This document shows positions 1-32,000 of a DNA stretch of 32,000 nt, piece after piece. How positions within the stretch are numbered: position 1 is the stretch's first letter; each line of letters starts with the position of its first letter. Made by a program: the position numbers and the translations under genes. Under the pieces are notes generated by a model that had not been told where the DNA came from, made no database searches, and saw only the letters and a program-made list of their open reading frames with translations. The stretch is from Erysipelotrichaceae bacterium (GTDB lineage: Bacteria; Bacillota_I; Bacilli_A; Erysipelotrichales; Erysipelotrichaceae): positions 120,001 through 152,000 of the forward strand of contig JAUVVC010000003.1 in NCBI GenBank assembly GCA_030604855.1. The letters run 5' to 3'.

Positions 1-407
1 TGGAAAAGATCAAGCATGAGTATGAACGTTTAGGCCTACATGGTCAAAATCAATTCAGCATCATTGCGAGTGAAATGGCCTATGCGCATGGGGATGCGTA
101 TATGGATGCGTTGGTTGAAGCTTTGATGACCAATATTGAGTGGGTCAAGGCTTTTGTGGCAACAGAACTGCCACAGATCAAAGTCATGGATATTGAGGGG
201 ACGTACTTGATGTGGTTGGATTTTAAGGCTTTAAACATGAAGCAAAAAGACTTGGCTGATTTCTTGATGAATCAAGCCAAGTTGTGGTTGAATGATGGAT
301 CGATGTTTGGTGAAGGGGGTGAAGGTTTCATGCGTTTGAATGTGGCAACGGATCTGGAAACCTTGAAACAAGCCTTCTATCAATTAAGAAACACTATAGA
401 CAATTAA
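1..407 (+). CDS. PLP-dependent C-S lyase (PatB/MalY-type cystathionine beta-lyase family), C-terminal fragment; 5' end outside window
   Basis: The frame is open from nt 3 to TAA at 405-407. The tail WLNDGSMFGEGGEGFMRLNVATDLETLKQAF matches the conserved C-terminus of MalY/PatB-type aminotransferase-fold lyases. A hairpin terminator follows. Confidence 0.7.
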   Translation, partial: EKIKHEYERLGLHGQNQFSIIASEMAYAHGDAYMDALVEALMTNIEWVKAFVATELPQIKVMDIEGTYLMWLDFKALNMKQKDLADFLMNQAKLWLNDGSMFGEGGEGFMRLNVATDLETLKQAFYQLRNTIDN

Positions 408-427
408 AGGCACGAATCGTGCCTTTT
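406..427. terminator. Bidirectional rho-independent terminator between convergent genes
   Basis: 9-bp stem AAAGGCACG / CGTGCCTTT with loop AAT, flanked by a T-run on both strands. It overlaps both stop codons. Confidence 0.7.
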
Positions 428-839
428 AGTTATCTGCTTTGTAGTTCATGTTCAACCAGGACCATTCCCATTGATGTCCATCCAAATCTTCAAAGACTCT
501 GAAATACATGAAGCCATGGTCCTTGGGTGGATTGTATTCCTTGGCACCGAGTGATACCGCTTTATCAACCAAGGCATCAACCGCTTCACGGGACTCAAGG
601 GTTGGTGATATCAATGTTTCGGTTGTTTTAAAGGCATCGCTAACCGGTTTGTTGGTAAAGGATTGAAAGAAGTCTTCCTTTAGAAGCATGATGCAGGTGG
701 ATTCACTTAATATCATGCATAAACCATTTTCATTAGAGTATTCACGGTTGAACTTAAAACCGAGTTCGGAAAAGAACGTTTCGGTTCTTTGGACATCCTT
801 GACAGCGAGATTGACGAAGAGTTGCGGATTCATAAACAA
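426..839 (-). CDS. VOC (glyoxalase/bleomycin-resistance/dioxygenase) family protein
   Basis: 137 aa. The N-terminus LFVNLAVKDVQRTETFFSELGF and the C-terminal FEDLDGHQWEW are typical of single-domain VOC proteins. AGGAGG RBS lies 7 nt upstream of the ATG. Confidence 0.7.
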   Translation of the reverse strand: MFMNPQLFVNLAVKDVQRTETFFSELGFKFNREYSNENGLCMILSESTCIMLLKEDFFQSFTNKPVSDAFKTTETLISPTLESREAVDALVDKAVSLGAKEYNPPKDHGFMYFRVFEDLDGHQWEWSWLNMNYKADN

Positions 840-891
840 TCCTCCTTTTTCTCAGTTTACGCTGAATTCGTTTAATTATATATTGAAATGC

Positions 892-2214
892 TTAGACCAA
901 GGCATGGATCCACTTGTTGCCTCGGATACGGATTTGATTGACAATGGATCTGAACATCCAGTCCACACCCATGGCCATGAAAATGCCGATGACACCGAAA
1001 TCAAGGATGACAGCAAATAAGTATGCGAAAGGGAGTCTAAACACCAACATGGCCGTAAGTGAGACATTCATGGTGAAGCGTACATCACCTCCGGCACGAA
1101 GTGCTGAGGAAAGCATGAAGCCGGGTGTCCAGAAGAGAATGGCAATGGCGTTGTGGACCAACATGGCCATGATGGTGTAATCCCGAGCTTCGGGAGAAAT
1201 GGTATAAAGCCTTAACAGAAAAGGAAGCGCAAGAAGCTCACCCACAGCCAAGAAAATCGTTACAATCTGAGCTTGACGCAACAGTTTCTTGGCATACATG
1301 CGCGCTTGTTCAACTTCCTTGGCCCCGATGCATTGACCGACAACGGTGATGCTGGCAAATAATACAGCCATGGAATAACTGAGGGCAAATGCCCCTAAGC
1401 TGTTTACGATGCCCTGAGCGGTGATCTGCGCTGTTCCAAACAGGGCGATGATGGAAGCGAGGAAGACGCGTCCGACTTGTGTGACCCCATTTTCCACACC
1501 GTTGGGGAGGGCAACCTTAAGGATGCGTAGGATGAGTTCTTTATCCCAGATCCACAGGTGTTGTTTATCTAATCGGATGACAAGCTCAGGGTTGAAATTG
1601 AGTTTGAGAATGAAACCAGAGGCGAGGATACGAGCTGTTAGAGTTGCGAAGGCCACGCCGGTGATACCGGCTTTGAAGCCGAATATAGCGACTGCGATGC
1701 CAAAGACACTTAAGAGATTGAGGACCATGGAAGCCATCATCGGAATGCGTGAGTTGCCCATGGCACGAAACAGACCTGCGCTGGAATTATAAGCAGCCAT
1801 GAAAGGATAACTGAGACTTGAGACGATGAAATAGATGCGTGCCGCTTGCATGACGTCCGCATCGACGGAACCAAATAAAAGCGAAAGGATGGCTTGGTTG
1901 AAAACCAGTACGATCCCTACAATGGATAAGGCCACAAGAACGGTGAGAACCATGACTTGTGTGGCTGCTTTCTGAGCCATCTCCAAACGTTTGGAACCAA
2001 TGATTTGTGCGAGGACAACGGTTCCACCTGTGGATATTGAAAGCAATACACTCACGATCAAGACATTGATCATTTCAACCAAAGAGACACCGGATACAGC
2101 TGCTTCACCAGCATAGGAGAGAAGCAGGGTTGAAACGATCCCAACGCCTGCCAACAGAAGTTGATCAAGGAAGATGGGTAGAATCAAACGGTTAAGATCT
2201 TTTTTACTGAACAT
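892..2214 (-). CDS. MATE family multidrug/toxin efflux transporter
   Basis: 440 aa, hydrophobic throughout (about 12 TM segments), with a typical MatE N-terminus (LILPIFLDQLLLAGVGIVSTLLLS). GAGGTG RBS. Probably co-transcribed with the downstream VOC gene (52-nt gap, no terminator). Confidence 0.85.
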   Translation of the reverse strand: MFSKKDLNRLILPIFLDQLLLAGVGIVSTLLLSYAGEAAVSGVSLVEMINVLIVSVLLSISTGGTVVLAQIIGSKRLEMAQKAATQVMVLTVLVALSIVGIVLVFNQAILSLLFGSVDADVMQAARIYFIVSSLSYPFMAAYNSSAGLFRAMGNSRIPMMASMVLNLLSVFGIAVAIFGFKAGITGVAFATLTARILASGFILKLNFNPELVIRLDKQHLWIWDKELILRILKVALPNGVENGVTQVGRVFLASIIALFGTAQITAQGIVNSLGAFALSYSMAVLFASITVVGQCIGAKEVEQARMYAKKLLRQAQIVTIFLAVGELLALPFLLRLYTISPEARDYTIMAMLVHNAIAILFWTPGFMLSSALRAGGDVRFTMNVSLTAMLVFRLPFAYLFAVILDFGVIGIFMAMGVDWMFRSIVNQIRIRGNKWIHALV

Positions 2215-2283
2215 GGGTCACCTCAAAAATACTGTTCTAATCCTATCACTAAAATGTCAAAATGGAAGACTAAAATGAGGAAG

Positions 2284-2292
2284 TGGTATACT
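2284..2292 (+). promoter_or_regulatory. Candidate extended -10 promoter element (TGgTATACT) for the DJ-1/PfpI gene
   Basis: TG-n-TATACT lies 33 nt upstream of the ATG at 2325. There is no good -35. Confidence 0.35.
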
Positions 2293-2324
2293 ATGCTTAA
2301 GAAATTGATCAAAGGAGGATGATT

Positions 2325-2873
2325 ATGAAACTTGCATGCCTTTTAGCCGACGGCTTTGAAGAGACGGAAATGATCACAGTCGTGGATCTCTTGCGACGAG
2401 CAAAGATTGACGTCGATCTTGTCTCAATCGGTGATTTGAAGGTGACGGGAAGTCACGGTATTGCTGTCCTTGCGGATAAGTTGTGGGAAGATATGGATGC
2501 TTATGATGGACTCTTCTTACCGGGTGGGCAACCAGGATCCACGAACTTAGGGAATGATGAGAGGGTCATCGACTTGATTCAGAAATATAATCAAGAAGGC
2601 AAATGGTTGAGTGCCATCTGTGCAGCCCCCAGTGTCTTTGCCAAAGCAGAGATCATCAAAGGCAGACGCATCACATCATATCCGATGTCCAATATTGATG
2701 AACTGTTTAAAGAAGCGATCTACGCAGAAGACTTCGTCGTACAAGATGGTAAACTCATCACATCACGCGGTGTCGGGACAGCTCAACACTTTGGCTTGCA
2801 TCTCGTTGAAGCTTTAGGCTATGACGCCAAGACTCTTAGTGACAGTATCCTTTTCACATTGGTAAATAAATAA
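2325..2873 (+). CDS. DJ-1/PfpI (ThiJ) family protein
   Basis: Nucleophile-elbow motif SAICAAPSVF and FLPGG. The ATG at 2325 is preferred over 2319 because GGAGG (2314-2318) sits 6 nt upstream of it. Confidence 0.85.
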   Translation: MKLACLLADGFEETEMITVVDLLRRAKIDVDLVSIGDLKVTGSHGIAVLADKLWEDMDAYDGLFLPGGQPGSTNLGNDERVIDLIQKYNQEGKWLSAICAAPSVFAKAEIIKGRRITSYPMSNIDELFKEAIYAEDFVVQDGKLITSRGVGTAQHFGLHLVEALGYDAKTLSDSILFTLVNK

Positions 2874-2902
2874 TGCACAGATGTTTGGATATTTGATATA
2901 AT
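2874..2902 (+). promoter_or_regulatory. Candidate promoter of tRNA-Leu (TGCACA-17-TGaTATAAT)
   Basis: Perfect TATAAT at 2897-2902 with an upstream TG (extended -10). The tRNA 5' end lies 12 nt downstream. Confidence 0.55.
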
Positions 2903-2913
2903 ATTCAAGCATC

Positions 2914-2998
2914 GCACCAGTGGCGGAATTGGTATACGCGTACGTCTCAGAAGCGTATGGTTCATACCGTGCGGGTTCAAGTCCCGCCTGGTGCACCA
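2914..2998 (+). tRNA. tRNA-Leu (anticodon CAG), type II with long variable arm, encoded CCA
   Basis: Hand-folded. Acceptor GCACCAG/CTGGTGC; 3-bp D stem GCG/CGC; anticodon stem TACGT/GCGTA with loop CT-CAG-AA; long variable arm; T arm GCGGG-TTCAAGT-CCCGC; 3' ACCA. Confidence 0.9.
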
Positions 2999-3007
2999 TA
3001 AACAAAC

Positions 3008-3030
3008 AAAACTCGCAAACGCGAGTTTTT
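3008..3030. terminator. Bidirectional terminator (tRNA-Leu on +, pepT/DUF438 operon on -)
   Basis: AAAACTCGC-AAAC-GCGAGTTTT hairpin with T-runs on both strands. Confidence 0.7.
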
Positions 3031-4183
3031 ATTTATCCCATTGCAGGAGTTTGCGTTGACCTTCCAAAGCACGGATGCCACTGACTTCTTGCGAGAGTTC
3101 AAGGACACCTTTATAAACATTATCGTTATCTCTTAAGGCGAAATAACGGATATAGAGAAACTTGCCACGCATTTCTATCCAGAAATTCGCTTCACTCTGT
3201 TCACCTCTCCGGAAAGCCTCAATGATGTTTTCAACCACATCCACACTTTCTGCGGGATGACAGTTACGGACATCCCTTCCTATAACGGCTGGAGATCGAG
3301 GGAAGATGCGATCTTTCGGTCGATTGAACCAACGGACCTTATTGTTTTCATCCACAAACGTACAGTCGATGGGTAAGGCATCCAAAACCATTGTCAATTG
3401 ATCAAAGCTCAAAGAGCCTGTTTCGGTGGTGAAGAAGGCATTATCTACAGTGAATTTGGGTTGAGGGCGTGGTTTTGGTGTCGGGATCCAGATGAAACCC
3501 AGTTCGAAGCTTTGGTGACGCATGGCTTCAAGTTCATTGACACTCAAGAGCTCATGCGCGACTTGGAACAGAATCATCTCTTCTTTTTGAATCAAACCAA
3601 AGGCTTTGAAGAAGTAATCCCCTAAAATCTCACTGATCGTTTGTCGTGGAAGATTATTCTTTAAGGCGTCTAAGGTATCTTTTAAACGTTTACGAGCTTG
3701 ATCTTGCAAAGACCATAGAATGGTCGTTCCTTGGTATTGTTCACCCTTGGATTCCAAGAAAGGAAAGAGGATGTTTTGAAGTTTGGTGTAATGGAGTTCA
3801 AAGGGGATTAAATCTTCGAAACGTTCAATCAGATGTTCCGGTATGAATTGATATTTATCTTCAATCAATATCGCTTTGATTGCATTCAATCGTTTCTCCA
3901 TCTCACGATTCTCTTGCATCATATGATCCAAGAACGAATCCTGAGGCATTTCCAAACGTTTGGTATCCAAACTCTGTGAGAACAGGTGGATCAACTTATC
4001 TAGGTACACCAAGATTTCGGCAGGTTTCGATCCATTCTTATTCACTTCATAAAACAAGGTGAACAAATCCGATGCATTGACACTCAGGACTTCCTTCTCA
4101 TATTCCTTATACACTTCATAATTGGCTTCGTTCTTCGCAATACGTTCGATGTATTCCAACAAACGTTCAAGTCGTGCTTCCAT
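3029..4183 (-). CDS. DUF438 domain protein with C-terminal PAS-like domain (putative sensor)
   Basis: The C-terminal block FVDENNKVRWFNRPKDRIFPRSPAVIGRDVRNCHPAESVDVVENIIEAFRRGEQSEANFWIEMRGKFLYIRYFALRD is the signature PAS-type module of DUF438 proteins. The ATG directly abuts the pepT stop, and a GGAGGTG RBS lies inside the pepT 3' end. Confidence 0.8.
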   Translation of the reverse strand: MEARLERLLEYIERIAKNEANYEVYKEYEKEVLSVNASDLFTLFYEVNKNGSKPAEILVYLDKLIHLFSQSLDTKRLEMPQDSFLDHMMQENREMEKRLNAIKAILIEDKYQFIPEHLIERFEDLIPFELHYTKLQNILFPFLESKGEQYQGTTILWSLQDQARKRLKDTLDALKNNLPRQTISEILGDYFFKAFGLIQKEEMILFQVAHELLSVNELEAMRHQSFELGFIWIPTPKPRPQPKFTVDNAFFTTETGSLSFDQLTMVLDALPIDCTFVDENNKVRWFNRPKDRIFPRSPAVIGRDVRNCHPAESVDVVENIIEAFRRGEQSEANFWIEMRGKFLYIRYFALRDNDNVYKGVLELSQEVSGIRALEGQRKLLQWDK

Positions 4184-5410
4184 TTACACCTCCGCGTTCA
4201 ATTGAACGAGTTTGACAATGACCTCCACAGCTTTCCGCATGTCATCTAAGGATGCGTATTCATAAGGACCGTGATAGTTCCCACCGCCTGTGAACAGATT
4301 TGGTGTTGGAATGCCCATGAAGGAGATCTTTGATCCATCAGTTCCACCACGAATGGGTTGGATGATCGGTTCGACCTCACAAGCCACCATGGCTTGCTTA
4401 GCCAACTCGACAGGTTTCATATCTTTTTCGATAACTTCACGCATGTTGTAGTAAGAATCTTTCATCGAGACCACAAAGCGCTCCGCACCGTATTTCTCAT
4501 TCAAGTAGTTCGCATTTTTGAGCATGCGATCCTTACGTGCCAAGAATTTCACTTTATCGTGATCACGGATGATGTAGGTCATCTTGCCGTGATCAATGGT
4601 CGTCTCCATGTCATGAAGAAGGAAGAAACCTTCATAGTGCTCAGTGTGTTCAGGTACTTCGTTCTGAGGTAGCAGGGCATCGAATTCCATGGCGAGTTTG
4701 GCACAGTTGATCATCTTATCCTTAGCGGTACCGGGATGGACCGATACGCCATGAAGTGTGACGATGGCAGCTGCCGCATTGAAACTCTCATACTCGAGTT
4801 CACCGCGTTTGGCTCCATCCAAGGTGTAGGCAAACTTCGCTCTGAAATTCGGCGCATCAAAGAGATTCGCTCCTCTGCCGATTTCTTCATCTGGTCCAAA
4901 CGCAATTCGGATCTCACCATGTTTGAGTTCGGGGTTATTTTTAAGGATAAGCATCGCTTCGATGATCTCCACGACACCGGCTTTATCATCCGCACCCAAG
5001 AGGGTGGTACCATCGGTGACGATTAAAGTATGTCCCACAAGTTCCTTTAGATGCGGAAACATCACAGGATCCGAAACCAATCCCGATGCTTCATTGAGCA
5101 CGATGGGCTCTCCATCATAATTCTCAATCACTCTGGGTGAAATGTTTTCGGCATTGAAATCGGCGGTATCGTAGTGCGCAATGAAGCCGATCGTATCCAC
5201 TTCATGGTCCACATTGCTTTTTACGGTAGCACTCACAAAACCATTGTCGGGGTTGTATTCCACTTCATCGAAGCCCAAGTCGACGAGTTCTTGAGCCAAC
5301 ATTTTGGCAAATACGACTTGATTCTCGGAGGAAGGGACCGTACTGCTCTTCTCATTGGATCGTGTGTTTATTTTGCAATAGCGTATGAATCGTTCTAATA
5401 AGGTTTCCAT
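4184..5410 (-). CDS. pepT: Peptidase T (tripeptide aminopeptidase, M20B)
   Basis: 408 aa. LERFIRYCKINTRS, IGFIAHYDTADF, LLGADDKAGV, FGPDEEIG and GGTDGS motifs are characteristic of PepT. Confidence 0.9.
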   Translation of the reverse strand: METLLERFIRYCKINTRSNEKSSTVPSSENQVVFAKMLAQELVDLGFDEVEYNPDNGFVSATVKSNVDHEVDTIGFIAHYDTADFNAENISPRVIENYDGEPIVLNEASGLVSDPVMFPHLKELVGHTLIVTDGTTLLGADDKAGVVEIIEAMLILKNNPELKHGEIRIAFGPDEEIGRGANLFDAPNFRAKFAYTLDGAKRGELEYESFNAAAAIVTLHGVSVHPGTAKDKMINCAKLAMEFDALLPQNEVPEHTEHYEGFFLLHDMETTIDHGKMTYIIRDHDKVKFLARKDRMLKNANYLNEKYGAERFVVSMKDSYYNMREVIEKDMKPVELAKQAMVACEVEPIIQPIRGGTDGSKISFMGIPTPNLFTGGGNYHGPYEYASLDDMRKAVEVIVKLVQLNAEV

Positions 5411-5491
5411 AAATTTCTCTTTTCTATTGAGTCTATTATACTGTACAAAATGTGAAAATATGCTATAGTGCTTTAGATTAATGGAGGGCTT

Positions 5492-6145
5492 ATGCGTCTA
5501 ACACTTTCTCGTATCCTATTGAATTTACTCTCGGTCACCATCATTGCGATTGGATTGACCCTTTTGATCAAAGCCAATCTAGGTCAGAGCACCGTCTCTG
5601 GTTTCAGTTCCACACTCGCACATATTTTGAATGTCAAAACGGGAACGATCGTTTTTTTCTTGAATCTTGTATGTTTCGTACTTGAATTGATCATCCTCAA
5701 CAAGAACGTGAAATGGTCCATCGGTCTCCAACTCCTTTTGAACAGCGTCTTTGGTTCCGTCGTGAACTTCTTTCTCTACGATGTGCCTTGGATCGCCAAT
5801 CTCAGCTTCAACAGTTACTTCGAACAGTTTGTTTTCTTACTGTTAGCCATCCTGATCATGGGTGTGGGTGTCAGCTTGATGATGAGCATCAACCTTGCGG
5901 TGTTGCCGTATGATGCTTTCATTGCCTTAGTATCGAAGACCTATAACATCCCTTTTGTCAAAGTACGTACGACAGCCGATCTCAGCTTCATCACAATTAC
6001 CTTGATTTTGGGTTTCTTGTTTCCCATCCCCTTCAATACGGTTCGTGAAGGAACGGTCATCTTCGCGTTTACCTTGGGAAGTGTCATTGCTTTTCTGAAC
6101 ATCCAATGGAAGAAACGCCTTCCGCTTTCCCTTAGACAAGCCTAG
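5492..6145 (+). CDS. YczE/YitT-like integral membrane protein (unknown function)
   Basis: 217 aa with 5-6 hydrophobic segments. The N-terminus IAIGLTLLIKANLGQSTVSGF resembles the YczE family. GGAGGG RBS. Confidence 0.55.
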   Translation: MRLTLSRILLNLLSVTIIAIGLTLLIKANLGQSTVSGFSSTLAHILNVKTGTIVFFLNLVCFVLELIILNKNVKWSIGLQLLLNSVFGSVVNFFLYDVPWIANLSFNSYFEQFVFLLLAILIMGVGVSLMMSINLAVLPYDAFIALVSKTYNIPFVKVRTTADLSFITITLILGFLFPIPFNTVREGTVIFAFTLGSVIAFLNIQWKKRLPLSLRQA

Positions 6146-6155
6146 CTTGTTTTTT
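6136..6155 (+). terminator. Weak candidate terminator
   Basis: ACAAGC-CTA-GCTTGT followed by TTTTT. The stem is short (6 bp) with a 3-nt loop. Confidence 0.35.
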
Positions 6156-6157
6156 AT

Positions 6158-6186
6158 TTTCCAAACTATCCACAAAGTTGTACAAT
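6158..6186 (+). promoter_or_regulatory. Candidate promoter TTTCCA-17-TACAAT placing the TSS at or next to the ATG of the WYL gene (possible leaderless mRNA)
   Basis: The -10 ends 6 nt before the A of the ATG at 6193. There is no Shine-Dalgarno upstream of this ATG. Confidence 0.35.
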
Positions 6187-6192
6187 TGAAGC

Positions 6193-7173
6193 ATGGAAGA
6201 ACGTCCTCAAAATAAACTTAAACTCTTGGAAATCCAAGACCTGCTCTTACGGGAAACCGATGATGAACATACTCTGACCGTTCAAGAGATCATTGATCAT
6301 CTCGCAAGCAAAGGCATGAAGAGTGAGCGTAAGAGTATTTATCTCTATATGGAACTCTTGGAAGCCTATGGTTTGGATATCATCAATGACAAAGAAAAGC
6401 AGAATCGATACCATGTCGGGAATCGACTTTTTCAGTTGGCTGAATTGAAATTGTTGGTGGATGCGGTCAAGTTCGCAAAATTCATCACCGCTGAGAAGAG
6501 CAGTGAACTCATCACGAAGTTGAAAACTTTGACCAGTGTCCATGAAGCAGCGCGTTTGGATCGTAATGACTGGATCTACAATCGTTTGAAATCTAAAAAT
6601 AACGCGGTCTATCTCAATGTGGATGCGATTCATGAGGCCATCCTCAAACAACGCATGATCCGCTTCAAATACTTTGATTATGATTTGGATAAAGAGATCG
6701 TTTATCGCAAACAGGGTGAATTCTATCGTGCCATCCCCGTCTTCTTGTGTTGGGATGACGAGAAATACTATGTCATCGTATATCAAGAAAACCATCAAGA
6801 TTATGCCGTATATCGACTGGATAAGATGCGTGAAGTTTCAATGCTTAAAACCAAGCATGAACATCAAGCGGATCTTGAAGCGGTCGAACAATACTGTGCC
6901 GGTCTCTTCCATATGTATACTGGGAATCAAGAAGAAGTAACGATGAGCTTTCAAGCAGGCTTGGTGAATGTGGTCTTTGATCGCTTTGGTTTAGATGTCA
7001 AAATCCAAAGACAAAATGAAGAATGGTTCACTATCACCGAAAACATCAGCGTCAGTCCAACCTTCTTTGCCTGGATTTTGCAGTTTGGGGATAAGGCAAA
7101 GATTCTATCCCCCCTTTCCGTTCAAAATGAACTGGTAGAATTGTGTCAAAAGAGCTTGAATCAATATGAATAA
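6193..7173 (+). CDS. WYL-domain transcriptional regulator (wHTH - WYL - WCX-like C-terminal domain)
   Basis: wHTH: LTVQEIIDHLASKGMKSERKSIYLYMELLEAYG. WYL core: IRFKYFDYD...YYVIVYQENHQDYAVYRLDKMREV. C-terminal: FFAWILQFGDKAKILSPLSV. Confidence 0.85.
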   Translation: MEERPQNKLKLLEIQDLLLRETDDEHTLTVQEIIDHLASKGMKSERKSIYLYMELLEAYGLDIINDKEKQNRYHVGNRLFQLAELKLLVDAVKFAKFITAEKSSELITKLKTLTSVHEAARLDRNDWIYNRLKSKNNAVYLNVDAIHEAILKQRMIRFKYFDYDLDKEIVYRKQGEFYRAIPVFLCWDDEKYYVIVYQENHQDYAVYRLDKMREVSMLKTKHEHQADLEAVEQYCAGLFHMYTGNQEEVTMSFQAGLVNVVFDRFGLDVKIQRQNEEWFTITENISVSPTFFAWILQFGDKAKILSPLSVQNELVELCQKSLNQYE

Positions 7174-8035
7174 ATCAACCATCAATAAACAACTTGCCAT
7201 CAACTATACCGTGCTTCGACGCTTGGTCCAAAATGACCATCTCGTTCATTCACGCATCCATAAAGATAACATTCACGAATTGATGGATGTCCGCAAATTC
7301 TACGAGACTTATTTCGAAAGTACAAAATTCGTTCAATATTTTCCCCAGGTCTGCCAACTCATCAAGCGTGAGACAGAAAGTGCTTTTGCGCGCCTTCGTC
7401 AACGGGTGTACATCGTGCATAAATACGATGAAGCCTATCCCAAGGCACTCATTCAGGATTTGAAAGAAGATGCGCCGCTTTTCCTGTATCTTTGCGGAGA
7501 CAACACCTTATTGGATCGTAAAGTGAAACGCGTCGCGATCGTAACGACTTTGAACCGTGAAGATGCTTACATCGAGACCAGTAAACAGATTTGTGCTTCA
7601 TTCAAGGATACGTACTATACAGTGATGATTCAGAATCGTTCAGCTGTGGATCATGTCTTGTTTGAGGAGTTGAAGGAAGTGAATGTGTCGATGTTGTATT
7701 TCGTGAATGCCCCTTTGTTTAAAGAAGACCATGCCGATAAGATCTGTAAATCGCATTGTCCAAAATATGCGATGTTGAGTTTTGTTGGACCGACCGAAGA
7801 TGGACTTGAGGATTTCATGCGCTTGAAAATCATGAATTCATTGGGTAAAGTCACGGTTTTGTTAAGTGACCAACCCAACGATGTCCACCATTTTTCTGTC
7901 CAAAACAACTATGCTTGGCATAAGCCGTCCATTCTCCCCATGATCAAACCGTCCACGATTCCACACTTTGAACGTGTATTCGCCTTGGATGATTCAGATG
8001 TATTCATTGATGTTCTAAATAACTGTATTTCATAG
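7166..8035 (+). CDS. Divergent DprA/Smf-like (SLOG Rossmann-fold) protein lacking canonical DprA motifs
   Basis: By-eye alignment to DprA. YDEAYPKALIQDLKEDAPLFLYLCGDNTLLDRKVKRVAIVTT matches D..YP..L..I.DPP.vLy.kG...LL...iAIVGTR. RLKIMNSLGKVTVLL matches RNRIIsGLs..vvVv. The GTR, SG.A.GID and SGSL motifs are substituted. The start overlaps the WYL gene by 8 nt (ATGAATAA). Confidence 0.55.
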   Translation: MNKSTINKQLAINYTVLRRLVQNDHLVHSRIHKDNIHELMDVRKFYETYFESTKFVQYFPQVCQLIKRETESAFARLRQRVYIVHKYDEAYPKALIQDLKEDAPLFLYLCGDNTLLDRKVKRVAIVTTLNREDAYIETSKQICASFKDTYYTVMIQNRSAVDHVLFEELKEVNVSMLYFVNAPLFKEDHADKICKSHCPKYAMLSFVGPTEDGLEDFMRLKIMNSLGKVTVLLSDQPNDVHHFSVQNNYAWHKPSILPMIKPSTIPHFERVFALDDSDVFIDVLNNCIS

Positions 8036-8113
8036 CGAAAGAAGGGATAATTTCAAAAAAGTTGTGAAATTGAATTAGTTTTGTATTAAATTTAACAAAA
8101 TTTTGCAAAGTTA

Positions 8114-8142
8114 TTGATTTGCCGTGTTTGCAGTTTTATACT
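8114..8142 (+). promoter_or_regulatory. Candidate sigma-A promoter TTGATT-17-TATACT for the CoADR-fusion gene
   Basis: Hexamers at 8114-8119 and 8137-8142 with a 17-nt spacer, 36 nt upstream of the ATG. Confidence 0.55.
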
Positions 8143-8155
8143 CATACTTGTGAGT
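8140..8155. promoter_or_regulatory. Inverted repeat ACTCA-N6-TGAGT overlapping the -10/TSS (candidate operator)
   Basis: Perfect 5-bp arms, extendable with mismatches to 8137-8158. Confidence 0.3.
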
Positions 8156-8177
8156 TTATGCGCAAAGGAGCAGAACG

Positions 8178-10664
8178 ATGAAAAAAATCTTGATTGTTGG
8201 TGGGGTTGCCGGTGGTGCCACTGCAGCTGCCCGTCTTCGTCGCTTAAGTGAAGAAGACGAAATTATTATGTTTGAACGCGATGAGTATATCAGTTTCGCG
8301 AACTGTGGATTACCGTATTATATTGGGAATGTGATTACGGATCGTGAGGACCTTTTGGTTCAAACGGTTGAAGGCATGTCTGAGCGCTTTAATTTGGATA
8401 TTCGCAACTTCTCTGAAGTCGTCGATATCAATCGTGCTGAAAAGACCGTAACCGTTAAGAAAACAAAAACAGGGGATACTTACCAAGAAAGCTATGATGT
8501 CTTGATTCTTTCCCCAGGTGCGAAACCGATCTTTCCACCGATTGAAGGCATCAAAGAAGCGAGCAACCTTTTTACTTTAAGAAATATTCCAGATACCGAT
8601 GCGATCTATCGTTTCATTGAGACCAAACAGCCGAAGACAGCTGTCGTCGTTGGGGGTGGTTTCATTGGGGTTGAAATGGCTGAGAATTTGACGGAACGTG
8701 GCATCAAAGTCACCTTGGTTGAAAAACTTCCTCAAGTCTTGGCACCATTTGATTTTGAAATGGCGCAGATCGTCCATAAAGAACTGAATACCCATGGGGT
8801 TGATTTAGTTCTCGGGGATGGTTTATTGAGTTTTGCGAATCATGGTAGAACCATCAATCTTGAAAGTGGTAAGTCCATTGATACCGATTTGATCATACTT
8901 TCGATCGGGGTTTCACCTGAAAATACTTTAGCCAAGAAAGCCGATCTACTGGTTGGACCACGTGGTCATATCGCCGTTTCTTCGAAGCTGGAAACCTATG
9001 ATGCGAATTCCAAAGAAGTCGTCAAAGATGTTTATGCGTTAGGGGACGCGATTCAGGTCAAAGATTTCGTGACCAACCATGATACCGCGATTGCTTTGGC
9101 ATGGCCTGCAAACCGTCAAGCGCGTATCTTGGCGGATATCATTCATGGTAAAGATGTTCAATACAACGGATCCATGGGTACCTCGGTCTTGAAGGTCTTC
9201 AATTTAACAGTAGCCGCAACGGGCAATAACCAACGGACGGCTGAAATGAAGAAAATACCGGTTCAGGCGATTCATGCCCACCGCAACAATCACGCTTCCT
9301 ACTATCCAAACGCAACCAACATCGACTTCAAGTTGGTGTACAATCCTGAAACACTTGAGATCTTAGGTGCACAAGCGATTGGACAAGATGGGACTGAAAA
9401 ACGAATCGATGTCATTGCGACCGCAATCAAATCCAAAGCCAAAGTAACGGATTTAAGTGATTTGGAATTGGCGTATGCACCGCCGTTCTCGTCGGCAAAA
9501 GACCCAGTCAATATCTTGGGTTATATTGCAGAGAATGTCATTGAAGGACACTATAAAGTGGTTTATCCTTCACAGGTTGAAGAATTTAAGAAACAGAATG
9601 CTTTATTCCTGGATGTCCGTACACCAATCGAATATGAAACGGGACACATCGAAGGGGCTTTGAACATTGAAGTTGATGATTTTAGAAACAATTTGGATAA
9701 ATTGAATGTGTCTAAGGACCATCCGATTGTGGTGAACTGTCAGGTTGGTCTACGTGCCTACGTCGCGATCATGATCCTCAAACACAAGGGTTATACGAAC
9801 TTATACAACTTGTCCGGTGGTTATGCGACCTATAAAGCCTTTGTCTATGAATTGAACAGTGCGCATGTTGGTTCAGCAGCTTCTTTCGGGAAAGTGGATG
9901 AGACCACTGGGGTTGCGAAAGTAGCGGCTTTAGGCGAAAATGCGAAGGTCATTGATGTGACGGGCATGCAATGCCCAGGACCTCTGTTGGAAACCTATAA
10001 GGCAGTTCAAGGAGTGAGTGAAGGCGAAGGCGTCAAAGTCATCGCAACCGATCCAGGCTTCGCATCCGATGTCGTAAGTTGGGCTAAGACCAATGGTCAT
10101 GATCTGGTCAGTTTGAATCTTGATGGCAATAAGTATATTGCGGAAATCGTCAAGGGTCATCGTGCTCAAGACCAAGGTCAAAAGACCATCAACCAGGAGA
10201 ATGCGACCTTGGTTCTCTTCTCAGGCGAATTGGATAAAGCCTTAGCCGCAATGATCATTGCACAAGGTGCGGCAGCCCAAGGGAAGAAAGTATCCATCTT
10301 CTTCACCTTCTGGGGTTTGAATGCGTTGCGTAAAGAAAACAATGTCGTTGTGGAAAAGAACTTCATTGAGAAGATGTTTGGATTCATGATGCCAAAGGGT
10401 GCCAATAAACTACCACTCTCCAGCATGAACATGTTGGGTGTTGGAGCGGGCATGATCAAAGACATCATGAAGCAGAAGAATGTCGATTCCTTACCTGTCA
10501 TGATGAAGAACTCCCAAGCTTTGGGTGTCAAGTTCATCGCATGCCAAATGAGCATGGATCTGATGGGTATCAGAAAAGAAGAACTCATCGATGGTGTTGA
10601 AATCGGTGGTGTTGGAACCTATATCGCCAATAATGAAAACGTTGGCACAACTTTATTCATCTAA
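8178..10664 (+). CDS. Four-domain fusion: CoA-disulfide (persulfide) reductase / NADH-oxidase-type flavoprotein + rhodanese + TusA/SirA-like + DsrE/DsrF-like
   Basis: GGVAGG FAD motif and SFANC(43)GLPYY redox Cys. Rhodanese loop VNC(521)QVGLRA. TusA motif GMQC(599)PGPLL. C-terminal DsrE-like segment LVLFSGELDKALAAMIIAQGAAAQGKKVSIFFTFWG and IAC(789)Q. Confidence 0.85.
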   Translation: MKKILIVGGVAGGATAAARLRRLSEEDEIIMFERDEYISFANCGLPYYIGNVITDREDLLVQTVEGMSERFNLDIRNFSEVVDINRAEKTVTVKKTKTGDTYQESYDVLILSPGAKPIFPPIEGIKEASNLFTLRNIPDTDAIYRFIETKQPKTAVVVGGGFIGVEMAENLTERGIKVTLVEKLPQVLAPFDFEMAQIVHKELNTHGVDLVLGDGLLSFANHGRTINLESGKSIDTDLIILSIGVSPENTLAKKADLLVGPRGHIAVSSKLETYDANSKEVVKDVYALGDAIQVKDFVTNHDTAIALAWPANRQARILADIIHGKDVQYNGSMGTSVLKVFNLTVAATGNNQRTAEMKKIPVQAIHAHRNNHASYYPNATNIDFKLVYNPETLEILGAQAIGQDGTEKRIDVIATAIKSKAKVTDLSDLELAYAPPFSSAKDPVNILGYIAENVIEGHYKVVYPSQVEEFKKQNALFLDVRTPIEYETGHIEGALNIEVDDFRNNLDKLNVSKDHPIVVNCQVGLRAYVAIMILKHKGYTNLYNLSGGYATYKAFVYELNSAHVGSAASFGKVDETTGVAKVAALGENAKVIDVTGMQCPGPLLETYKAVQGVSEGEGVKVIATDPGFASDVVSWAKTNGHDLVSLNLDGNKYIAEIVKGHRAQDQGQKTINQENATLVLFSGELDKALAAMIIAQGAAAQGKKVSIFFTFWGLNALRKENNVVVEKNFIEKMFGFMMPKGANKLPLSSMNMLGVGAGMIKDIMKQKNVDSLPVMMKNSQALGVKFIACQMSMDLMGIRKEELIDGVEIGGVGTYIANNENVGTTLFI

Positions 10665-10667
10665 TAT

Positions 10668-10690
10668 GAACCCGCTTCGGCGGGTTTTTT
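10668..10690 (+). terminator. Rho-independent terminator
   Basis: AACCCGC-TTCG-GCGGGTT followed by TTTTTT. Confidence 0.85.
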
Positions 10691-10692
10691 AT

Positions 10693-10704
10693 TGTGAAAT
10701 CACA
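10693..10704. promoter_or_regulatory. Palindrome TGTGA-AA-TCACA (candidate regulator site)
   Basis: Perfect 5-bp arms immediately after the terminator and about 90 nt upstream of the opp-type promoter. Confidence 0.25.
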
Positions 10705-10773
10705 TAATATTGTTTCAAAACATATAAATATTAGTAATGTAACATTTACATGTAAACAAATGTAAAGAGTGTA

Positions 10774-10788
10774 ATATTTGTGAAAATG
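10774..10788 (+). promoter_or_regulatory. CodY-box-like sequence ATATTTGTGAAAATG
   Basis: Hand-scored 11/15 match to AATTTTCWGAAAATT. It abuts the -35 of the opp-type promoter. Confidence 0.25.
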
Positions 10789-10791
10789 ATA

Positions 10792-10820
10792 TTGACAGTT
10801 ATGAAAAGATTGACCATAAT
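10792..10820 (+). promoter_or_regulatory. Candidate sigma-A promoter TTGACA-17-CATAAT for the ABC/GGT/CHR operon
   Basis: Consensus -35 at 10792-10797, 17-nt spacer, -10 at 10815-10820, 24 nt upstream of the ATG at 10845. Confidence 0.6.
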
Positions 10821-10844
10821 GGTGCAATAGTAAAGGTGGGCACT

Positions 10845-11786
10845 ATGTTAAGGTATGTTCTGAAGCGTATAGGCAACATTGTCATTCTGTTGATTGGGAT
10901 CTCGTTCATCATCTTTGCGAGTCTCTATTTAGCACCTGGAGATCCGGCTGAGTTGGTGGCCGGAGCCAATGCGACACCGGATGACATTGAGCGTGTACGC
11001 GTCTTTTTAGGTTTGGATAAACCCTTCTTGGTTCAATATTGGATCTACTTCACCAACCTGCTTCAAGGGAATCTCGGGACTTCGTTGGTGACTCGGCAAC
11101 CGGTGCTGAATGAAATCATCACACGTCTACCGCATACCCTGAATCTGGCCTTCACTTCAATGCTGGTTGCGGTGCTCATCGGAATTCCAGCTGGCATCAT
11201 TTCTGCCATCAAGAAAGATTCGTGGTTGGATAATCTGATCTCAACCACTTCCTTGGCGGGCATTTCCGTACCAAACTTCTGGTTGGGATCGATGTTGATT
11301 CTGTTATTCAGTGTCGTGCTTCGTTGGTTGCCGACGGGGGGGATGACGGAGCCCTTCTGGACGAGCCTGGGCTTCAAACAAGCCATCTTACCTTCAATAG
11401 CATTGGGGATGAGTGTTGCGGCGAGTTTCATGCGTGTTGGCCGTAGTGCCATGCTGGATGTCTTGCAGTCAGATTATATTCGCACAGCGCGTTCAAAAGG
11501 CTTAAAGTATAGCACGATCGTCGTGATACATGCCTTGCGAAATGCCTTAATTCCGATTCTAACGATCTTTGGAACGAGTTTTGGTGGTTTATTGGGCGGT
11601 GCGATCGTTACGGAACAAGTCTTTGTAATCAATGGAATAGGTACCTATTTACTCTCTTCGATCAATATGCGTAACTATCCTGCTGTACAGAGTACGGTAC
11701 TGGTCATTGCTTTCTTCTTTGTCTTTGTAAATCTATTGGTGGATTTGCTCTACGTGGTTGTGGATCCACGTATCACGTACGATTAG
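10845..11786 (+). CDS. Peptide/nickel (Opp/Dpp-type) ABC transporter permease, OppB/DppB-like
   Basis: Typical N-terminus RYVLKRIGNIVILLIGISFIIF and the motif YIRTARSKGL. The ATG at 10845 is preferred over the GTG at 10836 because AAAGGTGG serves as its RBS. Confidence 0.9.
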   Translation: MLRYVLKRIGNIVILLIGISFIIFASLYLAPGDPAELVAGANATPDDIERVRVFLGLDKPFLVQYWIYFTNLLQGNLGTSLVTRQPVLNEIITRLPHTLNLAFTSMLVAVLIGIPAGIISAIKKDSWLDNLISTTSLAGISVPNFWLGSMLILLFSVVLRWLPTGGMTEPFWTSLGFKQAILPSIALGMSVAASFMRVGRSAMLDVLQSDYIRTARSKGLKYSTIVVIHALRNALIPILTIFGTSFGGLLGGAIVTEQVFVINGIGTYLLSSINMRNYPAVQSTVLVIAFFFVFVNLLVDLLYVVVDPRITYD

Positions 11787-11795
11787 GAGGAACAC

Positions 11796-12674
11796 ATGCG
11801 CAAACGTAAAGAAAATTGGTTGACTAAAGCATTTACGAATCTGCTTAAGAATAAATTGGCGACTGTAGCCTTCTTCTTTCTAATCATCGAAATCATCATT
11901 GTTGTAATCGCTCCTTACTTAACACCACACGATCCTTTGGAAACCAATATCGCATTGAAATTGGCACCTGGGTTCTGGGCTTCAGAAGGATATGTAGAAG
12001 GGTATTATCTAGGGACAGATCATCTCGGCCGTGATGTATTGACAAGACTCCTCTATGGAGGACGTATATCTTTGTGGGTAGGCTTTGTCTCCACATTCAT
12101 TGGTTTGGTCTTTGGAGTCACGTTAGGACTACTAGCTGGTTACTATAAACAACTGGACAACATCATCATGCGCTTCATGGATCTCTTGTTTACTTTTCCA
12201 GGCATCCTCTTGGCCATGTTGATTGTGGCGATGCTTGGAGTGAGTACCACGAATGCGATGATTGCGATTAGTGTTTGGTCGATACCTGGATTTGCACGGA
12301 TGGTGCGTGGAAAGGTGTTATCGCTTAAAGAAGAAGATTATGTCACAGCAGTGCGTTCATTGGGTGCAAGTGACTTTCGGATTCTATTCCTTCACATTCT
12401 AAAAAATAGTTTACCTGTCATCATCGTTGTATCAACGATGCGTCTCGCAAGTTCGATCATGTCGATTGCGACCTTAAGTTTCCTTGGTCTTGGTTCGCCA
12501 CCGCCCAATCCGGAGTGGGGGGCAATGATCGCGACGGCCCGCGATTATATGTGGAAGCAACCAAGTTTGATAATTATCCCAGGGGTTGTGGTGATGATGA
12601 CTGTCATCAGCTTCAACATCGTCGGAGACAAGCTGAGGGATGTCTTGGATCCGAGTTTAAAAGAAAATGCTTAA
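11796..12674 (+). CDS. Peptide/nickel ABC transporter permease, OppC/DppC-like
   Basis: HLGRDVLTRLLYGGRISL, the EAA-type loop YVTAVRSLGASDFRILFLHILKNS, and an AGGAGG RBS. Confidence 0.9.
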   Translation: MRKRKENWLTKAFTNLLKNKLATVAFFFLIIEIIIVVIAPYLTPHDPLETNIALKLAPGFWASEGYVEGYYLGTDHLGRDVLTRLLYGGRISLWVGFVSTFIGLVFGVTLGLLAGYYKQLDNIIMRFMDLLFTFPGILLAMLIVAMLGVSTTNAMIAISVWSIPGFARMVRGKVLSLKEEDYVTAVRSLGASDFRILFLHILKNSLPVIIVVSTMRLASSIMSIATLSFLGLGSPPPNPEWGAMIATARDYMWKQPSLIIIPGVVVMMTVISFNIVGDKLRDVLDPSLKENA

Positions 12675-12686
12675 AAGGAGAAAGAA

Positions 12687-14228
12687 ATGAAGACAATTAA
12701 AAATTTAATTCTAAGTTTAGTCTTTGCTTTAGTGCTTACCGCTTGTGGGAGTAATACCCCTGCAGCACCAGTGGCTGTTGAAGACGCAAAGATCAATGTG
12801 ATCATCACAGCGATTCCATCTGGCTTTTCACCATTGAAAACCAATGACTCTGCATCGTCATCCATCAACTCGCAAATCTATGAGTCCTTGTATAAACGTG
12901 AAATGGATGGTTCTGGTTATTATCCATTACTAGCTAAGGACTTCCCTGCTTGTTCCGAAGATGGTTTAACATGTACGATTACTTTGAATGAAGGAATCAA
13001 ATTTCACGATGGCAAGGAACTGACGGCCGATGATGTCAAGTACACCTTGGAAAGCATTAAGGACCCTGAATATGGATCAGCACGTGCTTCAATCGCGGCT
13101 TCGATTGAAACGGTTACAGTTGTAGATCCTTATACAGTTGAATTGAAATTGAAGTATCCAGACGGTGTCTTATTGGCGAAGTTGGCACATACGAACTCTG
13201 CGATCATCTCTGAGCAAGCGGATACCGCTCAAGATTTGATGGCCAATCCAGTCGGAACAGGACCTTACAAATTTGTCAGTTATACCTCTGGAAGTGAAGT
13301 TGTCTTAACCCGTAATGAAGATTATTGGGGTGAACTATCGAATATCAAGGATATCGTTGTTACCATCGTTACAGAACCTGCTACAGCAATCGCGCGTTTG
13401 GAAACAGGTGAGGCTGATTTTGTCGCAACGATACCTGTAGACCAAATCGGTCGTGTTGAAGCGATGAGTAATGTAACCCTCTATACCAAAGAAGGTGCTG
13501 GAATCACATATTTAGGTATGCGTACAACAGTTTCATCCAATGAAATTACATATGATAAGAGTGTACGTCAAGCAATTGCTTATGCGATCGATCGTGAAGC
13601 ATGGGTTGAATCTCTAGAAGGTTATGCAGTCTTCTCACGAAGTCTTGTAGGACCACGTGTTCTTGGTTATACCGAAGAAGCAGAAAACTTTGGTTATCCA
13701 TTTGATCCAGAAAAAGCTAAAGAATTAGTTGCGGCATGTGGATGTGGAGATGAAGAAATCGTCTTCTTAACCCAAAACAACCCAACTTTGGTTGCGTTGG
13801 CTGAAATGATTCAAAGTAATTTAAAAGATGTTGGTTTCACCAATGTCGTGATTGACGCTCAGGAATTTGCGACTTATTTAACAGAAGCTACGAAAGATGA
13901 TCGCTATGCCATTGGTATCTTTACTTGGGCGAATGTCACAGGTGATGGTTCCGAATTGCTTGAACCAAACTTTACAAGCGCTGGTGCGAATCGTATCAAA
14001 TATGCAAACCCTGAATTTGAAGCTTTAGTGCTCCAAAGTAAGACCACCATTGATTTGGATGCTCGTATTCAAGCTTTGGAAGCAGCAAATGAAATGATTT
14101 TGGAAGATGCAGCTGTCGTGCCATTGTATAACACATTCTTGATCTATGCTGCAAACAAGCGATTGACAAACGTGGAGCTTGATCCAGGTTCGTTATTCTA
14201 CATCAACCAAATGAGTGTAACAGAATAA
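12687..14228 (+). CDS. ABC transporter substrate-binding lipoprotein, family 5 (OppA/DppA/GsiB-like)
   Basis: Signal peptide plus lipobox LVLTAC at the N-terminus. Contains GTGPYKF and EDYWG, both typical of SBP family 5. Confidence 0.9.
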   Translation: MKTIKNLILSLVFALVLTACGSNTPAAPVAVEDAKINVIITAIPSGFSPLKTNDSASSSINSQIYESLYKREMDGSGYYPLLAKDFPACSEDGLTCTITLNEGIKFHDGKELTADDVKYTLESIKDPEYGSARASIAASIETVTVVDPYTVELKLKYPDGVLLAKLAHTNSAIISEQADTAQDLMANPVGTGPYKFVSYTSGSEVVLTRNEDYWGELSNIKDIVVTIVTEPATAIARLETGEADFVATIPVDQIGRVEAMSNVTLYTKEGAGITYLGMRTTVSSNEITYDKSVRQAIAYAIDREAWVESLEGYAVFSRSLVGPRVLGYTEEAENFGYPFDPEKAKELVAACGCGDEEIVFLTQNNPTLVALAEMIQSNLKDVGFTNVVIDAQEFATYLTEATKDDRYAIGIFTWANVTGDGSELLEPNFTSAGANRIKYANPEFEALVLQSKTTIDLDARIQALEAANEMILEDAAVVPLYNTFLIYAANKRLTNVELDPGSLFYINQMSVTE

Positions 14229-14246
14229 TATAAAAGGAGAATCCAT

Positions 14247-15227
14247 ATGGCCAAAGTACTTGACATCAATCAACTCGTGACCCATTTCACGATTGCCGGG
14301 AAATCCTATCCGGTTATCCGTGACTTATCTTTCTACGTGAACCAAGGAGAAACAGTGTGCATCGTAGGTGAGAGTGGTTGCGGGAAAAGTGTCACCACTT
14401 TGGCCATCATGGATTTATTACCCAATAATGGAGAAGTGGTTTCAGGTTCAATCAAACTCAATGAGATAGAACTTACAAAATTAAATAAAAAAGAACGCAA
14501 TGCATTTAGAGGGCGAGACATGGGTATGATTTTCCAAGAACCCATGACGGCACTGAATCCGCTGTTGACGATAGGTTATCAGTTGACGGAAAACATCATG
14601 TTGCATCGTAAAGTGGATAAAAAGAATGCGACTAAGATAGCCATTCATTATCTTAATGTAGTTGGTATTTCTAATCCTACTGAACGTTTGAAACAGTATC
14701 CATTTCAATTAAGTGGAGGATTACGTCAACGAGTCATGATTGCCATGGTCATCTCCGTCAAACCGAAGTTGTTGATTGCAGATGAACCTACAACCGCATT
14801 GGATGTGACCATCCAGAAACAAGTTTTGAATTTGATGAACAAATTAAAAAAAGACATAGACGCTGGCATACTTTTCATTACTCACGACTTAGGTGTCGTG
14901 GCTGAAATTGCCGATCGTGTCATTGTTTTATATGCTGGCCGGAAAGTTGAAGAAGCATCGGTTGAAGATTTGTTTAACAACCCTAAGCATCCGTATACAA
15001 TCGGCTTGATGAATGCTGTCCCCAATGTGGACAGTGATCACTTTGAAATCAAACCGATACCAGGTACATTTCCTTTGTTGACAGATGATATTAAAGGCTG
15101 TCGTTTTCACCCGCGTTGTCCATATGCAACAGATCGGTGTCGCAATGAAATACCGAATGAAGTTGAATATGATAAGCACCATCGTGTCGCTTGTTTTAAG
15201 GTAGAAGAGGAGTTTGATCATGAGTGA
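14247..15227 (+). CDS. Peptide ABC transporter ATP-binding protein, OppD/DppD-like
   Basis: Walker A GESGCGKSV, signature LSGGLRQR, Walker B LLIADEPTTALD, and a C-terminal 4-Cys motif CRFHPRCPYATDRC...VAC. Confidence 0.9.
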   Translation: MAKVLDINQLVTHFTIAGKSYPVIRDLSFYVNQGETVCIVGESGCGKSVTTLAIMDLLPNNGEVVSGSIKLNEIELTKLNKKERNAFRGRDMGMIFQEPMTALNPLLTIGYQLTENIMLHRKVDKKNATKIAIHYLNVVGISNPTERLKQYPFQLSGGLRQRVMIAMVISVKPKLLIADEPTTALDVTIQKQVLNLMNKLKKDIDAGILFITHDLGVVAEIADRVIVLYAGRKVEEASVEDLFNNPKHPYTIGLMNAVPNVDSDHFEIKPIPGTFPLLTDDIKGCRFHPRCPYATDRCRNEIPNEVEYDKHHRVACFKVEEEFDHE

Positions 15228-16833
15228 AGAACGCAAAGTACTCTTAGAAGTTCGCAAACTAAAAAAGATCTTTCCAATCAAACGGAATGTCCAACTCAAA
15301 GCGCTTAATGATGTCAGCTTTAAAATCTATGAAGGTGAGAAATTTGGCGTTGTTGGTGAATCCGGTTGCGGTAAATCCACCCTAGGTCGGGTTCTTTTAC
15401 AACTCCATAAACAAACAAGTGGTTCAACGGTTTATCATGGGAAATCAGTAGAAGATGTCAATCCAGCCTATATGAACAAGGAGATCAAAAACTTAACAAT
15501 CTATCAAAAGAAGGCGCGCGACTTTTATCAAGCGTCTTTGAAGATCGATCGTGAGGTAGATAATCTACTGTTACAACGAGAAAGTATTGATGTATTGGGT
15601 AGCGAGAATGATACGAAGCGTTACGATCAATTGAGTCGTAAAATAGATAAACTTCAGTATGACTCGAAAGAACTCAGAAAAAATGCATCGCGTCAATTGC
15701 GCGAAGGGAGTCGAACGATCGGCTCACTGATCTTGAGTTCACATCTTGAAGAGATTCAAAAACAATATGCAGAAGCTCAGAAAATATCCGAAAAAGTGCA
15801 TCAACTTTTAAAAGAACGTAAAGCTCTCGATGCGAAGACACAAAAGAAATGGATTGAATCAGAAAAGAATATTGATGATCGCGTCAAACTAAATGAAGCA
15901 GAACAATTGAAACAAAAGTTATCACGATTGGATGCGAAGTTGGATGAATATCGAGTGCAAGTTAAAACGATCAAGAAGCAAACGTATCAGAATTATAAAG
16001 GTAAAGACTATCTTCCTATTACGGAACAAACCCTCGATCCTAAATACCAACAGAAGTTGGATGCGAACTATGAAACTGGTTTGAATTTAGCGAAATTGTC
16101 TTCATCTGAGATAAAACCCATTCGTAGAGAAATGCAGATGATTTTCCAAGATCCTGCAGCTTCACTGGACCCACGTCAATCCATTGGAAGTGCCATTGAA
16201 GAAGTCTTCAAAATCAATACAAAGTATTCGAAAGAAGTGCGTCAGGAAAAGACGATCGCTTTGCTCGAGAAAGTGGGCTTGAAAGCTGAGTATTATGACA
16301 CGTATCCACATGCTTTGAGTGGTGGTCAGAAACAACGTGTGGGAATCGCACGTGCGATTGCATTGAATACGAACTTTGTGGTTTTGGATGAAGCGGTATC
16401 CGCTTTGGATGTCTCAGTTCAAGCGCAGATCTTACAACTTTTAAATAAGCTTTCGGATGAGTTTAAATTGACCTATTTCTTCATCACGCATGACTTAGGT
16501 GTCGTTAAACATTTCTGTGATCGGATTCTTGTCATGTATCTTGGCAGCGCATGTGAACTCGCTGACAGTAAGACCTTGTTTAATGAGCCCTTACATCCTT
16601 ATACACAATCACTCTTGGAAGCTGTGCCTCGTCCAAGGATACAAGGTGAAATAAAACGTGATACCATACAGGGCGAAGTCCCAAGTCCAATCAATCAACC
16701 GAAGGGCTGTCCGTTCCATACACGTTGTAAATTTGCGATGGATGTTTGTAAAACTGAGAAACCTGTTTATCATGAAGCAAAACCGAATCATTTTGTCGCC
16801 TGTCACTTATTTGAGGAGAACGTAAAAGCATGA
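15220..16833 (+). CDS. Peptide ABC transporter ATP-binding protein, OppF/DppF-like, with a roughly 210-aa K/E/Q-rich insertion between Walker A and the Q-loop
   Basis: Walker A GESGCGKST (ORF-track aa 49-56), Q-loop MQMIFQDP only at aa 307-314, signature LSGGQKQR, Walker B FVVLDEAVSALD, and 4-Cys tail CPFHTRCKFAMDVC...VAC. The ATG at 15220 (GAGGAG RBS 7 nt upstream) is preferred over the TTG at 15214. Confidence 0.85.
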   Translation: MSEERKVLLEVRKLKKIFPIKRNVQLKALNDVSFKIYEGEKFGVVGESGCGKSTLGRVLLQLHKQTSGSTVYHGKSVEDVNPAYMNKEIKNLTIYQKKARDFYQASLKIDREVDNLLLQRESIDVLGSENDTKRYDQLSRKIDKLQYDSKELRKNASRQLREGSRTIGSLILSSHLEEIQKQYAEAQKISEKVHQLLKERKALDAKTQKKWIESEKNIDDRVKLNEAEQLKQKLSRLDAKLDEYRVQVKTIKKQTYQNYKGKDYLPITEQTLDPKYQQKLDANYETGLNLAKLSSSEIKPIRREMQMIFQDPAASLDPRQSIGSAIEEVFKINTKYSKEVRQEKTIALLEKVGLKAEYYDTYPHALSGGQKQRVGIARAIALNTNFVVLDEAVSALDVSVQAQILQLLNKLSDEFKLTYFFITHDLGVVKHFCDRILVMYLGSACELADSKTLFNEPLHPYTQSLLEAVPRPRIQGEIKRDTIQGEVPSPINQPKGCPFHTRCKFAMDVCKTEKPVYHEAKPNHFVACHLFEENVKA

Positions 16834-18440
16834 AACTAGAATATCAACATTTACCTTACACCAGTACACGCAATGTCGTCGTTGCGAAGAATGGCATGGT
16901 TGCAACAGGGTCTTCGCATGCTTCCGCAGCTGGACTTGAAATCTTACGCAAAGGAGGCAATGCTGTGGATGCGGCAATTGCGACAGCAGCCGCTTTGACG
17001 GTAGTAGAACCCACAGCAAATGGCATCGGCGGTGATGCTTTTGCCTTAGTGTGGATGAAGGATAAACTTCATGGCTTGAATGGTTCAGGACCATCTCCTA
17101 AAAACATCAATATCCAAGCTGTTTTGAATAAACATGGAAATGTTGATAAGATGCCTGTCTTTGGTTGGACACCTGTGACTGTTCCTGGTGTTCCGAAAGC
17201 TTGGTCAGCTTTAAATAAACGTTTTGGGAAACTAAGTTTACTTGAGTGCCTTGAACCAGCGATTCGTTATGCAGAAGATGGTTTTCCGGTTGGAGCTGTA
17301 TTGGCTCAAATGTGGAAAAACGCACATCAGCGCTATACGGAAATTGCGGGGGATGATCCCTCCTTTAAAGCTTGGTTTGATACGTTTACCTTTGATGGAA
17401 AAACGCCTGAATTTGGAGACATCGTCAAATTGCCCCAGCACGCAAAGAGTTTACGTTTGATTGGTGAATCCGACGGTGATGCGTTTTACAAGGGTAGCAT
17501 TGCGGATCGTATCATTGAGATGTCCAATCAATTTGGAGGTTTCTTTACAAAAGAAGACTTGAGTACTTATGAAGTATCTTGGGTCGATCCCATATCTGTT
17601 AATTATCGTGGTTATGATGTGTGTGAGATTCCTCCTAATGGACAAGGGATCACAGCCTTATTGGCGCTGAATATTTTACGCAACTTCGCGTTTGATAATA
17701 AGGAACATGTGGATACGTATCATAAACAATTTGAAGCAATGAAAATGGCTTTTATGGATGCGAAAGAACATGTAAGTGATCCTACAAAGATGCGTATAAA
17801 CCATCAAGATCTACTCACACCTCAATTTGGTGAAGAAAGATCAAGAGAAATTGGCGATTTCGCAAAAATGTATGAACCTAAGAAGCCTCCACAATCCGGA
17901 ACCGTTTATCTGTGTACAGCGGATGGGGAAGGGAATATGGTCTCCTACATTCAAAGCAACTATATGGGCTTTGGCAGTGGTATGGTGGTGGATGGAATCG
18001 GCTTGCAGAATCGTGGCAGTGATTTTAGTCTTGATGCTAGTCATGTGAATGCGTTGGAAGGTGGAAAGAAGACGTATCATACCATCATTCCGGGATTCGT
18101 ACTGAAAGATGGCAAAGCTGTTGGTCCGTTTGGTGTCATGGGGGGTTATATGCAACCTCAGGGCCATGTACAAGTTGCGATGAATATGATCGATTTCAAA
18201 TTGAATCCGCAAAGCGCCTTGGATGCACCACGTTGGCAATGGATGGAGGGTAAGAAATTCTTGGTCGAACATAATTTCGATCCAGCCATCATCAAGCAAT
18301 TGGTCAATAAAGGACATCAAGTTGAGATGACCTACAATTCAGTCCTCTTTGGACGTGGTCAAATTATTGTACGACTTGATAACGGAACTTTGGTTGGAGG
18401 CTGTGAAGCGCGTACCGATAGTAATATCGCGTGCTACTAG
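16830..18440 (+). CDS. Gamma-glutamyltransferase family protein, no signal peptide (cytoplasmic, YwrD-like)
   Basis: AAGLEILRKGGNAVDAAIA and IGGDAF. Autoprocessing/nucleophile site SG-T(358)VYLCTADGEGNMVSYIQSNYMGFGSG. The ATG overlaps the oppF-like stop (ATGA). Confidence 0.85.
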   Translation: MKLEYQHLPYTSTRNVVVAKNGMVATGSSHASAAGLEILRKGGNAVDAAIATAAALTVVEPTANGIGGDAFALVWMKDKLHGLNGSGPSPKNINIQAVLNKHGNVDKMPVFGWTPVTVPGVPKAWSALNKRFGKLSLLECLEPAIRYAEDGFPVGAVLAQMWKNAHQRYTEIAGDDPSFKAWFDTFTFDGKTPEFGDIVKLPQHAKSLRLIGESDGDAFYKGSIADRIIEMSNQFGGFFTKEDLSTYEVSWVDPISVNYRGYDVCEIPPNGQGITALLALNILRNFAFDNKEHVDTYHKQFEAMKMAFMDAKEHVSDPTKMRINHQDLLTPQFGEERSREIGDFAKMYEPKKPPQSGTVYLCTADGEGNMVSYIQSNYMGFGSGMVVDGIGLQNRGSDFSLDASHVNALEGGKKTYHTIIPGFVLKDGKAVGPFGVMGGYMQPQGHVQVAMNMIDFKLNPQSALDAPRWQWMEGKKFLVEHNFDPAIIKQLVNKGHQVEMTYNSVLFGRGQIIVRLDNGTLVGGCEARTDSNIACY

Positions 18441-18450
18441 AAGGAGATGT

Positions 18451-18993
18451 ATGAAACAACTCGTAGAAATCTTCGTTGCCTTCTTTCGGGTAGGCCTATT
18501 TACCTTTGGTGGTGGCTATGCGATGTTGCCGATTGTAAAGAAAGAAATCATTGAAAAGAAAGACTGGATCACACAGGAACAACTCCTTGATTACTATGGT
18601 GTAGCTCAAGTCAGTATGGGTATTATTGCTATCAATACTTCTGCGTTGATTGGTTATCAAGTCGCTAAGAAAAAAGGTGCTTTAGTAGCTGGCTTTGCGT
18701 CTGCCTTGCCTTCGATTCTGATTATTACGCTTATTGCGCTCTTTTTGGAGAGTTTCATGCAATACCCTCAAGTCTTGAATGTGTTTAAAATGATTCGAAT
18801 CGTGGTTGCAGCTTTGATTGTCAATACTGCTTACACCTTAGGTAAAAAAGGCATCATCGATTGGATTGGTGTGGTTCTATTTGCCATCTCATTTGTTCTG
18901 ATAACATCTGTGCACGTCAATCCGATATTTTTAATCCTCTTTTCAGCCGTTGTAGGTATTTACTTTAAACCTAAAGCGGAGGTTAAAGCATGA
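18451..18993 (+). CDS. CHR (chromate ion transporter) family protein, short-chain half 1
   Basis: FFRVGLFTFGGGYAMLPIV signature. The ATG at 18451 has an AGGAGA RBS. The ORF-track extension back to 18349 overlaps the GGT gene and is rejected. Confidence 0.85.
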   Translation: MKQLVEIFVAFFRVGLFTFGGGYAMLPIVKKEIIEKKDWITQEQLLDYYGVAQVSMGIIAINTSALIGYQVAKKKGALVAGFASALPSILIITLIALFLESFMQYPQVLNVFKMIRIVVAALIVNTAYTLGKKGIIDWIGVVLFAISFVLITSVHVNPIFLILFSAVVGIYFKPKAEVKA

Positions 18994-19532
18994 TCTATCT
19001 CATCTTGATTTTTGAGTTTCTCATTATTGGGACATTCTCTGTTGGTGGAGGTTTAGCAACCTTACCCTTTCTCTATAATTTAGCAGAGCGTTATCCTTGG
19101 TTTGATAAAGCAACCTTGATTGACATGATTGCCATTTCAGAATCAACTCCAGGACCGATCGGTATCAACATGGCCACTTATGCGGGCTTCAAAGCAGGCG
19201 GTATCTTGGGCGGTTTCCTTGCAAGCATCGCTGTTATGGCTACGGGTGTTCTATTTATGTTGGTGGTTGCAAACATCTTAACGAAGTTTAAGAATCATCC
19301 TTTGATCACAAAAATCTTTTATGGGATACGTCCTACGATTGCTGCGTTGATTGCCTATGCGGCTTATGAAATGGTCAGTGTGACGTTATTTAAATTTGAA
19401 CCATTTAAGATTGAATGGGTATCAATCGGATTATTCATTATCGTACTCGGTATCTTGTTTAAAACAAAGATCACACCAATCCTTTTGATCTTAACTGCTG
19501 CAGTACTTGGTTTAATCTTACCAATCGTTTAA
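18990..19532 (+). CDS. CHR (chromate ion transporter) family protein, short-chain half 2
   Basis: GTFSVGGGLATLPFL signature. ATGA overlap with half 1. Confidence 0.85.
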   Translation: MIYLILIFEFLIIGTFSVGGGLATLPFLYNLAERYPWFDKATLIDMIAISESTPGPIGINMATYAGFKAGGILGGFLASIAVMATGVLFMLVVANILTKFKNHPLITKIFYGIRPTIAALIAYAAYEMVSVTLFKFEPFKIEWVSIGLFIIVLGILFKTKITPILLILTAAVLGLILPIV

Positions 19533-19533
19533 T

Positions 19534-19556
19534 GGGCATATCAATGCCCTTTTTTT
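19534..19556 (+). terminator. Rho-independent terminator ending the ABC/GGT/CHR operon
   Basis: GGGCAT-ATCA-ATGCCC followed by TTTTTTT. Confidence 0.8.
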
Positions 19557-19589
19557 ATAGCTTGCGTATACTTTAAGTGAGATAACATT

Positions 19590-20006
19590 ATGGCAAACTA
19601 TGATTTATCAAAATTAAGTCCACTCCAATATCAAGTCACTCAGAAGAATGGAACGGAACCTCCCTTCAGAAATCCTTACCATGATTTCTTTGAAGAAGGC
19701 ATCTATGTGGACATTGTAAGTAAGGAAGTATTGTTCTCGTCCAAAGATAAATTCGACTCCCATTGCGGATGGCCTAGTTTTGCAAAACCCATCACTGAGA
19801 TCGTGGAAAAGCGTGACTTTGGGTTTGGTATGATCCGTACTGAAGTGCGCTCTAAAGTAGCGAACAGTCATTTGGGGCATGTGTTCAACGATGGACCCAA
19901 AGAGTTGGGAGGCTTACGTTACTGTATCAACAGTGCATCCTTGGAATTCATTCCCAAGGATGAAATGGAGGCAAGAGGGTACGGTGACTATCTAAAGTTT
20001 CTCTAA
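19590..20006 (+). CDS. msrB: Peptide-methionine (R)-S-oxide reductase
   Basis: GTEPPF, CGWPSF and [21 protein letters not shown]...GLRYCINS. The similarity to Bacillus MsrB looks close over the full length. Confidence 0.95.
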
Positions 20007-20033
20007 GTGTGATAAAGTTAAAGAGAGGTATTT

Positions 20034-20582
20034 ATGGCATATTCAATACGCGACTTTACAAGTAGAATACGAGCTTTGGTTCTCAAGCGTTCCATCGATC
20101 TGGTGGAACAAGCGAAAGTCAAAGTCATTGACCAGGACGATGAACATGCCCAGTTTCATGTCGAAAACAATCGTGACAGCTATTATCATGTGGAAGTTCG
20201 CTTGAATCATGGCGATGTGACTTTCACCCATTGTGATTGTCCGTATCGTGGCGTGGGTTTATGCAAGCATACCGGTGCGGCTCTGCTTCATCTTTTGGTT
20301 CAAGATGGCTTTCACCCCAACGAGTTTGAAGTGGACGATTTCCATTTTGAGGACAGTGAAGTGGTGGATGTGGATGCGAATGAAGAGACATTCCATAAAC
20401 TGATCAAAGAGATCAGTGTCGATCACGATTTTGAGTTGGTTAAGTTCTTATCCACTCAGCCCAAGGAACAATTATTAACGTTTATTCTGAAGTATCTTGA
20501 GGAATCTGAAGATATCCGTTTGGTTGTGATGGCGTATCTCTGGTATAAGAGTCAGAATCCAAAACCCCCGTTTTTATCCTAA
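20034..20582 (+). CDS. SWIM zinc-finger domain protein (unknown function)
   Basis: [21 protein letters not shown] fits the C-x-C-x(n)-C-x-H SWIM signature. It lies 27 nt downstream of msrB with an AGAGAGG RBS. Confidence 0.7.
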
Positions 20583-20601
20583 AGCGCAAGTGCGCTTTTT
20601 T
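20581..20601 (+). terminator. Rho-independent terminator
   Basis: AAAGCGC-AAGT-GCGCTTT followed by a T-run. It overlaps the stop codon. Confidence 0.7.
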
Positions 20602-20672
20602 CGTGCCATCTTATCGATTGGTGACTTTAGTTCTGTCATCATTACAGATTGACAAGACTGTTTTTCGATTGA

Positions 20673-20701
20673 TTGAATCTTCACAAGTCCCATTCTATAC
20701 T
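20673..20701 (+). promoter_or_regulatory. Candidate mannitol operon promoter TTGAAT-17-TATACT
   Basis: Hexamers at 20673-20678 and 20696-20701 with a 17-nt spacer. GATTGA repeats lie upstream at 20647, 20667 and 20671. Confidence 0.55.
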
Positions 20702-20749
20702 GATAGTGACGATGAAGAATTCATCGACATACCGTTAAAAGGAGGTATT

Positions 20750-21805
20750 ATGAAAGAAAAAGTGCAGAGTTTTGGCCGCTTCCTATCCGGAATGGTCATG
20801 CCGAACCTTGGTGCGTTCATTGCTTGGGGTTTGATTACGGCATTGTTCATTCCTACAGGTTGGTTGCCTAACGAAACGTTTTCCGCATTAGTTGGTCCAA
20901 TGATCGTATACTTGTTGCCATTATTGATTGGTTACACAGGTGGACGCGTCGTACACGGTCAACGTGGTGCTGTGGTGGGGGCTGCAGCGACCATGGGTGT
21001 TATCGTTGGAACAAGCATCCCAATGATGTTGGGTGCAATGATCATGGGTCCTGTCACCGCTTGGGTCTTGAAAAAGATTGATGAAGCGTTGGATGGGAAA
21101 GTTCCTGCTGGCTTTGAAATGTTGGTTGCCAACTTCTCAGCTGGGATCGAAGCGGCAGTATTTGCTGTCTTGGGTCTGATCGTTGTTGGTCCGTTTGTAG
21201 AAGCTGCTTCTAATTTATTGGGTAATGGTGCAAAAGTCTTGGTTGACTCCGGCTTGTTGCCACTTGTATCCATCGTAGTCGAACCTGCTAAAATTCTCTT
21301 CTTGAATAATGCGATCAACCATGGCGTATTGAGCCCATTGGGTATCGCGCAAGTTGCTGAAGCTGGCAAGTCCATCTTCTTCTTGGTTGAAACCAACCCT
21401 GGTCCAGGTTTGGGCGTCTTGATCGCTGCTTACTTGTTCGGAAAAGGTTTGACAAAAGAATCTGCTCCTGGAGCAATCATCATCCACTTCTTGGGTGGTA
21501 TTCATGAAATCTATTTCCCATACGTCTTGATGAATCCGCTATTGTTGTTGGCTGTCATCGCTGGTGGTGCAACAGGTGTCTTCACATTCGTATTGCTCAA
21601 TGCTGGTTTGGTGGCTCCTCCATCACCTGGTTCAATCTTCGCTCTTTCCGCTATGGCATCGGGTGACTTGATTAAGGTTTGGGTTGGTATCGCTACTTCT
21701 GCCGCTGTCTCCTTCTTTGTAGCATCATTCGTTTACAAATTTACCGAAGGTAAAAAAGACCTAGACGAAGCTACAGCTGAAAGTGCTGCTAACAAAAATC
21801 TATGA
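20750..21805 (+). CDS. mtlA: PTS mannitol-specific transporter, IIC component (stand-alone)
   Basis: [29 protein letters not shown] is the typical MtlA N-terminus. GGAGG RBS lies 4 nt upstream of the ATG at 20750. The ORF-track extension to 20603 covers the promoter region and is rejected. Confidence 0.9.
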
Positions 21806-22080
21806 TTAAGAAAATTGTCTTCGCTTGTGATGCTGGAATGGGTTCCAGTGCCATGGGCGCAACAACCTTAAACAAGAAACTAAAAGCGGCAGGCTTGGAT
21901 ATTAAAGTAGTGCATACGGCAATTGAAGATGTGCCGAGTGATGCGGAACTGATCGTTACGCACACCTCCTTGGGCAATCGTGCTCGCAAGGAACATCCTA
22001 ATGTAGAAGTCGTGACCATCAACAGTTTCGTTGGTGCTCCAGAATACGATCAACTCGTAAAGAAGTTGTCGGGTAAATAA
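21802..22080 (+). CDS. PTS mannitol-type IIB component (stand-alone, 92 aa)
   Basis: [16 protein letters not shown] phosphocysteine loop. ATGA overlap with IIC. Confidence 0.85.
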
Positions 22081-22086
22081 TCTGAA

Positions 22087-22108
22087 GGGGTAGAAATACC
22101 CCTTTTTA
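22087..22108 (+). terminator. Hairpin terminator between IIB and mtlR
   Basis: GGGGTA-GAAA-TACCCC followed by TTTTT. Confidence 0.7.
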
Positions 22109-22186
22109 TATTTGGCATTAATAAGAAATGATAAAGATAAATCGTGGCACTATAGAATAGAAGGGATTAAGGTTTATAATGGAATC

Positions 22187-24313
22187 ATGAAACAACAGTT
22201 GACCTTTTTAAGTGGACGTGTCATTCAGTGTTTGATCCATTTATGCAATGCGAATGATTACATGACGGTCAATGATTTGGCATTGGCCATTAAAACAAGC
22301 AAGCGAACCCTTTTTCGTGAGCTTAAAGATATCAATGATATTTTGAAAGCGTATCAGGTTCAATTGGAATCAAGACCAAAACATGGCGTTCGTCTTGTTT
22401 GTGAACAAGACCAACGTTTGCATTTCAAAAGTATTCTTTTGCAAATCGGAGCGCATCAGAACAACTTAAGCAAAGAAGATCGTCAAACCATTCTTCTATC
22501 GGAGCTTTTGAAAAACAAGTCCTTACAGAAATTGATTGTTTATGCCAATCAATTTGAAGTTTCCGAAGCTACTATAAGCAATGATATCGATAGCTTAGAA
22601 CCACAGCTTACGAAGTATGGCTTACGCATGTTGCGTAAGCCAGGCAGTAATCTAAGTTTAGAAGGAAATGAAGAAGCGATCCGCAAAGCGATTCGTGATT
22701 TTGTGTATCGGCATATGGAAGAAGACAAATTGGTTCGCTTGTTAAACCAACAAATGCCTTGGGATGTGGAGAATTACTTTAAGAACCAAGGTCCTGATAG
22801 CATCCTCAATGTCTTGAATAAGGACATTTTGTGGCAGGTCATTCACATCTTGAAGGAGAATGATTCGGTCTGGATCAATCGTTTGGCACAGAACTCTTAT
22901 ATTGGTTTGATTCTGCATTTGACGATTGCGATTGAGCGTCTGAAACATCGTGAACCGATCACCATCGATCCTGAGCTGCTTACTCAACTCAAGTCCGATC
23001 CTATGTTTGATAAGGCTAAGGAATTGGCTGAGTATTTTGAGGATGAGTTCGACTTGGACTTCCCGATCGAAGAGATTGCTTATATTTCAATGCATCTCAA
23101 AGGAGCTCGACTCTTGCATGTGGATGTGATGGAGACTTTGGATGATCATGATCTTTTTAGTGCTCAAGAGTTGCAGAAACTGGTATCCAAATTGATTGAA
23201 TCCTTTGAGAAGCTCAGTGGAACTTGGTTACACCAAGACGAGATCCTTGGTTATGGTTTGATCACCCATCTTCGCCCCGCCTTAACGCGCTTATTTTATA
23301 AACTTGAGATTCGGAATCCACTTCTGAATCAAATCAAAACGCAATACACACAGGTTTTCAACCTAAGTCAAGAAGCCTGCAAGTTGGTTGAGGACGAACG
23401 GATTCAAAATCTAAATGAAAATGAAGTCGGTTTCATCGCCATGCACTTTGGGGCAGCTTTGGAACGCATTAAGCAGAACGAACCCAAACGGATTGTGAAA
23501 GTGGCGGTTTTATGTGCGAGTGGGATTGGCATTTCAAGCTTACTGGCCTCACGCATCAAACGCAGTCTTCAAGACAGTGTCGAAGTCGTTCCACGTTCAC
23601 ACCTCGATCTGGCTTCGCTTCAGAAGGAACAGTTCGATCTCTTGGTCAGTACCATGGAAATCGGTGAGACCCACATTCCTAAGCTGATTGTCAATCCTTT
23701 GCTCAGTGATGAGGATATCGTTCAAATTCAAACACGAGTATCAAAGCTGGCGGCGTCATCCTATCACCTTGATTCGGACGTGCAAGAAGATTTTGTGTCG
23801 ATCATGAGCAAACAGATTGACTTGAATCAAGCCGTCTTGGGTTTGTTAAACAACTTCGTTTGTGAAATGGTTCCTTCCAGCTCAAGCCCACAGGATTTGA
23901 TGCGCTCCATTGCGGATCTGGCATGTGAGGATAACCAAGCTCAAGCCATCTTGTATAAGGATCTACAGATGCGAGAGACGATGGGTTCGGTTGTGATGGA
24001 AGATGAGCACTTTGCGATGTTTCATGCGAAGACGAGTGTCTTGAAGACACCACGGATGTACGTCCTTAGACCTACGGATGCACACTTTGATGCTTATGCA
24101 CCCGCTGAGATTCAAGTGATTGTGGCACTGCTTATCCCGGAACAAGTTCCCTCAGAACTCAATCTATGGATGAGTCACCTCAGTTCGGCATTGTTGGAGA
24201 ATGATGCTTATCGCATCGCAATCTTTACCAAATCAAAGGAATCGATACAAAATGAAATCTTGAGTGTCTTAAAAGGACCAATCAAGGCGTGGTATCGAAA
24301 GGTGAGCGGATGA
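22187..24313 (+). CDS. mtlR: PRD-containing transcriptional activator MtlR (HTH - PRD1 - PRD2 - EIIB(Gat)-like - EIIA(Mtl)-like)
   Basis: N-terminal HTH MTVNDLALAIKTSKRTLFRELKDI. PRD blocks IGLILHLTIAIERLK and GLITHLRPALTRL. EIIB-like VAVLCASGIGISSLLA. EIIA-like FAMFHAKT. The ATG at 22187 was chosen over the TTG at 22112, but the start is uncertain because the RBS is weak. Confidence 0.85.
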   Translation: MKQQLTFLSGRVIQCLIHLCNANDYMTVNDLALAIKTSKRTLFRELKDINDILKAYQVQLESRPKHGVRLVCEQDQRLHFKSILLQIGAHQNNLSKEDRQTILLSELLKNKSLQKLIVYANQFEVSEATISNDIDSLEPQLTKYGLRMLRKPGSNLSLEGNEEAIRKAIRDFVYRHMEEDKLVRLLNQQMPWDVENYFKNQGPDSILNVLNKDILWQVIHILKENDSVWINRLAQNSYIGLILHLTIAIERLKHREPITIDPELLTQLKSDPMFDKAKELAEYFEDEFDLDFPIEEIAYISMHLKGARLLHVDVMETLDDHDLFSAQELQKLVSKLIESFEKLSGTWLHQDEILGYGLITHLRPALTRLFYKLEIRNPLLNQIKTQYTQVFNLSQEACKLVEDERIQNLNENEVGFIAMHFGAALERIKQNEPKRIVKVAVLCASGIGISSLLASRIKRSLQDSVEVVPRSHLDLASLQKEQFDLLVSTMEIGETHIPKLIVNPLLSDEDIVQIQTRVSKLAASSYHLDSDVQEDFVSIMSKQIDLNQAVLGLLNNFVCEMVPSSSSPQDLMRSIADLACEDNQAQAILYKDLQMRETMGSVVMEDEHFAMFHAKTSVLKTPRMYVLRPTDAHFDAYAPAEIQVIVALLIPEQVPSELNLWMSHLSSALLENDAYRIAIFTKSKESIQNEILSVLKGPIKAWYRKVSG

Positions 24314-25020
24314 TCAAAATCTATGTGGTCTGTGATGCAGGAATGGGCTCCAGTGCTTTGGGAGCGAGCCTGTTAAAAAAGGAATTCAAGAATTCAAGTG
24401 TGGAAGTGCAGATTCAAAATGTGTCGATTGATATGGACATGCGTGAAGCAGATCTATTGGTTACGCACCAACATTTTGAGTCCAGTCTAAGGAAACATTA
24501 TCCAGGAAAACTGATTGTGGGCTTGGATGATTTCTTAAATAAACAAAATCTAAAAAAGGTGGTACAGATGATGGAAAACACAAAAAAAGCAGTCTTATTG
24601 AAGTCGAATATTCGTATTAAAACGGAGAATGTCACCAGTGATGAAGCCATCGTAGCGGTGGGCAAACAACTCTTAGAGAGTGGTTATGTCGAAGAAAAGT
24701 ACATTGAGGGCATGTTGGAAAGAGATCACAGTCTATCGGTTTTCATGGGCAATAAGATTGCACTTCCGCATGGTGAATATGACTATAAGAAGAATATTTT
24801 AAACAGTGGCATTGTGGTGGATGTGTATCCCAATGGCATCGACTGGCATGGTGAGACCGTGAATCTTGTCGTTGGTTTAGCAGGTATTGGTGAAGATCAC
24901 ATCCAGATCTTAAGCAATATCGCAACGGTCTTTGGTGAAATCGAAGAAGTGGATAAAGTCTTGGAACACCAAGATGTCGATATGATTTATGAATTGCTCA
25001 CAGCGGAGGATAACGCGTGA
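24310..25020 (+). CDS. mtlF: PTS mannitol IIB-IIA fusion (second IIB domain fused to MtlF-type IIA)
   Basis: N-terminus [16 protein letters not shown] (IIB Cys loop). C-terminus GNKIALPHGEYDY (IIA His). The ATG at 24310 forms an ATGA overlap with the mtlR stop and has an AAGGTGAG RBS. Confidence 0.8.
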   Translation: MIKIYVVCDAGMGSSALGASLLKKEFKNSSVEVQIQNVSIDMDMREADLLVTHQHFESSLRKHYPGKLIVGLDDFLNKQNLKKVVQMMENTKKAVLLKSNIRIKTENVTSDEAIVAVGKQLLESGYVEEKYIEGMLERDHSLSVFMGNKIALPHGEYDYKKNILNSGIVVDVYPNGIDWHGETVNLVVGLAGIGEDHIQILSNIATVFGEIEEVDKVLEHQDVDMIYELLTAEDNA

Positions 25021-26150
25021 AAACCGCCGTTCACTTCGGTGCTGGAAACATCGGACGTGGCTTCATTGGATTGTTGTTAAATAAAGCAGGCTATCATGTG
25101 ACTTTTTCAGATGTTAGTGATGTCTTGATTGATGCATTGAAAGAACGTAAACAGTATACGGTTGAATTGATCTCGGATGCGGCAGAGACGATCGTTGTGG
25201 AGGGGGTTGATGGACTCAACTCCAAATTCGAACAAGATCGCTTAACCGATCTCTTGGCAACGGCAGATTTGATCACCACAGCAGTTGGACCCAATATTCT
25301 ACCTTTTATTGCAAAGAACATCGCACCAGCGATTGAAAAACGTGTCTTGAATAATTCGATTCAGTTCACCAACATCATTGCATGTGAGAATACAATTGAA
25401 GGCTCTACTAAGTTGAAGAACGCACTATTGCCATTGTTAAGTCCTGAAGCCTTGGTTCACGTGGAACAATTCATTGGGTTCCCAGATTCCGCAGTGGATC
25501 GCATCGTTCCGAATCAAAAGAATGAAGATGTACTTTGGGTAAAAGTTGAACCTTTCTATGAATGGGTCGTGGATTCATCGAAGATCAAAGGAGAACTGGA
25601 GATTCCAGGGGTTCATTTCACGCCGAGTTTAGAAGCCTACATTGAACGCAAGCTCTTCACCGTCAACACCGGACATGCGAGTACGGCCTACAGTGGGTAT
25701 CTAAAAGGGTATACAACCGTATATGAAGCCATTCAAGATCCCGAAGTTGAAGCTTTGGTTCGTGGTGTTTTAGCTGAAACCAGTTCACTCTTGGTGGTGA
25801 AACACGGCTTTGATGCTCAAACACAAGCAGGGTATGTGGATAAGACCATCAAACGGTTCAAGAATCCAAGTGTCATTGATGAAGTGGTGCGTGTCGGTCG
25901 TGGACCTTTACGTAAGCTCTCCGCAAACGATCGTTTCTTTAAACCCATGTTGGAGTTGTACAATCGTGATATGGATTCCACTCATCTTCAGAAAGTTGTC
26001 GCATTGGCTTTGCAGTTCAATGTGAGTGAAGATGAAGAAAGTGTTAAACTTCAAGCTTTGATTCTAGACAAAGGTAAACAGGCCGCACTGGCTGAAGTCA
26101 GTGGTTTGGCACAGGACCATCCCCTTATTCAATCCATTCTTAAGCTCTAG
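25017..26150 (+). CDS. mtlD: Mannitol-1-phosphate 5-dehydrogenase
   Basis: AVHFGAGNIGRGFIG NAD motif and VDRIVP. 377 aa. GTG start in a GTGA overlap with the preceding stop. Confidence 0.9.
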   Translation: MKTAVHFGAGNIGRGFIGLLLNKAGYHVTFSDVSDVLIDALKERKQYTVELISDAAETIVVEGVDGLNSKFEQDRLTDLLATADLITTAVGPNILPFIAKNIAPAIEKRVLNNSIQFTNIIACENTIEGSTKLKNALLPLLSPEALVHVEQFIGFPDSAVDRIVPNQKNEDVLWVKVEPFYEWVVDSSKIKGELEIPGVHFTPSLEAYIERKLFTVNTGHASTAYSGYLKGYTTVYEAIQDPEVEALVRGVLAETSSLLVVKHGFDAQTQAGYVDKTIKRFKNPSVIDEVVRVGRGPLRKLSANDRFFKPMLELYNRDMDSTHLQKVVALALQFNVSEDEESVKLQALILDKGKQAALAEVSGLAQDHPLIQSILKL

Positions 26151-26165
26151 CAATAGAGCTTTTTT
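26142..26165 (+). terminator. Candidate terminator after mtlD
   Basis: AAGCTCTA-GCAA-TAGAGCTT followed by TTTT. The stem is AT-rich and includes the stop codon. Confidence 0.5.
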
Positions 26166-26230
26166 GATTCATATTTTCAAATAGAAGTGTTGAGTGAAAG
26201 ATTACAGAAACCAAATGTAAGATGAAATAT

Positions 26231-26244
26231 CGTAAACGCTTACA
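26231..26244. promoter_or_regulatory. cre-like (CcpA) site CGTAAACGCTTACA
   Basis: One mismatch to WTGNAANCGNWNNCW on either strand, with the central CG present. It ends 8 nt upstream of the -35. Confidence 0.4.
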
Positions 26245-26252
26245 ATAATCTA

Positions 26253-26281
26253 TTGACAGTGTTTTTAAGTCTTGGTATTGT
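26253..26281 (+). promoter_or_regulatory. Candidate promoter TTGACA-17-TGgTATTGT for the thiolase operon
   Basis: Consensus -35 at 26253-26258, an extended -10 TG at 26273-26274, and -10 TATTGT at 26276-26281. Confidence 0.6.
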
Positions 26282-26293
26282 ATGGATATAAAA

Positions 26294-26323
26294 GGTGAAT
26301 CACCATTCATATTTAGATTCACA
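26294..26323. promoter_or_regulatory. Nested palindromes in the 5' leader (TGAAT-CACC-ATTCA; GTGAATC...GATTCAC)
   Basis: TGAAT/ATTCA arms lie at 26296-26309. GTGAATC (26295-26301) pairs with GATTCAC (26317-26323). The whole element sits between the -10 and the RBS. Confidence 0.35.
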
Positions 26324-26333
26324 GTGAGGGTCC

Positions 26334-27551
26334 ATGGATAATAAAGTTTATATTGTAAGTGCGAAAAGAAGCGCAACAGGTTCTTTCTTAGGCAGTCTTA
26401 AAAATGTATCAGCACAGGTCTTGGGTGGTGAAGTTGTCAAGGCGATTTTAGCTGAGACGAAAGTTGACCCAAGTTTGATTGATGAAGTGATTATGGGGAA
26501 TATTTTACCTGCAGGACAGGGTCAAGGGGTTGCACGTCAAGTATCATTGGCAGGCGGTGTACCTGAAACGGTTCCAGCGTATAGTTTGAACATGGCCTGT
26601 GGCAGTGGAATGAAAGCGGTGATGTTAGGCTATGCGAACATCAAAGCGGGACTTCATCAACTGGTCTTGGCCGGTGGGGTTGAAGTCATGAGCGCGGCTC
26701 CTTATCTTCTTCCAAAAGAAGTGAGAAGTGGTCATAAGATGGGTGGTCTGAATGTTTCCGATCACATGATCGACGATGCATTGACGGACGCATTCCATCA
26801 TGTGCATATGGGCATAACAGCTGAGAATATTGCGGAGCGCTATAACATCTCACGCGAAGCACAGGAAGCTTTTGCTTATCAATCTCAACTCAAAGCGATT
26901 CAAGCGGTGGATGCGGGTGTATTCAAGAATGAAATCGTACCGATATCCATCAAACAAGGGAAAGAAGTGTTTGTATTTGATACGGATGAATATCCAAATC
27001 GTAAAACAAATTTGGAAAAACTCGCGACTTTACGTCCAGCCTTCAAGAAAGAAGGCAGTGTCACAGCGGGGACCGCTTCGGGCATCAACGATGGGGCGAG
27101 TGCCGTCTTATTGGCAAGTGGCGAGATGTGTGAAAAATTGAATCTGACACCTTTGGCCGAAGTCATCGGCATCGGTCAAGGGGGTGTGGATCCACTCTAT
27201 ATGGGCTTAGGTCCGACACCGGCGATCCGCCAAGCACTGAAACATGCGGATCTCAAACTAAGTGACATGAACGTGATTGAGTTGAATGAAGCGTTCGCAG
27301 CTCAAAGTCTTGGGGTCATTCATGAGTTGGCAATCGAGCACCAAGTCTCTGAAGAAGGCTTATTGAAGAAGACCAATCCGAATGGTGGTGCGATTGCCTT
27401 GGGTCATCCCGTCGGGGCGAGTGGGAATCGAATCCTCGTAACCTTGGTTCATGAAATGAAACAAATGAAGATGGATTTAGGTTTGGCATCGTTGTGCATC
27501 GGTGGTGGCATGGGTACAGCCCTTGTCATTCGTAATATCAAAGGAGAATGA
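26334..27551 (+). CDS. Acetyl-CoA C-acetyltransferase (thiolase II)
   Basis: YIVSAKRSATGSFLGSL, the active-site NMACGSGMKA, GHPVGASG and CIGGGMG, all canonical for the biosynthetic/degradative thiolase family. Confidence 0.9.
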   Translation: MDNKVYIVSAKRSATGSFLGSLKNVSAQVLGGEVVKAILAETKVDPSLIDEVIMGNILPAGQGQGVARQVSLAGGVPETVPAYSLNMACGSGMKAVMLGYANIKAGLHQLVLAGGVEVMSAAPYLLPKEVRSGHKMGGLNVSDHMIDDALTDAFHHVHMGITAENIAERYNISREAQEAFAYQSQLKAIQAVDAGVFKNEIVPISIKQGKEVFVFDTDEYPNRKTNLEKLATLRPAFKKEGSVTAGTASGINDGASAVLLASGEMCEKLNLTPLAEVIGIGQGGVDPLYMGLGPTPAIRQALKHADLKLSDMNVIELNEAFAAQSLGVIHELAIEHQVSEEGLLKKTNPNGGAIALGHPVGASGNRILVTLVHEMKQMKMDLGLASLCIGGGMGTALVIRNIKGE

Positions 27552-27553
27552 AC

Positions 27554-28273
27554 ATGCGATTAGAAAACAAAGTAGCGATCATCACAGGCGGTGCGCGCGG
27601 ATTAGGCCAAGCAATGGCAGTGGCTTTTGCGAATGAAGGGGCTAAAGTCATTGCGGCGGATATGGGTGAGATGAGTTATTCACATCCTAATGTCGAAGGA
27701 TATGCCTTGAATGTGACAGACAGTGCGGCGTGCGAAGCTTTCTTTAAAGAAGTCGTCGAAAAGTATGGCACGATTGATATCCTTGTGAACAATGCGGGCA
27801 TCACACGCGATGCTTTGACACGTAAGATGACTGAAGAAATGTGGGATTTGGTCATTGATGTCAACTTGAAAGGTGTCTTTAATCTGACTCGTCATGTCGG
27901 TCCATACATGCAGACAAAACAAACCGGTTCGATCATCAACATCGCTTCGATCGTTGGTGTTTTTGGAAACATCGGTCAAGCAAATTATGCCGCATCCAAA
28001 GCAGGTGTCATTGGATTGACGAAGACATGGGCTAAGGAATTTGGCATGAAGGGTGGCAATGTGCGTGTCAATGCGATTGCGCCAGGCTATGTCATGACGG
28101 ATATCTTAAAAACCGTACCTCAAGACTTGTTGGATAAATTTGCGGCGATGACGATGTTGGGACGTTTGGGACAACCGGAAGAAATCGCGAATGTAGCGTT
28201 ATTCTTAGCGAGCGAAGAGGCATCCTACATCACCGGTCAAGTGATTGAACCCAATGGAGGCATGCGACTCTAA
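27554..28273 (+). CDS. FabG-like short-chain dehydrogenase/reductase (3-oxoacyl reductase type)
   Basis: TGGARGLG, NNAGITRD, S...YAASKAG catalytic motif and GQVIEPNGGM. The ATG at 27554 (GGAG 7 nt upstream) is preferred over 27548. Confidence 0.85.
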   Translation: MRLENKVAIITGGARGLGQAMAVAFANEGAKVIAADMGEMSYSHPNVEGYALNVTDSAACEAFFKEVVEKYGTIDILVNNAGITRDALTRKMTEEMWDLVIDVNLKGVFNLTRHVGPYMQTKQTGSIINIASIVGVFGNIGQANYAASKAGVIGLTKTWAKEFGMKGGNVRVNAIAPGYVMTDILKTVPQDLLDKFAAMTMLGRLGQPEEIANVALFLASEEASYITGQVIEPNGGMRL

Positions 28274-29163
28274 TGAAAAACTATGAATTAAAAACTTTAG
28301 TGTTAAGTAATGGTGAAACCATTGCGTATCGTGAAGCAGGCAGTGGTTCAAAGACCGTAGTCTTGGTTCATGGCAATATGAGCTCTTCGGTTCATTTCCA
28401 AACCACAATGGAAGCTTTGGAAAAAGATTATAAAGTCTACGCCGTGGATATGCGTGGTTTTGGGGATAGTTCTTACAATAATGAACTGAACAGCCTCCGT
28501 GATTTCAGTGAAGACATTCAACTTTGGGTTGAAGCTTTGGGCCTCAAAGACTTCAATATCCTCGGTTGGTCGACCGGTGGTGGTGTCGTCTTGGAATTAG
28601 CAGCGGATATGCCAGAACGGGTTAATAAAGTCTTCTTATTGGATTCTGTTGGCATCAAGGGTTATCCAATGTTTAAAAAAGATGAAAAAGGTCAACCCAT
28701 CCTTACACAATTAATCACAACAAAAGAAGAGATCAAAGTTGATCCTGTACAAGTGTTGCCAATATTAACAGCTTATGCGACACGCAATAAAGACTTACTC
28801 AAAATGATTTGGAATGCGGTTATCTACAATACCGTTCAACCCAATGAAGAGGATTACGATGCGTATTTGGAAGCGATGCTCAAACAACGCAATTTAGTCG
28901 ATGTGGATTACAGTTTGGTTCATTTCAATATGACATCAGAAAATAATTTACTTGGTATGGGCAGTGGTCGTATGGCACTGGTTGAAGCACCGATTGTCAT
29001 CTTACATGGCAAGAATGATTATGTCGTTCCTTTCAATCAAGCTGAAGAAATGAAGCAGTTCTTCGGCGATCAAGCTGTTTTGATTCCTTTCGAGGGAGGA
29101 CATTCCCTACCAACTGATTGTTTTGATCAATATGTCTCTGTTCTCAAGGAGCACATCGTTTAA
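28273..29163 (+). CDS. Alpha/beta-hydrolase fold protein (Ser-Asp-His triad intact)
   Basis: HGNMSS oxyanion region, nucleophile elbow GWSTGG, HGKNDYVVP and GGHSLP. TAATG overlap with the upstream gene. Confidence 0.75.
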   Translation: MKNYELKTLVLSNGETIAYREAGSGSKTVVLVHGNMSSSVHFQTTMEALEKDYKVYAVDMRGFGDSSYNNELNSLRDFSEDIQLWVEALGLKDFNILGWSTGGGVVLELAADMPERVNKVFLLDSVGIKGYPMFKKDEKGQPILTQLITTKEEIKVDPVQVLPILTAYATRNKDLLKMIWNAVIYNTVQPNEEDYDAYLEAMLKQRNLVDVDYSLVHFNMTSENNLLGMGSGRMALVEAPIVILHGKNDYVVPFNQAEEMKQFFGDQAVLIPFEGGHSLPTDCFDQYVSVLKEHIV

Positions 29164-30185
29164 TGGAAACGGTTGGAATATTGGGTTTAGGGGTCTATCT
29201 TCCTGAGGGAAGAATGAGTGCACAAGAAATCGCTGATGCCACACAAGGTGTCTGGAGTGAACAAGCCATCATTGAAAAACTAGGAATCGTCGAGAAGACC
29301 ATTCCCAGTGTAAAAGATGGGACTCAAGAAATGGGAGCTCTCGCCTCATTAAAAGCCATAGAAAATGCTGGAATCGATCCTAGAGAGATTGATGTCATCC
29401 TCTGCTTTGGGGAAGAATGGAAAGAATATCCGCTCACTACCTCCGCTCTCTACATTCAAGATCGTATCGGGGCTGTGAATGCCTGGGGCATCGATGTTCA
29501 AAATCGTTGTTGCACATCGGTAACGGCTTTGAAGATGGCTAAGGATATGCTTATCGCAGATGAAGAGATTGACACGATTCTTGTGTGTGGTGGTTACCGC
29601 AATGGAGATTTCGTGGATTATACCGATAAAAACATGTCGATGATGTACAACTTATCGGCAGGTGGTGGTGCCTTGATTCTACGTAAAGGCTTAAAGAAGA
29701 ATCTACTCTTGGGCTCACACATCATCTCAGATGGTTCATTGGCACGTACGGCGGGTGTTGAAATCGGCGGTACCGTGAATCCTATGAATAAAGACAATGT
29801 CGAGGAAGGCAAGAAATCACTACGCTTACTTGATCCTGAAAAGATGAAGAATCGTTTGAATGCAGTGTCGCAAAATAATTGGTTGACCTGCATTGATGAG
29901 GCTTTACGTAAATCCAGAATGTCTCGTTCGGATATCGGTTATTTGGATATTTTACATATCAAACGTTCCGCACACTTTGGCATGCTTAAAGATCTAGGTT
30001 TGACCGAGGACCAAAGCATCTACCTTGAAAACTATGGACACATGGGCCAAGTCGATCAGATTTTATCCTTGTGCTTAGCACTCGAATCCGGTCAAGTCAA
30101 AGATGGTACGCTTGTCTGTATGTTGGCAGCGGGTATCGGTTATGTCTGGGCATCGAATATCGTACAGTGGGGAGAGATTCAATGA
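29163..30185 (+). CDS. KAS III (FabH)-like thiolase-fold condensing enzyme, atypical
   Basis: 340 aa. Start GILGLGVYLPEGRMSAQEI. Candidate active site NRC(116)C(117)TSVTAL, H265 in ILHIKRSAH, and YGH(293)MG where FabH has GNTS. TAATG overlap upstream and ATGA overlap downstream. Confidence 0.7.
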   Translation: METVGILGLGVYLPEGRMSAQEIADATQGVWSEQAIIEKLGIVEKTIPSVKDGTQEMGALASLKAIENAGIDPREIDVILCFGEEWKEYPLTTSALYIQDRIGAVNAWGIDVQNRCCTSVTALKMAKDMLIADEEIDTILVCGGYRNGDFVDYTDKNMSMMYNLSAGGGALILRKGLKKNLLLGSHIISDGSLARTAGVEIGGTVNPMNKDNVEEGKKSLRLLDPEKMKNRLNAVSQNNWLTCIDEALRKSRMSRSDIGYLDILHIKRSAHFGMLKDLGLTEDQSIYLENYGHMGQVDQILSLCLALESGQVKDGTLVCMLAAGIGYVWASNIVQWGEIQ

Positions 30186-31057
30186 GTACATTCGTACAAA
30201 TCCTTCTAAGAAGTTTGGAATCGGGGAGTGTCTATGCCTTGGCCGCTTTGGGGATCATCGTCATTTATCGCACATCCAACATCACTAACTTCGCACAAGG
30301 AGCTGTAGGGATGTTCAATACCTATGTCGTGACTTTCCTTGTGATTCAAGCAGGCTTTCCTTTATGGTTGGCAATCTTGGGTGGTGTAGGAACGGCAATT
30401 TTGATGGGGTTCACGATTGATTATCTCGTCATTCGTCACACAAAGAAAGTATCGCCGGTAGCGAAACAAATCATCACTTTGGGCTTGATTATGGTTGTCT
30501 TGGGCTTGGCTCCGATGTTCTTTGGAGTGGATCCTTTAAACCTTCCACGATTAATTCCGGATGGTAATGTCAATATCTTGGGTGCTAATCTTTCTTACAA
30601 TGGTTTATTCAATATTGTGTTTGGATTTACACTGATGTTCATCCTGTTTTATATCCTGCAAAATACAAAAGTGGGATTGGCGGTTCGTACCACCGCATCC
30701 AATGAGTACACAGCACGCTTGATGGGTGTACCCACCAAGACGGTTACCTTAGGGGCTTGGGCTCTAGCGGCAGTCTTAGGTTTACTGGCTGGGGTCATGA
30801 TCGCCCCTACAACTTCCGTCAACTTGAATCTGATGGATGTGGTCCAAGTCAATGCCTTGATCGCATGTGTGTTTGGAGGATTTCAAACCTTCTACGGACC
30901 TATTTTAGGGGCGTATATCATTGGCATCAGTCGGAATATGTTGCTTTATTACTATGATTCGGTCTGGGGTGGACAGATTTTATATGTTTTGATTCTCATC
31001 TTCTTAATCTTCAGACCCTATGGTTTGATCGGTAAGAAGGTCGTTAAGAAAGTGTAG
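30182..31057 (+). CDS. Branched-chain-amino-acid-type (Liv/HAAT family) ABC transporter permease, LivH-like
   Basis: LRSLESGSVYALAALGIIVIYRTSNITNFAQG is the typical LivH N-terminus. The ATG at 30182 overlaps the KAS III-like stop. The ORF-track extension to 30071 is rejected. Confidence 0.85.
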   Translation: MSTFVQILLRSLESGSVYALAALGIIVIYRTSNITNFAQGAVGMFNTYVVTFLVIQAGFPLWLAILGGVGTAILMGFTIDYLVIRHTKKVSPVAKQIITLGLIMVVLGLAPMFFGVDPLNLPRLIPDGNVNILGANLSYNGLFNIVFGFTLMFILFYILQNTKVGLAVRTTASNEYTARLMGVPTKTVTLGAWALAAVLGLLAGVMIAPTTSVNLNLMDVVQVNALIACVFGGFQTFYGPILGAYIIGISRNMLLYYYDSVWGGQILYVLILIFLIFRPYGLIGKKVVKKV

Positions 31058-31064
31058 GTGTGCG

Positions 31065-32000
31065 ATGAACAAAGTAAAAACACAGCTAAACTTTAAAGCT
31101 TTATTCAAGAATCCCTATGTGCAATTCATCCTCTTTGGTTTGGTTCTGAGCACACTACCCCTATTGTCTATACAATTCAGCTTTATCAAATCGGCATATA
31201 TCACGACGGTCGGTGTGGCACTCATCTATGCCATAGCGGCCTTGGGCCTCAATCTCCTTTTAGGATGGTCAGGCCTCATCTCCTTGGGTACGGCTGGGTT
31301 CATGGGTCTTGCGAGTTATATCTCAGCCTACCTCACCGTGGATATGGGCTTGCCCTTCGAAGTCGCACTGCTTGCGGCCATCCTGGTTCCCACATTCATT
31401 GGTATCTTGGTGGGCTTGGTATCGCTCAAGATTGAAGGTTTGTATCTTGCGATTGCGACTTTGGCGGTATCTGAAATTTTGAGAAAAACCTTTGAAGAAT
31501 TTGATCAGTTCACAGGTGCCTTCAGCGGTAAATCCGCGAAGTTCCCACAGTTGTTTGGCATGTTTCAATTGGATCGTGGCAGCACCTATTGGTTGATCGT
31601 ATTCATTCTGATTCTGGTGATGTTGATTACCTATAACATGGTGAATGGTCAGATCGGAAGAGCATTGAATGCCATGCGTGGTTCTGAAGCTGCGGCTCAA
31701 GCCATGGGCGTCAATCTACTTAAGTATCGTCTTGTCGCCTTTGCCTTGGCAACCATCTTCGCATCGGTTGCGGGTGTATTGTATGTGCATTTCATTCGTT
31801 ATTCCTATCCGTCCTCTTGGACCTTGAAGTTATCCTTGGATTTCCTGGCGATGATCGTCATTGGGGGTCTCCGTTCGATTTATGGAACGGTCTTGGGTGC
31901 ATTCATTGTCTTTGCGGTTCCGGATCTATTCTTAAAACAAATTCCTTATTTCAGTCAGTTGTCGTATACCTTGAATGGTATCTTAATCATCTTGGTCATC
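31065..32000 (+). CDS. Liv/HAAT family ABC transporter permease, LivM-like (3' end outside window)
   Basis: Not in the supplied ORF track because it has no stop in the window. My translation from the ATG at 31065 is open to nt 32000. It reads MNKVKTQLNF...ALIYAIAALGLNLLLGWSGLISLGTAGFMGLASY...GRALNAMRGSEAAAQAMGVNLLKYRLVAFALATIFASVAG, typical of LivM. Confidence 0.8.
   Translation, partial: MNKVKTQLNFKALFKNPYVQFILFGLVLSTLPLLSIQFSFIKSAYITTVGVALIYAIAALGLNLLLGWSGLISLGTAGFMGLASYISAYLTVDMGLPFEVALLAAILVPTFIGILVGLVSLKIEGLYLAIATLAVSEILRKTFEEFDQFTGAFSGKSAKFPQLFGMFQLDRGSTYWLIVFILILVMLITYNMVNGQIGRALNAMRGSEAAAQAMGVNLLKYRLVAFALATIFASVAGVLYVHFIRYSYPSSWTLKLSLDFLAMIVIGGLRSIYGTVLGAFIVFAVPDLFLKQIPYFSQLSYTLNGILIILVI

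Follow-up and report, generated by a model that had tools for sequence, protein, structure and literature searches.

A WYL-type regulator gene overlapping a gene for a motif-depleted DprA-like protein in uncultured Erysipelotrichaceae

Among bacteria, WYL regulators are coming to be seen as the principal SOS-independent sensors of ssDNA, and to our knowledge those of Firmicutes are almost unstudied. In the 32,000-nt stretch of Erysipelotrichaceae DNA analysed here (the window), a gene for such a regulator runs directly into a gene whose product resembles DprA, and the question is what two such proteins might do together. A preliminary description of this DNA had proposed a sensing or conflict module made of a WYL regulator and a degenerate DprA-like protein. 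We therefore examined the two genes, their products, their promoter and their distribution in related genomes.

Both open reading frames were present as described, and they share ATGAATAA (Table 1). In each lineage of the overlap type the two genes overlapped by 8, 4 or 11 nt and the second start had no Shine-Dalgarno (SD) sequence, the sole exception being L015 with GGAG. In an older grade, typified by L016, the partner keeps the GSR and SG..D residues of DprA, a spacer lies between the genes and an AGGAG SD precedes the second gene; in the fully decayed grade the genes overlap and there is no SD. Across lineages, loss of the SD thus accompanies gene overlap and motif loss. Since the genes overlap and the second one lacks an SD, its product would be made only when the first gene is translated, and the two genes are predicted to be translationally coupled. 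The dN/dS was 0.02-0.06 for the WYL gene and 0.02-0.07 for the DprA-like gene, and strong purifying selection acts on both. The latter value also led us to reject the reading of the DprA-like frame as a pseudogene or decaying gene.

Table 1. Coordinates of the gene pair and its upstream signals in the window
Feature	Position	Strand	Remarks
Terminator hairpin and T-run of the upstream DUF6198/YitT membrane-protein gene	6134..6152	+	Terminator scan
Predicted WYL operon promoter	6158..6186	+	Promoter scan
Imperfect dyad TATCC-N8-GTACA	6167..6184	.	18 bp, in promoter spacer, overlaps -10
wHTH-WYL-WCX transcription regulator	6193..7173	+	326 aa; closest fold DriD/PafBC
Stop/start overlap ATGAATAA	7166..7173	+	8 nt; putative basis of translational coupling
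DprA-like protein	7166..8035	+	289 aa; SAM-like N-domain and Rossmann/SLOG domain

The product of the first gene belongs to the wHTH-WYL-WCX class. Its WYL domain (34.3 bits, cutoff 21.8) and WCX domain (27.4 bits, cutoff 23.9) both scored above the Pfam thresholds, the structure model placed a winged HTH at residues 6-77, and the PADLOC WYL model matched at E 5.8e-24. A single-sequence search of the PDB with this protein gave no match and a profile was required. By Foldseek the nearest structures were DriD (8tp8, E 4e-14) and PafBC (E 1e-11), both matched over the full length, followed by BrxR/CapW at about 5e-7; the resemblance to the ssDNA-sensing DriD and PafBC supports this part of the earlier interpretation. 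The DriD residues Y192, W206, R207 and Y240, which contact ssDNA, correspond to Y193, Y207, R208 and Y242; the contacts K202, R204 and R288 have no equivalents. Three further DriD residues (Y168, R176 and R178) lie outside the aligned region, and R172 and Y178 are invariant there. At the strand of the WYL motif the protein reads C-W-D-D-E instead of RWHVR, the motif of the CapW/BrxR repressor subgroup. WYL regulators typically act on adjacent genes (PMC10693628), and one Firmicute WYL regulator binds c-di-GMP (PMC11880434).

For the product of the second gene, the Pfam DprA match reached 23.2 bits, short of the 29.6-bit cutoff, and covered residues 80-153 only. A profile of the family was searched against 1.8 billion representatives, and beyond its own six members it reached PF02481-positive proteins, aligned over residues ~80-265. 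In the PDB the AF2 model (pLDDT 82.5) matched ShosA best (8zva, E 2.7e-10), followed by S. pneumoniae DprA over its full length (3uqz, E 1e-8, 310 columns); by group, Foldseek gave E 1e-8 to 1e-6 for DprA, 5e-5 for the Moco-carrier protein and 4e-4 for LOG. The protein combines a SAM-like N-domain (~1-75) with an extended Rossmann/SLOG domain (~81-289), and at the fold level it also falls within the SLOG/DprA-LOG superfamily. On the grounds of the profile search, the fold matches and the substitutions verified below, the proposed DprA relationship is genuine despite the sub-threshold Pfam score. The absence of a C-terminal winged helix, which the preliminary description listed after the replaced residues, is no mark of degeneration, since Firmicute DprA and ShosA normally consist of SAM and Rossmann domains only.

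The motif series across clades was anchored on S. pneumoniae DprA. In DprA, motif 1 (G-S/T/A-R, with HpDprA R52) sits in the loop that follows strand three, and motif 2 is F/L/Y-x-x-R-N/D (HpDprA F140-N144) (PMC3950713). In the window protein motif 1 has become T127-T128-L129, GSR being kept only in the L016 grade, and the SGxAxGID positions are occupied by Q156-N157-R158-S159..D162, and the announced substitutions held in the anchored alignment, with TTL in place of GSR and IQNRSAVD in place of SGxAxGID. The third, SGSL-type block is replaced too, as had been said, but it reads DQPN in an alignment that is only rough there. At motif 2 the window protein has D-F-M-R-L, whose outer two residues deviate from the motif, and the other clades lack the arginine as well. 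Both published ssDNA-binding signatures of DprA are lost in the window protein; R219 may be the counterpart of HpDprA R143, the second arginine for ssDNA, and residual ssDNA binding may be possible. The N-domain and the beta1-beta2 block were the most conserved parts and the former ligand-loop segment was the least conserved; the YP..L...AP.FLY..G..LL block was kept.

The region upstream of the pair was also inspected for transcription signals. The hairpin and T-run, which are kept in L001-L007, appear to set the upstream membrane-protein gene apart from the WYL operon. The predicted promoter consists of a weak -35 (TTTCCA, 6158-6163), a 17-nt spacer and a -10 (TACAAT, 6181-6186) that is unchanged across clades except in L015, where it is TAGAAT. 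No SD was found upstream of the ATG of the WYL gene, and since the -10 ends 6 nt 5' of this ATG, the mRNA is probably leaderless. Reading TTGTACAAT as an extended -10 was rejected, because its TG abuts the hexamer directly and does not fit TGnTATAAT. The dyad in the spacer is imperfect, matching at four of five positions, and in other clades it takes the form TGTCC-N8-GTACA. Nine clade representatives with WYL proteins of only ~42-62% identity were aligned on the -10; T.TCC..A..gtTG-TACA was kept in eight of them, and the dyad was weak in L016. The solitary WYL homologs L018-L021 lacked it in their upstream sequence. We consider the dyad a candidate site of the WYL regulator, which would bind it; it could also be a repression operator or mere promoter sequence.

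The two genes were neighbours in every related locus examined, which answers the question of conservation raised earlier. The pair was adjacent in all ~33 loci in which upstream sequence was present, with the WYL gene directly upstream in 14 of 14 genome loci, in 16 of 16 metagenome loci that include upstream sequence, and in L015-L017. Every named genome record with the pair was a MAG of uncultured Erysipelotrichaceae/Bacillota. The family is tiny, with six representatives at 50% identity. In more than 30 loci of this one family the pair stood at the same place in a conserved order of housekeeping genes, the neighbours in the window and its related loci being a YitT/DUF6198 membrane protein, pepT and a CoADR (CoA-disulfide reductase-rhodanese-TusA-DsrE) gene. 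This does not fit the patchy spread, variable context, defence or mobility neighbours and presence on phages or plasmids expected of defence islands or mobile cargo. A viral origin was rejected, since there were no tblastn-confirmed relatives among the viral contigs of IMG/VR and no BFVD fold match at E<=1e-3. The pair is a vertically inherited chromosomal operon of one uncultured family from gut and environmental sources and not a mobile defence system. In some of the MAGs the L016-grade ortholog is annotated by NCBI as 'DNA-processing protein DprA'.

The reading that we favour, at roughly even odds (about 0.5), is that of an autoregulated, probably ssDNA-responsive operon with a repurposed DprA-derived partner. 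The first gene would encode a homodimer-type wHTH-WYL-WCX factor of the activator-like DriD/PafBC kind. This factor would sense a nucleic-acid-derived ligand, most likely ssDNA from DNA damage or replication stress, and would control its own promoter through the TGTCC-N8-GTACA dyad in the spacer. The binding of c-di-GMP by a Firmicute WYL regulator and the three DriD contacts without equivalents weigh against ssDNA as the ligand. The SAM and Rossmann domains of the second product probably descend from the PsyrA/ShosA branch of ssDNA-binding, RecA-interacting DprA-like proteins. The older, L016-type partner with its GSR arginine loop would probably be an ssDNA-binding accessory factor of repair or recombination induced by the regulator. 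In the lineage of the window the ssDNA pocket seems to have been rebuilt (TTL, QNRS..D) with the N-terminal domain and the initial beta-strands still conserved, and the partner would now most likely act by binding other proteins, the WYL regulator and/or RecA, or by way of another small ligand, and not by canonical ssDNA capture.

A narrower alternative, which we consider unlikely, is an obligate regulatory complex, in which the DprA-like protein would be a stoichiometric subunit, co-sensor or anti-activator that binds the WYL protein via its SAM-like domain and tunes or ends the response. Stated in full, and no less doubtful, the DprA scaffold would have turned into a dedicated, coupled WYL subunit that has no ssDNA capture of its own, binds the regulator (and perhaps RecA) and gates or shuts off a non-SOS damage response in Erysipelotrichaceae. 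Such a complex would be consistent with the strict SD-less coupling in the degenerate lineages, with 100% co-occurrence within the family and with an N-domain that is the best-conserved part beside decayed ssDNA loops; furthermore, the direct action of S. pneumoniae DprA on the transcription factor ComE~P is a precedent (PMC7665891). However, WYL homologs at 44-49% identity often occur without a DprA-like partner, indicating that the regulator does not strictly need one, and the older grade has a spacer between the genes and an SD for the second one. A 194-aa frame that overlaps the WYL homolog in L019 was considered as a DprA-like relative and found to be unrelated (hhalign probability 0.1).

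A conflict or defence module, as a domesticated PsyrTA/ShosTA-like remnant with an 'antitoxin' under the control of a WYL protein that senses phage or foreign DNA, is improbable. The best family matches in PADLOC were PsyrA (E 8.9e-11) and ShosA (E 1.4e-7), over ~85-145 residues and with models that have no curated cutoff, ShosA was the top fold match in the PDB, and the family branches with the DprA-like antitoxins of the PsyrA/ShosA type and not with canonical DprA, its nearest outgroup proteins being PsyrA-like. In addition, defence systems are often guarded by WYL regulators. Against this, neither a toxin (the RecQ-like helicase PsyrT or the PRTase ShosT) nor any other effector adjoined the pair in the loci inspected for gene content. 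The arginines R139 and R234 of ShosA bind ssDNA and are essential for antitoxin function, R139 for both ssDNA binding and antitoxin activity (PMC12961424). The equivalent of R139 is L129 in the window protein and that of R234 is possibly R219. The WYL protein lacks the RWHVR of defence-associated repressors, and the position among housekeeping genes, the missing viral relatives and the low dN/dS of the partner speak against conflict as well. Of the sensing/conflict module proposed at the outset, the sensing pair is thus supported and the conflict part is not, the WYL relatives that live without the partner being a further argument. Pairing with a WYL gene is not a general feature of PsyrA either, as the neighbours of the outgroup PsyrA-like proteins P0030 and P0031 were not WYL proteins.

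It is about equally hard to credit that the pair is functionally joined to the CoADR gene in a thiol or persulfide stress response, the WYL protein sensing a nucleotide-like or CoA-related ligand. Wherever downstream sequence was available the CoADR gene lay behind the pair, also in loci with different upstream neighbours, and this constant adjacency could point to a different physiological role. In the clade of the window the terminator scan found no terminator-like site in 8036-8177, and a motif at 8057-8074 resembles 6173-6190 of the WYL promoter element. The adjacency may nevertheless be plain conserved synteny of related genomes. By eye, strong-looking terminator hairpins follow the DprA-like gene in L008-L010, an insert of ~2.8 kb separates the pair from the CoADR unit in L035-L038, and in the L016 grade a dedicated ArsR-type regulator precedes the CoADR gene. 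A second WYL operator upstream of the CoADR gene was rejected, since the downstream core conserved across clades is TTGTGAAA(AAAG), a different element that is unlike the promoter dyad.

That the protein is the real, highly divergent DprA of this lineage, serving transformation or recombination under WYL control, is very unlikely: it has the SAM and Rossmann architecture and the length of a Firmicute DprA, an ortholog with the NCBI label and no second DprA-like coding region within the window, but the NCBI dprA equivalog model TIGR00732 (cutoff 191 bits) gave no hit and reached only 53.7 bits even with L016, the best-preserved relative (Pfam 69.7 bits), the Pfam score and both ssDNA motifs fail likewise, and its nearest relatives are PsyrA-like paralogs, so that the earlier verdict against a canonical competence dprA stands.

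Our literature search found no paper on a WYL and DprA-like pair, as the preliminary description had anticipated for a WYL regulator with an inactive DprA, and we know of no described case of a WYL regulator coupled to a DprA-derived protein. The family keeps intermediate stages, from a GSR-retaining partner with a separate SD to a motif-less one in an overlapping frame under obligate coupling. Such a graded series could show how a RecA-loader or antitoxin scaffold is repurposed and could reveal whether WYL factors work with accessory subunits; if the partner were indeed a WYL subunit, the pair would form a WYL sensor of two proteins, for which no counterpart has been described. For annotation, caution is advisable both in using the name 'DprA' for genes of this kind, which NCBI gives to the older grade, and in labelling WYL-adjacent SLOG genes as 'defence' on domain content alone. 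The immediate impact is limited by the uncultured lineage and the small size of the family.

Among known systems, canonical DprA/Smf, the RecA loader of transformation, shares a homologous Rossmann core with the 289-aa protein, and S. pneumoniae DprA matches it in length and architecture; the model thresholds, the ssDNA motifs and a competence context set the two apart. ShosA and PsyrA of the anti-phage systems ShosTA and PsyrTA have the same two domains without a C-terminal winged helix, but there a toxin is adjacent, whereas here a WYL partner takes its place at a fixed chromosomal site and R139 is replaced by leucine. CapW and BrxR, WYL repressors adjoining CBASS and BREX, are also ssDNA-sensing wHTH-WYL-WCX proteins, whose genes stand immediately before those under their control; in comparison with DriD they are the weaker fold match, and the WYL protein has neither their RWHVR motif nor defence genes nearby. 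The closest comparison is with DriD of Caulobacter and PafBC of Actinobacteria, the ssDNA-activated activators of non-SOS damage responses. Identity in the Foldseek alignments is only ~13-18%, the present protein comes from a Firmicute lineage, and no DriD or PafBC locus has been described with a translationally coupled DprA-like gene. The three-domain architecture is nevertheless the same, and the WYL operon promoter has a good -10, a weak -35 and an element conserved at a constant distance from the -10, like the site of DriD, while the position of the dyad in the promoter spacer would fit the mode of action of PafBC at its '-26 motif'.

The best-supported reading makes the gene pair a two-gene operon that is inherited vertically and autoregulated, and in which a WYL factor, probably responsive to ssDNA, would control a DprA-derived partner. 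Both ORFs and their 8-nt overlap were present in the window as claimed in the preliminary description. The junction between the genes co-varied with the motif state of the DprA-like protein. In the grade that retains GSR, the genes are 15-19 nt apart (more in L035-L038) and the DprA-like gene begins with GTG, preceded by an AGGAG SD, whereas the genes overlapped in all motif-less lineages (-4, -8 or -11 nt) and the ATG of the DprA-like gene had no SD, except in L015 (GGAG).

Coordinates of the gene pair and of its promoter and intergenic elements
Feature	Position	Strand	Remarks
WYL gene	6193..7173	+	ORF of 326 aa
DprA-like gene	7166..8035	+	ORF of 289 aa
Overlap ATGAATAA	7166-7173	+	start of DprA-like gene and stop of WYL gene
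Terminator hairpin and T-run, conserved	6134-6152		terminates upstream membrane-protein gene
Weak -35 TTTCCA	6158-6163		WYL promoter; 17-nt spacer to -10
-10 TACAAT	6181-6186		WYL promoter; ends 6 nt before ATG
Imperfect 18-bp dyad T.TCC-N8-GTACA	6167-6184		WYL promoter spacer; alignment anchored on -10
TTGTGAAA core	8062-8069		within 8057-8074, upstream of CoADR

The DprA-like family was very small: 5.8 billion proteins yielded 22 clusters at 90% identity, all lacking a precomputed Pfam domain, and at the 50% level there were 6 representatives. When one genome per GTDB species was scanned, 14 loci were found, of which 11 records were uncultured Erysipelotrichaceae, one was a Bacillota bacterium and two were complete metagenome-derived chromosomes. 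The gene order started with pepT on the minus strand, followed in some loci by a YitT/DUF6198 membrane protein gene, and continued with the WYL gene, the DprA-like gene and CoADR, a CoA-disulfide-reductase-rhodanese-TusA-DsrE gene. The adjacency that a two-gene module presupposes held in the relatives, as the WYL gene was immediately 5' of the DprA-like gene in 14/14 genome loci. JGI metagenomes added 17 loci of the same arrangement, with the WYL gene upstream in the 16 of 16 that had upstream sequence and CoADR downstream in all that had enough sequence. A functional link of the pair to CoADR, its invariable neighbor, is possible, at low probability. Identities to the window ranged between 92% and 33% (DprA-like protein) and between 93% and 36% (WYL protein); those of the flanking pepT and CoADR were 67-97%. 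No relatives of the pair were found on IMG/VR viral contigs, and a BFVD structure search gave no match with E≤1e-3. The other window genes were of housekeeping type (MATE pump, DJ-1/PfpI, PAS/hemerythrin-like, pepT, Opp transporter, chromate transporter, mannitol PTS operon, thiolase and a FabH-like gene), and tblastn detected no second DprA-like region within the 32-kb window. Such context, the distribution and the absence of a toxin count against the conflict or defence module of the preliminary description, and this reading is disfavored. The PAS_10/DUF438-type gene (3029-4183) and pepT (4184-5410), both on the minus strand, adjoin with zero gap, an arrangement kept in L001-L007 and L015.

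The DprA/SLOG relationship of the DprA-like protein, first proposed by eye, is real on three lines of evidence: profile, structure and motif substitutions. The protein scored 23.2 bits against Pfam DprA, below the cutoff of 29.6 bits (residues 80-153 on profile positions 6-77 of 212), and an NCBIfam search gave no match; that this gene is the only dprA of the lineage is disfavored by failed membership tests, with the search for a second dprA covering the 32-kb window. Partial PADLOC matches to PsyrA (E 8.9e-11) and ShosA (E 1.4e-7) were better than the Pfam DprA match. A family profile built from alignment A1, run on 1.84 billion representative proteins, recovered the 6 family representatives at E<1e-30; after a gap came about 55 proteins with E-values between 7e-9 and 1e-3. 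The first ten non-family matches all passed Pfam PF02481 and covered query residues ~80-265, the whole Rossmann core. In the AlphaFold2 model (mean pLDDT 82.5, pTM 0.72), residues 1-75 form a helical N-domain, which is joined to a Rossmann domain. The model's top Foldseek match in the PDB was ShosA 8zva (E 2.7e-10), followed by S. pneumoniae DprA 3uqz (E 1e-8, aligned over 310 columns and thus over both domains), H. pylori DprA, R. palustris DprA, and then Moco-carrier proteins (E 5e-5) and LOG (E 4e-4). As a correction to the preliminary description, the missing C-terminal winged helix is normal for Firmicute DprA and ShosA.

When aligned with S. pneumoniae DprA as the anchor, the window protein has VTTL in place of VGSR and IQNRSAVD in place of SGLAKGID, as previously claimed. 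The third, SGSL-type block was likewise replaced, by DQPN, with only a rough alignment there. The helix motif F-P-A-R-N has become D-F-M-R-L in the window protein. G-S/T/A-R and F/L/Y-x-x-R-N/D were proposed as signatures of the ssDNA-binding DprA domain in the H. pylori DprA-ssDNA paper, where R52E lowers affinity ~300-fold and R143E ~170-fold (PMC3950713); the equivalent ShosA R139 and R234 are required for ssDNA binding and antitoxin activity (PMC12961424). The first of these arginine positions is Leu in the window protein, while at the second Arg (R219) is possibly kept. Both genes of the pair are under strong purifying selection (Nei-Gojobori dN/dS 0.02-0.07, nine unsaturated pairs), indicating that the "degenerate" DprA-like protein is encoded by a maintained gene.

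The WYL family, with 4432 homologs at E≤1e-10, was far larger than the DprA-like family. WYL relatives at 44-49% identity were often solitary (L018, L020 and L021), and an unrelated ORF followed the homolog in L019. This 194-aa ORF (L019 4998-5582) overlaps the WYL homolog (49% identical) and has no Pfam match and no likeness to the DprA-like family; it may form another WYL plus small-partner arrangement, and a Y-family polymerase (IMS) gene lies near the homolog. Many WYL homologs ~45-56% identical (P0117, P0142-P0144 and others; L020) had a faint match to Pfam PF16902 (FokI_D3). P0129, 434 aa on a 2.5-kb ENA contig, was 92% identical to 55% of the window WYL protein and matched Pfam PF22920/PF08459; it represents a fused gene, or else its contig is chimeric or misassembled.

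In L016/L017 and the metagenome loci L032 and L034-L038, a WYL gene (45% identical) was followed by a gene for a 298-aa protein that has the N-terminal domain and genomic position of the DprA-like family. This protein passed Pfam DprA (69.7 bits) and retained VGSR and SG(F/Y)D..LD, with F-x-x-R-N already gone; NCBI labels it "hypothetical protein" or "DNA-processing protein DprA". On the dprA equivalog model (cutoff 191) the L016-grade protein scored no more than 53.7 bits; on PsyrA it scored higher, 78.7 bits. The nearest non-family proteins were PsyrA-type (159-351 bits on PADLOC PsyrA, 46-111 bits on TIGR00732), and no WYL genes were seen among the inspected neighbors of the nearest such outgroup proteins. 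P0033 and P0038 carried the A-M-x-R-N variant reported by Wang et al. for second DprA homologs (PMC3950713). Between the window and L016, the N-domain (45% identity) and the beta1-beta2 block (55%) were best conserved and residues 128-180, the former ligand-loop segment, least (11%).

The WYL protein exceeded the Pfam cutoffs for WYL (34.3 vs 21.8 bits) and WCX (27.4 vs 23.9 bits) and matched PADLOC WYL models at E 5.8e-24. Its profile retrieved only DriD chains from PDB sequences (E 2e-6). The AF2 model (pLDDT 79.8) matched full-length DriD (E 4e-14) and PafBC (E 1e-11), and more weakly BrxR and CapW (~5e-7) and WYL1 (E 4e-5). RWHVR, the hallmark of CapW/BrxR repressors (PMC11662680), is lacking in the window protein. 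Among the ssDNA-contact residues of DriD (PMC9186387), Y192, W206, R207 and Y240 correspond to Y193, Y207, R208 and Y242, with Y193 and R208 invariant, whereas K202, R204 and R288 lack a counterpart; Y168, R176 and R178 fall beyond the aligned stretch.

Since the -10 is so close to the ATG and no SD precedes it (window 6181-6195), a leaderless WYL mRNA is probable in the window clade and L006/L007. In sister clades (L004/5, L008-L016) the leader is short and includes a GAGG-type SD. The spacer dyad was kept in 8/9 clade representatives and was absent upstream of solitary WYL homologs; conservation at such evolutionary depth suggests a candidate binding site. Its position fits activation by PafBC, with its "-26 motif" and sigma adaptation (PMC11804915), and by DriD, whose site keeps a constant distance to the -10 of promoters that lack a good -35 (PMC13004042). 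From sequence, an activator site and an autorepression operator look alike and cannot be told apart.

Approximately 100 nt upstream of CoADR, a TTGTGAAA(AAAG) element was conserved in all clades (same region, L001-L015). This element resembles a half-site of the Rex/CRP type and would belong to a regulator other than that of the promoter dyad; in the window it sits inside a 17-mer matching the WYL promoter region 6174-6190 at 15/17. Between the DprA-like gene and CoADR (8036-8177), no terminator-like site came up in a simple scan for the window's clade, whereas strong hairpin and T-run terminators, read by eye, directly follow the DprA-like stop in L008-L010, so read-through into CoADR may be clade-dependent. 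In the GSR-retaining grade (L016 7226-7525; L032, L034-L038), an ArsR/HTH_5-type regulator gene, missing in the window's clade, immediately precedes CoADR, and in L035-L038 an insert of ~2.8 kb separates the DprA-like gene from the ArsR-CoADR unit. An ArsR/HTH_5 regulator before CoADR-rhodanese-TusA-DsrE is typical of sulfide/persulfide-responsive operons.

In the proposed autoregulated operon, the DriD/PafBC-like WYL factor would respond to ssDNA and control its own operon, and synthesis of the partner would be tied to translation of the WYL factor. The partner descends from the PsyrA/ShosA branch of DprA-like, ssDNA-binding and RecA-interacting proteins, and in the window lineage it has lost the canonical ssDNA pocket and kept the N-terminal domain, which suggests that it acts by contacting other proteins or by binding an altered ligand. 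Direct action of the partner on the WYL factor is plausible, given that competence is shut off in S. pneumoniae by the binding of DprA to ComE~P (PMC7665891). The anatomy of the pair is clean and testable; the family is limited to a small uncultured clade and the function of the pair is still hypothetical. In the paper library searched for WYL with DprA, PsyrTA, ShosTA or SLOG, no description of a WYL protein paired with a DprA-like protein was found. WYL regulators of adjacent genes are already known; what is new here is a DprA-like partner that is motif-less and translationally coupled, and whose evolutionary intermediates are preserved.

What the first reader, a model, noticed from the sequence alone, without database searches (positions are those of the whole stretch)
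26231..32000. Tightly coupled thiolase / FabG-like / alpha-beta-hydrolase / KAS III-like operon fused to a Liv-type ABC importer
Seen in sequence:
- One promoter (TTGACA-17-TGgTATTGT) drives the operon.
- Gene junctions are 2 nt, TAATG, TAATG and ATGA, then a 7-nt gap into livM-like.
- So four acyl-chemistry enzymes and an importer appear to be one translationally coupled unit.
- The visible part has no ACP, acyl-CoA ligase, CoA-transferase, PhaC or OleC-like gene.
- A cre-like site abuts the -35, and palindromes occupy the leader.

Established knowledge:
- Liv/HAAT transporters import amino acids, but also amides, urea and aromatic or aliphatic acids.
- Thiolase plus a 3-oxoacyl reductase interconvert acetyl-CoA and C4 units.
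- KAS III-like enzymes act as condensing enzymes or acyltransferases in many specialised pathways.

Inference: this is either a catabolite-repressed uptake-and-breakdown route for an unidentified beta-keto or beta-hydroxy acid or ester, or a small-molecule biosynthetic module. It does not match any textbook operon I recognise.
Basis: partly seen in the sequence, partly recalled or inferred. Interest (0 to 1): 0.7.

Follow-up and report, generated by a model that had tools for sequence, protein, structure and literature searches.

The report
Conserved hydroxybutyrate uptake-and-breakdown operon
This is the front half of a 12-gene operon, conserved in many anaerobic Firmicutes, that most likely imports 3-hydroxybutyrate-type acids or short esters (breakdown products of the bacterial storage polyester PHB) and converts them to acetyl-CoA. 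It also contains an uncharacterised FabH-like enzyme family that is nearly always encoded next to this type of importer, in both bacteria and archaea.

Summary

Extending the contig shows a 12-gene unit: thiolase, NAD-type FabG-like reductase, hydrolase 1, KAS III-like, livH, livM, livG, livF, lipoprotein binding protein, 4-hydroxybutyrate/butyryl-type CoA-transferase, hydrolase 2 and a TetR regulator. A terminator follows.

This gene set recurs in all 80 related genomes examined (Erysipelotrichaceae, Acholeplasma, Christensenella, Clostridia), so the importer is part of the unit and not a neighbour.

Hydrolase 1 is a clear homologue of the Bacillus thuringiensis intracellular PHB depolymerase. 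Related loci add acetate kinase and MaoC, acyl-CoA dehydrogenase and EtfBA.

Best reading: a catabolic route that takes up (R)-3-hydroxybutyrate or its oligomers and converts them through the CoA ester and acetoacetyl-CoA to acetyl-CoA. This matches the biochemically known Ilyobacter pathway. I found no published genetic description of this cluster.

The real unknown is the KAS III-like protein (NCBIfam NF005308). It is not a FabH. Its nucleophile is Cys or Ser, an invariant His replaces the FabH Asn, and there are extra invariant Lys, Ser and Asp residues. It lies beside HAAT-type ABC importers in haloarchaea as well. Substrate and mechanism are inferred, not shown.

The parts
26142..26161 (+). 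Intrinsic terminator of the upstream mannitol operon (mtlD). It marks the 5' boundary of the unit.
   Evidence: An 8-bp stem followed by a T-run. The mtlD ORF ends at 26150.
26231..26244 (+). cre-like site CGTAAACGCTTACA, a putative CcpA site, ending 8 nt upstream of the -35.
   Evidence: Matches the cre consensus at 13 of 14 positions. Conserved at -94 to -138 from the thiolase ATG in about 25 related loci.
26253..26281 (+). Sigma-A-type promoter: TTGACA, 17-nt spacer, TGgTATTGT (extended -10).
   Evidence: 10 of 12 matches plus TG, the best site in the region. This is a consensus match only.
26296..26309 (+). Palindrome TGAATCACCATTCA in the leader, overlapping GGTGAATCACC at 26294-26304. 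It is the putative operator of the operon's own TetR (FadR-like) repressor.
   Evidence: The only match in the window. The motif is about 57-fold enriched upstream of the thiolase gene across 64 loci. The leader RNA has no significant fold, z = 0.26.
26334..27551 (+). Acetyl-CoA C-acyltransferase (thiolase II type).
   Evidence: TIGR01930 scores 450 bits against a cutoff of 240; Pfam Thiolase_N and Thiolase_C. The catalytic motifs NMACGSG, GHPVGASG and CIGGGMG are visible in the translation.
27554..28273 (+). FabG/PhaB-like short-chain dehydrogenase, predicted NAD(H)-dependent. Proposed role: (R)-3-hydroxyacyl-CoA dehydrogenase.
   Evidence: NF009466 scores 249.6 bits against a cutoff of 222. 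The FabG and PhaB equivalog cutoffs are not reached. The Asp in 'VIAAD' at the end of beta-2 is present in 72 of 73 orthologues.
28273..29163 (+). Cytoplasmic alpha/beta hydrolase of the Bacillus thuringiensis PhaZ family (intracellular short-chain PHA depolymerase). Proposed role: 3-hydroxybutyrate oligomer or ester hydrolase.
   Evidence: NF050089 scores 378 bits against a cutoff of 300. PDB 8YNV/8YNW 'poly(3-hydroxybutyrate) depolymerase' matches at E = 2.4e-83, and 8YNV is from B. thuringiensis (PMC12278694). The nucleophile Ser in GWSxG is present in 55 of 55 orthologues. The translation starts directly with the hydrolase domain (Pfam match from residue 28), so I saw no N-terminal signal peptide; no predictor was run.
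29163..30185 (+). KAS III-like protein of the uncharacterised family NF005308/PRK06840, with a non-canonical active site. Function unknown. Proposed role: acyl transfer between an ester and CoA, or a specialised thiolase.
   Evidence: NF005308 scores 464 bits against a cutoff of 315, while the FabH model TIGR00747 scores only 107 against 292. Alignment of 86 members: C116 aligns with FabH C112 (Ser in Bacillus and Brevibacillus), the invariant H293 replaces FabH N274, and K87, H265, K267, S269 and D298 are invariant. AlphaFold2 model pLDDT 82.7; best PDB matches are FabH at TM about 0.8 and 22-24% identity.
30182..31057 (+). HAAT-family ABC permease (LivH/UrtB-like). Its start overlaps the KAS III-like stop (ATGA).
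   Evidence: Pfam BPD_transp_2. The LivH equivalog scores 56 bits against a cutoff of 379. It lies directly after the KAS III-like gene in 73 of 76 loci.
31065..32000 (+). HAAT-family ABC permease (LivM/UrtC-like), cut by the window end. It continues to window-equivalent position 32096.
   Evidence: Pfam BPD_transp_2. The full 343-aa gene is at L001 11903-12934. The rest of the operon lies outside the window, in L001 coordinates: livG 12924-13727, livF 13720-14439, lipoprotein SBP 14480-15703, CoA-transferase 15765-17072, hydrolase 2 17072-17887, TetR 17909-18499, terminator 18510-18533.

Best explanation
The window holds the first six genes of a 12-gene catabolic operon from an Erysipelotrichaceae bacterium. 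The operon takes up a short beta-hydroxy acid and turns it into acetyl-CoA. The substrate is most likely (R)-3-hydroxybutyrate and/or its di- or oligomeric esters released from PHB.

**Proposed flow (inferred from gene content, not shown):**
1. A lipoprotein binding protein and the LivHMGF-like ABC system import the acid or small oligomer.
2. Two cytoplasmic serine hydrolases, one a PhaZ homologue and one an MGS-M2-like esterase, cleave the ester bonds.
3. A CoA-transferase of the 4-hydroxybutyrate/butyryl-CoA:acetate family activates free 3-hydroxybutyrate at the expense of acetyl-CoA.
4. The NAD-dependent FabG/PhaB-like dehydrogenase oxidises (R)-3-hydroxybutyryl-CoA to acetoacetyl-CoA.
5. 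The thiolase gives two acetyl-CoA, which yield ATP through phosphotransacetylase and acetate kinase.

In related genomes an adjacent ackA-maoC-acad-etfBA operon adds a reductive branch, 3-hydroxybutyryl-CoA to crotonyl-CoA to butyryl-CoA to butyrate. That gives the known dismutation 2 3-hydroxybutyrate -> 2 acetate + butyrate.

**Proposed regulation (inferred):** expression is set by the operon's own FadR-like TetR repressor, bound at TGAATCACCATTCA in the leader and probably released by an acyl-CoA, and by CcpA at the cre next to the -35.

**The KAS III-like protein** is an integral but unexplained member. My best guess is that it uses its Cys (or Ser) to take an acyl group from an ester and pass it to CoA, or the reverse. 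That would conserve the ester bond energy. It is not a fatty-acid-synthesis FabH.
For: **The operon and its conservation**
- Contig extension shows the whole operon.
- The same gene set is found in 80 genomes at 68-94% KAS III-like identity. In the 50 loci with full flanks, coat, hyd2 and tetR occur in 50, the ABC genes in 49, and thl, sdr and sbp in 48.

**Enzyme identities**
- Hydrolase 1 matches NF050089 at 378 bits (cutoff 300) and the B. thuringiensis PHB depolymerase 8YNV at E = 2.4e-83.
- Hydrolase 2 matches the esterase MGS-M2 (4Q3L) at E = 1e-73.
- The CoA-transferase matches 4-hydroxybutyrate CoA-transferases at E = 1e-100, and its best NCBIfam hit is butyryl-CoA:acetate CoA-transferase.
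- The SDR has the NAD-type Asp in 72 of 73 orthologues.

**Accessory genes**
- Acetate kinase is adjacent in 15 of 80 loci.
- MaoC (an R-specific hydratase fold), acyl-CoA dehydrogenase and EtfBA occur in 13 of 80. In five Erysipelotrichaceae loci they form a divergent operon facing the thiolase gene.

**Importer and regulation**
- The binding protein is far from LivJ (42 bits against a cutoff of 477). Its closest solved relative is 4N03.
- The TetR resembles FasR/FadR.
- The operator motif is about 57-fold enriched upstream of the thiolase gene, and the cre is positionally conserved.

**Biochemical precedent**
- The stoichiometry and enzyme activities match the anaerobic 3-hydroxybutyrate/PHB fermentation of Ilyobacter, as cited in PMC10096456.
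Against: - No ligand, transcript or enzyme activity has been measured. The substrate is inferred mainly from one hydrolase family and from pathway logic.
- Hydrolase 1 is missing from 8 of the 50 complete loci, and its position varies.
- The pathway as drawn does not need the KAS III-like enzyme. Yet that gene is the most conserved in the locus (about 70% identity across classes), so an essential step is not understood.
- Distant members of the KAS III-like family sit with AMP-ligases, hydratases and, in Bacillus, a secreted NHL propeller, without a thiolase or PhaZ. The family's substrate range is therefore probably wider than C4.
- The cre lies upstream of the -35, so repression is not certain.
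- I could not check whether this organism makes PHB itself.
Confidence: 0.55

Rival explanations
1. The architecture is the same catabolic one, but the substrate differs. The locus would import and degrade some other beta-hydroxy, beta-keto or enoyl acid, lactone or ester, for example 3-hydroxyvalerate or medium-chain (R)-3-hydroxy acids, or a branched or substituted acid that an ordinary thiolase cannot cleave. The KAS III-like enzyme would then carry out the special C-C or ester cleavage.
For: - Distant family members are linked to AMP-dependent CoA ligases, MaoC or crotonase hydratases, 3-hydroxyacyl-CoA dehydrogenase and thiolase, but not to PhaZ.
- The closest solved relative of the binding protein is 4N03. 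I recall it as a fatty-acid-binding protein, but that is from memory.
- Hydrolase 2 gives its best, though sub-threshold, hit to the enol-lactonase PcaD.
- The TetR is FadR/FasR-like.
Against: - The PhaZ-family hydrolase scores above the curated equivalog cutoff.
- The CoA-transferase belongs to a short-chain (C4) family.
- The window operon has no hydratase or acyl-CoA dehydrogenase, so only a substrate already oxidised at C3 and two cleavage products away from acetyl-CoA fits easily.
Confidence: 0.2
2. The locus is an internal PHB (or oligo-3-hydroxybutyrate) cycle. Thiolase and reductase would make 3-hydroxybutyryl-CoA, the KAS III-like enzyme would act as a non-canonical polyester or oligoester synthase forming ester bonds from the CoA thioester, and the PhaZ homologue would mobilise the product.
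For: - The order thiolase, reductase, PhaZ-like, KAS III-like resembles phaA-phaB plus a polymerase slot.
- From my own knowledge, KAS III-like enzymes such as CerJ form esters from acyl-CoA.
- No PhaC is present in the roughly 41 kb examined.
- Bacillus and haloarchaea, which I recall as known PHA producers, carry family members.
Against: - The reductase is NAD-type, not NADPH-type.
- An importer, a CoA-transferase and acetate kinase are conserved partners.
- To my knowledge PHB is not known in Erysipelotrichaceae or Acholeplasma.
- The Bacillus and archaeal versions lack the thiolase and reductase.
Confidence: 0.08
3. The locus is a fermentative product-forming operon. Acetyl-CoA would be condensed and reduced to 3-hydroxybutyryl-CoA and released as 3-hydroxybutyrate, or as butyrate where MaoC, Bcd and Etf are present, as an electron sink. 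CcpA would activate it during sugar excess.
For: - The cre is centred near -50, upstream of the -35. From my own knowledge this position is associated with CcpA activation at ackA and pta.
- Extended loci contain a full acetyl-CoA-to-butyrate enzyme set plus a But-like CoA-transferase.
Against: - An SBP-dependent importer, two esterases and a substrate-type TetR repressor are not needed to form a product.
- The window lineage lacks Bcd, Etf and MaoC.
Confidence: 0.08
4. The locus is a small-molecule biosynthetic module. The KAS III-like enzyme would condense or transfer a thiolase/reductase-derived acyl unit onto an imported compound.
For: - KAS III-like enzymes often act in specialised metabolism.
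- In Brevibacillus laterosporus the family member lies a few kb from an NRPS-like gene.
Against: - There is no carrier protein, tailoring enzyme, exporter or other biosynthetic hallmark in the locus.
- The gene set is almost invariant across very different taxa and habitats.
- It is associated with acetate kinase and Etf.
Confidence: 0.05
5. The Liv genes encode an ordinary Leu/Ile/Val importer that merely lies next to unrelated enzymes.
For: The permease and ATPase genes hit Liv models as their best named relatives.
Against: - All Liv equivalog cutoffs are missed by a wide margin: LivH 56 against 379, LivM 108 against 366, LivJ 42 against 477.
- The KAS III-like gene and livH are adjacent in 73 of 76 loci, with overlapping stop and start.
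- The same KAS III-like/ABC pairing is found in haloarchaea and a Gram-negative bacterium.
Confidence: 0.02

Closest known systems
Anaerobic 3-hydroxybutyrate/PHB fermentation of Ilyobacter polytropus and I. delafieldii (Stieb & Schink 1984; Janssen & Schink 1993, as cited in PMC10096456)
   Same: The enzyme logic matches: CoA transfer to 3-hydroxybutyrate, oxidation to acetoacetyl-CoA, thiolysis, acetate plus ATP, and a reductive branch through crotonyl-CoA to butyrate (2 3-hydroxybutyrate -> 2 acetate + butyrate). The gene content of the window operon, together with the ackA-maoC-acad-etfBA neighbours in related loci, covers these steps.
   Different: That pathway is known only biochemically and in Fusobacteria. 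No gene cluster is assigned to it in the papers I could search. It has no described ABC importer, intracellular PhaZ-type hydrolases or KAS III-like enzyme.
E. coli atoDAEB (short-chain fatty acid / acetoacetate utilisation)
   Same: The design is the same: a transporter, an acetyl-CoA-dependent CoA-transferase and a thiolase in one operon convert a C4 keto-acid to acetyl-CoA.
   Different: The protein families differ: an AtoE permease in place of a HAAT ABC system, and a class I two-subunit transferase in place of the 4-hydroxybutyrate/But type. ato has no dehydrogenase, esterases or KAS III-like gene, and it uses a two-component regulator in place of TetR and cre. This comparison rests on my own knowledge of the ato operon.
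Bacillus thuringiensis intracellular PHB depolymerase PhaZ (PDB 8YNV; NCBIfam NF050089)
   Same: Hydrolase 1 scores above the family's curated cutoff, matches the solved structure at E = 2.4e-83 and keeps the G-W-S-x-G nucleophile.
   Different: The Bacillus enzyme mobilises the cell's own granules in an organism that has a PHA synthase. Here the gene sits in an uptake operon, no synthase gene lies within about 41 kb, and identity to a Bacillus homologue is only 43%.
FabH (KAS III) and KAS III-like acyltransferases such as CerJ and DpsC
   Same: The thiolase/FabH fold is shared (TM about 0.8). The nucleophile sits at the FabH Cys112 position and the Gly-rich oxyanion loop is conserved. The Cys/Ser variation at the nucleophile recalls the Ser of the acyltransferase DpsC.
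   Different: The FabH Asn274 is an invariant His. The HxKRS motif replaces FabH's HQAN. There is a 12-residue insertion with invariant Met, Lys, Arg and Leu. FabH model scores fall far below cutoff. No ACP or FAS II genes are in the locus. The genomic partners are an ABC importer and acyl-CoA catabolic enzymes.
Non-amino-acid HAAT importers linked to CoA-dependent catabolism (e.g. Rhodopseudomonas palustris CouP with CouAB, and the pim cluster)
   Same: A Liv-type binding-protein system is encoded with a CoA-activating enzyme and hydratase or beta-oxidation enzymes for an organic acid.
   Different: Those systems carry no KAS III-like gene and act on aromatic or dicarboxylic acids. This comparison is from my own knowledge and was not tested here.

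Membership tests
NCBIfam NF005308 / PRK06840 (KAS III-like, named '3-oxoacyl-ACP synthase', function untested) | Whole-protein HMM score above the curated cutoff of 315 bits | tested here: met
   464.5 bits. Bacillus 555 bits and Salarchaeum 407 bits belong to the same family.
FabH / beta-ketoacyl-ACP synthase III | HMM score above the curated cutoff (TIGR00747 292 bits; NF006829 249 bits) | tested here: not met
   106.7 and 112.2 bits.
FabH / beta-ketoacyl-ACP synthase III | Cys-His-Asn catalytic triad | tested here: not met
   C116 aligns with C112, but N274 is replaced by His293 in 86 of 86 members. The His244 region reads LHxKRS. The nucleophile is Ser in Bacillus and Brevibacillus.
FabH / beta-ketoacyl-ACP synthase III | Works with ACP and malonyl-ACP in a FAS II context | tested here: inconclusive
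   No ACP or fab genes occur in the window or L001.
Intracellular short-chain PHA depolymerase (NF050089; B. thuringiensis PhaZ type) | HMM score above the curated cutoff of 300 bits, and homology to the solved enzyme | tested here: met
   378.2 bits. 8YNV matches at E = 2.4e-83 over residues 7-291.
Intracellular short-chain PHA depolymerase (NF050089; B. thuringiensis PhaZ type) | Serine nucleophile in the G-x-S-x-G elbow | tested here: met
   GWSTGG at residues 98-103. The Ser is conserved in 55 of 55 orthologues.
Intracellular short-chain PHA depolymerase (NF050089; B. thuringiensis PhaZ type) | Hydrolyses native PHB granules made by the same cell (host has a PHA synthase and phasins) | not testable with these tools
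   No PhaC or phasin domain appears among the genes scanned in about 41 kb. The whole genome was not available and no activity data exist.
Acetyl-CoA C-acyltransferase (thiolase II, TIGR01930) | HMM score above cutoff, plus the Cys/His/Cys catalytic motifs | tested here: met
   450 bits against a cutoff of 240. The motifs are read in the translation.
Acetoacetyl-CoA reductase PhaB / FabG equivalogs | Equivalog cutoffs and NADPH-type cofactor pocket | tested here: not met
   TIGR01829 scores 239 against 302, NF042966 196 against 436 and FabG TIGR01830 273 against 298. Only the broad subfamily NF009466 is passed, at 249.6 against 222. Asp36 at the end of beta-2 predicts NAD(H).
High-affinity branched-chain amino acid transporter LivJHMGF | Equivalog-level similarity of the binding protein and permeases | tested here: not met
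   Scores against cutoffs: LivH 56.5/379, LivM 107.8/366, LivJ-type SBP 42.5/477, LivG 257/362, LivF 236/441. Only the HAAT superfamily domains (BPD_transp_2, Peripla_BP_6) are met.
Butyryl-CoA:acetate / 4-hydroxybutyrate CoA-transferase family | AcetylCoA_hydro plus AcetylCoA_hyd_C domains, and equivalog cutoff | tested here: inconclusive
   The domains are present and PDB 3EH7 matches at E = 2.8e-100. TIGR03948 scores only 298 against 675. Family membership is therefore yes, but substrate is not assigned.
OleABCD olefin / beta-lactone system | OleA with OleC (AMP-dependent beta-lactone synthetase), OleB and OleD together | tested here: not met
   No AMP-binding gene is present in the 12-gene operon. 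OleA structures rank below FabH in the fold search.

The most novel reading that the evidence does not exclude
The NF005308 KAS III-like family may be a new class of CoA-dependent ester-cleaving (thiolytic) acyltransferase that works hand in hand with a HAAT ABC importer. It would convert imported oxo-esters, such as 3-hydroxybutyrate dimers or oligomers, directly into acyl-CoA without ATP or a CoA donor. That would be a thioester counterpart of sugar phosphorolysis, roughly doubling the ATP yield per ester bond for fermenters. The system would be conserved from Firmicutes to haloarchaea.
Probability: 0.17. Interest if true: 0.85.

Novelty: new variant of a known kind. Interest (0 to 1): 0.6.

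Why it matters
[quoted passage not shown] How strict anaerobes and wall-less Firmicutes consume its breakdown products has no described genetic basis that I could find.
- **A ready marker.** This locus would give a marker gene set for 3-hydroxybutyrate or PHB-oligomer scavenging in digesters, sediments, groundwater and guts. In guts, host ketone bodies may also be a substrate.
- **A testable unknown.** The locus isolates a well-defined, widely conserved enzyme family with a FabH fold but a different active site. Its fixed partnership with an ABC importer across two domains of life points to chemistry not yet assigned to the thiolase superfamily. A handful of in-vitro assays could test this directly.

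Tried and rejected
- **Riboswitch or leader RNA.** Rfam found only a tRNA elsewhere in the window, and the leader fold is no better than shuffles. The palindromes are therefore read as a DNA operator.
- **HMG-CoA-synthase-like chemistry.** The N-terminal half hits archaeal HMGCS models weakly, and the motif GEEWKEY places a Glu near the HMGCS catalytic position. However, that Glu is Ser or Pro in Bacillus and haloarchaeal members. It is not a family feature, so I dropped this as the main idea.
- **Canonical FabH, OleA or PHA-operon membership.** All fail their defining features (see the membership tests).
- **Literature.** Five full-text searches found no description of this cluster or family. 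They covered combinations of 3-hydroxybutyrate, CoA-transferase, thiolase, Erysipelotrichaceae, Acholeplasma, PRK06840/PRK06839, and haloarchaea with FabH. Two searches failed on syntax.
- **Binding-site reading of the binding protein.** The LivK and Atu2422 alignments were too divergent to call ligand-contact residues reliably. No conclusion is drawn.
- **Uninformative look-ups.** P0123 was not on record, and the contigs for P0131 and P0134 were too short to show context.
- **Internal promoters and terminators.** Matches are at or below chance.

Full report
**Observation**

- TTGACA lies at 26253-26258, followed by a 17-nt spacer ending in TGG and TATTGT at 26276-26281. This is the best sigma-A-like site in the region.
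- It follows the terminator of the upstream mannitol operon, at 26142-26161.
- The junctions are as follows:
  - a 2-nt gap between thiolase and SDR, where the SDR starts at 27554 behind AAAGGAGA and the same start was called on the source contig;
  - TAATG at 28273;
  - TAATG at 29163;
  - ATGA at 30182-30185;
  - a 7-nt gap before livM.
- The cre-like CGTAAACGCTTACA lies at 26231-26244, and the palindrome TGAATCACCATTCA at 26296-26309.
- The promoter and cre are consensus matches and are not significant on their own: promoter scan 9 found against 12.3 expected, cre 9 found against 3.5 expected. Their weight comes from conservation, described below.

**The whole unit**

The KAS III-like protein was found, with an identical sequence, on a 58.9-kb public contig (Logan SRR14872665). 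That contig continues past the window (window position = L001 position + 19162). The operon has 12 genes:
- thiolase
- SDR
- hydrolase 1
- KAS III-like
- livH, livM, livG, livF
- Peripla_BP_6 binding protein, whose N-terminus ends in the lipobox-like LVAC (read in the translation)
- a CoA-transferase of the acetyl-CoA hydrolase/transferase type
- hydrolase 2
- TetR

An intrinsic terminator lies 11 nt after tetR (L001 18510-18533).

**What the proteins are**

| Gene | Main evidence |
|---|---|
| Thiolase | TIGR01930, 450 bits |
| SDR | FabG/PhaB-like; passes only a broad FabG subfamily cutoff; Asp at the end of beta-2 ('VIAAD') in 72 of 73 orthologues |
| Hydrolase 1 | NF050089 'intracellular short-chain-length PHA depolymerase', 378 bits (cutoff 300); PDB 8YNV/8YNW at E = 2.4e-83; G-W-S-x-G Ser invariant |
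| Hydrolase 2 | Metagenomic esterase MGS-M2 (4Q3L), E = 1e-73 |
| CoA-transferase | 4-hydroxybutyrate CoA-transferases at E = 1e-100; best NCBIfam hit butyryl-CoA:acetate CoA-transferase, below cutoff |
| Transporter | HAAT family; far below every Liv equivalog cutoff |
| Binding protein | Closest solved relative 4N03, E = 1e-14 |
| TetR | Weak resemblance to FasR and Bacillus FadR |

- In classical SDRs the Asp at the end of beta-2 marks a preference for NAD(H). This is established SDR knowledge, and the application here is an inference.
- 8YNV is the Bacillus thuringiensis enzyme according to PMC12278694.
- I saw no N-terminal signal sequence on either hydrolase when reading the translations. 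This was judged by eye, not with a predictor.

**Conservation**

- A scan of one genome per GTDB species found 236 relatives of the KAS III-like protein.
- The best 80 (68-94% identity) come from Erysipelotrichaceae, Acholeplasma and Acholeplasmataceae, Christensenella, several Clostridia, Proteiniclasticum, Haloplasmataceae and Izemoplasmatales. Their sources include lakes, groundwater, digesters and guts.
- The window itself is from Erysipelotrichaceae (94% identity to two MAGs).
- tblastn with the 12 proteins shows the same set almost everywhere.
- In the 50 loci with enough flanking sequence, CoA-transferase, hydrolase 2 and TetR are present in 50, the ABC genes in 49, thiolase, SDR and SBP in 48, and hydrolase 1 in 42.
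- The KAS III-like gene is followed directly by livH in 73 of 76 loci.
- The importer is therefore part of the unit. The 'merely adjacent LIV transporter' reading is rejected.

**Accessory genes**

Clustering the remaining ORFs of the 80 loci gave two recurrent additions.
- Acetate kinase occurs in 15 loci.
- A block of MaoC-type hydratase, acyl-CoA dehydrogenase, EtfB and EtfA occurs in 13 loci.
- In five Erysipelotrichaceae genomes these form a divergent operon, ackA-maoC-acad-etfB-etfA, that faces the thiolase operon.
- In Christensenella-type loci the block lies between a divergent tetR and the thiolase gene.
- In the window's lineage the mannitol operon occupies that position.

**Regulation**

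- The cre-like element is kept at -94 to -138 from the thiolase ATG in about 25 Erysipelotrichaceae-type loci whose coding sequences have diverged to 65-75%.
- TGAAT-N4-ATTCA occurs 40 times in 1.4 Mb of loci. Of these, 27 lie in the 260 nt upstream of the thiolase gene, against 0.5 expected. It also appears in Acholeplasma-type loci where tetR is divergent. This is what one expects of the operator of the locus's own TetR.
- In the window the palindrome lies between the -10 and the ribosome-binding site, which is a repressing position.
- The leader RNA has no significant structure and no Rfam match.
- The cre is centred about 50 nt upstream of the likely start site. Whether it represses or activates cannot be decided from sequence.

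**Mechanism**

The simplest pathway that uses these parts is:
1. import of (R)-3-hydroxybutyrate and/or its small oligomers;
2. ester hydrolysis by the two cytoplasmic hydrolases;
3. CoA transfer from acetyl-CoA;
4. NAD-dependent oxidation of (R)-3-hydroxybutyryl-CoA;
5. thiolysis to acetyl-CoA, then acetate plus ATP.

- The R-specific enzyme families (FabG/PhaB-type SDR, MaoC) fit the R configuration of PHB monomers.
- The MaoC/Acad/Etf branch gives the butyrate-forming half of the dismutation 2 3-hydroxybutyrate -> 2 acetate + butyrate.
- That dismutation, along with CoA-transferase, dehydrogenase and thiolase activities, is what was described biochemically for Ilyobacter (cited in PMC10096456).
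- All of these steps are inferred from homology and context. None has been shown.

**The unexplained member**

The KAS III-like protein is the most conserved gene of the locus, yet the pathway above does not need it.
- It belongs to NF005308/PRK06840 (464 bits), a family with no tested function.
- phmmer against 1.84 billion cluster representatives finds only 105 with E <= 1e-30.
- The closest solved structures are FabH enzymes at 22-24% identity and TM about 0.8.
- In an alignment of 86 members:
  - the nucleophile aligns with FabH Cys112 but is Ser in Bacillus and Brevibacillus;
  - FabH Asn274 is an invariant His;
  - the FabH His244 segment is replaced by an invariant H-x-K-R-S;
  - Lys87, Asp298, Tyr327 and Trp329 are invariant;
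  - there is a 12-residue insertion with invariant Met, Lys, Arg and Leu.
- It is therefore not a FabH.

**Distant members of the family**

Members at 33-41% identity show the same company.

| Source | Context |
|---|---|
| Three haloarchaeal plasmids | The gene overlaps the last permease gene of a HAAT ABC operon. Two of them add an AMP-ligase, a PcaD-like hydrolase and MaoC. |
| A Gram-negative groundwater bacterium | AMP-ligase, crotonase, ABC, KAS III-like |
| Bacillus sp. N5-665 | TetR, AMP-ligase (PRK06839), MaoC, KAS III-like, secreted NHL propeller, ABC |
| Two metagenomic loci | Two paralogues each, with thiolase, dehydrogenase, hydrolases and CoA-transferase |

The constant partners are a HAAT importer, an acid-activating enzyme and beta-oxidation-type enzymes.

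My working idea is acyl transfer between an oxo-ester and CoA. From my own knowledge, ester-forming KAS III homologues such as CerJ and the Ser-nucleophile DpsC are precedents, and CoA-dependent thiolysis of PHB has been reported for a Ralstonia depolymerase. For a fermenter this would save the acetyl-CoA spent in CoA transfer. A specialised thiolase, or retro-aldol chemistry, remain possible.

**Comparison and novelty**

- The pathway logic is known from Ilyobacter fermentation, ato-type keto-acid use and PhaZ. Several parts are clear members of known families.
- I could not find the following described in the searched literature:
  - the conserved 12-gene architecture;
  - its spread through Erysipelotrichia, Mollicutes-like lineages and Clostridia;
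  - the dedicated non-amino-acid HAAT importer;
  - the NF005308 enzyme.
- I rate it a new variant of a known kind. One component may turn out to be new chemistry.

**Limits**

- There are no expression, ligand or activity data.
- The rest of the genome could not be checked for PHA synthase genes.
- The substrate assignment rests heavily on one hydrolase family.
- Distant family contexts suggest a broader substrate range than C4.

Noticed in passing
L015, L017, L018, L026, L031 (about 2100-6950, minus strand); L037, L043, L057, L060, L070 (about 4400-8000): An ackA-maoC-acyl-CoA dehydrogenase-etfB-etfA block lies next to the thiolase operon in related genomes. In some it is divergent, in others it sits between tetR and the thiolase gene. 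The window's lineage has the mannitol operon at that position.
   Followed up: partly
L082 6804-13008, L084 6511-13020, L086 6800-13005 (haloarchaeal plasmids): The same KAS III-like family occurs in archaea. There the gene overlaps the last permease gene of a Liv-type ABC operon. In Halomicrococcus only the ABC genes and the KAS III-like gene are present together.
   Followed up: partly
L083 9454-19730 (Bacillus sp. N5-665); L085 9317-15745 (Brevibacillus laterosporus): The Bacillus version of the module is TetR, AMP-ligase (PRK06839), MaoC, KAS III-like (with a Ser in place of the Cys nucleophile), a 621-aa NHL/SGL beta-propeller that looks secreted and is possibly an extracellular lactonase or esterase, and a Liv-type ABC system. 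In Brevibacillus an NRPS-like gene lies a few kb downstream.
   Followed up: partly
L090 6264-9766; L093 2733-4820: Some genomes carry two paralogous KAS III-like genes side by side or divergent around tetR. This hints at a heterodimer, as in PqsBC.
   Followed up: no
L001 15723-15746 (window-equivalent 34885-34908, outside the window): A perfect 10-bp GC-rich hairpin (GTTGCGGAGG-GAAA-CCTCCGCAAC) lies between the binding-protein gene and the CoA-transferase gene, with no T-run on the coding strand. It may be an mRNA-stabilising or attenuating element that raises binding-protein expression.
   Followed up: no
window 8178-10664 (+): An 828-aa fusion protein combines a pyridine-nucleotide disulphide oxidoreductase (CoA-disulphide-reductase-like) with rhodanese, TusA and DsrE domains. 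This is a sulphur-trafficking multidomain enzyme.
   Followed up: no
window 10836-18440 (+): An Opp/Dpp-type ABC importer (two permeases, a family-5 binding protein and two ATPases, the second unusually long at 539 aa) is followed by a gamma-glutamyltranspeptidase. This suggests uptake and cleavage of glutathione or gamma-glutamyl peptides.
   Followed up: no
window 18349-19532 (+): A chromate-transporter (ChrA) homologue is encoded as two overlapping half-size genes.
   Followed up: no
window 20603-26150 (+): A mannitol PTS operon (EIIC, EIIB, MtlR with PRD and EIIA domains, EIIB/A protein, mannitol-1-phosphate dehydrogenase) lies immediately upstream. It is co-linear with the operon only in the closest relatives (12 of 80 loci).
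   Followed up: partly
window 20034-20582 (+) and 7166-8035 (+): Two ORFs (182 aa and 289 aa) have no Pfam match. The 182-aa protein recurs in 11 related loci.
   Followed up: no
window 2914-2995 (+): A single tRNA gene. It is the only Rfam match in the window.
   Followed up: no
window 3029-4183 (-) and 6193-7173 (+): A hemerythrin plus PAS_10 domain protein and a WYL/WCX-domain regulator. Both are sensory or regulatory genes of unknown target.
   Followed up: no
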